Shown: positions 1-64,000, numbered from the stretch's first letter. The stretch is 64,000 nt of DNA from Acidobacteriota bacterium (GCA_963666215.2 CAXWPL010000005.1:832001-896000); one strand, 5' to 3'. A program made the numbers and translations. The notes: generated from the sequence alone by a model not told the origin.

Positions 1-128
1 CGGTGCTGCGGGCCATCGACGACCATGCTGGGGCGGCGGAGGAACAGGCCGACGACATCACGATGCTGATGCTGCGACTGGCCGCGGCCGAAAACAGCCG
101 CGGGACGCGGGCGGAGATGAGTTGCTGA
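1..128 (+). CDS. C-terminal fragment of a SpoIIE/RsbU-type PP2C phosphatase (partial, runs off the left edge)
   Basis: Manual translation from position 3 gives VLRAIDDHAGAAEEQADDITMLMLRL...SC*. QxDDIT followed by hydrophobic residues is the typical SpoIIE C-terminal motif. Stop TGA at 126-128. Confidence 0.7.
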   Translation, partial: VLRAIDDHAGAAEEQADDITMLMLRLAAAENSRGTRAEMSC

Positions 129-1252
129 GCGTGGGTGAAGGGTCTCGCCGAACGAGCCCCTCGCGCGTATCGAGCCGAACAGGCCGCTCGCTTGCACTCG
201 ATCTGTTCGTCGACACCGGTTCCGCTGTGTGCGGCTGGGCGGTGGCGCTGGTGCTGCTGCGATATCTGCACGACGTTTGGCAGCCCGGCTGGGCCGCGAT
301 CTGCGGCGTGCTCGGAGGAATCGTGTTGCGGCGGGCGGTGCGACCCACCTACGGCAGCTTTCCGATCTATCTGCGACGCCCCCTCAGCGCCGCGGTCGTG
401 CTGCTCGGAGCCACAGTCGCCAGTTGGGCTACCCTCGCGCGGCAGCCGTCCTCCTATTGGCTGCTGCGCTGGCGCGAGGCCTCGATGCTGGCCCTGCTCG
501 CTGCCTCGATCGGCCTCGGTCTGGCGGCGGTGATCTACTCGCACGCGAGGCTGCGGCGCGAGATCGAAGCAGCGCGGGAGCGCGAGGCTGAGCTGCGGGA
601 GGCAACACTGCAGGCGCAACTGCGCGCACTGCAGGCCCAGATCAACCCACACTTTCTGTTCAACGCCTTCAACGCGCTGGCCGAGCTCACTCACGACGAC
701 CCCGTAGTGGCGGAGCAGCTGGTCGGCGATCTCGCACACCTGCTGCGCTACAGCCTGCGCTCGTCGGCAGCCGCGACGGTTCCGCTGCGTCAGGAGGTCG
801 AGGCAATCGAGCGCTACCTGCGCATCGAGCAGGCGCGCCTCGGCGAACGACTGCGAGTGAGCATTGATGTCGATGCGGACGTCCTCGACGCGCCGATCCC
901 TGGACTCGTCTTGCAGCCATTGGTTGAGAACGCGGTACAACACGCGGTGGCAACGCGGCGCTCCGGCGGCCTCGTGCGAATCCGTGCGGAGCGACGCAAT
1001 GGGGCACTCCGACTCGCCGTCGACGACGACGGCCCCGGCCTGCCCGACTCGGTACGGGCACAGCTCGCCGCACACGCATCGAGCCCGGCGATCGACTCTG
1101 TCGATCTGGGTTCGACGCCCGGGACGGCAGGGGCCGGCGGTGGGCTCCTCAACGTCGCGCGCAGGCTTGATCTCGCGTACCGTGGCCGGGCGCGGCTGAC
1201 CACCGTGGCTACCGACCACGGCACCAACATTGAGGTGTTGATCCCGGCATGA
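122..1252 (+). CDS. LytS/YehU-family sensor histidine kinase
   Basis: N-terminal TM helices; LRALQAQINPHFLFN His-box; LQPLVENAVQH N-box; VDDDGPG and GGGLLNV G-boxes. Start uncertain. Confidence 0.92.
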   Translation: MLSVGEGSRRTSPSRVSSRTGRSLALDLFVDTGSAVCGWAVALVLLRYLHDVWQPGWAAICGVLGGIVLRRAVRPTYGSFPIYLRRPLSAAVVLLGATVASWATLARQPSSYWLLRWREASMLALLAASIGLGLAAVIYSHARLRREIEAAREREAELREATLQAQLRALQAQINPHFLFNAFNALAELTHDDPVVAEQLVGDLAHLLRYSLRSSAAATVPLRQEVEAIERYLRIEQARLGERLRVSIDVDADVLDAPIPGLVLQPLVENAVQHAVATRRSGGLVRIRAERRNGALRLAVDDDGPGLPDSVRAQLAAHASSPAIDSVDLGSTPGTAGAGGGLLNVARRLDLAYRGRARLTTVATDHGTNIEVLIPA

Positions 1253-2031
1253 CCGTCCGAGCCGTAGTCGTTGACGACGAGCCTCTGGCACGCCGCCGCC
1301 TCTGGCGGCTACTCGCCGAACACCCCGACATAGAGCTCGTTGGCGAAGCATCCGATGGCGAAGCCGCTGTCGAGATCGTTCTGCGCGAGCGTCCGCACGT
1401 GCTGTTTCTCGACGTCCGGATGCCCGGCGAAGACGGGCTGTCAACACTCAGGCGCCTGCGAGACGACCTGAGCGACGAGCTGCGACCGCTTGCCGTTTTC
1501 ACAACCGCCTACGAGGAGCACGCCGTCGAGGCGTTCGCTCTCGAGGGCACCGACTACCTCGTCAAGCCGATCGACCGCCAGCAGCTGACCCGCGCGCTGC
1601 GCCGCGTTCGCCAGCGCTTGTCGGCCGATCAAGGCGCGGACGCCGCGGCCGAGGAAGCGGGGCGCCCGGAGGCAGCGACAGGACGCGCCAAATTGGCAAC
1701 GGGTCACCTGGCCGGGCACCGGGCCGGCAAGATCGTCAACTTGCAGCTGAAGGACGTCGCCTGCATCGCCGTCGAGGACACGATCACCTGGGCCTACACC
1801 CCACAGGGCCGCTACCGGCTCAAGCTGGCGCTGCACGAGGCAGAGGAACGGCTACGTTGTCCACCGTTCGTCCGGGTGTCGCGTTCGTCGGTGATCAATC
1901 TCGAGTGGGTCGACCACATCGCCCCGATGTTCTCGGGAACGTACGTGGCGGTGATGCGTCCGGGGATCGGACTCGAGGTCCACGTTTCGCGTCGTAGAGC
2001 GCGCGACCTACGCGAATTGATGGGTTGGTAG
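1249..2031 (+). CDS. LytR/AlgR-family response regulator (REC + LytTR)
   Basis: VDDEPLAR, FLDVRMPG, FTTAY, DYLVKP receiver motifs; FVRVSRSSVINL and VSRRRA LytTR motifs; ATGA overlap with the kinase. Confidence 0.95.
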   Translation: MTVRAVVVDDEPLARRRLWRLLAEHPDIELVGEASDGEAAVEIVLRERPHVLFLDVRMPGEDGLSTLRRLRDDLSDELRPLAVFTTAYEEHAVEAFALEGTDYLVKPIDRQQLTRALRRVRQRLSADQGADAAAEEAGRPEAATGRAKLATGHLAGHRAGKIVNLQLKDVACIAVEDTITWAYTPQGRYRLKLALHEAEERLRCPPFVRVSRSSVINLEWVDHIAPMFSGTYVAVMRPGIGLEVHVSRRRARDLRELMGW

Positions 2032-2044
2032 GGCGCCGCCGCAC

Positions 2045-2094
2045 CCGTTCAGACCACTCAGCCGACCGGTCGCACGATCCCTCGGCCGTTGTTG
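2045..2094 (+). promoter_or_regulatory. Candidate LytTR direct-repeat binding sites
   Basis: CCGTTCAGA (2045), CCGGTCGCA (2066) and CCGTTGTTG (2086), spaced 21 and 20 bp; similar to the AlgR-type CCGTTCGTC box. Confidence 0.4.
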
Positions 2095-2213
2095 CGGTGT
2101 CCCGATCTTCCGCGCTCTGCCGCTGGCATACTCAACCTCACGTGGGCGCAGGTCTGCGGCGTTCGCATCGCGATCTCGTCCATCAACGCTGACCTCTTCG
2201 CAGGAAATTCGAC

Positions 2214-3521
2214 GTGCGACAACGGAGTTCAAGCCAAGCTGCCGGGGCACTGTGTTTGGCGCCGGCGTTCATCGCCGGCTTCGGGCTCCCACTCGTGGGC
2301 GGCGCCGCGGAGGCTGTGCAAGCGCCCGCGGGCACGACGTCGCAGGAGACCGGTGTCGCCGAGACATCCCCGCCCGAGCAATCCGCGCCGTCCGAGTCCC
2401 AATCAAACGTCGAAGGCGTCAGCGACAGCGACGGAGATGGCCCGTTGCCACCCACGTTCATCAGTCAACTGGCCGGCGAGCTCGGTGACGTCTACGGCGA
2501 CATCTTCTTCTGGGGACAGCGCCTGCGCATCACCGGCCGCGTGCTCGACAACGCCTTCGTCGGCGGCATGGTGGCGTCGCTCGACGGCGGCACGGTCGAG
2601 GGCGATCTCTTCGCGTTCGGCACCGGCGTCACGGTCGACGGCGAGGTGTTCGGCGATGTTTACGCCTTCGCGCAGCAGCTGACGATCACCGAGCGAGCGA
2701 GGATCCACGGCAACGTCATCGTCTTCGTGGGAGCGCTGACGATCGACGGTAGCGTCGGTGGACTCGTGACCGGCGGCGGCGGTGCCTTGCGAATCAACGG
2801 CTTGGTGGGTTCGATCGACCTCGATTGCGGGCTGATAGAGGTGGGGCCGGAAGCACGAATTCTGGGCGACCTCGAGTACACCTCGAACGAGGAGGCCGAC
2901 ATCGACCAGGGAGCCTCGATCGGTGGCGAGGTGCGTTGGAATCGCGAAGAAGCCGATGAGGAAGACGAAGACGAAGAGAACAGCTCCGGCTGGACCGCTT
3001 TCGGCATCTTGTGGCAAGCGTGGGGCTACCTGAGCAAGCTGGTTGTGGGAGTGGTGGCACTCGTGCTCGGCGGTGCGGCGGCGCGCGCGCCGGCCGCCGC
3101 GCTGCGCCGTCACCCGGCACGCGGCCTCGGCTTCGGTTTCGTGGCGGCCGTGGTGGTGCCCGTGGCCTGTGTTGTGGCGATGTTGCTGGTCGTCGGATTG
3201 CCGCTCGGCGCGATCGGCCTGGGGTTCTACGCGATCGCTGTCTACCTGGCGCGGCTGGTCACGGCGCACTGGATAGGTGACTGGCTGCTGCGGCGAGTCA
3301 GCAAGCGAGCCCCCTCCGAATACCTCTCCCTGGCGCTCGGATTGCTGCTACTGCTGTTGGCGATGCGGGTCCCCTACCTCGGGTTCCTGGTGCACATGAC
3401 GGCGATCGTCGCTGGCATCGGCGGTATCTTCCTGACCGGACGTGGCTATTTCACGGGCGGTGGCCCCGGCACAGGCGGTGACGCAGGTGCCGCCCTCGAC
3501 GCGAGCGCGGAGGCAGCCTAG
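2214..3521 (+). CDS. Membrane protein with exported beta-helix (bactofilin/polymer-forming-like) repeats and a C-terminal multi-TM domain
   Basis: Signal-like N-terminus; repeated VxGDxxxFGxxVxIxG units; acidic linker EEADEEDEDEE; about 5 C-terminal TM helices. Confidence 0.7.
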   Translation: MRQRSSSQAAGALCLAPAFIAGFGLPLVGGAAEAVQAPAGTTSQETGVAETSPPEQSAPSESQSNVEGVSDSDGDGPLPPTFISQLAGELGDVYGDIFFWGQRLRITGRVLDNAFVGGMVASLDGGTVEGDLFAFGTGVTVDGEVFGDVYAFAQQLTITERARIHGNVIVFVGALTIDGSVGGLVTGGGGALRINGLVGSIDLDCGLIEVGPEARILGDLEYTSNEEADIDQGASIGGEVRWNREEADEEDEDEENSSGWTAFGILWQAWGYLSKLVVGVVALVLGGAAARAPAAALRRHPARGLGFGFVAAVVVPVACVVAMLLVVGLPLGAIGLGFYAIAVYLARLVTAHWIGDWLLRRVSKRAPSEYLSLALGLLLLLLAMRVPYLGFLVHMTAIVAGIGGIFLTGRGYFTGGGPGTGGDAGAALDASAEAA

Positions 3522-3565
3522 GCAGGCTGGCTGGAAACCTCCGCCGCGAGCTCTGAGCGAGAATC

Positions 3566-4528
3566 ATGCCGGCGATCGAAGCACGCGGAATCCGCAAGGA
3601 GTACGACAGCACGGTTGCGTTGCGCTCCATCGACCTGTCGATCTCGGAGGGCGGCGTTGTGGGGCTGCTCGGCCCGAACGGCGCCGGCAAGACCACGCTT
3701 GTGGAGATCTTCGAAGGGCTAAGACGACCGACGGCGGGAACGGTGAGCGTCCTCGGCCTCGACCCGAGCTCCCAGACCCGACAGCTCAAAGAGCGCATCG
3801 GTGTTCAACTCCAAACGACCGCGCTGCCACAGGAGCTCACTGTCTTCGAGGTCCTTCGACTGTTCGCCTCGTTCTACGAGTCGGCCCGGCCGGTGGCCGA
3901 GGTGCTCGAGATGGTCGACCTCGTCGAGCTCGCCAAACAGAAGGCCAGCACTCTCTCCGGTGGCCAACGACAGCGCCTGGTGCTGGGAATCGCGCTCATT
4001 CACAGCCCCGAGCTGATCCTGCTCGACGAGCCCACCACTGGCCTCGACCCGGTCGCTCGCCGCGACCTTCACGCCTTGATCCGCGAGCTTCGCGACCAGG
4101 GCCGAACCATGCTTCTGACAACCCATTACATCGAAGAGGCCGAGCATCTGTGCGATCGCGTCATCATGATCCGCGGCGGAGAGATTGTTGCGGATGGCAC
4201 ACCCTTCGACTTGGTGGGCCAATCCACTGACTCCTCGATTATCTGGATCTCCGTCGACGGCGAGATGGATCCGACGCCTTTGTTCCAGGCCGGCATCGAG
4301 CCGCTCGGCCGGCAGGGCCAGCATCACAAGTTCTCGACCACGGACCCCACCGCAACCGTGCTCGCGCTCGGCGACATGCTGCGGTCACAGGGGCTGCAGC
4401 TGCTCGACCTGCGGATGAAGCGGCCGACGCTCGAGGACGTCTACCTCGAGCTGATGCGCGACGAGGACGTCGCGCCCGATCCTGCCGAAGATGGCAGCGG
4501 CGGCGATCCGAGCGAGGGCGCATCGTGA
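3566..4528 (+). CDS. ABC transporter ATP-binding protein (ABC-2/DrrA-like)
   Basis: GPNGAGKTT, LSGGQRQR, ILLDEPTTGLD, TTHYIEEAE. Confidence 0.95.
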   Translation: MPAIEARGIRKEYDSTVALRSIDLSISEGGVVGLLGPNGAGKTTLVEIFEGLRRPTAGTVSVLGLDPSSQTRQLKERIGVQLQTTALPQELTVFEVLRLFASFYESARPVAEVLEMVDLVELAKQKASTLSGGQRQRLVLGIALIHSPELILLDEPTTGLDPVARRDLHALIRELRDQGRTMLLTTHYIEEAEHLCDRVIMIRGGEIVADGTPFDLVGQSTDSSIIWISVDGEMDPTPLFQAGIEPLGRQGQHHKFSTTDPTATVLALGDMLRSQGLQLLDLRMKRPTLEDVYLELMRDEDVAPDPAEDGSGGDPSEGAS

Positions 4529-6632
4529 CCCTGCTGCGCGGCCTCGGGCCGCTGTCGCGCGTCTACCTGCTGCAAGCGGTGCGCTCGAAGACCGCGATCT
4601 TCTGGAACCTCGTCTTCCCCCTCGTCTGGCTCTTCCTCTTCGGTTTCGTCTTCGGCCGCGGCGACCCCCTGGTCATCAGCGCTCTGATTCCCGGCCTGTT
4701 CACCATCACCATCATGTCGTCGGCCTTCTTCGGCGTCTCCTACGTGCTGGTGATGGAGCGCGAGACTGGCATCCTGCGGCGCTATCGCGTTACCCCCGTG
4801 AGTCCCCTCGTCATCGTTCTGGCGAACTCATGCCGCGCCCTCGCCATGATGCTTGTGTCGCTGCTGATTCAGGGCGTCGTCGCCTGGCTGGTGTTCGACA
4901 TTCGGATTGCCGGATCGCTGCTCTCCGTGTTCGCGGTGATCGTGCTCGGAGCCGCGGCCTTCGTGCCGCTCGGGCTCCTTGTCGGCAGCGTGGCGCAGGA
5001 TATGCGCACGGCGCCCGCCATCTCGAACCTGCTGTTTTTCCCACTGATGTTCGGCTCAGGCGCGGCGATCCCGGCCTGGATGCTGCCGGGCTTCATGCAG
5101 ACGGTCTCGCGGTTCATTCCGTCGAGCTACCTCGTCGAATCCCTGCAGGGCGTGATGGTCCGGGGCGAAGGCCTACTCGATCTGCTCGGCCCAATCACGG
5201 TGCTGTTGCTAACGCTCGTGGTCGGAGCAGGACTGAACAGCCTGCTGTTCCGTTGGGAGAGCAGTGATCCCGTCGATCGGCGTAGGCTCTTGATGGTCGT
5301 GGCTGCACTGATCGTTCTGTTCGCTGCCGCCGCGCTGCTGGCGCCGTCCTTCCGTATGATCAAGAGCCCGAGCGAAGCCCGCGCCGATTCGGCCGCCGGG
5401 ACGGACGCCACCGAACGTACGTTGCTGGTTGGTGCGACCATCCTCGACGGTCTTGGCGGCCGCGTTGAGGAGGGCTACCTCCTGGTCAACAACGGGCGCA
5501 TCGAAGCGATCGGTCCGGCATCCGACCAGAAACAGGATCTGGGAAGCGATCTCGTCGACGCAGCGAGCGTCGTCGATCTGGGCGGCAAGTTCGTCCTGCC
5601 CGGACTGATCGACTCCCACATGCACATCGGCGGATCGGGAGGAGGCATGGCCTCCGCGGCTGAGATGGCGCCAACGCGGTTCACGTCCTCGTTGCGCGGC
5701 TACCTCGGAGTGGGTGTCACAACGGTGGTCTCACTCACCGATATCCCCTCGCATATGCGCGACCTCGCCGAGCGCGTCGACGACGGTGCGGTGATGGCAC
5801 CCCGCATGCTGTTCGCCGGCGCGTCGATTACCGCTCCCGGAGGGCACCCGGCGGCACGCTTCTCCACCGTTCCCGGACTCGCCGATCAGCTCACACACCA
5901 GGTGTCCGATGCGGACGAGGCTCGCGCGGCGGTTCAACGTGCCCGCGACTCAGGAGCCTCACTGATCAAGCTCGTCCTCGAAGAGGGCGCCGGCTACGAG
6001 CAGCTGCCGCGCCTCGACGAGGGCGCCTTCCGAGCCGCCGTCGCCGAGGCGCATGCGCTCGGACTGAAGGTCACCACTCATGTGGGCAGCGACGCCGACG
6101 CGAGGCTCGCGCTCGACGCCGGCGTGGATTCCCTGCAGCACACGCCGCGCGGACTGACAGCGGAGACGATTGCTGCGCTTGCCGCCAGCGGCACGCCACT
6201 GACTCCCACCCTCGCCGTGCTCGAGGGCCTCAACAAAGCGGCGCACGCCGATCCGTTCGACAACGTGCTGATCTCGCGCTGGGTTGATCGGGGGATTGTC
6301 GAGTCGCTGTCCTCACCTGACTCCTGGGTCGCTCAGATGCGCCAGGTCGCAGGCTTTCAGCTGGGCATGGAGATGGCGTTCGCTGGCGCTATGGCCGCAA
6401 CCCGCGACGCGATCTCGGGGGGCGCCGCGATCCTGGTGGGAAGCGACTCGGGGAACGCGATGAGATCGGTCGCCTGGCGCCGGGTGCGCATGCGGACTTT
6501 CTGGTGCTTGACGTCGATCCGACCGTCGATATCTCTGCCTTACGCCAGCTGCACGCGGTCTACTTCCGCGGCGATAGACTCGACCTCGACACTCTGCTGA
6601 CCGACCCGGCGGGGATCTGGCTGCCCCAGTAG
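4525..6632 (+). CDS. ABC-2 permease fused to an amidohydrolase domain; internal deletion/frameshift at ~6458
   Basis: Residues 1-~245 are ABC-2 permease (ERETGILRRYRVTPV), followed by VLPGLIDSHMH, IKLV and GSDSGN. The expected C-terminus DEIGRLAPGAHADFLVLDVDP...VYFRG...PQ* lies in another frame ending at TAG 6630-6632. Confidence 0.8.
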
Positions 6633-6685
6633 ACCGCACAAGATGATCGCGACGATGGTGTTCACGAGGACTTGCCAAGATTGAC

Positions 6686-7606
6686 GTGGCCACGATGACG
6701 CCTAGCGGACCACGGGTGAGTGTGATCGTCCCCTGCTTCAATCACGGTCACTTCCTTGCCGACGCGATCGAGAGTGTTCTCGGACAGACGTACGGCAACA
6801 TCGAGCTGATCGTTGTCGATGACGGCTCAACCGATGACACCGCTCTCGTGGCGAGAGCCTTCGGTGACAAGCTGCGCTACGTCCATCAGGCCAACCGCGG
6901 CCTCTCAGGTGCGCGAAACACCGGAATTCAAGCCGCATCCGGCGACTTCCTGCTCTTTCTCGACTCCGACGACTGCATCGAAACGGAGCTGATCGCGCGT
7001 GTCATCCAAGCCGCAACGGAGCACCCCGACGGGCACATTTTCCACGCCGGCTGGCACTACATCGGACGGTCCCGCGAGCTACAAAACACCGTGCGCGCAA
7101 CCCCTATCGACGGCGATGCTGTTGAGAGCCTTCTGCAAGGCAATCGCTTTCCGCCCTGCGCTGTGGTGATCGCTCGTAACATGGTGGACCGCGTTGGAGA
7201 GTTCAAGGACGATCTGAGAGCGGGCGAAGATTGGGACTATTGGACTCGAGCGGCGATTCTCGGCGCCAAGTTCGTGGCGGTATCAGACGTTCATGGCCTC
7301 TACCGTCGCTACCCCGGCACGATGTCGACGGACCACCAACGCATGTGGCACTCCGGCCTGCGAGTGCTCCACGATGCCGACGAGATGACCCACGGTGCCA
7401 AGAGACTCCTGGTGCAGGAAGGTGTCCGCTCCTGGAGACGGTACTGCGGTAAGCGGCTGGTCGAGGGTCTTCAGGCCTCTCACCCCGTGAAGAGCCTGAG
7501 GACAATGGCCAGCGCTGTCGCGACCGACCCCGCACTTGCCCCTGTATTGGCCCATCGATTGGCAAGCCTCGTTTGGCACCGCTCCCTAGGCTCCCGGCGA
7601 CGGTAG
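6686..7606 (+). CDS. Family 2 glycosyltransferase
   Basis: VSVIVPCFN, VVDDGSTD, GLSGARNTG, FLDSDD, EDWD. Confidence 0.92.
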   Translation: MATMTPSGPRVSVIVPCFNHGHFLADAIESVLGQTYGNIELIVVDDGSTDDTALVARAFGDKLRYVHQANRGLSGARNTGIQAASGDFLLFLDSDDCIETELIARVIQAATEHPDGHIFHAGWHYIGRSRELQNTVRATPIDGDAVESLLQGNRFPPCAVVIARNMVDRVGEFKDDLRAGEDWDYWTRAAILGAKFVAVSDVHGLYRRYPGTMSTDHQRMWHSGLRVLHDADEMTHGAKRLLVQEGVRSWRRYCGKRLVEGLQASHPVKSLRTMASAVATDPALAPVLAHRLASLVWHRSLGSRRR

Positions 7607-7616
7607 CCCGATCCAG

Positions 7617-8582
7617 ATGCCGACGGTCTCCATCATCATCTGCACGCGCAATCGCGCTGATCATCTACGACAAACCTTGTCTGCGATGAGCCAGGTGCAG
7701 TTGCCGCGTGACCTGCCGGCCGAGCTCGTCGTCGTCGACAACGGGTCCACCGATCGCACCGAGGAGCTCGTCGGAAGTCACGAATCGAGAGCGCTGCCCC
7801 TCCGCTACATCAATGAGCCCTGCGCCGGCCTGGCGTACGCGCGAAACGCGGGACTTCGCCGAACCCGTGGCGAGATCATCCTCTTTACCGACGACGACGT
7901 GCGCCCAGGGCCCGCATGGATCGAAGAAATGTGTCGACCCATTCACGCCGGGCAGGCCGACTCGGTCGCCGGCAGAGTCGCTCTGGCCCCTCACCTCGAA
8001 CGTCCTTGGCTCCAGCAACGACATCGCAGCTTGTTCGCATCGCGGTCACTGGACGCACTGGCGAAGAACACGGTTGGCGCGAACATGGCGTCCGCGCGCC
8101 GTGTCCTCGACAAGGTCCCGCTCTTCGATCCGGAGCTCGGGGCGGGCGCCCTCGGATTCGGCGAGGACACTCTGTTCTCGCTCCAGCTACTGCGAGCCGG
8201 CTATCGACACATCGTCGGGAGCACCGACACTACGGTGGAACACCACTTTGAAGAAGATCGTTTGCTCCATAGCTCCCTCGTCAATTCGGCCGAACAACGA
8301 GGGCGCTCGAGGGCCTATGTTGCGTATCACTGGAACCATCTCCGCACCACGCATCGCAGATCTCGCCTGCTGAAGGCCTATGGGAAGCTGCTGTTGTCGC
8401 TGGCTCCAGCAGCAGCTTCCCGGAGCACAAACGGACATCGCGAGGGAATCGGGCTCAGAGAGCTCGGCGCCAGACTGAGGATTGCGTTTCTGCAGCAGTT
8501 GCGGATCGAAGAAGCGCGATCCCCGAACTACGAGCCCTACGGGCTTTGCAAGCTTGGTGGTCGGCTCGACGCTCTGGAATAG
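7617..8582 (+). CDS. Family 2 glycosyltransferase
   Basis: SIIICTRNR, VVDNGSTD, ARNAG, FTDDDV, GANMA, GED. Confidence 0.92.
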   Translation: MPTVSIIICTRNRADHLRQTLSAMSQVQLPRDLPAELVVVDNGSTDRTEELVGSHESRALPLRYINEPCAGLAYARNAGLRRTRGEIILFTDDDVRPGPAWIEEMCRPIHAGQADSVAGRVALAPHLERPWLQQRHRSLFASRSLDALAKNTVGANMASARRVLDKVPLFDPELGAGALGFGEDTLFSLQLLRAGYRHIVGSTDTTVEHHFEEDRLLHSSLVNSAEQRGRSRAYVAYHWNHLRTTHRRSRLLKAYGKLLLSLAPAAASRSTNGHREGIGLRELGARLRIAFLQQLRIEEARSPNYEPYGLCKLGGRLDALE

Positions 8583-8781
8583 GTAGACCCACGAATCGCG
8601 AGCCGCCGCTCGGAGCTCTCGAGCCCTTGGGGAGAACGACCGCCAGGCCGACAACGAGGCCGTGGAGCGCGGTGTGCTCGAGAGTCTCACGCGGCGGTCC
8701 GATGAGGCAGTGCATCGTGCGGCGAAGAAGCGCACGCGCAAACCCTCGTAGCTGCTGGCGCCGCGCAATGCGCAGTCGCTG

Positions 8782-8810
8782 TTGACAAGCCGAAGCCCGG
8801 GTGCTAATTA
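8782..8810 (+). promoter_or_regulatory. Sigma70-type promoter of the blaI-M56 operon
   Basis: TTGACA (8782-8787), 17 bp spacer, TAATTA (8805-8810) preceded by TG (extended -10); an AT-rich patch in GC-rich DNA. Confidence 0.65.
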
Positions 8811-8838
8811 TTTAGCAGTTCATGCTAACTAACCAGCA
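8802..8838. promoter_or_regulatory. Tandem BlaI-type operators
   Basis: Perfect palindrome TGCTAA-TTAT-TTAGCA (8802-8817) and imperfect copy TGCTAA-CTAA-CCAGCA (8823-8838), 21 bp apart, overlapping the -10. Confidence 0.7.
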
Positions 8839-8880
8839 CCTACCGTCCGCCCATCGAACCCGAGTGGACGTGGAGGCGAG

Positions 8881-9276
8881 ATGTCCGAACAGCTAGAACA
8901 CACCTTGAGTCGCCGCGAGCGTCAAATCATGGACACGCTGTTCCGGCGGGGACGTGCCAGCGCCGCCGACGTGCAGACAGACCTTCCCGATCCCCCGAGC
9001 TACTCCGCCGTGCGAGCACACCTCAGAATTCTCGAAGAAAAGGGACACATCCGGCACGTGCAGGACGGTCCGAGATACATCTACATCCCCACGATGACCA
9101 AAGACCGCGCCAAGCGATCAGCCCTACGCCACCTGGTCGAGACCTTCTTCAACGGCTCCGCGGAACAGGCAATGGCGGCGCTTCTCGACGACGAGTCCAC
9201 GGCGATCTCCGAAGCTGACCTGGACCGACTGAGCGGCCTCATCGACCGGGCACGCGAACTGGAGCAGACACGATGA
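8881..9276 (+). CDS. BlaI/MecI/CopY-family transcriptional repressor
   Basis: LSRRERQIMD, SYSAVRAHLRILEEKG, LVETFFNGS; GGAGG RBS upstream. Confidence 0.93.
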   Translation: MSEQLEHTLSRRERQIMDTLFRRGRASAADVQTDLPDPPSYSAVRAHLRILEEKGHIRHVQDGPRYIYIPTMTKDRAKRSALRHLVETFFNGSAEQAMAALLDDESTAISEADLDRLSGLIDRARELEQTR

Positions 9277-11291
9277 ACGCTCAAGCAACCACACTGCTCG
9301 CACTCGAAGCCCTCCTCAAAGGCGCGGCGTTGATGACCATCGCGCTGCTCGTAACCGCGGCGCTGCGACGCGCCTCGGCGTCGATGCGCTACGGCGTGTG
9401 GACAGCGACTTTCGCCGGACTCCTGGCGTTGCCGGTTCTCGCCGCCTCGCTGCCGCCGCTGCACATTCCGATCATGCCGATGGGGCCCGTGGAGCAGCTC
9501 GCCTCGAGTGCGCCACCGGCGTCGAATCGTGACGCCGCGCTCGAGAGCTCGGCACGGCAGATCGACGGAAACGAAAACCATTTGGGCCAGCTCGCGAATG
9601 CGCCGATGACCGTCGGCGCTTCGAGCACGGCGGAACAACCGCCCACGTCGGCGAGCCGCATTGTGACGCTGGCGCTGTCGCTGTGGCTGGCTGGAGCCGT
9701 CGTGCTTCTGGCACGACTTGGCTGGGGCGCCCTATCGGCGCACCGCCTTGCAGCCGCGGCGCTGCCTCTCGACGACACTCGGTGGGCCGGCTCAGCCCAA
9801 CGGCTGGCCCGTCAGCTCGGCCTGAAGCGCCAGGTGCGCATCGCCCATACCGACAAGATCTCACTGCCAATGTCATGCGGGCTTCTGCGCCCCACCGTGC
9901 TGTTGCCCAGCCAGGCGCGCTCCTGGTCGCGCGAACGGCGCGACGTGGTGTTGCTGCACGAGTTATCACACCTGCAGCGGCGAGATTGCGAGGTCCAGCT
10001 ACTTGCCCGGGTAGCGAGCGCGTTGCACTGGTTCAACCCGCTCGTCTGGGTGGCCACGCGCCGTCACGAAGCGGAGCGTGAACACGCCTGCGACGACGCG
10101 GTGTTGCGTGCTGGAGCACGCCCGAGCGACTACGCTCAGCACCTCCTGGACGTCGCACGCGGCGCGGCTGCGGGCCGGCCTGCACTCACCGTTGCTACCG
10201 TTTCGATGGCGAGGCGATCGCAGCTCGAGGGACGCCTGCTCGCGGTTCTCGACCCAAAGCTCGACCGGCGATCTCTGACGGCGCCGACCTCCTCCGTGGC
10301 ACTCGTCGCCGCTCTTCTGCTCACGGTGCCGATCGCGGCGCTGCAACCCTGGAGCGCGGCGGCCGCAACCGAGACTGCGCTCGTGCAGATGCAGACCGAT
10401 ACCTCGCAGACCACCAAACCAGCCAGAACCCCTCGAACCAAGGCTCAGGCCGCGCCGAACGCAACAACCCACGCCAGGACCGCGCCCAAGAGCCAAGCTG
10501 ACGCCGGCGAAGTGGAACAAGCGGAACGAGCCGAGCGCAGTAGCCGTGTCGTCGCGGCCATGGTTCGGGTACTGGAGGAGGGCGATCCAGGGATGCGCCG
10601 ACAGGCGGTTCACGCTTTGGGTATGAGCGAGAGCCTCGCAGCGGTGCCGGCTCTGGCAGCAGCGCTGCAGCGCGACGCCGTTGCCGATGTGCGGAGTCAG
10701 GCTGCGTGGGCTCTCGGCATGATCGAGTCGGCCGAAGCGGTCGACTCGCTGTCGAGTGCGCTGAGCGACGAGGAAGCCACCGTCCGCAGCCAGGCTGCTT
10801 GGGCCCTCGGCATGATCGAGTCTCCTGACGGCGTCGATGCCCTAGCGAGGGCGATGAGCGACGCCGAAACCGACGTCCGCAGCCAGGCAGCGTGGGCTCT
10901 CGCCATGATTGAGTCTCCCGAGGGCGTCTCGGCACTGTCGAGCGCGTTGAGCGACGGTGAGACCACCGTCCGTAGCCAGGCGGCCTGGGCTCTCGGCATG
11001 ATCGAGTCTCCCGACGGCGTGGCGCCTCTGCTCGGCGTGCTCGGAGACGCCAACGTCACCGTGCGGGCGCAGGCGGTGTGGGCTCTCGGCATGATCGAGG
11101 ACAGCAGCGCCGTCGACGCGCTCGTCGGAATGCTACGCGGCGACGCCGAGTCCAAGGTCCGCAGCCAAGCGGCCTGGGCACTGGGCATGATCGAAGATGC
11201 CAGCGCCGCGGATGCCCTGATCGATGCCATCGAGGACGAGGACAAGGAGGTCCGCGAGCAAGCGCTGCGGGCTCTCGGGCGGGTGATGTAA
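9273..11291 (+). CDS. BlaR1-like M56 metallopeptidase with C-terminal HEAT repeats
   Basis: TM segments; LLHELSH, HWFNPLVW and EREHACDD motifs; then about 8 repeats of VRSQAAWALGMIES. Confidence 0.92.
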   Translation: MNAQATTLLALEALLKGAALMTIALLVTAALRRASASMRYGVWTATFAGLLALPVLAASLPPLHIPIMPMGPVEQLASSAPPASNRDAALESSARQIDGNENHLGQLANAPMTVGASSTAEQPPTSASRIVTLALSLWLAGAVVLLARLGWGALSAHRLAAAALPLDDTRWAGSAQRLARQLGLKRQVRIAHTDKISLPMSCGLLRPTVLLPSQARSWSRERRDVVLLHELSHLQRRDCEVQLLARVASALHWFNPLVWVATRRHEAEREHACDDAVLRAGARPSDYAQHLLDVARGAAAGRPALTVATVSMARRSQLEGRLLAVLDPKLDRRSLTAPTSSVALVAALLLTVPIAALQPWSAAAATETALVQMQTDTSQTTKPARTPRTKAQAAPNATTHARTAPKSQADAGEVEQAERAERSSRVVAAMVRVLEEGDPGMRRQAVHALGMSESLAAVPALAAALQRDAVADVRSQAAWALGMIESAEAVDSLSSALSDEEATVRSQAAWALGMIESPDGVDALARAMSDAETDVRSQAAWALAMIESPEGVSALSSALSDGETTVRSQAAWALGMIESPDGVAPLLGVLGDANVTVRAQAVWALGMIEDSSAVDALVGMLRGDAESKVRSQAAWALGMIEDASAADALIDAIEDEDKEVREQALRALGRVM

Positions 11292-11310
11292 GCCAACTAG
11301 CGGGACCGGG

Positions 11311-11340
11311 GACCCCGGCAAAGGCCGGGGTCTTCTTTTG
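11311..11340 (+). terminator. Intrinsic terminator
   Basis: GACCCCGGC-AAAG-GCCGGGGTC hairpin followed by TTCTTTT, just after the M56 stop. Confidence 0.8.
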
Positions 11341-11349
11341 GCCTTCCTA

Positions 11350-11365
11350 TGCTAATTTTCTACCA
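11350..11365. promoter_or_regulatory. Third BlaI-type operator, upstream of the HEAT gene
   Basis: TGCTAA-TTTT-CTACCA; same left half-site and spacing as 8802-8817. Confidence 0.55.
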
Positions 11366-11429
11366 CCTGGCGGTGGGCGATCACCTGCGCCAGCCGCACG
11401 ACCACACAACCAAGTTGCCGGAGACAATC

Positions 11430-12749
11430 ATGGAAGAACGTCGCAGTCGCCTTCTGGCCCTTTTCTCGTTCTCACTGCTGTTCGCTCTGTGTGCCATCGT
11501 CGCCGCATTGGCAACCGCTGCGCCAGGTGCCGCCAGTGGCTCGCGAAACGAGCCCGCCGCGCCACAGGACCCACAGGCGGAACCGTTCGACCACCTCATC
11601 AGAGCTCTCTCCTCTCCCGACGCCACGGAGCGCGCGATCGCCGCCTGCGAAATCGGCCGTGGCAATCAAGAGCTCGCTCGGCGAGCTCTCGACTCGCTAC
11701 TGGCGATGCTCGGCGACGATGCTCCGGTCGGAGGGCGGCTGTGCCGTGAATCGGGATCGGGACACTGGTGGGGCGATAGACCAAGGGAGGACAGCTCTCC
11801 CGGTCGCGAAGCGGCGATCGCGATCGAGGAGGCCGGCAGCGTTGCGCTCGGGCCCCTCGGGGGTGTGCTGCGCACTGGCGCGCCCGCCGCTCGACGACAT
11901 GCGGCGTTCGCTCTCGGCCTGATCGAGAGCCCACAATCCATCGACCCTCTGACGACAGCGCTGCAGAGCGACGAAGCCGCGCCGGTCCGCGCACGTGCTG
12001 CGTGGGCAATCGGCATGATTGAAAGCTCGCGAGGCGTCGACCCCCTCTCCGCGGCGCTCTCCGATCCATCTGCCGAAGTCCGCGAGCAGGCCGCCTGGGG
12101 GCTCGGCATGATCGAGTCGGCTGACGGCGTCGAAGCACTGACGCGAGCGCTGCGAGACTCCACGACAGGGGTCAGAGAACAAGCTGCGTGGGCGCTGGGG
12201 ATGATCGAGTCGGCAGCGGGTGTCGCCGCCCTCAGCACCGCCATCGGAGACGATTCCGCAGAAGTCCGTGCACAAGCCGCCTGGGGGCTCGGCATGATCG
12301 AGTCGGCCGACGGCGTTGAAGGGCTGACGCGAGCGGTGCGGGACCCCTCGGCAGAGGTCAGAGCACAAGCTGCATGGGCGCTGGGGATGATCGAATCGGC
12401 AGCCGGTGTCCCCGACCTCAGCACCGCCATCGGAGACGATTCCACAAAGGTCAGAGCACAAGCGGCCTGGGCTCTCAGCATGATCGAGAGCCGCGATGGC
12501 ACCGCACTGCTCGTCGGTGCTCTGCGCGATCGCGAGGCGGAGGTGAGGCGCCAGGCAGCATGGGGTCTCGGGATGGTGGAGGATGCCGCCGCCGCCGACT
12601 CGCTGGTCGAGGCGCTCGACGACGAGGACGCCGAAGTCCGCCGGCAGGCGCTCTGGGCACTATCGCGGGTGATCGACGACCTGGACGACCTGAGCGTCAG
12701 CCCGTCGGAGCTCGCCGACCGTCTACGACGGGCTCGTCGACGCCAGTAG
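11430..12749 (+). CDS. Exported HEAT-repeat protein
   Basis: ATG 11430 with GGAG RBS (in ORF 11349-12749); signal/TM N-terminus; about 9 repeats of VRxQAAWxLGMIES. Confidence 0.85.
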   Translation: MEERRSRLLALFSFSLLFALCAIVAALATAAPGAASGSRNEPAAPQDPQAEPFDHLIRALSSPDATERAIAACEIGRGNQELARRALDSLLAMLGDDAPVGGRLCRESGSGHWWGDRPREDSSPGREAAIAIEEAGSVALGPLGGVLRTGAPAARRHAAFALGLIESPQSIDPLTTALQSDEAAPVRARAAWAIGMIESSRGVDPLSAALSDPSAEVREQAAWGLGMIESADGVEALTRALRDSTTGVREQAAWALGMIESAAGVAALSTAIGDDSAEVRAQAAWGLGMIESADGVEGLTRAVRDPSAEVRAQAAWALGMIESAAGVPDLSTAIGDDSTKVRAQAAWALSMIESRDGTALLVGALRDREAEVRRQAAWGLGMVEDAAAADSLVEALDDEDAEVRRQALWALSRVIDDLDDLSVSPSELADRLRRARRRQ

Positions 12750-12848
12750 TCGATCGTAGCGTCGGCACCAGGCGGAGTGCCAGGGGACCTCGGCCGGCCG
12801 TCGCTGTACCATCTCGGGACCATTCGCCCTTCCAACATGGAGCCGCGC

Positions 12849-13739
12849 ATGAAGCCCGTCTGCCGCCACATCGCCGTCCTCGCAACTGCCGCCCTGCTGT
12901 TTTCGTCTACGCCGGCCCACGGCCAGTCGGTCGGGCCGAGCAACGGCTGGCTCGTGATTGTCGGCGGCGCCATGCGTGATCCAGCGATTCTCGATCGTTT
13001 CTTGACGCTTGCGGGAGGTGTCGAGGGCCCTGTGGTCGTCATCCCCACGGCCGGGGGCGCCGAGACGTACGACGAAAGCTGGCCGGGACTGAACATGTTT
13101 CGCGACGCGGGTGCGACCGACGTCACACTGCTGCACACCTACGACCGCGCCGTCGCCAACACGAAGGAGTTCGCCGAGCCTCTCACGCGCGCCCGCGCCG
13201 TCTGGTTCGGCGGCGGACGTCAGTGGAGACTCGTTGACTCCTACGCCGGGACGGAGGTCGAGAAAGAGGTGAGCAACGTGCTGCGCCGAGGCGGCGTGGT
13301 TGGCGGCTCGTCGGCCGGGGCCACCATCCAGGGGTCGTACCTGGCGCGCGGCGACACGGCCACGAACACCGTGATGATGGAAGACCACGAGGAGGGCTTC
13401 GGCTACCTCAGAAACGTCGCCATCGATCAGCACCTCCTGGCGCGGAACCGGCACTTCGACATGTTGGAAATTATCCAGGCGCGCCCGGATCTGCTTGGCA
13501 TCGGGCTCGATGAGAACGCCGCAATCGTCGTTCGCGGCGACGAATTCGAGGTCATCGGCCAGAGCTACGTCGCCATTTTCGACCGCAAGCGGCAGATCGA
13601 TACCGGCGGGCTCTTCTACTTCTTGTCGCCCGGCGATCGCTACAACCTGCAGACTCGAGAGCCCTTCCGCCCGCGCATGGCTCTCGAGCCCCTCGAGCGC
13701 GTGGTCCGGCGCGATTGGCCGGAGGGCGAGCAGCCGTAG
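12849..13739 (+). CDS. Secreted cyanophycinase-like peptidase (S51 family)
   Basis: Signal peptide; LVIVGG, VIPTA, WFGGGRQWRL, GGSSAGA nucleophile, IDQH, GIGLDE. Confidence 0.88.
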   Translation: MKPVCRHIAVLATAALLFSSTPAHGQSVGPSNGWLVIVGGAMRDPAILDRFLTLAGGVEGPVVVIPTAGGAETYDESWPGLNMFRDAGATDVTLLHTYDRAVANTKEFAEPLTRARAVWFGGGRQWRLVDSYAGTEVEKEVSNVLRRGGVVGGSSAGATIQGSYLARGDTATNTVMMEDHEEGFGYLRNVAIDQHLLARNRHFDMLEIIQARPDLLGIGLDENAAIVVRGDEFEVIGQSYVAIFDRKRQIDTGGLFYFLSPGDRYNLQTREPFRPRMALEPLERVVRRDWPEGEQP

Positions 13740-13755
13740 GGGGTGTTGAAGTCGT

Positions 13756-13872
13756 CTACCCCGGCGGATTGCTCGTGTCGATCGTTACCAACTCGAGCAG
13801 CATGGCGATCGCTTGGTCGCGGCGCGCCTCGATCGCCTCGCCGAGCGCAACATCGTTTTCGCTGGCACGCAT
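13756..13872 (-). pseudogene. N-terminal remnant of an M20 (ArgE/DapE-like) peptidase
   Basis: Manual translation MRASENDVALGEAIEARRDQAIAMLLELVTIDTSNPPG*. LxELVxIxTxNPPG is the M20 N-terminal signature. Nothing M20-like follows. Confidence 0.55.
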
Positions 13873-13895
13873 GCCCACAATGTACCCTCTGGCTC

Positions 13896-15656
13896 ATGGA
13901 TAAACGGCAGGGCGCGCGGAGGGGCTCAGGCGCCACGAAGATGATCGTGGCCAGCCTGATGATGATGACCACAATCGCATCCTGCGCCGAGACGCCGCTG
14001 CCTTTGCCGGACACCGAAAGCGGCTCTCCGCCACCCATGGCGGTCGTCAACGCGAGGATCTGGACCGGTGACACCAGCCTGCCACGCGCCGAGGCGCTGG
14101 CTACGCGGTCCGGCCGCGTCACGGCCATCGGCTCCAATACCGAGATCGAGAGCCTGATCGCCGCGGCAGCCAACTCGGAGGACGCGTACGAAGTGGTCGA
14201 TGCCGGCGGCGCGATGCTCGTCCCGGGCTTTATCGACAGCCACACGCACTTCATCTTCGGCGGCTTCAACCTGTCGTCGGTGCAGCTGCGTGATGCCGCG
14301 TCGCCGCAGGAATTCGCGCGGCGCATCGCCGCCTTCGCTCAAACGATGGCACCCGACACTTGGATCCTCGGCGGCGACTGGGACCACGAGCTCTGGGGTG
14401 GTGCGCTTCCGCATCGCGACTGGATCGACGTGCTGACGCCCGATACGCCGGTCTGGGTGAGCCGCCTCGACGGGCATATGGGCGTCGCCAACAGTGCCGC
14501 GCTCGCCGCGGCAGGGATTGACCGCAACACCCCCGATGTCGATGGCGGCACCATCGTGCGCCATTACGACGGCGAGCCCACCGGGGTGTTGAAGGACAAC
14601 GCCATGGCCCTCATCGAGGCCGCGATACCCAGCCCTCCGCCCGAGTTGACTGATCGTGCAGTCGGCGCGGCGATGCGGCACGCCGTTGAGCGCGGCGTCA
14701 CCAGCGTGCACGACATGGGAACGTGGTCCGATCTCGAGGCCTTCCGGCGCTACGCGAGGAACAACCCCGAGCCGGACACTCGCATCCATTCATGCGTGCC
14801 TCTGCCCACCTGGGAGCGTCTGCGCGACGAGATCGCGGCCAACGGAAGCGGCGACGAGTGGGTTCGGATCGGCTGTCTGAAGGCGATGGTCGACGGTTCG
14901 CTCGGTTCGCACACTGCGGCCTTCTTCGAGCCCTTCACGGACGCCCCCGAGAACACCGGCTTGCTCGTCAATAGCCCCGCGGATCTTCTCGAGTGGACCG
15001 CCGCGGCCGACGCGGTCGGCTTGCAGGTGAACGTCCATGCCATCGGTGACCGCGCGATCGACACCCAGCTGTCGATCTTCGAACGCGTGGCGCTCGACAA
15101 CGGCGAGCGTGATCGTCGCTTCAGAATCGAGCACGCGCAGCACCCGCGCGCCGACGACATCGCACGCTTCGCGCGCCTGTCGGTGATCCCGAGCATGCAG
15201 CCGTACCACGCCATCGACGACGGCCGCTGGGCGGAGCGCGTGATCGGTCGCGAGCGCGTCCGCACGTCGTACGCGTTTCGCACAATGCTCGATGTCGGCG
15301 CCCGGCTCGTTTTCGGTAGCGACTGGTCGGTGGCGCCGCTCGACCCGATCCAGGGCATCTACGCCGCCACGACTCGGCGCACGATCGACGGTGCCAACCC
15401 CGACGGCTGGGTGCCGGAACAGCGCATCGGTGTCGAGGAAGCTTTGCGTGCGTACACGATCGACGCCGCCTACGCCGCGTTCGAGGAGGGTACGAAGGGC
15501 TCTCTGGAAACCGGCAAGGTCGCCGACTTCGTGATCCTCGATCGCGACCTGACCGTCGTCGAGCCGACGGAGTTCGGAGACGTACGCGTGCTGGCGACGA
15601 TTGTCGGGGGCAAGATCAGGTTCGCCGACGCCGATTGGACCTCCCGTCGGCGCTAG
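13896..15656 (+). CDS. Amidohydrolase family 3 (YtcJ-like), probable lipoprotein
   Basis: IASC lipobox; PGFIDSHTH, DGSLGSHTA, HAIGD, RIEHAQ, FGSDW, GSLETGKVADFVILD. Start uncertain. Confidence 0.9.
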   Translation: MDKRQGARRGSGATKMIVASLMMMTTIASCAETPLPLPDTESGSPPPMAVVNARIWTGDTSLPRAEALATRSGRVTAIGSNTEIESLIAAAANSEDAYEVVDAGGAMLVPGFIDSHTHFIFGGFNLSSVQLRDAASPQEFARRIAAFAQTMAPDTWILGGDWDHELWGGALPHRDWIDVLTPDTPVWVSRLDGHMGVANSAALAAAGIDRNTPDVDGGTIVRHYDGEPTGVLKDNAMALIEAAIPSPPPELTDRAVGAAMRHAVERGVTSVHDMGTWSDLEAFRRYARNNPEPDTRIHSCVPLPTWERLRDEIAANGSGDEWVRIGCLKAMVDGSLGSHTAAFFEPFTDAPENTGLLVNSPADLLEWTAAADAVGLQVNVHAIGDRAIDTQLSIFERVALDNGERDRRFRIEHAQHPRADDIARFARLSVIPSMQPYHAIDDGRWAERVIGRERVRTSYAFRTMLDVGARLVFGSDWSVAPLDPIQGIYAATTRRTIDGANPDGWVPEQRIGVEEALRAYTIDAAYAAFEEGTKGSLETGKVADFVILDRDLTVVEPTEFGDVRVLATIVGGKIRFADADWTSRRR

Positions 15657-15664
15657 CAGCCCCG

Positions 15665-16633
15665 TCAGGCTGCGCTGTCTCGTCCGCGCGGACGCCGCAG
15701 GATCACGAAATTCGACGCCAGGATCAACAGACCACCGAGCCCGACCCGGCCGGTAAGCGACTGTCCCAACAGAAGCGCCGCCAACAACGCCGCGCTGATC
15801 GGCTCGAACAGCAGCAGAACACCCGCGACCATCGCCTCGACGCGCCGCATGCCCCACATCGTGATGACTGCCGGCCCTATGCCCGCTACCAGCACGAAAG
15901 CGCCGACGGCCGGAGCGTTGCTGAGGTACATGCCGAAATCGAGTCGGGTCAGGATCGGCTCCGACGTTAACAGCTTCGCCGCCGGAAGCGCCAACAGCAA
16001 CCACAACGAGGAGAACGCGCAGTAGCCGCAGGCGGTGGTTATGGCGGGCAGCCCGCGCAGTCGTGCTCGGCGGCCAAGGACAACCCAGCACGACAGCAGA
16101 AACCCGCCGAAGAGAGCCGCGACCAAGCCAATCGCGGCGGCGCGATCCCCGAGGTCGGCGCCGAAGCCAAGACCCCCTGGCTGGATCAGCACTGCCACGC
16201 CCGCCAGCGCGAGCGCGATAGCCACCAGCTTGCGGCGGCTCACCTTCTCTCGCAGTAGAGCTCTTCCCAGGATCACGGTCCAGATCGGCTGCGAGTACAG
16301 CAGCAGCGCTACCGTCGCCACCGGCACACCAAGCACGATCCCCAGGAATTGACTGAGCTGCAACGCCGCACCGACTAGCCCGAAGAGCGCCAAGGACGCG
16401 AAATCGGAGCGGCGAGGCCGCAGCCTTCGGAAACCGAGCACGACCGGCGCCAGAACAATCGCGACGCCCATCACGATCATCAGCGAGATCTCGTAGAGCG
16501 ACAGCCCGCGAGCGCGGAAGAAAGCGCCGCCGACGGTAATCATGCCGTACAACGATGCGCCAACCACAACCGCTAGCAGATCGATGCCACGGGTCGCCAC
16601 CGACGTCGCCGCCGGGGCCGCGGCCGGGCTCAA
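15665..16633 (-). CDS. EamA/DMT-family transporter
   Basis: About 10 TM helices in two repeats; LLYSQPIW...LLREK and LFEPISA motifs. Confidence 0.85.
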   Translation of the reverse strand: MSPAAAPAATSVATRGIDLLAVVVGASLYGMITVGGAFFRARGLSLYEISLMIVMGVAIVLAPVVLGFRRLRPRRSDFASLALFGLVGAALQLSQFLGIVLGVPVATVALLLYSQPIWTVILGRALLREKVSRRKLVAIALALAGVAVLIQPGGLGFGADLGDRAAAIGLVAALFGGFLLSCWVVLGRRARLRGLPAITTACGYCAFSSLWLLLALPAAKLLTSEPILTRLDFGMYLSNAPAVGAFVLVAGIGPAVITMWGMRRVEAMVAGVLLLFEPISAALLAALLLGQSLTGRVGLGGLLILASNFVILRRPRGRDSAA

Positions 16634-16708
16634 CCGATCGCCGCGGAGATCTTGCGGGAGAAGCTCTTGCGGCAGGACTCTTTCAGGAGAAATCTCTCAG
16701 GAAGGTCT

Positions 16709-17752
16709 TCAGGAAGGCCGCAGCCACTCGGACAGCTGCGCGAGGTCGGCATTGCCGCCGCTGATGATGACCCCCACCCTGGCTCCGGCGGGAGGCTGCA
16801 CCGCACCTTGGAGCAGCGCGGCCAAACCGAGAACGCCGGTCGGCTCAACAACAAGCTTGAGCCGCTCCATCGCGAAGCGCAGCGTCTCGACCAGCGCGTC
16901 GTCGCTGACGGTGGCCATTTCATCGACACGCTCGAGCACCAACGGGAAGGTGATCTCACCGAGTGACGGCGTCCGGGCCCCATCGGCGATGGTGTCGGGG
17001 TTGTCGACATACTGCAGCGTGCGAGTGTGGAAGGAGCGCGTAGCGTCGTCGCCCGCGTCCGGCTCTATACCGACAACGCGGCAGCGGGGAATCAACCCCT
17101 TGACCGCGGTCGCGGTGCCCGAGAGCAACCCACCACCACCGCAGGGCGTGAGAACGTAGTCGAGAAGATCGTTGTTTCCGTCTTCCCGCTCCCCTTCCGA
17201 CGCCCCGGCAAGCTGCTCGACGAGCTCGAGACCGGCGGTGCCCTGACCTGCGATCACGTCGCGGTGATCGAAGGGCGGGATCAAGGTGAGCCCGCGCTCG
17301 AGTGCAAGGCGGTGGCCGATCGCCTCCCGAGTCTCGGAATCGGGATCGAACCGGTCGTAGGTCACCACCTCGGCGCCATAACCTCGCGTCGCGGCGAGCT
17401 TCACCGCGGGAGAGTCGACTGGCATCACGATTGTGACGGGGACATGCAGAAGACTCCCCGCCAGCGCCAGCGCCTGGGCGTGATTGCCCGATGAGTAGGC
17501 CACCGCTCCGCGCGCGCGTGCACGCTGGTCGAGAAGCGCCAGGGCGTTGTAGGCGCCGCGGAACTTGAAGGCTCCGGCTCGCTGCAGGTTCTCGCACTTG
17601 AGAAAGACCTTGCAGCCAAGCCGCTCATCAAGAGTGCGAGAGGTCATGACGGGCGTGCGAAGCGCGACGCCGCGCAGCCGCTGCGCGGCAGCGACGACGT
17701 CACGGTGGCCCACCGGACCTGCCCATTCCACCATCTCTGGCTGCTCTACCAT
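16709..17752 (-). CDS. PLP-dependent serine/threonine (hydroxyaspartate-type) ammonia-lyase
   Basis: KCENLQRAGAFKFRGA, SSGNHAQ, PCGGGGLLSG, VVEPTG, ISGGN. Confidence 0.9.
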   Translation of the reverse strand: MVEQPEMVEWAGPVGHRDVVAAAQRLRGVALRTPVMTSRTLDERLGCKVFLKCENLQRAGAFKFRGAYNALALLDQRARARGAVAYSSGNHAQALALAGSLLHVPVTIVMPVDSPAVKLAATRGYGAEVVTYDRFDPDSETREAIGHRLALERGLTLIPPFDHRDVIAGQGTAGLELVEQLAGASEGEREDGNNDLLDYVLTPCGGGGLLSGTATAVKGLIPRCRVVGIEPDAGDDATRSFHTRTLQYVDNPDTIADGARTPSLGEITFPLVLERVDEMATVSDDALVETLRFAMERLKLVVEPTGVLGLAALLQGAVQPPAGARVGVIISGGNADLAQLSEWLRPS

Positions 17753-18534
17753 TCAGGAGGCACGAACTCGCACGCGTCGACCGCCTTGAACTTGCCGCCG
17801 TCCTGCTCGACGAGCTCGAATTCCACGATCGTGTGACGCCGTTTGAGCGCGGCGAAATCCTCGTTGCTGAGCGCGCGGCCGTCCAGGTCAACGAAGTCGT
17901 TGATGTGCATGAAAACGTCGCCGCGCCGAGCATCAACCTCGAGTCCAGTTTGCACGGTAAGAAAACCGAAGCCCTTTTCCTCGACTACGTGATGCATGGT
18001 TCCGCGCATACGGTTCGGCTCTTCCCTCGAGTCGGGCAGGATTCCCGGATAGAGGAACCCGGAGTAGTGATGATCCACCTCCCGGCGAAGCCTGGCGCTT
18101 GTGTTGGAGAAAGACAGTAGGTCCACGCGCTTGCCCTTGGACTGCAGCGCGTGGACGAGCCTGACGAAGTTTCCGTCGCCGCTGCCGATGACAACGCAGT
18201 CGAGCTTCTCCGATTGCAGCAGCGCGTCCACGGCGAGCTCCAGGTCGACATCGGCCCGCGAGTACACCTCGCCGTCCTCAGAGTGGTAACGCTGCACCTC
18301 TTTGAGGACCAGATGAAAGCCTTCGCGACGCACCGCGTCGCGGTACTCCGACTTCTTGAGGCGGTACTCCGGATCCTGCTCCTCGCGCTGACGATCTACC
18401 GCCATGTAGGCGTTAGCCCGCAGCACGGTGCATCCCTGAGCCTCTACGAGCTCCTTGACGGCCTTGAAGCGGATGCCCCAGCCACCGCAACGAACGAGAT
18501 TCTCGACATCCACAAAGATCGCGGCTCGGAGCAT
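17746..18534 (-). CDS. NYN (LabA/DUF88) domain protein with C-terminal cold-shock-like OB domain
   Basis: AIFVDVEN, ADVDLELAVD, SGDGNF; then EKGFGFL and DVFMHIND (RNP1/RNP2-like). ATG 18534 with AGGAG RBS. Confidence 0.85.
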   Translation of the reverse strand: MLRAAIFVDVENLVRCGGWGIRFKAVKELVEAQGCTVLRANAYMAVDRQREEQDPEYRLKKSEYRDAVRREGFHLVLKEVQRYHSEDGEVYSRADVDLELAVDALLQSEKLDCVVIGSGDGNFVRLVHALQSKGKRVDLLSFSNTSARLRREVDHHYSGFLYPGILPDSREEPNRMRGTMHHVVEEKGFGFLTVQTGLEVDARRGDVFMHINDFVDLDGRALSNEDFAALKRRHTIVEFELVEQDGGKFKAVDACEFVPPEW

Positions 18535-18729
18535 GAGAAGACTCCTGATCGATACGCTACGACAGCTCAAAAAATCAAAGATGACAGCGAAAGCTTAGCG
18601 TACGGAGTCCTCGGTACTCGACGACACTCATTGTGTCTTCGTTGCCCTAGGTGTGTTTTCTGAGAAGATTCTTCACGTCAGGGCTCACTTCGGGGAGCGA
18701 TCGGCTCGACCTGCGCGCGCAGGGCCCGT

Positions 18730-19731
18730 TCATTCCTCTTCGTCGGAATACCGACGCTCGCTTCCGCCAGCGTTCGTGACCGGGCGGCGAGCGCGGCGGT
18801 CGACGTTGAGCGTAAAAACATCGGGGCGCGCATAGTGGCCCACGGCATCGAAGTCGAAGGTCGCGCGAGCGATCTCGTCGAGGTCCAGATCGGCCGTGAG
18901 CACACCCTCGGCGCCGAACAGCGGGCCGGCAAGCAGATTTCCGAGCGGCGAGACGATCGCGCTGCCGCCGCTGCAAATCTCCTCGGGCTGGGCCGCGCGC
19001 TCCTCGCGGCAGCCTTCAGGCAGGTCGTCCGGATAGTCGCCGCGCGTCACGTACTGATTGCACCCGAGCACAAAGCACCTGCCCTCGACGGCGATGTGCT
19101 GCAGCGTCGCTTGCCAGGCCCCACGGCAGTCGGCTGTGGGAGCCAGATAAATGCGCACGCCGTCGGCATAGGTCGCGGCGCGCGCCAGCGGCATGTAGTT
19201 CTCCCAACAAATCAACCCCCCTACACGTCCCCACTCGGTGTCGATCGAGGTCAGCGTGCTGCCATCCCCCTCTCCCCAGATCAGCCGTTCCGAGCCAGTT
19301 GGCTTGAGCTTGCGGTGCAGCCCGAGCAAGCGGCCCTCAGGACCGAAGTAGAGCAACGTGCAATACAGTGTGCCGCCACCAAAGCTGCCGTCGCGTTCGA
19401 TGACCCCAACCGCGAGATAAATCGAATGACTGGCCGCGATCTCCCCCAGGCGCTCGGTCGAGGGCCCCGGCACGACAACGGACTGATCCCAGTAGCGCCG
19501 AAAGAGCTCGCGTCCGGAGTCGGTGCGACTGCCCACAACCGCCCCGAAGCCGAGTCCTCGTGGATACGCTGGCACATAGGCCTCGGGAAACAGCACCAGC
19601 CGCGCGCCCGCGGCGGCGGCCTTGGCCGCCCAACCGTCGACGCGCTCGACCGTGGCGTCGCGATCGAAGAGAACCGGCGCGGCCTGCACAACGGCAACAC
19701 GAACGCTGTTCGGGCGAGACGATTCGCTCAT
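18730..19731 (-). CDS. Nitrilase (carbon-nitrogen hydrolase)
   Basis: FPEAY, HRKLKPT and ICWENYMP supply the E-K-C triad. Confidence 0.93.
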   Translation of the reverse strand: MSESSRPNSVRVAVVQAAPVLFDRDATVERVDGWAAKAAAAGARLVLFPEAYVPAYPRGLGFGAVVGSRTDSGRELFRRYWDQSVVVPGPSTERLGEIAASHSIYLAVGVIERDGSFGGGTLYCTLLYFGPEGRLLGLHRKLKPTGSERLIWGEGDGSTLTSIDTEWGRVGGLICWENYMPLARAATYADGVRIYLAPTADCRGAWQATLQHIAVEGRCFVLGCNQYVTRGDYPDDLPEGCREERAAQPEEICSGGSAIVSPLGNLLAGPLFGAEGVLTADLDLDEIARATFDFDAVGHYARPDVFTLNVDRRARRPVTNAGGSERRYSDEEE

Positions 19732-20678
19732 TCGGCAAAGAACTCGGTCAAGAGAGCCGCGAGCTGCTCGGGTTGCTCGAGTGCCGGGTAGTGGCCGGAG
19801 TCGTCAACAAAGCGAAGCCCGCCCGCCGAGAAGCCCGGCACCCCTTCTGCCATCTCGAGGAATCCTTCCGACGGCAGAACGTAGTCGCTGTCGCCGGTAA
19901 CAACCATCACCGGAAAGGTCATCGCCGCCCAGTCGGGCATCACGCTAGCTCCAAGGGTGCCGTCGAGATCGATCTCGAAATCCCGGAAATAGCGGCCCAG
20001 AGCACGGCTTACACCGCTGCGTCCGAGCTCGTCGGCGTGCCGCTCCAACGTGCCGGCAGGCAGCGCCATGGCACCGCCAGCGACCGAGCCCTCGTAGATA
20101 CGCTCTAAGAATAGCTCGGCGCTGCGGATGAAGCGCCAGGCTCCGTCGGGCGCCAGCACGAACGAGTTGTAGTCGGGCGTTCGCCTGATGTCGTACACGC
20201 GGTAGGGTGAGGATACGTGCGCGTAGCGCTCGATGCGTTGCGGCGAGTCACCCGCCAACCGCGCCGCAACGAATCCACCCCAGTCGTGACCGACGAGGGC
20301 AAACCGGTCAACGCCGATGGCCGTGAGGAAACGGCCGAGCTCGGCTGCTACGGCCGCAATGGAGTAGTCGCCGTCCGACTTGTCAGACTGGCCGAAGCCC
20401 TTGAGGTCGGGGACGATCAGCCGGAATCCTCTGGCCATGTATGGCATGACGAAGCGCCAACCGTGCCAGCCTTCCGGCATCCCGTGCAGCAACACCACTG
20501 TGGGTCCTGCGCCGGCCTCGACGTAGTGCCAGGTCAGCCCATCGACCTCCACCTCCATGAAGCGGTGCACCGCGCCCGTCACCTCGGCATCCTCGTAGGG
20601 CTCCGGCAATCCGCCGCAGCCGGAAACGAAGCTGGCCAATAGAACGAGCGCGACGGGCGCCGCTGCCAAGACTCGCAC
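19728..20678 (-). CDS. Alpha/beta hydrolase (epoxide hydrolase-like), probable lipoprotein
   Basis: VSGC lipobox; LLHGMPE, PDLKGFG, GHDWGG, SGHYPALEQP. GTG start placed just after the gdh stop. Confidence 0.85.
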   Translation of the reverse strand: MRVLAAAPVALVLLASFVSGCGGLPEPYEDAEVTGAVHRFMEVEVDGLTWHYVEAGAGPTVVLLHGMPEGWHGWRFVMPYMARGFRLIVPDLKGFGQSDKSDGDYSIAAVAAELGRFLTAIGVDRFALVGHDWGGFVAARLAGDSPQRIERYAHVSSPYRVYDIRRTPDYNSFVLAPDGAWRFIRSAELFLERIYEGSVAGGAMALPAGTLERHADELGRSGVSRALGRYFRDFEIDLDGTLGASVMPDWAAMTFPVMVVTGDSDYVLPSEGFLEMAEGVPGFSAGGLRFVDDSGHYPALEQPEQLAALLTEFFAE

Positions 20679-20679
20679 G

Positions 20680-22093
20680 CTAGGAGAATATCCCCCGTTC
20701 CTGGTACGTGAGTGCGATCTTGTCGATGGCACAAACGAACGCTGCGGTGCGAAGGTCGATGCTGCCCGCACGGGCCTGAATTTCGCGAATCTCGGAGTAG
20801 GCCTCGATGATCGTGTCTTCGAGGCCTGAATTCACCAGATCCTCCTCGCGGGCCCCCTGGGCTACCGCCTCGATCACTCTCGGAGGGAAGCGACGCTCGG
20901 TGATCTGCTCGACCGTCTCGAGCAGACCCGTGCGCATGCGCATGTCGAAGCGCCGGCCGAGCCGCCCGAAGCGCAGGTGGGTCAGGTTCTTTACCCACTC
21001 GAAGTACGAAACCGTAACGCCACCAGGGTTGAGGAGCAGATCGGGGATGATCATCACGCCCTGGTTCAGCAGCATCTCGCTCGCATGCGCCGTAACCGGG
21101 CCGTTGGCGGCTTCGCCGATGATCTTGGCGCGCACTCGCGGGGCGTTCTCGGAGGTGATCTGGTTCTCGAGCGCCGCCGGCACAAGGATGTCGCAATCCA
21201 GCTCGAGCGCCGCCTCGCGCGCCGGAAGGTTCGTCGCGCCCGCGAAGTCGAGCAACGAGCCGGAGTCGGCACGATGCGCCATGACCTCGTCGATGTCGAG
21301 GCCGTTGTCGTTGTGAATCGCCCCCTCGAACTCTGCCAGGCCGACGATCCGTGCGCCGCCTTCTTGCAAGAACTTGGCGGAGTGGTAGCCGACGTTGCCG
21401 AGCCCCTGGAGCACCACTCGTTTGCCCTCGAGCCCCGGCGTCAGCCCGAGCGCCTTCATGTCGTCTGCGCAGGAGCACGCCTCGCGGATGCCGAAGAACA
21501 CACCTCGACCCGTGGCTTCGACGCGTCCGCGGATCCCGCCCTGTGCGAGTGGCTTGCCGGTCACACACCCCGCAGCATCGAGCTGCGATGGCGCAACCGC
21601 CGTGAACGTGTCGACGATCCACGCCATCTCTTGAGGGCCGGTGCCGTAGTCGGGCGCCGGCACGTCAATCCCGGGGCCGATGAAGTTCTTCTGGAACAGC
21701 TCGAAGGTGTAGCAGCCGTGTGATGCGCTCACGCTCGCTGTCGCTGTAGCAGTGCGGATCGATCTTGACCGCACCCTTGGAACCACCGAACGGCACGTTG
21801 ACGATGGCGCATTTGTAGGTCATGAGCGCCGCCAGCGCCATGACCTCATCCTCAGACGCGTGCGTGGTGAATCGAATCCCGCCCTTGGAAGGCAACTTGT
21901 GATTGCTGTGAACCGCGCGCCAGGCGTGGATGCTCTCGATGCCGCCGTCATCGCGCTTCAGCGGAAACGTCGCGTGATAAACACTGTTGCAGATCTTGAT
22001 CTGGCGCAGGAGCCCTTTCTCGTGCGCTGTTTGCACCGCCGCCTTGTCGAAGTACTGGTTGACCTGACGGAAGAACTTGATCGGCCTAGCCAT
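20680..22093 (-). CDS. gdhA: Glutamate dehydrogenase (Glu/Leu/Phe/Val family), split by a 1-nt insertion at ~21714
   Basis: KGGIRF, MTYKCA and PFGGSKG in the first frame; DVPAPD, QGLGNVG, EAANGP and [10 protein letters not shown] in the second. Removing base 21714 restores ERITRRYTFEL. Confidence 0.88.
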
Positions 22094-22398
22094 CGAGCTA
22101 CCCTCGTTCTACGCGGACAGTGGCGCCGCGTGCCAAGCCACGCTATCCCTACCGAAGACCTGAGCGGGTATCTGCGAAGAGCGCATTCGGCGTGACGACC
22201 ACCAGCGCCGCGATGCGAGCCGACACGGTAAGAGCCGCCTGTCCTTCGGGTCAACACGACAAAGACGATCGACACGACCCCGATCCGCGGCAACCGGCCT
22301 GGCGTGCCCCGGTGAGGCGGGTCTCGAGTGGTGTGGAATCGGCCACCGCCCCGACCGTCCGCGCCTTCGTCGGCCCACTTCAAGCCAGGGCATCTAAC

Positions 22399-23710
22399 AT
22401 GGAAACCGCGAGTAGCCTCCTGCCGGCAGTTCTTACCGGGCTGGTCTTCCTCAGCCTGGTAGCGATCGCTCTGCTGGCGGTGCAGCGCCGCTTTCCGCTG
22501 GTTGGCCAGCTCGCGTTCCCGGTCTTCGTAGCCGCCTTCGCCTTCGGACTCTGGGTGGCGCTGCTCTTCAACCTGGGCGACATCAGCGCCCACGAGGGCG
22601 GGCGTCTGCTGCTCGCGGCGGTGGTGTTCCTCGTCATCGTTGTCGTCCTGCGCGTTCTCGGCTGGTACATCTTCGACGTCCATCTCGGACGCCATAAGGG
22701 GATGGAACTGCCGTCGCTTCTACCGAAGGTGATGATTGGTGTCGCCTACATCACTGCTGGGCTGATCATCCTCAAGTACATCGGCCAATAGGACATGAGC
22801 TGGCTGGCAGCCACCGGCGCCGTCAGCTCATGTCCTGGGTCTGGCATTGCAGCCGATCCTCACGAACTTCTTCGCCGGCGTCGTCCTGGCGATCGAGCGG
22901 CCCTTCAGGATCAACGACTGGATCCAGGTGAACGACTACGAGGGCATGGTCACCAAGATGACCTGGAGGACGACCTACATCCGCACGCGAGACAACGACA
23001 ACATCATCTTCCCCAACGCCAATATCGCGCAGGAAACCATCATCAACTTCCTGTACCCGCACCCGTTGCATCTGGTGCGCGTGTATGTGGGAGCCCACTA
23101 CCGCACCCCGCCCTATCGCATCCAGCGCGCCCTCCTCGACGCCGCAGGACGAGTGGAGGGAGTGCTCGACAACCCGATTGCGGCCGTCTACGTCACCGAT
23201 TTCGCCGAGAGCTCCATTCAGTACGAGCTCAGGATCTGGATCGACGACATGGCGCGGCTTCCAAAGATCGCCAGCGAAGCACGACAAGAGGTGTGGGAGG
23301 AGTTCCGGCGAGCGGGCATCGTGATCCCCTTCCCGATCCGCACGCTCGAAATGGCCGCGGGCCAACGAATCGACGTCGGCGAGCCCCAGGCGTTGAAGAC
23401 CACGCCGGGCCCATACGCGGCGCGTTTGTTCGTCGCGCTGGGCAAGCGCTCTGGCGCCGCCGTCGAGCTCGGCAAGGATCCGATCACCATCGGTCGCTCG
23501 CACAACTGCGTGCTGATGGTTGCGGAGCCCATGGCGAGCAAGCAGCATTGCACCGTCGAGTGGGATAATGGCGCGTACGTGATGCGCGATGTTGACAGTA
23601 CACATGGAACGAAGGTTAACGGCCGTCGAGTACAGGCGCGTGTGTTGAAAGACCTGGACCGCATTCAGATCGCCGACACCGAGATCGTGTTCGAGTCTCA
23701 TGGCCACTGA
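22399..23710 (+). CDS. MscS-family mechanosensitive channel with C-terminal FHA domain; in-frame TAG at 22789 and frameshift at ~22831
   Basis: TM N-terminus; VLGLALQPILTNFFAG, RPFRINDWI, FPNA and IPFPIR motifs; FHA motifs IGRS, SKQH, DVDSTHGTKVNG. Confidence 0.8.
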
Positions 23711-24620
23711 TCTTCCCAAGACGATCGGGCGGTACGAGATCAAGGCGCGGATCGACCGTGGGGGCGCCGCAGAGGTGTTCCAGGCGATCGACCCGAACAC
23801 CAACAAGGCCGTGGCGCTGAAGATCTACCCTGCTGGCCGAACCGGTGCTTGGGTAGAGCGCCGTACGGCGGCGCTCGAGAAGGCCCGCACCGCCGATCGC
23901 CCCGACTTCGTTCAGATCGAAGAGATCGGCGAGATCGAGGGATCGGTCTACGTAGCCATGGAGTACATCTCGGGCGGCTCGCTGGCCAAGCTGTTGAAGC
24001 GTGGACGACCAGCGCTGAACAAAACGCTCGGGTTCGCCCGCAAGCTCGCCGAGACCATGGCTCGGGTCCACGCCGACGACGTGATCCACGGCAGTCTCAG
24101 CCCGCACCGAATTCTGGTATCGGCCGACCTGCGCAGCCTCAAGATCATCGACGCCGCGATCGCTACCGAAGAGGGCCGCGCCAGCGTCGAGGTCACGGCC
24201 GCCACGATGATGGCCACCGACAAGATCAACTACATGGCTTTCGAGCAGGTGCGCGACCCGGAGAGCATCGATCATCGAGTCGACATCTACTCGTTCGGCG
24301 TCGTTTTCTACGAGATGCTCACTGGCGGCCTCCCGCTCGGCCGAGCCACGCTGCCGAGCACTCTGCACAGCGACGTCCCTGCGGCAGTCGACGAGATGGT
24401 CCTCAAGTGCCTCACCAAGGACCGTGACGGTCGCTACGCCTCGATGAACGAAGTCGTCGCCGCCCTCGACAAGCTCAAGCAGGCGATGCCGGCGCGCATC
24501 GAGGACGAAATCAAAGAATTTACCCTCAGCGCGACTGCGGCTGGCATTCCGTGGAAGCTCGTCGCCGTCGGCGGCGGGCTCGTTCTACTGGCTGCGGTGC
24601 TGGCGCTGTTGTTCCTGTAA
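23700..24620 (+). CDS. Hanks-type Ser/Thr kinase-like protein (probable pseudokinase) with C-terminal TM
   Basis: VALK, MEYISGGSL, YMAFEQ and DIYSFGVVFYEMLTG present, but the catalytic loop reads HGSLSPHRIL and DFG is DAA. Confidence 0.85.
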   Translation: MATDLPKTIGRYEIKARIDRGGAAEVFQAIDPNTNKAVALKIYPAGRTGAWVERRTAALEKARTADRPDFVQIEEIGEIEGSVYVAMEYISGGSLAKLLKRGRPALNKTLGFARKLAETMARVHADDVIHGSLSPHRILVSADLRSLKIIDAAIATEEGRASVEVTAATMMATDKINYMAFEQVRDPESIDHRVDIYSFGVVFYEMLTGGLPLGRATLPSTLHSDVPAAVDEMVLKCLTKDRDGRYASMNEVVAALDKLKQAMPARIEDEIKEFTLSATAAGIPWKLVAVGGGLVLLAAVLALLFL

Positions 24621-24639
24621 CCGGCGATCGACGACTGCC

Positions 24640-25002
24640 ATGAAGCCGTCCCCGCAGGCCAACAGCCGTGGTCCCCGTGGTCCCCGTGGTCCGGTGGAGA
24701 CGGCAATCGAGGCCAAGCTCCGGGAAACCTTCGAGCCGCTGGCCCTGGTCGTGACGAACGAGAGCCACATGCATGCAGTCGGCCCCGGTGCCGAGACCCA
24801 CTTCCGCGTTTATGTGGTCTCGCGCGCCTTCGAGGGCCAGCGCGCCGTCCAGCGCCACCAAGCAATCTACGCCGCGCTCGCTCAGGAGCGCGCCGACGGT
24901 GTGCACGCACTGGGCATGCAAACGCTCACGCCCGATGAGTACCAGGCTTCCGGACAGGAGATCGCCGAGTCGCCACCGTGCCTCGGCGGCGACAACGCCT
25001 AG
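24640..25002 (+). CDS. bolA: BolA-family protein
   Basis: NESHMH, ETHFRV, FEG, RHQAIY, GVHAL, SPPCLGG. Confidence 0.9.
   Translation: MKPSPQANSRGPRGPRGPVETAIEAKLRETFEPLALVVTNESHMHAVGPGAETHFRVYVVSRAFEGQRAVQRHQAIYAALAQERADGVHALGMQTLTPDEYQASGQEIAESPPCLGGDNA
24666..24692 (+). repeat. 9-bp tandem repeat (CCGTGGTCC)x3 at the 5' end of bolA
   Basis: Read directly from the sequence; encodes RGPRGPRGP. Confidence 0.7.
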
Positions 25003-25244
25003 AGTCCGTAGCAACCGACTGCCTGACGGCCCCTTTGCTCAACAGGTCCGGTAGATCCGGTAGCTCGCCAGCTCCGGCAGATCCAGCCTCTGGGTCCAGC
25101 AAGGCCGCTAGCTCCGGGCGGCAACAGCAAGGGCCGGTCCGCGTAGCGCGCCAACCGGCCCCTGGATTTGCTACCTCGCCCGCGGTCGACCACGGTCGCC
25201 GTTCTCGGGCTCGGAGCCCGAGGGGGTGAGGATGTGCTGCCTGA

Positions 25245-25655
25245 CTAGTGGCTGACCAGCGGCTTCAGCTGTCCAGCCTGCTTGATCCAATCCTCGACCA
25301 TCGCCTGCGACGGGCACCGCCGTGCGATGCGCTTCCTGCGATAGATCACCGCCATCTTCGCGGTGACGTTCTTGGCGTTGCGTCGGCGCAACTCCTTGAC
25401 GGTGTCGACCCCGGCAGCCTCGAGCAGCTCTGAGAACTGGCCGCCGATACCGCGGATGCGCATGAGGTCCGCATGGTTGGTCCACTTGAGAAGACGCTTG
25501 GCGTCGATGCCGGTCTCCTTGGCGATCGCCGCGCGACCCTTACGCTCGCAACAGTTCTTCAGCAGCGCGCCAGTGGAACGAACGCCCGCCTTGACCAGCT
25601 TGCGCGCGTTCATTTTGCCGATGCCTTCGATCTCGACGATGTTGTAGCTCATCAT
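25245..25655 (-). CDS. DUF4332-domain (helix-hairpin-helix) protein
   Basis: IEGIG, ADLMRIRGIGGQFSELLEAAGVDTVKEL. Confidence 0.85.
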   Translation of the reverse strand: MMSYNIVEIEGIGKMNARKLVKAGVRSTGALLKNCCERKGRAAIAKETGIDAKRLLKWTNHADLMRIRGIGGQFSELLEAAGVDTVKELRRRNAKNVTAKMAVIYRRKRIARRCPSQAMVEDWIKQAGQLKPLVSH

Positions 25656-25736
25656 GTTGCACTCGCCCTTCCGTTGCGCGCCGAAGCCCGCGCCTTGGGT
25701 ACGGTACTTGCGCGGCTCTGGCGGCGGCCCCCGAAG

Positions 25737-26211
25737 CTAGTCCTCGTCCTGAGGAGGAATCCGCAGAACCTGGCCCGGGTAGATCTTGTCGGGATCTTCG
25801 AGCATCGGTCGATTGGCCTCGAAGATCACGGGGTACTTGCTCGAGCGACCGTAGAGCTGCTTGGCGATCCGACCAAGGGTATCGCCGCTGACCACTGTAT
25901 AGAACTGCGCTTCCGGCTCCGCGGCCACCACCTCGATGCGGTCATCGACCCTGGAAATGCCCTCCACGTTGCCGATCAGCAGCACGACCTTCTCTCGAGT
26001 CGCCTGATCGGCAGTCTGACCGCTGATCGTCGCCGTCTCACCGGTCACCGAGACCGCCATGGCGTCGACCTCGAAGCCCATGCTCGAGATCAAGTCGCTG
26101 AGCGACCGTGCTCGCCTCTGCTGCCGCCTCGGCGGCTGCCTTACGCGCTTCCTCTTCTGGATCGCCGAAGATCTTCTTGCCGGCGCCTCGGACAAAATCG
26201 AACAGCCCCAA
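25737..26211 (-). CDS. kbp: BON-LysM potassium-binding protein (Kbp/YgaU-like); frameshift at ~26115
   Basis: From TTG 26211: MGLFDFVRGAGKKIFG. Second frame carries the BON end (IGNVEGISRVDD) and LysM (YTVVSGDTLGRIA...IFEANRPML..PDKIYPGQVLRIP). Confidence 0.8.
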
Positions 26212-26274
26212 GGGGTGCCTCCTATCGTTCCTGAAGATGGTGCCGCGGCGACGCGATCAGCGTCGCCAAAGCGA

Positions 26275-26862
26275 CTAACGACCGCTCAGCAGCTTGCCGA
26301 GCAGGCTTGTCCCCATGCGGGCCAAGTCGTCCGTGACGCTGCCGTCACCATCCGCATCGAGCAAGTTTCCCACAAGGCCGGGGGTGCTGCTCTCAAAGCG
26401 TTCGTGTTCCTGGTTGAGCATGCTGGCGAGCCCGCCCGCGTCCAGACCTTGCTTGCGCTGCTGCTGACCGAGAGCCCCCATGACCAACGGTGCGAGCATC
26501 GGCAGCAGCTTCGTGATAGTCTCGACATCGAGCCCGCTCGCGCCGCTCGAACCGGCCTGCACCGTATCCCTGCGACTCCCCAGAATGTGACCGAGAATCC
26601 CTTCGCCCGGACCCTGTTCCGCCTGATTCAGGAAGCCGCCAATGTCGCCGAGAACGCTGCCGTCGTGATCGTTGGTGAGAGCCCGCGACAGCGACTCGGC
26701 GCCGTTTGACGAGGCGGCGTTGCGTGCCAGCGCGCCGACAAGCGCCGGCAGCGCGCCTGCGATCGCCTTGCTGGTGGCTCCTTGGTCAGCGCCGAGCTGG
26801 CGCGCCATCTGTTGTGCGGCAGCGCCGCCGATCTGCTGAGTGAGCATATCCAAGAGTGACAC
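26275..26862 (-). CDS. DUF937-family protein
   Basis: HDGSVL, GEGILGHILG, LLPMLAPLVMGALG, LLDADGDGSVTDDL. Confidence 0.8.
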   Translation of the reverse strand: MSLLDMLTQQIGGAAAQQMARQLGADQGATSKAIAGALPALVGALARNAASSNGAESLSRALTNDHDGSVLGDIGGFLNQAEQGPGEGILGHILGSRRDTVQAGSSGASGLDVETITKLLPMLAPLVMGALGQQQRKQGLDAGGLASMLNQEHERFESSTPGLVGNLLDADGDGSVTDDLARMGTSLLGKLLSGR

Positions 26863-26961
26863 GGTGAGCTCCTTCGAGTAGCGGGATTCGCGATGGTGGG
26901 CCCCTGCCCGCGTACGGGAATCTCGGAGCGTACGAGATGGGAAGTGGTACGAGCTTGTGGC

Positions 26962-27392
26962 CTAACGCCCGGCCTTCAACAGGTCGCGAATCTCCTCGAG
27001 CAACACTTCCTCCTTGGGGGCTCGGGAGGCGCCGCCGGTGCGGCCTCTTCCTGTTCCTTGAAGCTGTTGAACCTCCGAATGACCATGAAGAGCACCAACG
27101 CGACGATCAAGAAGGTGATGATGCTGTTGACGAAATTACCCCAGTTCAGCGTGACGGCTCCGGCCTCGCTGGCGGCGGCGAGGGTGGGGTACGGGCCGGC
27201 TGGCGAGCCCTCGCTCAACACCATGTGCATCTCGGAGAAGTCGACGCCCCCCATGGCCAGACCGAGGGGTGGCATCAGAACATCACCTACGAGCGACGCA
27301 ATGATGGTGCCGAACGCGGCACCAATGACGATGCCGACCGCCACGTCGAGCATGTTGCCCTTGGCGGCGAAGTTCTTGAACTCTCGGAGCAT
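26962..27392 (-). CDS. mscL: Large-conductance mechanosensitive channel; 1-nt deletion in a homopolymer at 27016-27020
   Basis: EFKNFAAKGNMLDVAVGIVIGAAF. The conserved EEVLLEEIRDLLK tail is in the shifted frame and ends at TAG 26962-26964. Confidence 0.92.
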
Positions 27393-27492
27393 GGGGAGGT
27401 GCCCTTTCTGCCGGATCCCGACGAGAGCAACCCTCCGGCCATCTCGGCGACATCGTGGACGCTGCGGCTGCGCCTTGTGTCGTTCTTTAACA

Positions 27493-27519
27493 CAGATTGC
27501 GAACAAACAAAAAAGTCAC
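27493..27519 (-). promoter_or_regulatory. Candidate ECF sigma promoter for the mscL operon
   Basis: Minus strand GTGACTT-N15-ATCTG. Confidence 0.45.
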
Positions 27520-27560
27520 ATCGGCCGATGCCTGGGGCCGGTTGCGGTGCCGGCGAATGT

Positions 27561-27588
27561 GTGACTTCCTGCCAGAGTTGGTTGTCTG
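27561..27588 (+). promoter_or_regulatory. Candidate ECF sigma autoregulatory promoter
   Basis: GTGACTT-N16-GTCTG, 13 bp upstream of the ECF ATG. Confidence 0.55.
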
Positions 27589-27601
27589 CTGAGAGAACGA
27601 G

Positions 27602-28201
27602 ATGCACGCCATCATCGAGCCCACCGACGACGAGCTGGTTGCGCGGGTCAAGTCATCAAGTCGAGACGACCTGCGTGCCTTCGAAGCTCTCGTCCGCCGT
27701 CACCAGACCAACGTCATGACCAACTGCAGGTATCTGACCGGATCGGTGGACGACGCCGAAGACCTGGCGCAGGACGTTTTCACCAAGGCCTTCTTCGGTC
27801 TGAAGAAGTTCGAGGGACGATCGCCGTTCGGAACTTGGCTGAAGCGCATCAAGGTCAACCACTGCTTCAACTACCTGAAGCAACGCGCTCGCCGCGGCCA
27901 GCCGACCAGCTTCGATGATGAAGACGAGCGCTCCGGGGCCGCCGAACCGGCGGTCGAGCCGCAGGCGGAGGCCCGCGTCTTGCTTCTCGACACCCGAGAG
28001 CAGATCGGCCGTGTGCTCGACGAGATGCCCGAAGACCTGCGCGTCGCGTTGCTGCTGCGGGATTTCGATGGGCTGTCCTATCAGGAGGTGGCCGAGCAGC
28101 TCGGCATCGGCTTATCGGCGGTCAAGATGCGGATCAAGCACGGTCGCTCCGACTTCCGCGCACGCTTTGTAGCCGCCCGGAATGGCGAACAGACGGCGTG
28201 A
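27602..28201 (+). CDS. ECF RNA polymerase sigma factor
   Basis: DAEDLAQDVF, FGTWLKRIKVN (region 2); LRDFDGLSYQEVA...SAVKMRIKHGR (region 4). Confidence 0.93.
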   Translation: MHAIIEPTDDELVARVKSSSRDDLRAFEALVRRHQTNVMTNCRYLTGSVDDAEDLAQDVFTKAFFGLKKFEGRSPFGTWLKRIKVNHCFNYLKQRARRGQPTSFDDEDERSGAAEPAVEPQAEARVLLLDTREQIGRVLDEMPEDLRVALLLRDFDGLSYQEVAEQLGIGLSAVKMRIKHGRSDFRARFVAARNGEQTA

Positions 28202-28446
28202 GCGACGAGAGCCGCCACGTACGAGTCGACGAGATCGACACAGGAGAGCCTGTTGCCGAGCTGCTGCAGCTCCAGGTGCAGCCTTCGCCGCGCCTACTCG
28301 AAAAGTTGCGATCACGAATCGGCCGTCGTTTGCTCGCCGGCGACCTCGCCGGGCTGGCATGGCAGGGCCCGATCGCCCTCCTGCGCGAGTTCTTGGGCTT
28401 GATCTTCCAGGCCTGGTCCCCACCGGTTAGCAAGGAAAAGCCATGA
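28198..28446 (+). CDS. Small protein coupled to the ECF sigma (possible anti-sigma)
   Basis: GTGA overlap with the ECF stop and ATGA overlap with the next gene; amphipathic C-terminus. Confidence 0.6.
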   Translation: MSDESRHVRVDEIDTGEPVAELLQLQVQPSPRLLEKLRSRIGRRLLAGDLAGLAWQGPIALLREFLGLIFQAWSPPVSKEKP

Positions 28447-29279
28447 TCGACGACGCCCGCGAGCTTCTGCTCAATGTCCTACAGGGACTCATCGAGTCGG
28501 TGATCGGCGCGCTCCCCACGGTCGTGATGGGCACGCTGCTGATCATCGTCGCCCTGTGCGCCGCGAAGCTGGTTGAGGTCGGACTGCGCGCCATTCTGAG
28601 ACGCTTGCGCCTCGATTCGCTGGTCCAGCGCACCGGCATCGACGACGCCATCCGCGGACTCGGTCTGCACCGCTCGCTGAGTGAATTCCTGCCGCGTGTT
28701 GCCTACTTCCTGCTGCTTTTCCTCTTCGCCCGCACAGCCGCGGACTCGCTCGGCCTCGACGCGATCTCGCAAGCGCTCGGTTCGTTCCTCGCCTATCTGC
28801 CGAACCTGGTGGCCGCCGTCGTCATCCTGCTGTCGGGCAGCGTCGCAGCGCAGATCGCTGGCAAAGCCGTGGAGACCGCAGCGTCGAACTCGGGCATCGA
28901 CTTCGCCTCATCGCTGGGCACCATGGTCACAGTGCTGATCACGTTCGTGCTCGGCATCATGGCGATAGGGCAGCCGCAGATCGACGTGGAGATGATCCGG
29001 CTGGTGACGGCAGGCTTGCTGGCGACATTCGCGATCGCGTTCGGCCTGTCTTTCGGGCTCGGCAGCCGAGACATCACGCGCAACGTCCTCGCTGGCCTCT
29101 ACTCGCGGCGCGTTTTCGACGTTGGCGCGGAGCTGGACATCGGTGGTGAGCGTGGCGTGCTCGCCTCGATCACACCCACACAGACAGTGCTCGAGCGTGA
29201 TGGCCTCCGCATCGCGGTGGCCAACAGGGTGTTCCTCGAGCAGGTCATCAAGCAGCACGAGCCCTCTTCGGCCAAGTGA
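28443..29279 (+). CDS. MscS-related conserved TM-helix protein (CmpX-like)
   Basis: YLPNLVAAVVIL repeat; AFGLSFGLGSRD; short MscS beta-domain. Confidence 0.8.
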   Translation: MIDDARELLLNVLQGLIESVIGALPTVVMGTLLIIVALCAAKLVEVGLRAILRRLRLDSLVQRTGIDDAIRGLGLHRSLSEFLPRVAYFLLLFLFARTAADSLGLDAISQALGSFLAYLPNLVAAVVILLSGSVAAQIAGKAVETAASNSGIDFASSLGTMVTVLITFVLGIMAIGQPQIDVEMIRLVTAGLLATFAIAFGLSFGLGSRDITRNVLAGLYSRRVFDVGAELDIGGERGVLASITPTQTVLERDGLRIAVANRVFLEQVIKQHEPSSAK

Positions 29280-29302
29280 CTTTTCTGCGCCCGCGAGTGT
29301 CA
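29276..29302 (+). promoter_or_regulatory. Candidate internal ECF promoter
   Basis: GTGACTT-N16-GTCA, about 40 bp upstream of ATG 29343. Confidence 0.45.
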
Positions 29303-29342
29303 TGTTTCAGAGATTCCAACCGCTGCTTCTCTTGGAGACTCC

Positions 29343-30836
29343 ATGTGGAATGACCTGCTAGCTCAAATGAGCGACTTGTTGAGTGGATACGGGCCCAACG
29401 TGCTCGGTGCGCTGTTGATCCTCGTCGGCGGATGGCTCGCCGCTATCTTGCTCAGCGCCCTCGTACGAGGCGCCCTGCGTCGCACCACCGTCGACAATCG
29501 CATCGCCGAGTGGATGGCGGGCACTGAGGGCGCCGACACGCTCGCCGTGGAGAAGGTGATCAGCCGCGTGGTGTTCTACCTCGTGATGCTGTTCGTGCTG
29601 GTGGCCTTCTTCCAGGCGCTCAACCTGACACTAGTCACCGGACCGTTGACCGCCCTGCTGACTCAAATCACGCAGTTCCTACCTCGACTTCTGGCGGCCG
29701 CGTTCCTTCTCGCTGGCGCCTGGGTTGTCGCCACCGCGTTGCGAACGATCGTGCACGCTGCGCTGCGCAGCACCGGGCTCGATCGCAGCTGGAACGGCGA
29801 TGAGGAAGCCACTGAGCTGCCGCTGAGTAAGACGGTGTCCGACGCTGTCTATTGGCTCGTCTACCTGCTTTTCTTGCCCGCCATACTCGGAGCGCTCGCG
29901 ATCGGAGGGCTCCTGGAGCCGGTTCAAGGGCTGACCGACCAGCTACTGGGCTTCTTGCCTAACCTGCTGGCAGCGGCACTGATCTTCGCGGTTGGCTGGT
30001 TTGCGGCAAGGCTCGTGCAGCGCGTCGTTACGAATCTGCTGGCAGCCGCAGGCGCCGACCGACTGGCGACTCAGGTCGGGATCGACACGGCGCTGGGCAA
30101 CCAACGCCTGTCGTCGCTGCTGGGTCTGATCCTCTACGTCTTGATCCTCCTACCGGTGCTGATCTCCTCGCTGAACGCGCTGCAACTCGATGCCATCACG
30201 GCGCCGGCCAGCGAGATGCTGCGGCAGATCTTCGACGCGATTCCCCGCCTCTTTGCCGCCAGCTTGCTGCTGGCGCTCGCCTACTTCGTAGGGCGTCTGA
30301 TAGCAGGGCTGCTCGAGAACCTGCTCGCGGGCGGGGGCTTCAACGGGATGCTTGCGCGACTCGGGCTCGGAGCGGCAACGGAGGGCGTTCGCGCCCCGTC
30401 GGCGATCGCCGCCTCACTGATCATGGTAGCGATCATGCTGTTCGCCACAGTCGAGGCGGCTGGCCTGCTCGGTTTCGACACACTGGCCAACCTCGTATCG
30501 AGCTTCATTGTCTTCGGCGGGCAGGTTGTCCTCGGCGTCGTGCTGTTCAGCATTGGCCTGTTCCTGTCGAACCTCGCCGCCGACACGATCCGAACCGGCG
30601 CCACGCCACAGTCAGCGACGCTGGCGATCGCCGCGCGAGTCGCCATCATCGTTCTGGCCGGTGCCATGGCGCTTCGCCAGATGGGGCTCGCAAACGAGAT
30701 CATCAATCTCGCCTTCGGACTGTTGCTCGGCGCGATTGCAGTGGCGGTCGGACTGGCGTTCGGGCTCGGCTCGCGCGAGGTGGCCGGAGAAAAAATGCGC
30801 GAGTGGGTGCACGCCTGGGACGCGCGCAGGCAATAG
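29343..30836 (+). CDS. Multi-repeat conserved TM-helix (mechanosensitive channel-associated) protein
   Basis: Repeats of (F/Y)xPxLLAAxxIxxxGW; terminal AFGLGSREVAG; GGAG RBS. Confidence 0.82.
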   Translation: MWNDLLAQMSDLLSGYGPNVLGALLILVGGWLAAILLSALVRGALRRTTVDNRIAEWMAGTEGADTLAVEKVISRVVFYLVMLFVLVAFFQALNLTLVTGPLTALLTQITQFLPRLLAAAFLLAGAWVVATALRTIVHAALRSTGLDRSWNGDEEATELPLSKTVSDAVYWLVYLLFLPAILGALAIGGLLEPVQGLTDQLLGFLPNLLAAALIFAVGWFAARLVQRVVTNLLAAAGADRLATQVGIDTALGNQRLSSLLGLILYVLILLPVLISSLNALQLDAITAPASEMLRQIFDAIPRLFAASLLLALAYFVGRLIAGLLENLLAGGGFNGMLARLGLGAATEGVRAPSAIAASLIMVAIMLFATVEAAGLLGFDTLANLVSSFIVFGGQVVLGVVLFSIGLFLSNLAADTIRTGATPQSATLAIAARVAIIVLAGAMALRQMGLANEIINLAFGLLLGAIAVAVGLAFGLGSREVAGEKMREWVHAWDARRQ

Positions 30837-30861
30837 CCTCCGGTAGCCCGCTGACGTGTCG

Positions 30862-31647
30862 CTAGCTGGCGATCGTCAGCGAGCTGAACCCGCCGATCTC
30901 GAGATGGTCGAGCACACCATGCAGATCGGCGATGGTCGCCACCTCCGAGGCTTCGTCGGCGGCAAAGCGTCGCTCGCGATCGAGCAGGAGCGCGTCCATG
31001 CCGATGGAGCGCGCGGCGCGCCAGTCCTTCTCCAGATTGTCACCTACGTGGAGCGCCTCACTCGCCTCGACACCGAGCTCGGCGAGCGCGCGCTCGAAGA
31101 TACGTGGATCTGGCTTGGCGAAGCCGACCCGGCTCGAAAAGACGACGACGTTGAACCAGATGCTGAGATTCAGCGAGATCAAAACTTCCTCGATACGCGA
31201 GTCGAAGTTGGAGATGAGCGCCGCTCGAATGCGATTGGAGCGCAGTAGACAAAGCACGCTGGCCGCCTCGCGGTAGGGCTTCCAAGCCTCGGCGCCGCGA
31301 TAGCGGCTGTAGAGGTCGTCGAAGAAGCTGTCGAAATTGTCGACGTCTCCCGCAACCTCCACGACGCGCCGCACGAGAGTGCGCCACCATTCGGTTTCGC
31401 GTCGACGCAGCTCGCGCTCGGGCAAAGGAGGAAACGCCAGCGGCGGCATGCTCGGGAACACCTCTTCGAACGCAGCGTCGATCAGGCCCCTCGGCAAGTC
31501 GGCACCGTGTCGCAAGGCGACGGCGCGGTAGGTCTCGCCTACTGGATGGCGGACCTTCAGGAGTGTGCCACGGGCGTCGAACGTGACTGCTTTGATCTTG
31601 GGCTCCACAGGACGCCACCGCTCGTTCAAGGGATCGTAAATCGCCAA
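30862..31647 (-). CDS. HAD-superfamily hydrolase (REG-2-like)
   Basis: FDARGTL, ISNFD, AKPDPRIF, HVGDNLEKD. Confidence 0.88.
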   Translation of the reverse strand: MAIYDPLNERWRPVEPKIKAVTFDARGTLLKVRHPVGETYRAVALRHGADLPRGLIDAAFEEVFPSMPPLAFPPLPERELRRRETEWWRTLVRRVVEVAGDVDNFDSFFDDLYSRYRGAEAWKPYREAASVLCLLRSNRIRAALISNFDSRIEEVLISLNLSIWFNVVVFSSRVGFAKPDPRIFERALAELGVEASEALHVGDNLEKDWRAARSIGMDALLLDRERRFAADEASEVATIADLHGVLDHLEIGGFSSLTIAS

Positions 31648-31718
31648 CGTGTCCCCCGGTCAGCTGTGCTCTCGCCGGAACGCGGCCGCCACATCGGCCG
31701 GCCGCCCGCGCCCAGAGG

Positions 31719-32810
31719 CTAGCATCGGTTGAGGTTGTAGCGCATCAGGCGCGCATGCGCACCATCAGGAACGCGCTCGAGGCCGAATACCTCGCCGGCT
31801 GGGCCGCGCCTGCGCGCCAGGATGGCGGCGATCGCCGGGCGATCCTCCTCCTCCAGCTCGAGGCGCAGCGCGGTCAGGTGGGCGTGGAGATGGCTGGCGT
31901 CGCGAATCCCCACGATTGCCGCCCCCACGCCGCGAAGGTCCAGAGTCGCCCGCAGTGCGACATCAGAAAGATCAACCTGTCGACGCGCGGCCACCGCCTG
32001 GAGAACTTCCAGAAGCTCTTGCAGCGCAATCCAGCCGCCGAAGTCATCGATGATCAACCGATACTTCTCGAGAGAGCGATGCTCGAAGGGGGCTCGGGGC
32101 AACGGCTCGTCGAGCCAGCGGTCGGAGAGAAAACCGCCCGCGAGCGTGCCGTAGGTCAACAGGTGAACGCCACGCTCCACGCAGAGCTTCGCCAGGCCGT
32201 TCTCGGGGCGCCGATCGAGCAGGGAGTACTGCACCTGCGCCGCCGTCACCGGAATCCCGCCGTCGAGCAGCTCGCGTAGTCGTTCGGTGTCGAAGTTGGT
32301 CACACCCAGACAGCGGATCTTGCCCTCGGTCTGCATCTCCACCAAATGGGCCGCTGCCTCGAGGTACCCGGGAACCGAATAGTCCCACCAGGCGAACTGC
32401 ACGAGATCGAGCCGCTCCATCCCCAGCCGACGCAGCGAACGGTGGACGATCCGCCGCACGTAGCTCCGATCGCAACGCGACAGCTCGTCGCGATCGGGAA
32501 CGAACTTCGTATGCACCCGAATGGCGTCGGCCGCGCTGGACCCCGCGGCGCCGCCGGCGCCGCGCGCCCGTCGTCGGATCAATCGTCCCAGCAATGACTC
32601 GACCCCGGTATAGATATCGGCGCAGTCGAAGGTGTTGAAGCCGGCGTCGACGTAGGTTTCCAGAGCGTCCAGGGCTCGAGCTTCGTCGATTGGCTGACGT
32701 GAGTGTCCCTCCGAGAACTGCCAGCAGCCGACGATCAAGCGCGGAATCGAGTAGCCGGGCGCCAGTTCGACACTCGGCAGCTCGGCCGCTTCGTGCACCG
32801 GTCGGCCCAT
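31719..32810 (-). CDS. Aldo/keto reductase
   Basis: FDCADIY, HTKFVP, SLRRLG...LDLVQF, LGVTNF, QVQYSLLDRR. Start uncertain. Confidence 0.9.
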   Translation of the reverse strand: MGRPVHEAAELPSVELAPGYSIPRLIVGCWQFSEGHSRQPIDEARALDALETYVDAGFNTFDCADIYTGVESLLGRLIRRRARGAGGAAGSSAADAIRVHTKFVPDRDELSRCDRSYVRRIVHRSLRRLGMERLDLVQFAWWDYSVPGYLEAAAHLVEMQTEGKIRCLGVTNFDTERLRELLDGGIPVTAAQVQYSLLDRRPENGLAKLCVERGVHLLTYGTLAGGFLSDRWLDEPLPRAPFEHRSLEKYRLIIDDFGGWIALQELLEVLQAVAARRQVDLSDVALRATLDLRGVGAAIVGIRDASHLHAHLTALRLELEEEDRPAIAAILARRRGPAGEVFGLERVPDGAHARLMRYNLNRC

Positions 32811-32841
32811 GTGATCACCCCTCACGCAATCGGCTCGAGCG

Positions 32842-33198
32842 TCAATCGTCCCCCGGAGTGACATCCGGGCGAAGCGGCACCACCGTCACGTCGGAATGAC
32901 GAAAGGTGGTCTGGCCCGTGCGCGTAATCCGGAACCGCGCGCCGCAGTTGGGATCGGGACAGGCCAGCTCCATGTCAGTCGTCATCCAGTCATTCGACTC
33001 AGTGTGTCGCTGCTTGGCCGGTAGCAAGGGCAGAATGGCGGCCAGCGGATAGAGAGGGAAGGTCTGCCCTGGAGGCAGCGACAGATCCTCACCCGAGAGC
33101 TCGAAATAGTCTCCGACCGCGTGATTACAGACCATCGGCCGGTCGCCCGCCACCACTTCGACGCGCAGGTCGAACAACGTGAACTCGTCGCTTGCCAC
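32842..33198 (-). CDS. TIGR04076-like small Cys-containing protein
   Basis: VCNHAVGDYF and ACPDPNC motifs; directly upstream of the aldo/keto reductase. Confidence 0.7.
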   Translation of the reverse strand: MASDEFTLFDLRVEVVAGDRPMVCNHAVGDYFELSGEDLSLPPGQTFPLYPLAAILPLLPAKQRHTESNDWMTTDMELACPDPNCGARFRITRTGQTTFRHSDVTVVPLRPDVTPGDD

Positions 33199-33347
33199 GA
33201 TCTCCTCCGGTCATTGCCCGACGGGGTTCTCCAATGCCACGCTAGATCGTATGCTCCCGCGATGATCAGCCTGAGTCGCGTCCGCGTCATCACCGCTCGG
33301 TTACGCCGTTGCATTCGCGCACAGACACCCCGGCCCACACCTTGCCG

Positions 33348-34733
33348 GTGAACGACTCGCTGCGCTTCCATGGCGGCGCAGCCGGGGCCCTGGCTCCTTT
33401 CGTTCTGTTTCTTGCCGGCGTCGCCTGGTTGTCGCTGTCGGGCGCACCCGACGAGCGCGGCTTCTGGCCGGTCTTGCTCGCCGCGCTGGCGCTCGGCATG
33501 TTACTGGCTCGCGATCGCGTGGCCTACGCCGACGCGCTGATCACCGGCATGGCACAACGCGTGGTCCTCGCCATGGTCATGGCCTGGCTACTGGCGGGCG
33601 CGTTCGGCAGCGTGATGAACGCGACAGGCTTCGTGGAATCGCTCATTTGGGCGGCGCGGGCCGCCGGCGTCTCTGGCGGCGTCTTCGTGGGCGTGGCCTT
33701 CGTCGTGACCTGCGTCGTCTCAACCGCCACCGGCACCAGCCTGGGTACGGTCTTGATTTGCGGACCCTTGCTCTACCCGGCGGGCGGTGCGCTCGGCGCC
33801 GCGCCTGGCTGGCTGATCGGGGCGATCCTCGGCGGGGCGGTGTTCGGCGACAACATCTCACCCGTGTCCGACACCACGATCGCTTCGGCAGGCACTCAGG
33901 GCGCCGACATTGGTGGGGTGGTGCGCAGCCGCCTGCCCTACGCATTCGCGGCCGCGGCCGTAGCGCTCACCGGCTACATCGCGCTCGGCGGCGGTTCGTC
34001 TCTGGGCGGTGTCGCGGCCGCGCCGGACAACGCTCTTTCGGATCTTTTAAAGAACGCGCTGCCAATGGCGCTCGCACCCGCCATCGTCATCGCGCTGCTG
34101 CTACGCGGCCGGCATCTGCTGCACGGCCTTCTGGCCGGCATTGGCGTGGCATCTATCCTGGGCCTCCTGCTCGGACTCCTGACGCCGAGCGATCTGCTGT
34201 GGATCGACTCCGAGGCCTTCAGCGCCCGCGGACTCATCATCGAAGGCCTCGAGCGTGGCGTCGGCGTGTCGATTCTCACCTTCCTGCTGATGGGCCTGGT
34301 AACCGGCATCGAGCGCTCGGGCCTGGTCGATCGCCTGCTGTCGCGCCTGCACGCTACCGCCACGAGCCCGATGCGGGCGGAGCTGACCATCGTCGGCGCA
34401 ACAACCGCCGTGGTGCTGCTGATCACCCACTCGGCAGTGGCGATCCTCGCGGTCGGGCGCGTGGCCCGCGAAATAGGCCGCGGCGCCGGCCTGAACGGCT
34501 ACCGGCGTGCCAACCTGCTCGACATGACCGTCTGCACCAGCCCCTTCCTGCTGCCGTACATGATCCCGACGATCCTCGCCTCGGCGATGACCGCGAGCGG
34601 CGCCGACGCCGGCATGCCGCGTGTCTCGGCGCTCCAGGTCGGGATGCACAATCTTCATTCGTGGGCGCTCATCGTCGTCCTCGTGGCCGCGGTTGGCACC
34701 GGTTGGGGCCGGGATAATTCGCCAAATTCTTAG
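33348..34733 (+). CDS. NhaC-family antiporter/amino-acid permease
   Basis: STATGTSLGT and GAVFGDNISPVSDTTIASA; multi-TM. Confidence 0.88.
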   Translation: MNDSLRFHGGAAGALAPFVLFLAGVAWLSLSGAPDERGFWPVLLAALALGMLLARDRVAYADALITGMAQRVVLAMVMAWLLAGAFGSVMNATGFVESLIWAARAAGVSGGVFVGVAFVVTCVVSTATGTSLGTVLICGPLLYPAGGALGAAPGWLIGAILGGAVFGDNISPVSDTTIASAGTQGADIGGVVRSRLPYAFAAAAVALTGYIALGGGSSLGGVAAAPDNALSDLLKNALPMALAPAIVIALLLRGRHLLHGLLAGIGVASILGLLLGLLTPSDLLWIDSEAFSARGLIIEGLERGVGVSILTFLLMGLVTGIERSGLVDRLLSRLHATATSPMRAELTIVGATTAVVLLITHSAVAILAVGRVAREIGRGAGLNGYRRANLLDMTVCTSPFLLPYMIPTILASAMTASGADAGMPRVSALQVGMHNLHSWALIVVLVAAVGTGWGRDNSPNS

Positions 34734-34906
34734 TCTTTCATCGCCCCACCCCTGCGCCGTCGACAGCCCTCGCGAGCTCGGCGTTTCATCGCTCCCACAG
34801 CTTGACCACTCTCCGGCCAGCGGCTTGACTACTGGCGAATTCTCGAACGAATCGACAGCGACCCCTCCCCACGAGCCCTACACCCGATCGTCTGGAGCAC
34901 CTCCTG

Positions 34907-37900
34907 ATGCAGTTTTCCCGTGCAACTCGCTTGGTCACCACGGCTACCGCCATCGGCCTTCTCACGCTACTGCCCGGACACGCATGGGCTCAGGGCAGCC
35001 GCCAGGATCTCGATACCGACGACACGTCGCACAACACCGTCGATCCGAAGCTCTTGGAAGGAATGTCGTACCGCTCCACGGGCTTTTCGCGCGGTGGACG
35101 CTCGACCGCTGTCGCTGGCGTCATGGGCGACCCGATGACCTACTACTTCGGCAGCACCGGCGGCGGCGTGTGGAAGACCAGCGACGCGGGTATCAACTGG
35201 AACAACGTCAGCGACACCTTCTTCGGCGTGGGTGCGATCGGTGCGCTCGTGGTGGCACCCTCCGACCCCAACGTGATCTATGCCGGCACCGGCTCCGGCT
35301 GCCCGCGCGGCAACGTGTCGAACGGCGATGGCATCTACCGTTCGACCGACTCGGGCAAGACCTGGAAGCACATCGGCCTGCGCCACGCCGGGCAGATTCC
35401 CAAGATCCGCGTCCACCCGAGCAACCCCGACATCGTGTACGTGGCAGCGCTCGGCCACATCTTCGGACCCAACGAAGACCGCGGTGTGTTCCGCTCGATG
35501 GATGGCGGCGAGAGCTGGGAGAAGGTCCTGTATGTCGACCAAGAGACCGGCTTCTACCAAGTCGTCCTCGATGTCAACAATCCCCGCGTGCTGTACGCGT
35601 CGGCCTGGCGCGCCGAGCGCAAGCCGTGGACGCTGATCTCGGGCAACGAGCAGGGCGGCATCTGGAAGAGCACCGATGCCGGTGACACCTGGGAGAAGCT
35701 CGCTGGCGGCCTCCCCACCGGGCTGCTCGGAAAGATCGACGTGACAGTCTCGCCGGCGAACTCTGATCGTGTGTGGGCGCTCATCGAGGCCGAAGGCGAC
35801 CGCGGTGGCGTTTACCGCTCGGACAACGCCGGGGAAAGCTGGAGCCGGATCAACGGCGAAGCAAACCTGCGGCAGCGCCCCTGGTACTACATCCACATCT
35901 ACGCCGACCCGGTCGACGCCGACACCGTGTACGCGCTCAACACCGGCTTCTACAAGTCGATCGACGGTGGCCGCACCTTCGATACGCAGATCCAGGTGCC
36001 GCACGGCGACAACCACGACCTGTGGGTCAACCCCGACAACCCGAAGAACATGATCAACGGCAACGACGGCGGCGCCAACGTGTCGTTCAACGGTGGGCAA
36101 TCGTGGACCTGGCAGATGAACCAGCCGACCTCCGAGATTTACCGGGTCTTCGTCGACGACGACTGGCCCTACCGCATCTACGGTAGCCAGCAGGACAACT
36201 CGACGATCTCGATCCCGAGCCGCGGCGGCGGCGGCTTTGGAACCTTCCCAGACTGGTACCCGGTCGGCGGCTGCGAATCGGGCCATATCGGTATCGACCC
36301 ACGCGATAACGCCATCGTTTATGCCGGCTGCTATGGCGGCCAGATCAGCCGCATCGACCGCAATCGCGGCACCGCGCGGCAGATCCTCGCCTACCCGCAA
36401 CTGCAGCTCGGGCAGGCGCCCAAGGACCTCGAGTTCCGCTTCCAGTGGAACGCGCCGATCCGCATCTCGCCGCACGATCCGGACGTCGTGTACCACACGT
36501 CGCAGGTGGTGCATCGCACCCGCAACGGCGGCCAGACCTGGGAGGTCATCAGCCCCGATCTGACGACTGACAACCCCGAGACCCAGGAGTACGCGGGAGG
36601 CCCGATCAGCCACGACTCCACCGGCGTCGAGGTCTACAACACGATCTTCGCGTTCGAGGAATCGCCACACACACAGGGACTGATGTGGAGCGGCTCCGAC
36701 GACGGCAAGATCCACCTGTCGCGCGACAGCGGCGCCAGCTGGAGTGACATCACGCCCGACAACATGCCGCCGGGTGGAACGATCAACGTTATCGACCTGT
36801 CGGCGCACGACGCCGGGCGAGCGCATGTTGCCGTCTACCGCTACCGAGAGGGCGACTTCCGTCCCTACATCTTCCAGACGAACGACTACGGCGCCAACTG
36901 GAGCCTGCTCACCGACGGCAACGGGATCCCCGACACCAACTTCACGCGCGCGGTGCGCGAGGATCCGGTTCACCGCGGCTTGATCTTCGCCGGCACCGAG
37001 TACGGCATGTACGTCTCGTTCGACGACGGCGCCAACTGGCAGGACTTCCAGCGCGACCTGCCGGTAACGCCGGTGACCGACATGCAGATCCACCGCGACG
37101 ACCTGGTGGTCTCCACCCAAGGCCGTGGCTTCTGGGTCATGGACGACATCTCGCCGCTGCGGCAGGTCGGCGAGATTGGCGATGCCAGCGCAGTGTTGTT
37201 GGCGCCGCGAGCGGCCTACCGAGGCGGCTCGCTCGGCGGCGCTCAGATTCGCTACTACTTCAACGAAGAGCCGGAAGGCGAGGTCAAGCTCGAGATTCTC
37301 GACGAGATGGGCGAGACGGTCCGAGAATTCACCGCGACCGCAGGCCAGAAGGCTGCGCCGTCCGGTGGCGGTGGGTTCTTCGCCCAGTTCTTCGGGGCCG
37401 GTGGCACCTTCGCCGTCAAGCAGGGCTTCAACGGCTTCCAGTGGAACATGCGCCACGAGAATGTGACCATTCCGCAGGGAGTCGTCCTGTGGGGCTTCGC
37501 ACCCGGAGCCGCCGTGGCACCCGGTTCGTACCAGCTGCGGATGAGCTCCGGTGAATGGAGCCAAACGCAGCCGCTCGAAATCGGCATCAACCCGAAGATC
37601 GGCAAGACCGCGGACGACTTCCAGGCGCAGTACGATTTTCTGCGCATGGTGGGCGGCAGCATCGACGACCTGTACGGCGGTCTCAGCCGCCTACGCGACG
37701 TGAAGTCGCAGTCGACGGCCATCGTCGAGCGCCTCGAGAAGGCCAACGTCGAATCCGACGACGTGGCTGAAGCAGCCGAAGCGATGAACGCGAAGCTCAC
37801 CGAGATCGAGGAACTGCTCACGCAGGTCAAGAGCAAGTCGGGTCAGGACCCGATCAACTTCCCGCCGCAGCTCGACAACCAGCTGGTCGGCGTCTATGGG

Positions 37901-38086
37901 TTCGCGGCGCAATCCGACGATCGGCCGACCGATGGTGCCGTGCGGCGCTTCAACGACCTGAGGCCGCTGCTCGACGAGCTGCTCGAGCGGCTGGAGGGCG
38001 TGCTCGACAGCAGCTTGGCCGCGTTCAACGAGCTTGTCGCGGCCAAAAACGTGCCGCCCGTAGCGGTGGCGAGCGAGTCGGAATAA
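34907..38086 (+). CDS. Secreted VPS10/BNR (Asp-box) beta-propeller glycosyl hydrolase-like protein
   Basis: Signal peptide; many S/T-x-D-x-G-x-T/S-W Asp boxes; C-terminal coiled coil. Confidence 0.88.
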   Translation: MQFSRATRLVTTATAIGLLTLLPGHAWAQGSRQDLDTDDTSHNTVDPKLLEGMSYRSTGFSRGGRSTAVAGVMGDPMTYYFGSTGGGVWKTSDAGINWNNVSDTFFGVGAIGALVVAPSDPNVIYAGTGSGCPRGNVSNGDGIYRSTDSGKTWKHIGLRHAGQIPKIRVHPSNPDIVYVAALGHIFGPNEDRGVFRSMDGGESWEKVLYVDQETGFYQVVLDVNNPRVLYASAWRAERKPWTLISGNEQGGIWKSTDAGDTWEKLAGGLPTGLLGKIDVTVSPANSDRVWALIEAEGDRGGVYRSDNAGESWSRINGEANLRQRPWYYIHIYADPVDADTVYALNTGFYKSIDGGRTFDTQIQVPHGDNHDLWVNPDNPKNMINGNDGGANVSFNGGQSWTWQMNQPTSEIYRVFVDDDWPYRIYGSQQDNSTISIPSRGGGGFGTFPDWYPVGGCESGHIGIDPRDNAIVYAGCYGGQISRIDRNRGTARQILAYPQLQLGQAPKDLEFRFQWNAPIRISPHDPDVVYHTSQVVHRTRNGGQTWEVISPDLTTDNPETQEYAGGPISHDSTGVEVYNTIFAFEESPHTQGLMWSGSDDGKIHLSRDSGASWSDITPDNMPPGGTINVIDLSAHDAGRAHVAVYRYREGDFRPYIFQTNDYGANWSLLTDGNGIPDTNFTRAVREDPVHRGLIFAGTEYGMYVSFDDGANWQDFQRDLPVTPVTDMQIHRDDLVVSTQGRGFWVMDDISPLRQVGEIGDASAVLLAPRAAYRGGSLGGAQIRYYFNEEPEGEVKLEILDEMGETVREFTATAGQKAAPSGGGGFFAQFFGAGGTFAVKQGFNGFQWNMRHENVTIPQGVVLWGFAPGAAVAPGSYQLRMSSGEWSQTQPLEIGINPKIGKTADDFQAQYDFLRMVGGSIDDLYGGLSRLRDVKSQSTAIVERLEKANVESDDVAEAAEAMNAKLTEIEELLTQVKSKSGQDPINFPPQLDNQLVGVYGFAAQSDDRPTDGAVRRFNDLRPLLDELLERLEGVLDSSLAAFNELVAAKNVPPVAVASESE

Positions 38087-38263
38087 GACTGAAGAATCGT
38101 AGCTGCCGAGGCGTAGCGGTGACCGTCGATCTGTGTCTGCGTGACGCGTTGCCGGTGGTGCAAAGCCACGCGGAGAAGCCCATCCAAGACAGCTGACAAC
38201 TGCCGGAAGCGACGCTACGGCTCAGGGCGGCAGTAGCCGCCGGCTCGGCCTCGGCGACTCCGT

Positions 38264-39064
38264 TTAGCTTGTCTGCGCCGACAACCGGATGGCCGTACGA
38301 CGACGCCAGCGCTGCAGCGGCGACCGCCGCGTGAGCCGCTCGGCGGCGAGCTCGAGGCGTGCAGGACGGCCTGGACGAGGGCTAGAGCTGAGGCGAGCGG
38401 TCGGGCCGCCGCTTGTGCCTCGCCAGTAGGAGAACGGCACCACTCCCAGACAAACCTGCGTTACCAGCTCGCCGAGCATCTCCGCCTCGAGAGAGTAGTC
38501 CTGCCAGCGCAGCAGCGCGCGCTCGGCAACCCGGCTGTCGAGCCAGAAGATGATGCGCGTCCGTCCGTTGTCCCTGCACCAACGGCGCTCCTCCACAAGC
38601 AGCAACGTTCGAACCCCACGCTTGCGGTACTCAGGCATCGTATAGGCGTTGTAGACCACACAGGCGGCGGCTCCATCGGACTGATCAATAGCCAGATTCA
38701 ACCAGCCGTCGAAGTGACCGAGAGTCTGGATCCAGATGTAGCCGACGATGGCACCGCCGGCTTCGGCCACCAGGCAAGCCTCGCCCGCCTCCAGGCGCTT
38801 CGCGAAGTAGGGCGAGTCGGCCGGCTGCGCCATGCATACCAGCTCATCGAGGTCGTCGAGGCTGGCCTCGCGGGTTCGGATGTCCGGGTCGTGCGGAATG
38901 TTCGTGAGTGGCCCGACATTGGCGGCGAAGAGCACGTTGCGGCGAGTCTGCCACGCCAGCGAGGGAAGTCGTATCGACACCGGAGCCTCCGAGTTCTTCA
39001 GAGGGAAACGATCGGCAGCGGTCGGGGCGATGCTCCTTGGACCGGTCACCAAACGCGGCGACAT
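38264..39064 (-). CDS. GNAT-family acetyltransferase-like protein
   Basis: IVGYIW; YTMPEYRKRGV resembles acetyl-CoA motif A. Confidence 0.65.
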   Translation of the reverse strand: MSPRLVTGPRSIAPTAADRFPLKNSEAPVSIRLPSLAWQTRRNVLFAANVGPLTNIPHDPDIRTREASLDDLDELVCMAQPADSPYFAKRLEAGEACLVAEAGGAIVGYIWIQTLGHFDGWLNLAIDQSDGAAACVVYNAYTMPEYRKRGVRTLLLVEERRWCRDNGRTRIIFWLDSRVAERALLRWQDYSLEAEMLGELVTQVCLGVVPFSYWRGTSGGPTARLSSSPRPGRPARLELAAERLTRRSPLQRWRRRTAIRLSAQTS

Positions 39065-39277
39065 CGATGCACGATGCGGCAGCGATAAGAGGCAGTATTC
39101 AACGGCGCCGACCGCTCAGATAGCGATCGGCTACGGCTCGGGAGTCAGATGCGGCCTCACAAGAGCGGTACTCGCAGCGGCTTTCCGCCGCTGGCTGACT
39201 AGGGCGGAAATCGCGGCAGCATGCGAGAACGACGCCGGCCGGCGGCCGACCCGTTGGTGACCGGTCCCGAGGCCCGA

Positions 39278-40237
39278 CTAGTCGAAGAAGGCGACGTCGA
39301 TCCCGACGTCGCGCTCTTGGGCCCGGTCGTAGATCAGCCTTGCCAATGCAAGGTCCTGCACCGCGAGACCCGTCGAGTCGAAGAGCGTGATCTCGTCGTC
39401 CGACTCGCGACCCGCCTTTTCGCCGACAACGATCTCACCGAGCGCTGCGTAGATGCCGTCGCGCGTCAGCGTGCCCTCGTGCAAAGGGACGTTGACCTCA
39501 CCGCTGCCGCAGGCCTGCTCCCAATCGTCGAGAACGATCTTGGCGCAACTCATCAGGGCTCCCTCGACTTCTTGCTTGCCGTGGGCGTCGGCTCCCATGG
39601 CGTTGACGTGGCTGCCGGGCCGCACCCAGTCGGCCTGGACGACCGGCGTGTAGGAGGGCGTGGCGGTGCAGACGATGTCGCAGCCCGCCGCCTCGGCGGC
39701 GTCGCCCACGCGGCCACCGACCTCGTCGGCAAACATCGCGGCCGACTCAGGGTTGGCATCGCAACCGACGACCTCGAGATCGTCATAGACCACGCGTAGC
39801 GCTTGCAGCAACGTTCGCGACTGAACGCCGCAGCCCACGAAACCGGCGCTCTTGGCGTCGGGCCGCGCAAGGTACTTCGACGCCACTCCTGCCGCGGCGC
39901 CCGTGCGGATCGCGGTCAGCAGCGACGCGTCCATAACCGCCAGCGGCACGGCGGTCGTCGGGTCACTCAGAATGTACATGCCGAGCACGGATGGCAGCCC
40001 GTGACGCTCGGGATTGCGCGGGTGAGAGTTGACCCACTTCACCCCGGCGGAGTCGCCCCAGTACGCCGGCATCGCTCTGAAATCGCCGTCGAACTGCGGT
40101 AGGTCGAGGTAGACCTTCACGGGCATTTGGGTCACGCCGCGGCCGTGAGCGGCGAACGCCGCCTCGATCGAGACCACGGCGTCTTTCATCTCGACAACCG
40201 ATCGCACATCCGACTGGGTCAGCACTCGTGTCTTCAT
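39278..40237 (-). CDS. Ornithine cyclodeaminase/mu-crystallin family; archaeal-type alanine dehydrogenase-like
   Basis: MPVKVYL, GDFRAMPA, KWVNSHPxNP, RTGAA, FDSTGLAVQD. Confidence 0.88.
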   Translation of the reverse strand: MKTRVLTQSDVRSVVEMKDAVVSIEAAFAAHGRGVTQMPVKVYLDLPQFDGDFRAMPAYWGDSAGVKWVNSHPRNPERHGLPSVLGMYILSDPTTAVPLAVMDASLLTAIRTGAAAGVASKYLARPDAKSAGFVGCGVQSRTLLQALRVVYDDLEVVGCDANPESAAMFADEVGGRVGDAAEAAGCDIVCTATPSYTPVVQADWVRPGSHVNAMGADAHGKQEVEGALMSCAKIVLDDWEQACGSGEVNVPLHEGTLTRDGIYAALGEIVVGEKAGRESDDEITLFDSTGLAVQDLALARLIYDRAQERDVGIDVAFFD

Positions 40238-40349
40238 GCCGCCAGCCTAGCAAGAAGTCGCGCGAGACTCGTGCCCATCCCCCGCCAACAGAGCAGCTCC
40301 GGGGCCGACGCGCCACGCAACCGGGGGAGCCTTCTCATAAACTCGCTGC

Positions 40350-43127
40350 ATGGGAAGGCTGAGCACTCTGGTCGAGACGTGGCCCCTCGAGCGGCCGCGC
40401 ACCGTGTTATTGATCGCAGCCCTGGCCACTGTCCTCGCGGTTGTGTTGGGTGCGGGTATCGAGTTGCGGACCTCGCGCCGTGAGCTGGTTCCGTCGGGCG
40501 ACCCGGACCAGGCGCGCTACGACGCACTGCTGCGGGAATTCTCCGGTCCATCGCCCGTTATCGTCGCTCTCGAGGCCGCTGACGACGCGCCGAGAGCAGT
40601 CGATCTCGTAGCGCTGCAACAGGCTGCCGACGCCGTCGCCGCTGGGGTCGGGGCGCTGCATGAGGTCGACCTCGTTTTCCATCGATTGGACATCGACTGG
40701 CTGGTCGATCACGCCTTCTACCTCGTCAGCCCCACGGCATTGAGCTCGGCCCTCGACCAGCTCGACGAGCTGACCGGGGGGCCGCAAGAACAGCTCGAGC
40801 TCTCCGGAATCGCGGCGTTCAACGAGCTCCTGGCCGAGCGTGTCGAGATCGCCACGAACAAAGGAACGGGCATCACCGACGGCGGCCACGAGCAAGCAGC
40901 CCGACTGGCCGACGTGCTGCGCTGGGAGCACGAATGGCTCGAGCAGCCGGCCGAGGTCAGCGCCGGGCTGCCCGTCACGCTACCCATGGTCCAGGCGATG
41001 GGAGACACATCGATCACCAACGACGGCTATCTCACGAACCACGCCCACGATCTCTTGTTCCTCTTCGTCTCGCCTCGCGACGGCGCCAACGACCTGACCA
41101 CCGAGAGCAAGTTGGTGCTCGGCATCCGGGACGCAGCGCATGAGGCTCTGCGCCGCCACCCCGGCATCCGCGTGGGCCTCACCGGTCGGCCAGCGATGAG
41201 CGTCGAGGAGATGGCGGCCATCCGCCGTGACGGCCCGGTGACCTCCACGATCGCCATCATCGGCGTCGGATTGCTCTCGGCTCTGGCCTTCCGACGCCGT
41301 CGCCATGCGCTGCTCGGACTCGTGGTTCTGGCCGCCGGCGTGTTGTGGGCCCTGGGAGCGGTGCGCCTCGAGCTCGGCTATCTCAACCTCATCACCACGT
41401 CGCTGATACCGATCCTTGCTGGCGTCGGGATCGACTACGCGGTTCACCCGCTGTCGCAGTACGAGATCGAGAGGAGCGCCGGGCGTGATCAGGCAGCGCG
41501 GCGCGCGCTCGCGACAACGCGAACGCCCATCCTGGTTTCGGCCCTGACAACGTCCGCGGCCTTCTTCTGCTTTCTACTCATGGACTTCCGCGGCTTCGCC
41601 GAGCTCGGCCTGGTTGCGGGCTCAGGCGTGCTGTTGTGCTTGCTGGCCGCCATCATTGTGCTGCCCGCCCTGCTGGCGACCTTCGGCGAAAGCGACGCGA
41701 GCGCCCCTGACTCCACCGCGCGAGCGGCTTTCCTCGATCGCTTCTGGAGACCGCGACTAGCACAACTCGCGTGCGGCGCACCGGGCCTCGTGGTCACGAT
41801 CGCGGTCATCATCACCCTTCTGGCTGCGTGGGGAGCACGGGGAGTCAAGGTCAACACGGCGCTCGTCGACCTTCTCCCCGCCGGGTCGGAGTCGCTTCAC
41901 TACCTCCAGCGCTTGACCGAGGAATCCTCCCTCGGCGCATACTTCAACATCGTCCTGGCGGCGGACCTGCCGGAGCTAGCCGAGTTCGAGCGGCGCGCCA
42001 ACGCCAGCCCGTCGGTTGAGCGATTCGACACCGTGCTGCGATTTCTGCCACCCAATCCGGCCGCCGCCGAGGCGAGCGCCCACCGCGCCGCCGACCTGTT
42101 GGCTCGGATCGACGTGGAGTCAGCGGATCCGTCAGGAGACGTCGAACAAGCGCCTCTGGGTGAACAAGCAGAACAGACCGGGCGGGCAGAACAGGCCGAG
42201 CAGGCCAATCCGGGGCGGCTGGTTGCCTCGCTCCGCCGCCTCGAGGTGACGCTGGCCGACGCTGTTGAGGCGGCGTTCGTATCCGGACTCGCCGAGCTGA
42301 TCGAGCCTCTCGAGAATGCTCGTGCCGAGGCCGAGGCGGCCGCACAGCTGGTCGACGCCGCGGATGAGAGCTCGATGCTCGCCTGGCAGTCAGCCGAGGA
42401 GGTCCTACTACAACGCGCCGCCGGCTGGCTCGGCCAACTGCGCAACGCGGCCGCCGCCCGACCACCCGGCGTCGACGATCTACCTCTGCAAATCGCCGGC
42501 CGCTTCATCACGCGCTCCGGCCGCTATCTCGGCTTCCTGTACCCGAGCGGCAGCATTTTCGACCCACCAACGCTGACTGCGTTCAACGCCGCATCGCGCC
42601 AAATCAACAACGACGTCGTAGGTTTTCCGTTGATGTTCGAGGCGATGTCGGGACGCATCACGGCGGGATTCGTGCGCGCCCTGGGCGCGGCGAGCCTCGT
42701 CGTGCTGCTGTTGCTGCTGGCGCACCTGCGGCGGCTCGGAGACACGCTCATGGTGCTCGTCCCCGTGGTTGTCGGAACGATCTGGATGCTGGGTCTCATG
42801 AGGGTCTTCGAACTGAGCTTCAACCTCGCCAATCTCGTCGCTGTGCCACTCGTGCTCGGCGTAGGAATCGACAGCGGGGTTCACCTCGTGCACCGCTGGG
42901 GCGCCGAGGGACCCCGTCGCATACCAGCCGTCCTCCACGAGACCGGTCGCGGCGTGCTGATCGCCTCGCTGACCACGATGGTGGGCTTCGGCAGCCTCGG
43001 CCTGGCCTCGCACCGCGGCATGTCGAGCCTCGGAATACTGCTGGCGCTCGGTGTGTTTGCCTGCCTCGTTGCCTCGCTGGCGGTGCTGCCAAGCGTCTAC
43101 CTGCTGGCCGGGCGCGCCGAGCGCTAG
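40350..43127 (+). CDS. MMPL/RND lipid exporter (HpnN/BstA-like)
   Basis: Two halves with GVGIDYAVH and GVGIDSGVH; GFAELG, TTMVGFGSL, HRGMSSLG; next to the hopanoid operon. Confidence 0.88.
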   Translation: MGRLSTLVETWPLERPRTVLLIAALATVLAVVLGAGIELRTSRRELVPSGDPDQARYDALLREFSGPSPVIVALEAADDAPRAVDLVALQQAADAVAAGVGALHEVDLVFHRLDIDWLVDHAFYLVSPTALSSALDQLDELTGGPQEQLELSGIAAFNELLAERVEIATNKGTGITDGGHEQAARLADVLRWEHEWLEQPAEVSAGLPVTLPMVQAMGDTSITNDGYLTNHAHDLLFLFVSPRDGANDLTTESKLVLGIRDAAHEALRRHPGIRVGLTGRPAMSVEEMAAIRRDGPVTSTIAIIGVGLLSALAFRRRRHALLGLVVLAAGVLWALGAVRLELGYLNLITTSLIPILAGVGIDYAVHPLSQYEIERSAGRDQAARRALATTRTPILVSALTTSAAFFCFLLMDFRGFAELGLVAGSGVLLCLLAAIIVLPALLATFGESDASAPDSTARAAFLDRFWRPRLAQLACGAPGLVVTIAVIITLLAAWGARGVKVNTALVDLLPAGSESLHYLQRLTEESSLGAYFNIVLAADLPELAEFERRANASPSVERFDTVLRFLPPNPAAAEASAHRAADLLARIDVESADPSGDVEQAPLGEQAEQTGRAEQAEQANPGRLVASLRRLEVTLADAVEAAFVSGLAELIEPLENARAEAEAAAQLVDAADESSMLAWQSAEEVLLQRAAGWLGQLRNAAAARPPGVDDLPLQIAGRFITRSGRYLGFLYPSGSIFDPPTLTAFNAASRQINNDVVGFPLMFEAMSGRITAGFVRALGAASLVVLLLLLAHLRRLGDTLMVLVPVVVGTIWMLGLMRVFELSFNLANLVAVPLVLGVGIDSGVHLVHRWGAEGPRRIPAVLHETGRGVLIASLTTMVGFGSLGLASHRGMSSLGILLALGVFACLVASLAVLPSVYLLAGRAER

Positions 43128-43229
43128 CGGAGCCGGCGGGCTATTCTGAGCTCCTGGCGAAGCTCGGCTCACCCAGCCCTGGCGGGCTACCCCGCCCACC
43201 TGAACACCGGAATCTTCCATCACCGAACC

Positions 43230-44225
43230 ATGGCACCGCACCAGCGTCGGTTGCAACGCCTGAGCCTGCCCATGCCGCACCCCATCGCGGCCCTCGCGGC
43301 TCTGACTGTCCTGCTGCTCGCGACAAGCGCCGGGTCGACAACTCTCGGCGCGGTCGAGCCCTTGCCGCTGGTGAGCGTCGGCAAACAAGCCCGCAGCCAT
43401 CATCTCGTGGCGTGGGCGCCAGGCTATCCCGGCGATACCGCTCAGGCGCAGGAAACCATGGACGGGTTCGCAGCCCTGCTGGCGAGCGCCGCCGGCTGGG
43501 AGGCGCGACGCGTTAGCGCCGAGTATCACGAGACCGAGCAGGGCGGGCTCGAGCGGCTGGCCACCGACGCCACGCTCGCGCTCCTACCCCTGGCTCTTTA
43601 CATCAAACACGGCGAAGAGCTGCAGCTCGAGCCGCTGGCGCAAACCGTCCAGCCGTCGGGATCAGCGAAGGAGTCCTGGAGCCTGGTGGCCGCCCGGGCT
43701 CGCGTGACGGGCCCCGAGGCGCTCGACGGCTGGGAGATCAGCGGGATCCCGAGCTACGCCCCGGCGTTCGTCGCCGGCACGCTGCTCGGCGCCTGGGGAC
43801 AGCTCCCCCAAAGCGCCCGATTCGTGACGTCATCGCGCGTGCTGGCCGCCATCCGGCGAGCTCGCGCCAACGAGAACGTCGCGGTGCTACTCGACGGCGC
43901 CCAAACCGATGCCTTGTCGCGACTGCCGTACGCCGACGAGCTTGAGATCGTCGCGCGCTCGCCGGCGGTAATCTCCGGGCTTCTGGTGAGCGTCGGTGAG
44001 ATCTCGTCAACCGACTCCACGCCGTTGTTCGAGGGTCTCATGCACATCCACGAGCGTCCGGAGTCCGCAGCCGTGCTGCGGACGCTCCGATTGAAGCGAT
44101 TCGAACAGGTCGACACCGACTCACTCGCTGCGAGCATCGTCGCCTACCGGGCAGCGCTTGGCAGTGCTCTGGGTGAGCGCACTGGCGCCACGAACCCTAC
44201 TGACGCCGGTTCCCCGATACGTTGA
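43230..44225 (+). CDS. Periplasmic substrate-binding protein (phosphate/phosphonate-binding-like fold, BstB-like)
   Basis: Signal peptide; about 300 aa; lies between the RND gene and the lipoprotein gene. Fold call from overall pattern only. Confidence 0.55.
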   Translation: MAPHQRRLQRLSLPMPHPIAALAALTVLLLATSAGSTTLGAVEPLPLVSVGKQARSHHLVAWAPGYPGDTAQAQETMDGFAALLASAAGWEARRVSAEYHETEQGGLERLATDATLALLPLALYIKHGEELQLEPLAQTVQPSGSAKESWSLVAARARVTGPEALDGWEISGIPSYAPAFVAGTLLGAWGQLPQSARFVTSSRVLAAIRRARANENVAVLLDGAQTDALSRLPYADELEIVARSPAVISGLLVSVGEISSTDSTPLFEGLMHIHERPESAAVLRTLRLKRFEQVDTDSLAASIVAYRAALGSALGERTGATNPTDAGSPIR

Positions 44226-45067
44226 GGCCTTCGTTCCGCAAACCGGGTCGTCGGCCAGGACGGCGAAAGGCCGCGGCGATCGCCGGAGTTGTCGGCATGG
44301 CCGCTGGCGGTTGCGCAGCGGCTCTTCGACCGCCGCCGTCGATGGCCGATCTTGCGGGCGCGGCACCGGGCGCAGAAACGCAGACCGCTGCCGACCTGCT
44401 TGCGGAGGCGGCCCAGGCGTACGCTCGCCGCCCCGACGAAACGGCCGTGCGCCAGGCCGAACAGCTGTGGCTCCGTGCGGCCGCCGCCGATTCTAACGAG
44501 GTAGGAGGCCTGATCGGCGCCGTGCGCGCAAAGGTATGGCTGGCGAACCACCTCGGTGGCGTCGTGAATAAGGCGAGCCGCGAGGACGCGGCCGAGACGG
44601 CCGTTCAGGCCGCTCAGTGGTGCGAAGTTCGTGCCCCCGAGAACCCGGCCTGCGACTACTGGTTGGCGCTGGCGCTGGGGGTGCAGTCGCGCGAGCGCAC
44701 GTCGACCGCTCATAGCGGACTCGACGCCATGGTGGAACGCCTGCGCCGTGCGATTGAATCGAGTCCCGAGCTCGACTCGGCCGGTCCCGACCGCGTGCTG
44801 GCTCGAGTGTTGATCGACGCGCCAGGATGGCCGACGGGTCCGGGAGACCCCGATGAGGGCCTCATACACGCCCAGGCCGCGGTGGCGCGGTTTGGCGACT
44901 ACCCGCCGAACGTTTTGACGCTCGCCAAGGCTCTGGCCAAAGTCGGCCGACGCAGCGAGGCTCGGGAGCAGTATCGGCGCGCCCGTGATGAGGCCCTCCG
45001 AGGGCTCGGTGAATCGCACCCGGACGCCACCGAGTGGCTCGAGGAGGCCAACCGGGGCCTGGAATAA
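44222..45067 (+). CDS. TPR-like helical lipoprotein (TatT/BstC-like)
   Basis: Basic N-terminus, hydrophobic stretch and AGG-C lipobox; YWLALALG, AGPDRVLA, APGWPTGPGD; overlaps the upstream stop. Confidence 0.65.
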   Translation: MRPSFRKPGRRPGRRKAAAIAGVVGMAAGGCAAALRPPPSMADLAGAAPGAETQTAADLLAEAAQAYARRPDETAVRQAEQLWLRAAAADSNEVGGLIGAVRAKVWLANHLGGVVNKASREDAAETAVQAAQWCEVRAPENPACDYWLALALGVQSRERTSTAHSGLDAMVERLRRAIESSPELDSAGPDRVLARVLIDAPGWPTGPGDPDEGLIHAQAAVARFGDYPPNVLTLAKALAKVGRRSEAREQYRRARDEALRGLGESHPDATEWLEEANRGLE

Positions 45068-45318
45068 GAAGAGGCCCTGCGATGAATCGCCGCACTCGCC
45101 GCGGATACGCCGGGTCAAGAAGTCGCCGGGCTCAGGGAAGATCCTTGTGGCGTGCCGCGCACGGCTACATCTCGCCGAAAGGCTCGCGCTGCTCCACTTC
45201 GTGAACCCCGGGCGAGGTGCACAGCCGCCGAGGAAAAGTCAGCGCCGTCTCATGGTCGGTATGACCCGCATCGAACGAGCTTGCATCGGGCAGGTGGAGC
45301 AGATTGCCGGATCGGGCA

Positions 45319-46269
45319 TCAGGAAACCGCCTGCGGCACGCGCACGGCCGGTTCGCCACGGTCGAGAGCCTCGTTGAGCGACGCGACGATGGCGTAGACC
45401 TCCGCGCGGCCAATTTTTGCCCCCGCCCCTTCCCGTTGCACGAGCTCGAGCGTCGCGTTGGCGAGGCGTATAGGCAACGCGCAGAAGCCGACCAAGCCGC
45501 GCGGGCCGCCGGCGTCCTGCAGAGCCAGCGTGTACTCGGAGGCGAAACGAAGATCTTCGCGAGCCAGCTCGGTGACCATGTCGAGGCGGATCGACACGGG
45601 CAGGTACGAACGGCCCTCGCGAATGTCGAAGGCCGAATCCCGCAGGATATTGACCAACTGCAACGCCTCACCAAAGCGCGTCGCTCGGCTCCGCAGTACC
45701 CCGGCCACAGGCCGTAGGTGCTCGCGGCCGAGTAAGAAGAGCTCCGTGCTGAGCTCGCCGACGATCCCGGCCACGACGTAGCAGTACTGACGCAAATCGT
45801 CGAGATCGCGTAGCCGCAGTGCGCCATCCACCGTTCGCTCTACGAATCCCGACATCCCCTGCGCCGTCCGTATCGTGTGCTCCACGATGATCTCGCGAGC
45901 TTGCGCGTCGAGTGCCATCAGTGCCTCGAGCACCCGCGGAGTCTCGGCCAGAAGCTCCAGATAGCCGTCGTGCTCGATCGGCGCCTCAGCCGCCCAGCGA
46001 GCGCCGAGTTGCGCGGCCTCTTCGGCGCTTGGCTGCCTGAGAAGCCGGGCCAGGTTGGCCAGGGCATCCACCTGGCGCGGCGGCGTCCAAGCGGCAGCGT
46101 CTTCGAAGGTGTCGGCGATGCGGAACAGAAGATAGGCAACCCCAAGCTCTCGACGTGTGGGCTGAGGCAGCAGAGGAATCGAGAGCGCGAACGTACGGCT
46201 GGTCTTCTCGAGAAGCTCGTCGATGCGATCTCTTTGATCGATCAGATCTGTTCGATCGGGTGGGGCCAT
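45319..46269 (-). CDS. Squalene synthase (farnesyl-diphosphate farnesyltransferase, single-enzyme type)
   Basis: LEKTSRTFALSI, YLLFRIADTFED, YCYVVAGIVG, LQLVNILRD, GRSYLP. Confidence 0.85.
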   Translation of the reverse strand: MAPPDRTDLIDQRDRIDELLEKTSRTFALSIPLLPQPTRRELGVAYLLFRIADTFEDAAAWTPPRQVDALANLARLLRQPSAEEAAQLGARWAAEAPIEHDGYLELLAETPRVLEALMALDAQAREIIVEHTIRTAQGMSGFVERTVDGALRLRDLDDLRQYCYVVAGIVGELSTELFLLGREHLRPVAGVLRSRATRFGEALQLVNILRDSAFDIREGRSYLPVSIRLDMVTELAREDLRFASEYTLALQDAGGPRGLVGFCALPIRLANATLELVQREGAGAKIGRAEVYAIVASLNEALDRGEPAVRVPQAVS

Positions 46270-46467
46270 GACGCGCGCTGATGGTTCTCTTGGTCGATCG
46301 CCGATTGAGGGGAGCCCCCCGCGGGACGCCAGACGCCAGACGCCGGACACCACCACCGGCGACCCCGCCCGCGCAGCTCATTATGCCCTCAACTCGCGAC
46401 CCGAGAGGTGAGCTCGAAAGATTTGTGTACCCCGTCCGCGACCCGCGCCAGGCTCCGACAGGGCGCA

Positions 46468-47289
46468 CTACCTACGGCGAGCCGCGACGCGTGTACCCGC
46501 CTCGCGGCCGCCGGCGAGCAAAGATTCGGCGCGTCCCGGAACGCCACCGTTGCCGATCCACGACTCGATGCCGAGGTGAGCGAGGCGGAACGCGGTCTCG
46601 ACGCGATGATGCATGCCGCCGGTAACGTCGGTGGCGCCGGAGCCACCCACCTGTGCGAGCGCGCGCGCGCTCGCCCGCGAGTTCGAACCGTCCAAGTGTT
46701 CGATGAGCTCCCCCTCTCTATCCAACACGCCGTCAGTATCACCCAACCAGAGAGCCCGCCGCACCTCTTCACCCCGCCGCTGCAACGCACCCGCCAGAGC
46801 CAGCAGCACGGTCTCGGTCGAGCAGATGCAGGCACCGCCATCACGCTCGCGATCGAGCACGACGTCGCCGTAGGTAACGGGTACGAGGCCGGCCCGCAAC
46901 GCCAGCAGCAGCGGCTCCACGCGCACCGCGCGAGGTGTTCCACCCGCCGCCACGAGCGCGCTCGAAGGCGCGAACGAGAACGTCGCCACCCCCGCCGCCT
47001 GCAGCGCGGCGACGACGTGGCGATGCAGATCAGCCGCCGCGCCTTGCGTCCTCGAAATCCCCATCGGACTCGAGCCTCCGCGCTCGATCTGGTGCTCGGC
47101 GGCGACAATGTGGCCGAACGAGCCGCTGCCGTGGGAGAGCACCAGGTGCCGCGGCCGACGCCGCAGACCGCGAGACAGCTCCTCGGCCAGGCGCGCGAGC
47201 TGCGCACGACGCACGGTCCTCGGGCGCCGCTTCACGGTCACGATGCTGCCACCGAGCTTCACCAGCGTGGTGCCGCGCGCCGCCCTCAC
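46468..47289 (-). CDS. Isopentenyl phosphate kinase
   Basis: Amino-acid-kinase fold: VKLGGSIVT, HGSGSFGH (IPK signature His), VPVTYGDVV, DVTGGM; inside the MVA operon. Confidence 0.85.
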   Translation of the reverse strand: MRAARGTTLVKLGGSIVTVKRRPRTVRRAQLARLAEELSRGLRRRPRHLVLSHGSGSFGHIVAAEHQIERGGSSPMGISRTQGAAADLHRHVVAALQAAGVATFSFAPSSALVAAGGTPRAVRVEPLLLALRAGLVPVTYGDVVLDRERDGGACICSTETVLLALAGALQRRGEEVRRALWLGDTDGVLDREGELIEHLDGSNSRASARALAQVGGSGATDVTGGMHHRVETAFRLAHLGIESWIGNGGVPGRAESLLAGGREAGTRVAARRR

Positions 47290-48470
47290 AATCCACCCTC
47301 GGCGAGCAGGTCACGACGCGCTGAGCGTGGGTGAGGGCGATTGTCGCCGGCGTGATGGTCGGGCTGGTCAGGAGCGCGACCACGAGTCGAGTCGGCCTGT
47401 TCCATCGACGCCTCCAGATCCTTCGCGTTGCCGGCTTCTCGCACCGTCGGGCCTTCGCCGTCGAGCGCTCTCGGCCCCGAGCCGACCCGATCGCGAAGCA
47501 CGTCGTGTACGCCTTCAAGCTCGCCCAGAGCCTGCGCAACATCGCGCTCGTCACCAGGCTCACAAATCACGTGAACGTTGGCACCGGCGTCGAGCGTCGC
47601 GTAGGCGCCCACGCCGTCGGCACGCAAACGCCGCACCTGCTCCAGCACGCGCATCGTCGCCGGCGCCCAGTAGAAGATGGGCGGCAGCGACGACATGGCA
47701 ATCAGGTGCAGCTCGATGGCGTCCTCCTCGATGAGCGGCCCGAGGCGCGCCAGCGAGCGCTGTGAGATCGCTTCGCGGACGCCGTGCAATCGCGCGTCGA
47801 GAAGCTGCTGCCGGCGATCGAAATGTGGACTCGTGGTGGCGCGCCGGTGCCCATCCAACGACGACACCTCCTTGGCGCCCAGATCCACGAGAGCTATCAG
47901 GTCGCACAGCTCCCAGTGCGCCGCCGTCGCGATCTGCCGCGCGGCGTGATGGTCGGTGTCCACCGGCCATTCGACGAAGCCGCCAAACACCGACCGCGCC
48001 GCCGAGCCGGAGCCGCTCCGACGAACAAGAACCGAAAGCTCGCCCGCCTCGAGGTCCTCGTCGAGCTCGAGCGAGCGAACGGTCGCCAGCGTCAGCGCGC
48101 AGAAGCCCGAGGCCGACGACGCGATCCCGGCCGATGCCGGGAAGCTGTTGTGGGTGGCGACCCGGAAAGCTCCGAAGCCCCGGTCAGGGCACCTCGAACG
48201 GGCCCACGACCGTAATCGGTCGACGTGCGCCATCACTCGAGTCGCAAACGCACTGGGGGCAGCTTGCAGATCGCCGTTGTCGCTGGCGAGCCACACCTCG
48301 TCCATCGTGGACCCCGAGTCGTGCTCAACCGTGGTCACGCTCACGCACCGAGACAGCGTCATGGAGATCGACCGATTGAGCGGGATGGCCCGCGCCAGAT
48401 CGACGGCGCCCCAGTACTTGATGAAGGCGATATTCGACGGCGCTTCGACGGTCGATCGATGGACGCTCAT
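47286..48470 (-). CDS. mvaD: Mevalonate phosphate/diphosphate decarboxylase (probably mevalonate-5-phosphate decarboxylase)
   Basis: APSNIAFIKYWG, AGIASSASG, RRSGSGSAARS, TLDAGANVH. Confidence 0.88.
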   Translation of the reverse strand: MSVHRSTVEAPSNIAFIKYWGAVDLARAIPLNRSISMTLSRCVSVTTVEHDSGSTMDEVWLASDNGDLQAAPSAFATRVMAHVDRLRSWARSRCPDRGFGAFRVATHNSFPASAGIASSASGFCALTLATVRSLELDEDLEAGELSVLVRRSGSGSAARSVFGGFVEWPVDTDHHAARQIATAAHWELCDLIALVDLGAKEVSSLDGHRRATTSPHFDRRQQLLDARLHGVREAISQRSLARLGPLIEEDAIELHLIAMSSLPPIFYWAPATMRVLEQVRRLRADGVGAYATLDAGANVHVICEPGDERDVAQALGELEGVHDVLRDRVGSGPRALDGEGPTVREAGNAKDLEASMEQADSTRGRAPDQPDHHAGDNRPHPRSARRDLLAEGGL

Positions 48471-49735
48471 GGTGTGACTTCGATCCGCAAGCCATCGACT
48501 CCCAACGGAGCGTCGAAAGCGCGCAGACCGTCAAGATAGCCCAGCCCAGGCAAACCAGCGCTGCGAGTGGCGATCTCGGCTTCGGTCTCCGCCGCAGCAT
48601 CAGAAATCGGCGGGCTCGGCGCCAGCGTCTGAGTCTCACGTCGGTGCGGTATCTCCGGGCCGAGAACCAGGAGCGACCCTGCACCCGGGCCGGCCAGGGA
48701 TCCGGCGCCCGAGATCTTGGCGGCGGACCCACCGGCCTCGATCCGCCGCACGAGCTGGCGAACGGCGGTGGGCACCACACCTAGATTCTCGAGGCACGAT
48801 TGGTAGGAACGCACCGACTCGCGCATGACGTCGTATCTGAGTTGTGAATCTGAATTCGTCGTCGAAGGTTCGATCGCGATCGCCCGCAGAAACCCGCGAG
48901 TTGCCTCCTCCATCGTATCGAGCAGCGCGTCGAAGCCGTCGGGGTCGCGGTCGCGACGAGCCCGAACGTCGGCGACTACGCTTCCGGTGTCCTCGCCAGG
49001 TGGCCCCGTGTGGAACACCTGCAACGACCGCAGGGCAGATATCGAAACCTGCACCACACGGCGCTCCAGCTCCCCGTCAGCGCTCCGGCGCGCCCAGAGG
49101 ACGCCCCCGTGCATCACTGTTGCGGCGTCGACACCGGACGGGCGACCGTGCTGGCAGCGTTCCACCGTAGAGGCCAGGCCTTCGAGGTCGCCGGGCGACG
49201 CGGGGACGGCGAGCACGACGCCGACGGCCGAGCAGACCGCCACGGCCGTCGCGGCGGAGCTGCCGAACCCGGAACCGACCGGTATTTCCGAGTCGATCCG
49301 AAGACGGAGCTCCGGCAGCCGACGAGCCCGGAGCAGCGATGTCGCGCTCGACGCAACAACACCCAATGCCAGCCTCACCGGACTCGAGCGGTCGTCGTCG
49401 CGCAGCAACGCGAATCTGGCCGGCGTTGGCTCGGCGTCGTAGCCCTGCCATAGAGCCAGCCGCGCGGCCGCATGCTCGCGAAGCTCCAACCAGGAAGAGC
49501 GGGCCCGGTACCCGATAGCCGGCAAGTCGATGTCGACGCCGGAGTCTTCAGGCGGTGCCCTGGCACCAACTCTCCGCGCTTGCGCCCGCAACCGTAGGCC
49601 GAAGGCGGCCACCAGGGCCGGACGACCGTACACCACGGCGTGCTCCCCCATGAGGATGAGCTTGGCGGGAACCGAAGCCACAACGGCCGTCGGCAGGTCG
49701 GGCGCGGAGGTGGGGTTCACAATCGCTCCGCCCAC
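48467..49735 (-). CDS. mvk: Mevalonate kinase
   Basis: PAKLILMGEHAVVYG, PVGSGFGSSAA, HGRPSGVD, KISGAG. Confidence 0.9.
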   Translation of the reverse strand: MGGAIVNPTSAPDLPTAVVASVPAKLILMGEHAVVYGRPALVAAFGLRLRAQARRVGARAPPEDSGVDIDLPAIGYRARSSWLELREHAAARLALWQGYDAEPTPARFALLRDDDRSSPVRLALGVVASSATSLLRARRLPELRLRIDSEIPVGSGFGSSAATAVAVCSAVGVVLAVPASPGDLEGLASTVERCQHGRPSGVDAATVMHGGVLWARRSADGELERRVVQVSISALRSLQVFHTGPPGEDTGSVVADVRARRDRDPDGFDALLDTMEEATRGFLRAIAIEPSTTNSDSQLRYDVMRESVRSYQSCLENLGVVPTAVRQLVRRIEAGGSAAKISGAGSLAGPGAGSLLVLGPEIPHRRETQTLAPSPPISDAAAETEAEIATRSAGLPGLGYLDGLRAFDAPLGVDGLRIEVTP

Positions 49736-49741
49736 GGCGCG

Positions 49742-51163
49742 CTAGTTGTCGATCGTCCGGCCACGCCCGAGTCGCTCGTGGGCCCCAGCCAGGTCCCGCG
49801 AGGTGAACGCGGCCATCAGCGAAAGCTCGCCGGCGAGTACCGCGGCGCCAAGAATCTCAGCCAGCCTGCGAACCGCGTACCCCGGCCGCTCGGGATCGGG
49901 GAGAGCGTTCATCAGCGCCAGCGCCTCGTGTTGTGTTGCGAGCCCGGTACCACCGCCGATCGCCGCAATCGGCACGTCGGGTAGAAAAACCGACACCATC
50001 ACGCTGTCACGATCGCCAGGCGCCCTCTCGATGCAGGTCACCCCCATCGACGCTTCCGCAACGTGAGCGAGATCTTGACCTGTGGCCAGGAAGAATGCCG
50101 CGATAACGTTGGCGAAATGCGCGTTGGCGCCGATCGCCCCGGCGGCGATCGAGCCCAGCAGGTTCTTGCGATACTGCACCTCTGCCAGCGCCGCGGCGTT
50201 GGTCTTGAGGCGCTCGAGGATCTCCTGATTCAGAACCACCTCGGCGTGCACACGTTTGCCCCGGCCTTCCTGGAAGTTGACCGCAGCGGGCTTCTTGTCG
50301 ACGCAGTAATTGCCCGAAAGCGCGACGCAATGCACATCGGTCTCGGGCTCGATGAGCCTATGGACGACGCGGTCGCAAGCGATCGTTGCCATGTTCATTC
50401 CCATGGCGTCGCCTGACTCGAAGCGGAACCGTAAGAACACGGTCGTTCCGAAGGCGTACGATCGGATGTCGAGCAATTTGAGGTGCCCACTCGTACTCTC
50501 CGCGACCTCGCGAATACGATCCTCCGACTCGGTCACCCACGCGATGAAGCGGCGGTTCTCGACGATACCTGTGGTTCTAAACACCGGAGCCCGAGTCATT
50601 CCCACTTCTTCGACTCGAACCGTCGCCCCGCCGGCCGCGCTGATCGCCGAACAGCCTCGATTGATGCTGGCCACCAACGCGCCCTCCGTGGTCGCCAGCG
50701 GCAAGTACACGTCCTCGTCGATGACGTGCTCTCCGAGCACTCTGAGCGGACCCGCAACTCCCATCGGCACCTGCGCCGCGCCGATGAAGTTCTCGCAGTG
50801 GCGGCTCGAGGCTAGCTCTGCGTCGAACGAGTAGTGGCTGATGTGGTCGAAGGAGATCTCGGCGTCCCGAGGCTCACTCGCGCCGGCGGTCCGGTTGGCG
50901 CTGGCGATGTGCCGCACTGCCCGCCGACGCGCTTCCGCCGCATCGGAAGCCGCGATCTCGCCGCCGAGTTGATGCAAACGCCGCTCGCCGGCGACGAGCT
51001 GCTCGACTATCGCATCCAGGCGACCGGCGGAATCCTGCTGCTCGAGCTCGGCGCCCTCATCACTCGAGTCGGCCGTTGATCGAGGGCCCGACTCGGAACA
51101 GTCGACTTCCGGGTCAATCTCCTCCGACGCCCCCGAGATCGACGCGGACACAGGTTCGCTCAT
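49742..51163 (-). CDS. hmgA: HMG-CoA reductase, class I (archaeal/eukaryotic type)
   Basis: CENFIG, PLATTEGALVASINRG, GDAMGMNM, SGNYCVDKK, TGQDLAH, GELSL. Confidence 0.93.
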   Translation of the reverse strand: MSEPVSASISGASEEIDPEVDCSESGPRSTADSSDEGAELEQQDSAGRLDAIVEQLVAGERRLHQLGGEIAASDAAEARRRAVRHIASANRTAGASEPRDAEISFDHISHYSFDAELASSRHCENFIGAAQVPMGVAGPLRVLGEHVIDEDVYLPLATTEGALVASINRGCSAISAAGGATVRVEEVGMTRAPVFRTTGIVENRRFIAWVTESEDRIREVAESTSGHLKLLDIRSYAFGTTVFLRFRFESGDAMGMNMATIACDRVVHRLIEPETDVHCVALSGNYCVDKKPAAVNFQEGRGKRVHAEVVLNQEILERLKTNAAALAEVQYRKNLLGSIAAGAIGANAHFANVIAAFFLATGQDLAHVAEASMGVTCIERAPGDRDSVMVSVFLPDVPIAAIGGGTGLATQHEALALMNALPDPERPGYAVRRLAEILGAAVLAGELSLMAAFTSRDLAGAHERLGRGRTIDN

Positions 51164-51166
51164 CGA

Positions 51167-52279
51167 TCAGATCCTCCGCCGCACCAGCGGCGTGCCTGCA
51201 AGTGACTCGAGGTCTGCCGCGCCAACGCAGAACATACAGATGCGCAGCTCGTGGAGTGTCCTGCGCATCGAGGCGACGACCGTGGCGGCCGATTCGGTGG
51301 CGCCTTGCAGGAACGGCCGCGCCAGCCCGACGATGTCGGCTCCCATCGCAATCGCCTTGCCTACGTCGAGGCCGTTGCGCACGCCACCACTGCCAATCGT
51401 GATCGTGTCGGGCAGCGCCGATACGGCGGCAATGCTGTCGGGTGTAGGCACGCCCCAGTCGGCGAACAGCTCGCCGAGCGCCGCATCGTCGGCCCGAGCG
51501 GCCTCGATTCGGGCCCAACTTGTCCCACCCAACCCAGCGGTGTCAATCACGCGGACTCCTGCGTCGAACAGCTGTCGAGCAACCGTCGGCGACATACCCA
51601 TGCCGATTTCCTTGACGATGACTGGCACCTCGAGCTCCTCGACAACCTTCGCGATCTTCGCCAGCAGATGCGAAAAATTGGTGTCGCCCTCGGGCTGAAT
51701 TGCCTCCTGCAGTGGGTTCAGGTGCAACACCAACGCGTCGGCGCCGATCATCTCCACGGCCTCACGACACTGCGCGACATCGTAGCCGTAATTGAGCTGC
51801 ACCGCTCCTAAATTGGCCAGCAACGGCACGCTGGGCGCCAAATGGCGCACCTGGAAGGTGGAGCGCGCCGACGCTGAGGGATCCTCGATCGCTTTCCGCT
51901 GTGAGCCCACGCCGATCGCGACACCGACCTCCTCCGCTGCGATCGCCAGGTTGCGATTGATCGCGGCCGCCTCGGGCGTACCCCCGGTCATGCAGGAAAC
52001 CAGCAGCGGCGCGTTGAGCTGCTGACTCAGAAACGATGTCGACAGATCGACCGCGGCCATGTCGAGCTCCGGCAGCGCGCGGTGCTCGAACGCGTAGTGG
52101 TCGAAGTAGCGCGCCCCGAGCTGCATGTGCTCGCGCAATGCCAGCTGGATATGCTCCGCCTTGCGATCACGCTGGCCGGCCGCGTCTTCGGAAAGAGCTT
52201 CGCTGGCGCGACCATCGCCGGAAGGACCCACGTCGGAGACGGAGTCGTCGATTAATGTGGTCGAGTCGGTGGGTTTCAT
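51167..52279 (-). CDS. fni: Type 2 (FMN-dependent) isopentenyl-diphosphate isomerase
   Basis: RKAEHI, MTGG, GSQR, HLNPLQEAIQPEGD, VKEIG, GGTSW, SGGVRNG. Confidence 0.95.
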   Translation of the reverse strand: MKPTDSTTLIDDSVSDVGPSGDGRASEALSEDAAGQRDRKAEHIQLALREHMQLGARYFDHYAFEHRALPELDMAAVDLSTSFLSQQLNAPLLVSCMTGGTPEAAAINRNLAIAAEEVGVAIGVGSQRKAIEDPSASARSTFQVRHLAPSVPLLANLGAVQLNYGYDVAQCREAVEMIGADALVLHLNPLQEAIQPEGDTNFSHLLAKIAKVVEELEVPVIVKEIGMGMSPTVARQLFDAGVRVIDTAGLGGTSWARIEAARADDAALGELFADWGVPTPDSIAAVSALPDTITIGSGGVRNGLDVGKAIAMGADIVGLARPFLQGATESAATVVASMRRTLHELRICMFCVGAADLESLAGTPLVRRRI

Positions 52280-52309
52280 GGCGTCAGGATAGGGGCACAT
52301 CCGTTGCTG

Positions 52310-53110
52310 TCAAACTTCGTCGCTCCCGGGACGGGTGCCGGCAATGAGCTCTTGGGCGAAGTTCGCCAGGCGCGTAGCGCTGCGGTTCATCCGGGTTCGC
52401 AGACGCAGCAGGGCTGCCACGGAACGCGGCCGCCAGATTGCCTTGCCCACCACCTTGCGCTGATCGATGCTGCCGTCCTGGCGCCGGCAGTCTTCGAGAA
52501 AAGACGGGAGGCTCTCGCCCGCCGTGTCGGTGATCGCTCGCACGATCAGGTACGGAAGCCCATACGCGGTCGCTACTCGCGCGAAACAGGCCGACTCCAT
52601 GTCTACCGCCGCGGGCTGATCGCGCTCGGTCTGCCCCCACCAATGCTGCTTGCCTTCCGGAGTTGCGACGATCTCGTCAACCGTCACCAGGCGACCGAGC
52701 TCGTAGGACTCGCCAGTAACGGCCACCTCCTCGAGCCACTGCAGATCGGGACGCGCCAGAACGTCGTTACCCTCGAGAACCTCACTCGATACGACCAACT
52801 CGCCAACCTTGAGCTTGCCGGATAGGGCTCCGGCAATCCCGAGCGCCAGCACGCGGCGCGGCGTGCACTTCTGGATGAGCTTGCGCAATCCGATATCGGC
52901 GTTGCGCTTGCCATCGCCGGTGACGCAGAGCACCACCGGGACGCCTTGGATGAGCCCTTGTGTGTAGCGTGCCGGGCCGTTCTTGATTTCCACTCGCTCG
53001 CGCACACGTTCGCGCAGGACGACGATCTCGTCCTCCATGGCCGTTACGACCGCAATCAGCTCGTCGCTCTCGGGCTCGCGGCCGCTGGGTCTGGTTGCCC
53101 TACTTGTCAT
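52310..53110 (-). CDS. hpnG: Hopanoid-associated nucleoside phosphorylase (HpnG-like)
   Basis: TAMEDE, GIAGAL, VDMESA, RAITD; in the shc-hpnH operon. Confidence 0.75.
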   Translation of the reverse strand: MTSRATRPSGREPESDELIAVVTAMEDEIVVLRERVRERVEIKNGPARYTQGLIQGVPVVLCVTGDGKRNADIGLRKLIQKCTPRRVLALGIAGALSGKLKVGELVVSSEVLEGNDVLARPDLQWLEEVAVTGESYELGRLVTVDEIVATPEGKQHWWGQTERDQPAAVDMESACFARVATAYGLPYLIVRAITDTAGESLPSFLEDCRRQDGSIDQRKVVGKAIWRPRSVAALLRLRTRMNRSATRLANFAQELIAGTRPGSDEV

Positions 53111-53181
53111 AACCGTGATCTCGAAACCACTGCACCGCGCGTTGGAGCGCAGCTTCGACCGGGCTCTGGGGGAGCCCTAGC

Positions 53182-54224
53182 TGTGTTTTCTAAGTAGGTT
53201 GTTCACATCGGGGCTCACTTCTGAGATCAATGGGGTTGTTCAAAAGACTCCACGACCTCAGAAGGAGTGCCCGATGCAGCTGCATGGTAACGCCCGCACG
53301 ACGCCGTATATACGCCGAGAGATGGTCCGCCGAGTCCGGGAGCGGGCGGAGCCCGTGACGGAAACGGCGGCGGCGCTCGGCGTGTCGGCTCGAACGGTTT
53401 ACAAGTGGCTGGATAGATACGAGCGAGAAGGTGAGGCCGGGCTGCTCGATCGATCAAGCCGGCCGACGTGCTGTCCGCACGCAACAAGCGCTGGAGTTGT
53501 GAGGCAGATCGACAAGCTACGTCGGCGGCGACTGACGGCCTGGCAGATCAGCCGAAGGTTGGCTGTGCCGCGCTCGACCGTCTCGGCGTGGCTGAAGCGG
53601 CTCGGACTCGCCAAGCTTGATGCGCTCGAGCCCAAGCCCGAGATCGTTCGCTACGAGTACGAGCACCCCGGTGACCTACTGCACCTGGATACGAAGAAAC
53701 TGGCCCGTATCCGGCGACCTGGACACCGCATCCACGGCGACCGCTCCAAGCGGGCCTACGGCGTCGGCTGGGAGAACGCCCACGTCGCTATCGACGATCA
53801 CTCTCGGGTGGCGTACGTCGAAGTGCTGCCCGCCGAAGACCAACACACCTGCACAGCGTTCCTGCAGCGAGCCGTCGAGCACTTCGCTTCGATGGGAGTA
53901 GCGGTGCGCCGAGTGATGACAGACAACGGGCCTGGCTACGTCTCGAAGCGCTTCAATCGCCTATGCCATCAACTCGAGATCCGGCACATTTACACCCGGC
54001 CCTACACCCCCAGAACCAACGGCAAAGCCGAACGCTTCATCCGCACACTCAAGGAGCAGTGGGCCTACGGCACCTGCTACCAGACCTCAGCTCGACGTAC
54101 TCGAGCTCTACGGCCCTGGCTCAACCACTACAATCGTCACCGTCCCCACGCCGGCATCGGCATGACACCGCCGATCGCTCGGCTCTCAGGGGTGAGTTCG
54201 TGAACAACCTACCTAGAACTCACA
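53182..54224 (+). mobile_element. Complete IS481-family insertion sequence (1043 bp)
   Basis: 25-bp terminal IRs TGTGTTTTCTAAGTAGGTTGTTCAC / TGTGAGTTCTAGGTAGGTTGTTCAC (22/25 match); 6-bp TSD CCTAGC at 53176-53181 and 54225-54230. Confidence 0.95.
53274..54203 (+). CDS. IS481-family DDE transposase
   Basis: HGNARTT, LHLDTKKL, IDDHSR, MTDNG, TNGKAERF; AAGGAG RBS. Confidence 0.95.
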   Translation: MQLHGNARTTPYIRREMVRRVRERAEPVTETAAALGVSARTVYKWLDRYEREGEAGLLDRSSRPTCCPHATSAGVVRQIDKLRRRRLTAWQISRRLAVPRSTVSAWLKRLGLAKLDALEPKPEIVRYEYEHPGDLLHLDTKKLARIRRPGHRIHGDRSKRAYGVGWENAHVAIDDHSRVAYVEVLPAEDQHTCTAFLQRAVEHFASMGVAVRRVMTDNGPGYVSKRFNRLCHQLEIRHIYTRPYTPRTNGKAERFIRTLKEQWAYGTCYQTSARRTRALRPWLNHYNRHRPHAGIGMTPPIARLSGVSS

Positions 54225-54641
54225 CCTAGCTCCTCGATTGCCCGGCATGGATCGAAGTACATGCGATGGCGCGACATTCGAACCGCCTCAACGGTGACCC
54301 GCGGCTGGCGCCCGAGCAAGCGCGAGGCGCCCTCGTCGCAGCCGAAGGTCGAACGCGATCAAGGGTGCCGGAAACGGCATCGCCGCGCCGGTCAGGGTCT
54401 CCGGCAGCAGCCACCAGATCACCCTCGACGAGCCTCGCGCCCAAGCCTTCGATGTTGTCGCAGCGTGCTCCAGCCCGCACGAGGCAGCGCACCTCGTCAC
54501 CCCGACGATGCAGCGCTTCGGCAACGTGAGAGCCTATGAAACCGGTCGCACCGGTGACGAACGACACAGTCATCGAGCGTATTCAGATCGAGCGGACGGC
54601 TTAGAGAACGCGCCCCGAAGGCGCACCATCGCGGCTCGTGC

Positions 54642-55643
54642 TCAGCCCAGGAAGTTCCACTTGGCCATCCGCAACATGTCGCGAGGGCTCTTGACGAGCT
54701 CCTTGACGACGGAGGCTTCGAAGCCCGAGTGCATGGCGCAGTTCTGGCACCTTCGGTCCTGCCGCGACTCCCAATACTCCCAATCGACCCCCTCCCAGAA
54801 CTCCTCCCAGGTGTCGAAGTACTTCTCGCCAATCAAGTAGCACGGTCCCTTCCAGCCGAGTGGCGTATAGGTAACAGTGCTCCAGGGTGAGCACGAGTAG
54901 TCGCGCATCCCGGCGGCGAACTCGAGAAACATCGGCGTAGAGTTGAGCCGGTATTCCTCTGCGAACTCGAGCACGGGCTTGAACTTGGCCTCGATGTCCC
55001 GGCGAGTCAGGAAGATGTCGCGATCGATCTGCTCGTAGTGGTACCCAGGCGAGATCAGCATGCCGTCGACGCCGAGCGCGGTCATCTGCGAGCACAGCTG
55101 CTCCACCTCGTCGATGTCGGTTTCCTTGAACACCGTCGTGTTGGTGAACACGTGATAGCCGCGCTCGATGCAGGCCTCCACCATCTCCACCGCGGTGTCG
55201 AACACGCCCTCGCGGTCGGTGACGTAGTCGTGGGTCTCGCGCATCCCGTCGAGGTGAACGTTGATCGTCAATCGCTTGTCCGGTGGGACGCAATCGAAGA
55301 GCCTCTTTTCGATCAGCAACGCGTTGGTGCACAGGTAGATATGCTTGCCGCGCTCGATAATTCCCTCGACGAGCTCGGGCAGCTCGGGGTACATGAGCGG
55401 CTCACCACCGCAAATCGAGACAATGGGAGCCTCCGCGGCATCGACGGCGGCCAGACAGCTCTTCAAGGAAAGCCTGTCGACGAGCTTGCCCGTGTGGCGC
55501 TCCGGCGTGCAGCCGATACAGGCCAAGTTGCAGGCGTAGAGAGGCTCGAGCATCAAGACGAACGGATAACGCTCGCGCCCGGCACGTGCATTCCGCCACT
55601 GATGCTTGATGTTGTCGGTGGTGATGTGCAGCGGAAATCGCAT
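54642..55643 (-). CDS. hpnH: Adenosyl-hopene transferase (radical SAM)
   Basis: VLMLEPLYACNLACIGC (CxxxCxxC), ICGGEPL, YLCTNAL, CQNCAMHSGFE. Confidence 0.9.
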   Translation of the reverse strand: MRFPLHITTDNIKHQWRNARAGRERYPFVLMLEPLYACNLACIGCTPERHTGKLVDRLSLKSCLAAVDAAEAPIVSICGGEPLMYPELPELVEGIIERGKHIYLCTNALLIEKRLFDCVPPDKRLTINVHLDGMRETHDYVTDREGVFDTAVEMVEACIERGYHVFTNTTVFKETDIDEVEQLCSQMTALGVDGMLISPGYHYEQIDRDIFLTRRDIEAKFKPVLEFAEEYRLNSTPMFLEFAAGMRDYSCSPWSTVTYTPLGWKGPCYLIGEKYFDTWEEFWEGVDWEYWESRQDRRCQNCAMHSGFEASVVKELVKSPRDMLRMAKWNFLG

Positions 55644-55652
55644 CGTCGGGCC

Positions 55653-57638
55653 CTAGCCGCGGCCGTCGGTGAGGGCTCGATAAACGCCGAGGGCTTCGAG
55701 AGGGAAATAGGTCGCGTACAAATGGTAGCGCAGGTAGAAAACCTTGGGGAATCCGGTGCCGGTCCAGTACTCGTCGCGCCAGGTGCCGTCCTGCCGCTGC
55801 GTGCGCAGCAGGTGGTCCACTCCGCGGCGCACCGCGTTGGATTCGACGTCCCCCACCCGCAGCAGGCCCAGCAGCCCCCAGGCCGTCTGCGACGCGGTGC
55901 TGTGACCGCGGCCTTTGCTCTCCGGGTCGACGTATGAACCGTACGTCTCGCCCCAGCCGCCGTCGTCGTTCTGGCGTGAGCGAATCCACGCGGTCGCCCG
56001 CTGCACCGCAGGAGCCGACGGGCTCTCGCCCGCCGCGCTGAGAGCCCGCAGCGCCAGCCAGGTCCCGTACAGGTAGTTGCAGCCCCAGCGTCCGTACCAC
56101 GAGCCATCCGGCTCCTGGGTACGCCGGATGAATTCGAGCCCGCGCCGGACGGGCTCGTCGGAGCGATCGAAGCCGTAGCGATGCAGCGCGATCAGCGTGC
56201 GCGACGTGATGTCTGCCGTGCTTGGATCGATCATCGCGTTGTGGTCGGCAAAGGGCACGTAGGTAAGGATTTCCTTGTCGCATCCCTTGTCGAAAGCAGC
56301 CCAGCCGCCGTCGCGGTTCTGCATCGACAGCTGCCATCGCAACGCCCGTTCGATCGCGCCTTTGCGACGGGCTTCCAGCTCCGGCTCATCGAACCTGATG
56401 TGGCTGAGGCACATCAGCGCCTCGGCGGTATCGTCGCAGTCGGGATAGAACTCGTTGGCATACTCGAAGTACCAGCCGCCGGGCTCGACGTGAGGCAACT
56501 TCACTTGCCAATCGCCCGCCTGCTTGACTTCCCTGTCGAGAACCCAGCGCGCTGCCCGCTGCATCGGCGCCGAACCCGGCTCGGTGCCCGCATCGAGCAG
56601 GGCGTTCATTGTCAGCACCGTGTCCCACACCGGCGAGAAGCACGGCTGCAGCCGCAACGTATCGCCCTCCTCGATCTCCAGCTTCTCGAGCTCCTCGAGC
56701 TGCTTGAGAATCAGCGGCTCGTCAACCCTGTGGCCGAGACTATGGAAAGCGTAGATGCAGTTGACAATGGGCGGGAAGATCGCACCGAGGCCGTCGCTGC
56801 TCTCGAGGCGCTCGAGAATCCACTCCTCGGCACGCTCCAATGCACGCTCGCGCAACGGCGTCAGCGACATGCCCTCGGCCATCTTCAGCGAACGATCCAA
56901 CGCGAAGAACAGGCGCCGCCAAATGCGCGCTGTATGCGTGTTGTGCGGCGCCACCGGCAGCCGGGAGCCTTCGACGAGCAGCTCCGGAATATGGGCGTAT
57001 GCCGGAATGTCGCAGAACGGCTTGCGCGCCCAGATGATGCTCAGCGGCACGACGATGGCTCGCGACCACGAGGACATCTCGTAGACGTTGAAATAGAACC
57101 AATTGGGCAGAAGGATGATCTCGGGTGGTACCGCGGGGCAGCGGTCCCAGGGGTACTGGCCGAAGATCGCCAGATAGATCTTCGTGAAGGAGTTGCACGC
57201 CTCGATTCCACCGAGCCGCAGAATCACGCCGCGCGCCGCACGCATGTGGGGCGCGTCGGGATCGTCGCCGAGGAGCTTGAGCACGAGGTAGTTCTTGACC
57301 GAGGCGCTGATTTCGGGCGGGCCGCCCGGGTAGATGGCCCAACCTCCGCCGCTCGGTCCGCCAAGCTGCTTGGCACGGATCGTGTTCCCGGCCTTGCGAG
57401 CCTTCTCGCAGTCGTGGCGGCCGACAAAGTGCATCAGCAGGATGTAATCCGATTCGAGGATCGAATCGCCCTCGAGCTCGGCGCACCAGTGTCCATCTTC
57501 CTACTGAATCGACAGCAGAAAATCTCGCGCGCCGTCGATCACCTGGTCGGCCGTTCGGCCAGCGCTGCTGGCGGCCTCCGGCACCCGCACCAGAGGCACC
57601 CCCGGTGCAGACACAGGTCCCTCGGGCAACTGAGTCAT
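55653..57638 (-). CDS. shc: Squalene-hopene cyclase; in-frame TAG at 57501-57503
   Basis: YPDCDDTA (DxDD); multiple QW repeats (QNRDGGW, QEPDGSW, QNDDGGW); GTGFP. The frame extends upstream through LLSIQ*EDGHWCAELE to ATG 57638. Confidence 0.92.
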
Positions 57639-57967
57639 CAGTGTTTTCGAACGTTGAATTGCAGCTACGCGCGCAGCGTGTGAACGGCGCCGAGCCCTAG
57701 GCGGGGCGAGTGTCGTTGTAAGCGGTCGAGCACCCAGCCAGTGTGCGCCCCCAACGCAGGCTCAATAACACTCGATAGCAGCGATACACGGCCGGTGTGC
57801 GGCCATCATACCGGGTCGTCGCGGCGACGCGACAGTGGCAGCATGCCAGTTCTCACATGTCGCCATGGGCGGGCGTCGAACGGCTTCGCCGCCTCTGGCG
57901 CATCGTGCTACGTTCGGCGAACATCGCTGACATCCTCCCCTCAGTCGCCCGATCCGATGCCCGACCG

Positions 57968-59185
57968 ATGGACCCGATGGACAGGATTGACAGGATGCGC
58001 GCGGCTCTGGCTCACTGGCTCCTCTCGCCGCTACAGGGAGTCACCCTCGGAAGTTGGCTCCGGCTGCTCGTTGACGTGCGCTTCGCGGTAGACGGGCGAT
58101 ACTGGCCCCGAGCCGGGCTCACGACACTCACGGCCGCCGCCAACTCCGTGCAGGCGCTCATCGAGCGCATCGTCCACGGCCGCGAGCTCGATCGACTGAA
58201 GTCGGCGACGGCCAAGCGCCCGGAAAACCGACGGGCCGAGTCGGAATCGGGGCGTCCCGAGCCATCACCGGTGTTCATTCTCGGCCACTACCGCAGCGGT
58301 ACGACTCACCTGCAGAACCTGTTCGCAACCGACCCGCGCTTGGCGCACCCCAACAGCTATCAGGCAACTTTCCCTCGGACGTTCCTGACCACCGAGTGGC
58401 TCGGCGCTCGCATCGGTGGCCACCTGACGATGCGCAAGCGACCACACGACGACGTCCGGCTCGATCTCCAGGTGCCCACCGAGGACGAGCTTGCTCTCTG
58501 CGCCGACACCTTCCTCTCACCCCACATGGGCTGGCATTTTCCGACCCTCGAGCAACGCTATCGTCGTTATCTGACGTTTCGCGACGCCTCGAGCTCCGAA
58601 CGCGCCCGATGGGTGGCTTCACTCCGCGCGTTCGCCGCCAAGCTCGCCTTCAAGTACGGCAGGCGAATCGTGTTCAAGTCGCCGTGCCACACGGCCCGCG
58701 TGCCACTGCTGCTGGAAGCCTTCCCCGAGGCTCGCTTTGTCCACATTCACCGCCACCCGCTCGAGGTCTTTCTGTCGACACGCAACATGGAGCTCAAGGT
58801 CGCGCCGCTCTTTCAATACCAGGTTGCCCAGCTCGGCGGCACCGAAGAGCTCGAGGCAGCCGCAGAGCTCGACGAGCGCATCCTGTGGCGCTACCGCGCC
58901 ATGTATGAGGCTTTCTTCGAGGACCGCCACCTCATCCGCGAGGGGCGGATCGTCGACCTCGCCTATCATGAGCTGAGCTCCGATCCGGTTGGCACGATGG
59001 CGAAGATCTACGAGTCGCTCGATCTGCCGTCATTGAACGACATCGAACCGCGGCTGCGACGCTACTTGGATTCGCTCGCCGGCTACCAAAAGAACGTCTA
59101 CGGACCGCTGCCGGCGACCACGCGGCAGCTCGTTCGTGAGCAGTGGGGCTTCACCTTCTCCGAGTGGGGATACGACGCGACATGA
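57968..59185 (+). CDS. Sulfotransferase (Stf3-like)
   Basis: FILGHYRSGTTHL (5'-PSB), KSPCHTAR, IHRHP..VFLS (3'-PB). Start uncertain. Confidence 0.85.
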   Translation: MDPMDRIDRMRAALAHWLLSPLQGVTLGSWLRLLVDVRFAVDGRYWPRAGLTTLTAAANSVQALIERIVHGRELDRLKSATAKRPENRRAESESGRPEPSPVFILGHYRSGTTHLQNLFATDPRLAHPNSYQATFPRTFLTTEWLGARIGGHLTMRKRPHDDVRLDLQVPTEDELALCADTFLSPHMGWHFPTLEQRYRRYLTFRDASSSERARWVASLRAFAAKLAFKYGRRIVFKSPCHTARVPLLLEAFPEARFVHIHRHPLEVFLSTRNMELKVAPLFQYQVAQLGGTEELEAAAELDERILWRYRAMYEAFFEDRHLIREGRIVDLAYHELSSDPVGTMAKIYESLDLPSLNDIEPRLRRYLDSLAGYQKNVYGPLPATTRQLVREQWGFTFSEWGYDAT

Positions 59186-59222
59186 CTGTTGGCGACAGCC
59201 ACCGGACAACCGAAAGTTGCAC

Positions 59223-60143
59223 ATGGAAATCACGAGTCGGCAGGTAGACATCATCGGCGTTCCAATCGACCTGGGGGCGGGACGACGCGGCGTCGACATG
59301 GGACCGTCGGCGATCCGCGTCGCTCGCGTACAGAAATGTCTCGAAGAGCTCGGGCACGAGGTTGAAGATCTGGGCGATATCACCGTGAGCATTCCCGAGA
59401 CCGAGTCCATCGGCTCCGAGCGGCTGCGCTTCATGGATCCCATTCTGGAGACCTGCCGCGACCTCATGGCCACGGTACGCGACAGTCTGGAAGCCGGTCG
59501 CTTGCCGTTGGTCCTCGGCGGCGACCACAGCATCTCGATCGGCTCGGTTGCTGGAGCCGCCACCCACCTGGCCGTCAACGATGAGCGGTTGGGGGTGCTG
59601 TAGATCGACGCCCATGGCGACTTCAACACGCCTCAGACAACGTCATCAGGAAACATCCACGGAATGTCGCTCGCCGTTTCCTGCAGCCTGGGCAACAACG
59701 AGCTCGTCGAGCTCGGCGAGATACAGCCCAAGGTGGACCCGGCCAACGTGGTTCTCGTCGGCGCACGCGACCTCGATGAGCGCGAAAAGGACAACATCCG
59801 CGACTCCAACATCACTGTCTACACCATGCGGGACATCGACGAGCGGGGCATGGGCGACGTGATGGAGGAGGCGATCGGCATCGTCAGCAACGGTGTGGCC
59901 GGCATCCATGTGTCGTTCGACCTCGACGTGGTCGACCCGGAGTTCGCGCCCGGCACCGGCACCCCGGTCCTCGGTGGCATTTCCTATCGCGAGGCGCACC
60001 TCGCCGCGGAGATGATGGGCGAGCGACGCGACATCGTCAGCATCGACCTCGTCGAGGTCAACCCTGTGCTCGATACCCGCAACCAGACTGCTCGGCTAGC
60101 GGCGGAGCTAGCCCAAGGGTTGCTGGGTAGGCGCATCATCTAG
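59223..60143 (+). CDS. rocF: Arginase; in-frame TAG at 59601-59603
   Basis: GVDMGPSAIR, GGDHS, GVL*IDAHGDFNT, SGNIHGM, SFDLDVVDP, VEVNP. Both ORF halves are in the same frame. Confidence 0.9.
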
Positions 60144-60179
60144 GTCGGTCTGACAGCCACGCCTAACACCGATTGTGGG

Positions 60180-61307
60180 CTACCGCGCGCTGGTGTCGTT
60201 GAGCAGCTCGTACACCCGCTGCACCGTTTGCAACGAGATCCCGGGTGCCGTGAGGTTGGGATAGCTCGCGACGTGGTCGGTCATGTCGACGGTGTTCGCG
60301 GCGTCCTCGGCGCTCGTGCCGGCAGCGTGCTCGGCTCCGATGCGAACCCAAGCATCGCGCAGGAAAGCCTGCAGCTGGTCAATGCGCTCGCGGTCGCCAA
60401 ACGCGCGCCCATGGCCCGGTAGCACCATGTCGAACTCGAGCGCCTTGAGCTCCTCGAGAGTGTCGGCCCACTCGTTCAAGTAACCGTCTCCAGCGTACGG
60501 CAGGCCGCCGGTCATCAGGTCGCCCGTCACCACGATGCGTTCGGCCGGCAAGTACACAACCACGTCGCCGCCCGTGTGCCCGCGACCGAAGAACAGCAGC
60601 TGGATCTCGCGATCGCCGCGATAGAGCCGCATGCGCTGTGCGAGCGTCGCGGTGGGAGCCACGGGAACCACCGAGTCGCTGGCAGTCTTGTAGTTGCGTG
60701 TGATCTCCAGGCGGCGCTCGAGCCGCTCGAGATCCTCTCCCGTCGCGGACTCGAGCCTGGCTTCGAGATCGGCGATCTGCTGCGGCAGCGTGCCGACGAA
60801 CGAGTCATAGGCGCGTCCACTCTTCGACCCCCCGCTCGTCAGCATCTCGCGTGTGAACTCGTGACCGATGATCTCGACGTCGTCGGCGAAAACCTGATTG
60901 CCGTGCGCGTGGTCGAAATGGAAGTGCGTGTTCACCACGGTGCGCACCGGCTTGTCGGTGATCGCTTCGAGCTCGTTGAGCAACGCCCACGCCGCGGCCG
61001 GCGTGATGTGCGAGTCGACGAGCAGCACATCCGACTCGTTGATGATCACCGCGCCATTCGACCCAACGGTGAGGTTGCCGGTGCCCATAACGTGATAGAC
61101 GTCGTCGGTGATCCGCTCGAAGGTGAACGCCTCGCCCTCGAAGCTGGCCCCCGGGGGCGGAGCGGCGGAAGTGGTCTCCGGAGACGGCGACGCCGGCTCG
61201 CCCTCTCCGCCGGCGCAACCGACGATTGGCAGGACGGCGGCGACGACGACCGCAAGCACGGCTTGGCGAAGGTGAACCTGCAACGGGGACCAGGTGGAAC
61301 GACCCAT
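60180..61307 (-). CDS. MBL-fold metallo-hydrolase, probable lipoprotein
   Basis: IVGC lipobox; THFHFDHAHGN, GHTGGD, TGD, PGHG. Confidence 0.88.
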   Translation of the reverse strand: MGRSTWSPLQVHLRQAVLAVVVAAVLPIVGCAGGEGEPASPSPETTSAAPPPGASFEGEAFTFERITDDVYHVMGTGNLTVGSNGAVIINESDVLLVDSHITPAAAWALLNELEAITDKPVRTVVNTHFHFDHAHGNQVFADDVEIIGHEFTREMLTSGGSKSGRAYDSFVGTLPQQIADLEARLESATGEDLERLERRLEITRNYKTASDSVVPVAPTATLAQRMRLYRGDREIQLLFFGRGHTGGDVVVYLPAERIVVTGDLMTGGLPYAGDGYLNEWADTLEELKALEFDMVLPGHGRAFGDRERIDQLQAFLRDAWVRIGAEHAAGTSAEDAANTVDMTDHVASYPNLTAPGISLQTVQRVYELLNDTSAR

Positions 61308-61544
61308 GGGCGGGCTCCGGTTTGTGTCGACTGAGCGGCGTGAGGGCAGAGAGTCTAGCCTCTCCAATGGCAGTCACAACCGGCAGCTCGGAGTTCTGAC
61401 GCCGTCCTCGACTCGCTGTTGGGAGCGGCGAATGCGCGCCACACGTTGTGGAGGCCGCTCTGCCCGCCTTTAATCCTTCTGCCACCCTCACCGCATCAGA
61501 ACCTGGGAGACGCTCGCTTGGGGTCCGACTCGGACAAGACTTCT

Positions 61545-62309
61545 GTGTCATCAGAATCGGCAAGACCGGCACGACTGCCGCGACTGGCGATCGTGCTCGC
61601 GACCACCGTGGTATTCGGTATGGCGGTGACGCTGGGGGCGGCACGAGCGGAACTGCTGTCGCCACTGGCCGCCTTCGGCATCGTTGTCGTCGCTCAAGGA
61701 GTCGGAGGATTCGTTACCGCGCTGGTGGGGTGCATCGCGCTGGCGCTCGAGCGCCGGGCCCGCCGGCCCTTCGACCCCAGACTCGTCGTCGCATCATGCA
61801 CAGGCGCGCTAGTCGTCGGCGTTCTCGTCCTTGCCGCAACCCGCGTATCCGGCCCGAGAATTCACGACATCACAACGAACCCTGCCGACCCACCGGTGTT
61901 CGTCGCCGCACTCGATCACCCCCACAACGCCGGGCGTGATCTGAGCTATCCGCATGGCGATGCAAGGACACCGCAGGAGCAGGCAATCGCCTACGGCGAC
62001 CTTCGCCCGATTCGTGTCGATCTCGAGGCTCGGGCCGCGTTCGCCGCGGCTCTCCGAGTCGCGCAGGCATGCGGCTGGAATATCGTCGCTCGCGACGAGC
62101 CCGCATTGCGCATCGAAGCCACCGACACCACGCGCTGGTTTCGATTTGTCGACGATGTCGTCATTCGCATCCGCCCGAGCGACAGCGGCGCTGTCGTCGA
62201 TCTACGGTCGACGTCGCGCGTCGGCCGGGGTGACATGGGCGCCAACGCGGCACGCATCCGTCGCTTCGCCGCGGCGCTCCTCGCCGACGGTTCAACCAGC
62301 GGCTGCTAG
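61545..62309 (+). CDS. DUF1499-domain membrane protein
   Basis: Three TM helices; IHDITT, FRFVDDVVIRI, RSTSRVGRGDMGANAARIR. Confidence 0.85.
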   Translation: MSSESARPARLPRLAIVLATTVVFGMAVTLGAARAELLSPLAAFGIVVVAQGVGGFVTALVGCIALALERRARRPFDPRLVVASCTGALVVGVLVLAATRVSGPRIHDITTNPADPPVFVAALDHPHNAGRDLSYPHGDARTPQEQAIAYGDLRPIRVDLEARAAFAAALRVAQACGWNIVARDEPALRIEATDTTRWFRFVDDVVIRIRPSDSGAVVDLRSTSRVGRGDMGANAARIRRFAAALLADGSTSGC

Positions 62310-63505
62310 TTGCTTCGGCTCCGAAAGAGCGCGATCGAGCTCGTGTAGCCATGCAGGAAGGTCCGGTCGTTGACCGGACCAATCTCGCCGCTGCAGAAGA
62401 AACCGCCGAGCGGCAGCTTGCCAAGATGCGCTTGGATCAAGCGGCTGTCGTGATCGGGCTCCCCGTAGAGATACTCGCCGCGGCCCAGGCAGGAAAACAT
62501 CAGGGCGCCCAGCGGCGGCTGCCGGTCCTCGGCGCCGGCATACCCGCGCAACAGGGCCTCGAGATCCTGACGGGAAGCGTCGGCGTCACGGACATGGAAC
62601 TGCACCACCTGCCCGGCCTCCACGACCTCGGCCACCGCGATGACCCCCGTCTCGCTATCAACCCCCACCAGGTTGCGAACGAGGAAATCCCCTTGGCTGT
62701 ATTCGGGCAGACCCTCCGTCATCACCACACCGAGAAAAAGCGAGGTTCTGACAAGCCGCCGGTCATGGCGCCCTAGCGACGAGAACAGCTCACCGAGCAG
62801 GTCGGTAGGCCTACGGCCATCGAGCTCGAGGATGCGGTTGCAGAAGGCCTTGGTGACGAAGAGCGGTCCTCCGACTGGCCGACATCCCTGCGCGACAATG
62901 GTGTCGACGTGAAGAGCACCCGAAAGCGCGACACCCACCGCACCCTCGCGGTACAGATCATCGCCGATGAAGAGTGCGTTCCCGCCCGGGGATTGACCGC
63001 CGCTCGCTAGCCCTCCGACCTTCGCTCCGCTCGGATACGCCTCATCCAGCGACGTGAGCAGCGAGCGTGGATCGCAGGAAAACGGATCGGGAAGCAGGAT
63101 GAAGTGAGTCGGGTCGCCGTCGTGTTCCCGGTCGGAGTCTTCGATCACCTCGCCCCACGTATCGGGTCGCTCGCTAACCGCCTCGACCGTGGCGCTGTCC
63201 ATATAGAAGGGTCGGATATCGACACCCGGCAGGACAGCCGCGGTGAGTGATAACGCTGGAGCGTGCTCGACCTCACGACCGGCGCCCACCACGCCGCCCC
63301 CGGAGCAGCCAATCAGCACCGCGCTCGGCACCGCCCGGCGCAGCATCCCGAGCACCTCCTCGTAGTCAGCCGCGTGATGTTCTGAGACGAAGACCAAGAC
63401 CAAGTCAGGCTCGATATCGCCAAGCTCGCTTTGCAGCTCGCGGCGAGCGCACTCCGCGGCTACCTCTACGATTGGCTCTTCGGAAAGCGCCGATGCCCAC
63501 CTCAT
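62306..63505 (-). CDS. FIST signal-transduction domain protein
   Basis: IGCSGGG, GGLASG, QGCRPVG, FSCLGRG, GFFCSGEIGP, HGYT. Confidence 0.9.
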   Translation of the reverse strand: MRWASALSEEPIVEVAAECARRELQSELGDIEPDLVLVFVSEHHAADYEEVLGMLRRAVPSAVLIGCSGGGVVGAGREVEHAPALSLTAAVLPGVDIRPFYMDSATVEAVSERPDTWGEVIEDSDREHDGDPTHFILLPDPFSCDPRSLLTSLDEAYPSGAKVGGLASGGQSPGGNALFIGDDLYREGAVGVALSGALHVDTIVAQGCRPVGGPLFVTKAFCNRILELDGRRPTDLLGELFSSLGRHDRRLVRTSLFLGVVMTEGLPEYSQGDFLVRNLVGVDSETGVIAVAEVVEAGQVVQFHVRDADASRQDLEALLRGYAGAEDRQPPLGALMFSCLGRGEYLYGEPDHDSRLIQAHLGKLPLGGFFCSGEIGPVNDRTFLHGYTSSIALFRSRSN

Positions 63506-63782
63506 TGGAGGCTCCCAGTCTGAGCTCAGGCGTGGATTCGCGCTATGTGCGGCTGTCGCGCACTTGCGCGACTTGCGGCGAGTCTAGCAGGCTGCCGTCT
63601 CGCCGCCCGACACTCCCCTGGCGTCGAGCGCTGCCGTTCCGCAGACTCCGTCTAGATGGTCCGTTGACACGCTGCGGCCGGCAGCCGCTGGTAAGATCCA
63701 GCGACGTTCCCGATCGATACCAACCGACTCTGCGCGCCTGACCTTTCCGGCGATACGCCGCCAACCCAGTCTCGAGCACAAC

Positions 63783-64000
63783 GTGGTCAACGCGATCCGA
63801 CGCTACCTACGACGACGACGCTATGGCGACGAGGTTGTAGTCGTCTCCGGCCTGCCGCGCTCCGGCACCTCGATGATGATGCGGATGCTCGACGCCGCTG
63901 GGTTGGAGATCCTTACCGACCACGAGCGGCGCGCCGACGAAGACAACCCGAAGGGCTACTACGAGCACGAGCGCGTCAAGGATCTGGAGAGCGAAGCCGA
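63783..64000 (+). CDS. Sulfotransferase-family protein (partial, runs off the right edge)
   Basis: Manual translation ...[17 protein letters not shown]...[15 protein letters not shown]. Confidence 0.8.

Follow-up and report, generated by a model that had tools for sequence, protein, structure and literature searches.

A diverged BstABC-type transporter operon convergent with a squalene synthase gene in an Acidobacteriota genome: a candidate relay for a squalene-derived lipid

It is not settled in the field how very hydrophobic triterpenoids move through the periplasm. Sterols are handled by BstABC in methanotrophs, which is to our knowledge the only known bacterial sterol-trafficking system, and hopanoid transport has a single established component, the inner-membrane pump HpnN. 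For HpnN in Proteobacteria, a 2026 preprint suggests partners of the Mla-like or lipocalin kind and describes the pump as acting alone or with MlaC-like HpnM, MlaA-like HpnS or lipocalin-like HpnT; Bst, phosphonate-binding, tetratricopeptide and TatT proteins go unmentioned in the accessible part of its text (10.1101/2025.07.29.667474). BstABC of Methylococcus capsulatus (7T1M, 7T1S) consists of a pump of the RND/MMPL type, a periplasmic binding protein resembling PhnD and a TPR lipoprotein resembling TatT, and Glu118, Tyr120 and Asn192 of BstB contact the sterol hydroxyl, according to the available sections of PMC10942540. TatT proteins work together with TRAP transporters and have long-chain fatty acids as ligands, as stated in the accessible part of PMC11713862.

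Here, we analyzed a stretch of 64,000 nucleotides from an Acidobacteriota genome (the window), in which a first-pass annotation had noticed an RND/MMPL gene, a gene of binding-protein size with a signal peptide and an overlapping gene for a helical lipoprotein, together converging on a triterpenoid operon.

The three-gene transporter locus

Positions 40350-45067 of the window indeed contain three co-directional ORFs on the plus strand at the places noticed before:

40350..43127, + strand: bstA/hpnN-like RND (MMPL, HAE3-type) inner-membrane pump, 925 aa (Pfam, NCBIfam, PDB sequence search, hydropathy)
43230..44225, + strand: bstB-like periplasmic substrate-binding protein, 331 aa (Pfam, NCBIfam, PDB sequence search, Foldseek)
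44222..45067, + strand: bstC-like TPR (TatT-superfamily) lipoprotein, 281 aa (NCBIfam, PDB sequence search, Foldseek, lipobox Cys)

The bstB-like and bstC-like genes overlap by 4 bp (GTTGA), and the database form of the BstB-like protein starts 14 codons downstream (317 aa). A search for promoter-like or terminator-like sites delimiting the trio operon found none.

The pump matched Pfam MMPL (PF03176) in two stretches with 105.4 bits against a cut-off of 20.5, and Patched and sterol-sensing models matched as well. Its hydropathy profile indicated one N-terminal TM segment, TM blocks at ~295-499 and ~769-923 and soluble loops of ~250 aa, which fits a 1+5 / 1+5 TM layout only roughly because the method merges helices. 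With the MMPL match over the gathering score and two predicted periplasmic loops, the protein classifies by sequence as an MMPL/HAE3-type member of the RND superfamily. It aligned with the NCBIfam BstA model NF045600 from end to end (protein 14-916 on profile 14-893 of 903; 367.8 bits, E 1.1e-109, under the equivalog cut-off of 1400) and scored 368.5 bits with HpnN model TIGR03480 (under the cut-off of 751.85) and 236.5 bits with HpnN model NF052374 (under the cut-off of 1100). The best PDB sequence matches were HpnN 5KHN and 6WU0 (E 8.5e-39), and no other gene in the genome outscored the pump on the HpnN models.

The BstB-like protein carries a hydrophobic signal-like N-terminal segment at residues 17-37 and lacks a lipobox Cys. 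It matched Pfam Phosphonate-bd with 36.9 bits (cut-off 27) and the NCBIfam BstB model NF045601 with 41.9 bits (E 6.7e-11, under the cut-off of 350), and its sole PDB sequence match was BstB 7T1M (E 2.2e-6). Foldseek ranked 7T1M first for its predicted model (pLDDT 89.8), with E 2e-18, a target-normalised TM of 0.85 and an rmsd of 2.8 over 254 columns, followed by ArrX, PtxB, AioX and PhnD; the predicted fold is bilobed and PhnD-like and lies closest to 7T1M. In the phmmer alignment to 7T1M, the three sterol-contacting residues of BstB, numbered with an offset of +20 which we worked out from the residue lists in PMC10942540, align with Glu, Trp and Asp; in the alignment of the BstB-like family, this Asp is invariant and the other two residues are nearly so.

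For the BstC-like protein, the NCBIfam BstC model NF045602 gave 72.7 bits (E 3.1e-20, under the cut-off of 350), and the best PDB sequence match was BstC 7T1S (E 7e-14). The predicted model is all-helical (pLDDT 88.8) and retrieved chains B and A of 7T1S on Foldseek ranks 1-2 (E 2e-7, target TM 0.77), compared to a sequence E of 0.065 and fold rank 13 (E 4.4e-4, TM 0.60) for the TatT protein 8G52 of Enhygromyxa. The N-terminus (...MAAGGC31) fits the lipobox rule, and Cys31 follows a hydrophobic stretch and is nearly invariant across 22 relatives. The loop A200-P201-x-W203-P204-x-G206-P207-G208-D209 is invariant among 22 BstC-like sequences, and its equivalent in BstC flanks the cavity entrance in the available description (PMC10942540); Glu86 of BstC falls outside the span of the sequence alignment. 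The predicted TPR/TatT fold is closest to 7T1S, and the sequence combines a lipoprotein-type N-terminus with the conserved loop at the entrance.

Judged by profile and PDB sequence matches and, for B and C, by predicted folds, the three proteins are genuine though distant homologues of BstA, BstB and BstC from Methylococcus. The likening of the trio to BstABC in the first-pass annotation was thus borne out, and the structural comparisons did not show the unrelated folds of the two downstream proteins that would have spoken against it.

We know of no solved BstB-BstC complex, and the two proteins appeared in PDB sequence searches solely as separate entries. The complex prediction for the two proteins scored 0.65 against 0.35 for the best control, values that express model confidence and not a measurement; this mark is reached by 58/80 solved complexes versus 2/110 mismatched pairs in a rough calibration with our own alignments. 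Contacts agreed by at least 90% between prediction runs, with a partner pLDDT of at least 91. The predicted interface comprises residues 160, 199, 202-205, 209-212 and 241 of the BstC-like protein, including most of the invariant A200-D209 loop, and residues 55, 189-192, 195, 210-211, 213-214, 217, 267, 270-271 and 273 of the BstB-like protein, where R195, A210 and Q211 are invariant in the family and two residues lie two and three positions from the cleft Asp.

Squalene, mevalonate and hopanoid genes of the window

The triterpenoid genes on which the trio converges begin with sqs, as seen from the trio, and continue with the mevalonate genes and the hopanoid genes:

45319..46356, - strand: sqs, eukaryote-type squalene synthase-like, convergent with the trio (Pfam SQS_PSY 131 bits)
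46468..52300, - strand: mevalonate pathway genes ipk, mvd, mvk, hmgr, idi2 (NCBIfam and Pfam)
52310..53110, - strand: hpnG-like nucleosidase (NCBIfam HpnG 120.6 bits, cut-off 187.1; an MTA/SAH nucleosidase model matches too)
53109..54561, - strand: hpnA remnant in three pieces, 53109-53186, 54221-54313 and 54391-54561 (tblastn)
53177..54229, + strand: IS481-family insertion element, transposase 53199-54203 (NCBIfam IS481 transposase 310.5 bits, cut-off 224)
54642..55643, - strand: hpnH (adenosyl-hopene transferase), apparently intact (NCBIfam TIGR03470 372.6 bits, cut-off 225)
55653..57638, - strand: shc (squalene-hopene cyclase) with an in-frame TAG at 57501-57503 (NCBIfam TIGR01507)

The best NCBIfam match of sqs was squalene synthase TIGR01559 with 86 bits, under its cut-off. 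Because Dxr was not found in 4/4 genomes of the window's family tried, the mevalonate genes represent the housekeeping isoprenoid route, and the case for a triterpenoid cargo comes from sqs and not from the cluster as a whole.

The hopanoid part of the cluster is damaged. Using the intact 327-aa HpnA-like gene located between hpnG and hpnH in another genome of the same family (G305) as tblastn query, we found hpnA split by the IS element, whose inverted ends of 30 nt (53177-53206 and 54200-54229) are 87% complementary, and about residues 57-274 are missing. The cyclase belongs to the SHC and not to the OSC family (670 bits with TIGR01507 against a cut-off of 431; 277 with the OSC model against 851), which agrees with the earlier assignment from its motif. 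The first-pass annotation needs one correction here: codon 46 of the cyclase reading frame is a TAG, leaving 55653-57434 as the longest open stretch. This position is Gln in the SHC of G305 and of G334, a genome of another family, and Arg in a fourth SHC; in the window, the Gln is changed to TAG. The stop codon was unchanged in contigs from 4/4 public runs examined, coming from 4 studies. A truncated SHC may be produced from an internal ATG, or the TAG may be read through.

The searches for other triterpenoid genes suggested by the first-pass annotation retrieved no OSC above the cross-match of the SHC itself and no squalene epoxidase (PF08491) in the genome, which is 91.7% complete, and the SHC is the sole cyclase found.

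Distribution of the trio and its relatives

We fetched nine loci of the window's family, of which one lies on a contig starting inside bstA and one on a contig ending just beyond bstA; the gene preceding bstA was visible in seven. Wherever the contigs reach, the order is OCD, bstA, bstB, bstC, followed by convergent sqs, ipk, mvd, mvk, hmgr, idi2 and hpnG-like. The sqs gene directly follows bstC in 8/9 loci, with an 8-kb gap in the other one, and the sqs orthologues adjoining the trio are 58-65% identical. Within the family, BstB-like proteins were present in 10/11 genomes and Sqs in 10/11, and SHC in 2/11; the nine of 11 genomes without SHC keep the trio intact next to sqs. HpnH was over the cut-off in 0/4 of the shc-less family genomes tried, whose trios are intact, and the hpnG-like gene is retained in family genomes without shc and hpnH; in one contiguous shc-less genome it abuts a sulfotransferase gene, with no space for hpnH or shc. 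Probably, shc and hpnH were part of the ancestral cluster, as suggested by the colinear order sqs, ipk, mvd, mvk, hmgr, idi2, hpnG, hpnH, shc in G334 and the order idi2, hpnG, hpnA, hpnH, shc in G305.

In a sample of 301 genomes of the phylum, a Sqs-type orthologue occurred in 16/26 genomes with a strong BstB-like match versus 15/275 others, and SHC in 7/26 versus 48/275; these counts were drawn from related, non-independent genomes. Because SQS_PSY genes are common in the phylum (173/301), their presence in 24/26 represents a modest enrichment only. In a tree of BstB-like proteins, the window's clade of 20 rows (SH-aLRT 98) derives exclusively from genomes with SQS_PSY genes, either of the Sqs type or as tandem pairs, one of which was checked and proved to be part of hpnC-hpnD-hpnE; 7 of these genomes have SHC. 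More distant members occur in genomes without squalene-synthesis genes, and of 50 genomes with a BstB/BstC-like pair, 22 lack a SQS_PSY gene (E<=1e-20) and 36 lack a cyclase, one of those lacking them being recorded as a whole chromosome (L038). The wider BstB/BstC-like family is therefore not tied to squalene.

The neighbouring pump is not of the window's type at 53/55 loci, and at 36 of these an ORF of a different MMPL type (~790 aa) was called, mostly divergently transcribed. Five loci from Myxococcota MAGs, comprising every locus of that clade whose downstream flank exceeds 3 kb, show the order bstB, bstC, PAP2, Omp85-like, sqs, shc, (hpnA, hpnG), hpnH. At one further locus (L017), sqs lies 2.6 kb upstream, and in G053 genes for an HpnN-like RND protein, a FAD oxidoreductase, a BstB-like protein and SHC are consecutive. 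Some loci carry genes for an fn3 protein and a TonB-dependent-receptor-like barrel following the B/C pair, and one sub-clade (L028, G334, G213) is found in genomes with OSC-like cyclases. The relatives come from MAGs of many labels without a sign of host association.

Near-identical DNA to the window was present in a run labelled seawater metagenome, with smaller shares in runs labelled sponge metagenome.

Proposed cargo and comparison with known systems

We propose that the operon encodes a BstABC-type envelope relay for a squalene-derived lipid, and for squalene itself in this genome, a reading to which we give an even chance. The proton-driven RND pump would extract a very hydrophobic lipid from the inner membrane and hand it to the soluble periplasmic binding protein, which in turn would dock with the face of its cleft against the loop at the entrance of the TPR lipoprotein, as the predicted contact suggests, and deliver the lipid to this putative outer-membrane-anchored acceptor. 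Gene neighbourhood and co-occurrence lead us to a product of the convergent sqs as the probable cargo; the direction of transport and the outer-membrane location are likewise presumptive. The ancestral cluster would have made hopanoids as well, but because shc is interrupted by a nonsense codon and hpnA is destroyed, the cargo here is most likely squalene itself and probably not a hopanoid. The cyclase neighbour, which is damaged in the window and has no SHC counterpart in 9/11 family genomes, no longer serves as a reason for a hopanoid cargo; of the two candidates named before, hopanoids or squalene, the latter fits better. A sterol cargo is disfavoured by the outcome of the OSC and squalene epoxidase searches. 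The conserved polar Glu/Trp/Asp site of the cleft is unlike what a pure hydrocarbon cargo would seem to need and counts against squalene.

This polar site fits better to another view, in which the trio is a general envelope transporter, its cargo is not an isoprenoid but, for example, a fatty acid or a phospho- or amino-lipid, and the adjacency to sqs is an inherited order without function. The fn3 and barrel genes behind some pairs, the many pair-bearing genomes without SQS_PSY or cyclase genes, and the binding of long-chain fatty acids by TatT-superfamily relatives of BstC, as far as PMC11713862 describes it, point in the same direction. We still regard it as unlikely, given that the window's 20-row clade resides wholly in genomes with squalene-synthesis genes, that such genes lie next to sqs or shc in at least three lineages of two phyla, and that the nearest characterised relatives by sequence and fold are sterol binders and not TatT. 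Less probable again is a hopanoid-specific exporter, in which an HpnN-type pump works with periplasmic and outer-membrane partners of its own and squalene is merely the precursor made next door. The equal scores of the pump with the HpnN and BstA models, its HpnN matches in the PDB, the probable ancestral shc and hpnH and the BstB-like genes inside hopanoid clusters of the five Myxococcota loci and G053 speak for it. The trios that stay intact in genomes lacking SHC and HpnH, including the one with no room for these genes, the broken shc and hpnA of the window and the occurrence of SHC in 7/26 genomes with strong BstB-like matches versus 48/275 others speak against it.

We consider it highly improbable that the trio serves in the uptake or handling of exogenous sterols, which a eukaryotic host or the environment would supply and the bacterium is unable to make. 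The closest characterised relatives bind sterols according to the available text of PMC10942540, the genome search yielded no OSC, near-identical DNA occurs in a seawater-labelled run, with smaller shares in sponge-labelled ones, and the L028 sub-clade occurs together with OSC-like cyclases; however, Tyr120 of BstB is replaced by Trp, the conserved neighbour is sqs, and the MAG labels of the relatives show no host association. The characterised bacterial HAE3/MMPL pumps known to us export, which also counts against uptake.

As a tentative and rather doubtful extension of the squalene reading, a group of Acidobacteriota that makes squalene, and has lost or never had a triterpene cyclase, may place an acyclic triterpene in the outer membrane via a Bst-type relay. 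If true, squalene would serve a bacterial outer membrane as a structural lipid that is trafficked there, and the Bst architecture would carry triterpenoids in general, with sterol, hopanoid or squalene as cargo depending on what the genome makes. The locus points to bacteria keeping squalene synthesis after cyclase loss, which bears on the role of squalene in bacterial membranes and on how the potential to make hopanoids is judged from gene clusters with a broken cyclase, and it provides concrete soluble proteins as candidates for squalene or hopanoid binding.

Compared to the known systems, HpnN of Burkholderia multivorans (5KHN/5KHS) and Rhodopseudomonas palustris shares the HAE3/MMPL type and the two periplasmic domains with the pump and is its closest solved sequence relative, yet the pump stays below both HpnN cut-offs, and the partners HpnM, HpnS and HpnT differ in fold from the B-like and C-like proteins. 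The TatT or TPAT T-component lipoproteins (Tp0956; 8G52) have the all-helical TPR fold with a central tunnel in common with the BstC-like protein, whose partner genes code for an RND pump and a PhnD-like protein, unlike the TRAP transporter of TatT, and which is clearly nearer to BstC. BstABC itself, in the available description (PMC10942540), has the same three-part make-up and gene order as the trio. Glu118 of BstB is conserved, and the BstC entrance loop K-A-P-A-W-P-A-G-M-G-D corresponds to A-P-G-W-P-x-G-P-G-D, whereas identities in structural alignments are as low as 19% (B) and 25-26% (C) and the scores lie 4- to 8-fold under the NCBIfam BstA, BstB and BstC cut-offs. BstABC is marked by the binding of 4-methyl sterols and by its position beside osc, smo and sdmA/sdmB in a sterol producer and is carried by methanotrophs, whereas no osc, squalene epoxidase or sdmAB context was seen for the trio, which neighbours sqs, mevalonate and decaying hopanoid genes, and its family is carried by genomes labelled Acidobacteriota or Myxococcota. 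The trio is a diverged variant of the known Bst architecture, which thus also exists as a large diverged family in Acidobacteriota- and Myxococcota-labelled genomes making hopanoids, OSC products or only squalene.

Transporter genes and their relation to BstABC

The window has a G+C content of about 66%, and its transporter and triterpenoid genes are arranged as follows.

40350-43127, plus strand: bstA-like ORF of 925 aa, MMPL-type RND pump (Pfam MMPL, 105.4 bits)
43230-44225, plus strand: bstB-like ORF of 331 aa, Pfam Phosphonate-bd, signal-like N-terminus without lipobox
44222-45067, plus strand: bstC-like ORF of 281 aa, lipoprotein-type N-terminus ending at Cys31, all-helical in the model
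Downstream, minus strand, convergent with the trio: sqs, ipk, mvd, mvk, hmgr, idi2 and a gene for an hpnG-like nucleosidase
Beyond the hpnG-like gene: an IS481-family element, hpnH and shc, then a sulfotransferase gene on the plus strand

The first-pass annotation had placed a trio of transporter genes at 40350-45067, converging on triterpenoid genes, and the ORFs, strands and profile matches all agree with this. The pump also matches the Patched and sterol-sensing Pfam families, more weakly than MMPL, and its hydropathy profile consists of transmembrane blocks with two intervening soluble loops, each about 250 aa long. The bstB-like and bstC-like ORFs overlap by 4 bp. GC3-based gene calling preferred an antisense ORF at 44144-45118 over the bstC-like gene and went wrong at many loci; that ORF was rejected, and locus gene content was taken from tblastn and HMM evidence instead. 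Scanning 39900-45500 for promoters and terminators returned 0 of each (shuffle means of 0.5 and 2.3, respectively), so operon boundaries cannot be drawn from the scan. Elsewhere in the window, 9273-12749 encodes a fusion of a BlaR1-type M56 peptidase with HEAT repeats and, after it, another HEAT-repeat protein.

The three NCBIfam models for the Methylococcus sterol transporter BstABC match the trio proteins in gene order. The BstA model aligns with the pump end to end at 367.8 bits (curated cut-off 1400), which is level with the 368.5 bits of the model for the hopanoid exporter HpnN (cut-off 751.85), and HpnN structures were the best PDB sequence matches of the pump. The BstB and BstC models match their counterparts with E values of 6.7e-11 and 3.1e-20, both scoring far under the curated cut-off of 350. 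Searched against all PDB sequences, the bstB-like protein gave BstB (7T1M) as its sole match (E 2.2e-6), while the bstC-like protein matched BstC (7T1S, E 7e-14) and had a marginal match to the TatT protein 8G52. From alignments of 25 and 22 relatives, AlphaFold produced confident models (pLDDT 89.8 for the bstB-like and 88.8 for the bstC-like protein), and Foldseek returned 7T1M (E 2e-18, target TM 0.85) and 7T1S (E 2e-7, target TM 0.77) as the respective top hits. The homology of the trio to BstABC is therefore real but remote, at 19-26% identity.

Predicting the complex of the mature bstB-like and bstC-like proteins gave a score of 0.65 in one prediction, compared to 0.35 for the best control. 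Among solved complexes, 58 of 80 reached this mark, as did 2 of 110 mismatched pairs; these counts are rough because we used our own alignments. Three runs agreed in at least 90% of the contacts, with partner pLDDT values of at least 91. In the predicted interface, the invariant cavity-entrance loop of the bstC-like protein lies against the cleft face of the bstB-like protein, involving residues 189-195 and 210-217 of the latter with the invariant R195, A210 and Q211. The model thus supports a putative hand-off geometry between the two proteins.

Decay of the cyclase and hopanoid genes

The hopanoid genes beyond the hpnG-like gene contain the following lesions.

55653-57638, minus strand: shc with an in-frame TAG at 57501-57503 (codon 46; frame start 57638)
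53109-54561: hpnA-like remnant in three fragments corresponding to residues 4-56, 275-305 and 301-326, with about 220 codons missing
53177-54229: IS481-family element splitting the hpnA remnant; its 30-nt inverted ends lie at 53177-53206 and 54200-54229

The longest open piece of shc begins at an internal ATG at 57434. Two related squalene-hopene cyclases (SHCs) carry Gln at the TAG position, within the motif L-L-S-L-Q-Q-x-D-G-H-W, and a third carries Arg. Contigs from four public runs of four studies cover the site with zero differences, although one of these runs represents a slightly divergent strain with three substitutions at other positions; assembly error therefore does not account for the stop. 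In the sulfotransferase gene (57797-59185), 9 letters at 57956-57965 are absent in all four runs, an in-frame difference. A genome of the same family, G305, has an intact HpnA-like gene of 327 aa between its hpnG-like gene and hpnH. The window's hpnH is apparently whole, and its cyclase and neighbouring genes are decaying.

The genome assembly comprises 4.65 Mb in 5 contigs and is 91.7% complete. Within it, the oxidosqualene cyclase (OSC) model found the shc gene alone (286 bits), and no squalene epoxidase domain was found. None of its genes reached the HpnN cut-off, the trio pump being the best HpnN-like gene. A second HAE3/HpnN-like RND gene lies outside the window (G000:C1:282923-285244; 917-aa frame, 115-120 bits per half with the HpnN model).

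Distribution of the BstB-like family

Eleven genomes, the window's own among them, represent the window's family in a phylum sample of 301 genomes; 10 have a BstB-like gene, 10 an Sqs orthologue and 2 an SHC. The single genome with neither BstB-like nor Sqs has a completeness of 77%. Nine fetched family loci share, within contig reach, the order OCD, bstA, bstB, bstC and convergent sqs, ipk, mvd, mvk, hmgr, idi2 and hpnG-like gene, with an 8-kb gap separating sqs from bstC in one of them. One highly contiguous shc-less family genome has the sulfotransferase gene directly after the hpnG-like gene, and HpnH exceeded its cut-off in none of four shc-less genomes tried. Because sqs through shc form a single colinear block in G334, a genome of another family, the hopanoid genes are probably ancestral and were lost later, with the trio and sqs retained. 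Dxr was not found in any of the four family genomes tried; the mevalonate genes are thus housekeeping genes, and sqs alone argues for a triterpenoid cargo.

A degenerate-pattern scan with one genome per species yielded 55 loci, titled mainly as Anaeromyxobacter or other Myxococcota and as Acidobacteriota. Two of them, L031 and L044, belong to named Anaeromyxobacter isolates, culturable bacteria that carry the pair together with an intact SHC. The bstB- and bstC-like genes are adjacent in 50 of them, but a pump of the window's type occurs in only 2; a different MMPL type (ORF of about 790 aa) was called in 36, mostly adjoining the pair on the opposite strand. Fifty pair-bearing genomes were tested for cyclases and for the Pfam squalene/phytoene synthase domain SQS_PSY, leaving out four loci on short contigs (L051, L056, L057, L058) and L059, which stems from the MAG that also holds L014. 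An SHC over cut-off was present in 12, and 36 counted as cyclase-free, i.e. without an SHC-model match above 34 bits; 28 had an SQS_PSY gene and 22 had none. The OSC model was applied to the window's genome and 10 others, and 2 of the 5 pair-bearing genomes tested with it had OSC-like cyclases (773 and 680 bits). On these numbers and those of the phylum sample (see table), we rejected a family-wide association with SHC; an association with squalene synthesis throughout the family was rejected for its distant clade, given the 22 genomes without SQS_PSY.

Table. Triterpenoid genes in the phylum sample, by strong BstB-like match (at least 215 bits); tallies include the unpublished-flagged genomes G202 and G074.
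Gene; strong BstB-like match; others
SHC over cut-off; 7/26; 48/275
Sqs-type orthologue; 16/26; 15/275
Any SQS_PSY gene; 24/26; 149/275

OSC-like cyclases of 670-808 bits, all under the TIGR03463 cut-off of 851, were seen in three phylum-sample genomes (L085, L086, L087) and in L061 and L062, from records titled Myxococcaceae and Acidobacteriota; 4 of these 5 genomes have the pair. At L012, L016 and L029 (11.6-17 kb), the pair is followed by an fn3-domain protein of about 750 aa and an outer-membrane barrel of about 1000 aa (CarboxypepD_reg, TonB-dependent-receptor-like), which may represent additional outer-membrane components of this transporter.

In a quick maximum-likelihood phylogeny of 71 BstB-like sequences (after removal of two exact duplicates and of rows under 180 residues), the window's clade comprises 20 rows (SH-aLRT 98). 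Squalene-synthesis genes are present in all 20 source genomes and SHC in 7, and all 22 genomes without SQS_PSY sit in the other clade. One shc-less member of the window's clade has hpnC, hpnD and hpnE, with HpnC and HpnE over their cut-offs and HpnD slightly under; at locus L092 (G314:C4:1353000-1367000), these three genes lie at about 4739-7800 in a genome without an SHC match. Since tandem SQS_PSY genes without a cyclase also occur in several more of the phylum's genomes that carry BstB, squalene-only bacteria may be common in this phylum. The other clade includes a Myxococcota sub-clade with the pair adjoining PAP2, an Omp85-like gene, sqs, shc, hpnA, hpnG and hpnH (5 of 5 loci with enough flank), and a sub-clade of three (L028, G334, G213) from genomes with OSC-like cyclases. 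In G053, an HpnN-like pump and an SHC lie on either side of a more distant BstB-like gene; the gene between pump and BstB-like gene was rejected as BstC-like, being FAD-oxidoreductase-like (hhalign probability 0.1%).

Cargo and comparison with known transporters

We read the trio as a Bst-type three-part lipid relay whose cargo, transport direction and outer-membrane location are inferred. In the window's clade, this relay is tied to squalene synthesis rather than to a cyclase. The first-pass annotation had proposed hopanoids or squalene as the cargo of a BstABC-like transporter, which is partly supported: the trio is indeed a true Bst homologue in a genome without a sterol pathway, but its connection to hopanoids is weak in this genome. 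Because the cyclase is broken, squalene is most likely the cargo in the window's genome and the better candidate than hopanoids, which are likely the ancestral or an alternative cargo where SHC is intact. Against squalene speaks a conserved polar site in the bstB-like cleft; part of this polar face is predicted to serve the contact with the bstC-like protein. The distant family members must carry some other cargo.

Literature searches for BstA/BstB/BstC or for BstB with sterol yielded as relevant only the eLife paper (PMC10942540), its preprint and the Accounts review, supplements aside; one on squalene, outer membrane, Acidobacteria and mevalonate returned no paper with a relevant title or abstract. 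The accessible text of the Bst papers (PMC10942540; PMC11713862) describes homologues in methanotrophs and a BstC cluster of 13 sequences, the majority belonging to Methylococcaceae and Deltaproteobacteria, and does not raise hopanoid or squalene cargo. A 2026 preprint, in its accessible text, proposes an MlaC-like HpnM, an MlaA-like HpnS and a lipocalin-like HpnT as HpnN partners in Proteobacteria (10.1101/2025.07.29.667474), and its text, supplement aside, mentions no Bst, phosphonate-binding, tetratricopeptide or TatT proteins. The supplementary tables of these works may list homologues or neighbourhoods bearing on novelty. Mapping the sterol-hydroxyl site of BstB onto our alignment, from the residue lists accessible in the eLife paper (PMC10942540), indicates that Glu118 is kept in the window's BstB-like family, whereas Tyr120 is replaced by a nearly invariant Trp and Asn192 by an invariant Asp. 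The cavity-entrance loop of BstC is conserved in the bstC-like relatives as an invariant A-P-x-W-P-x-G-P-G-D.
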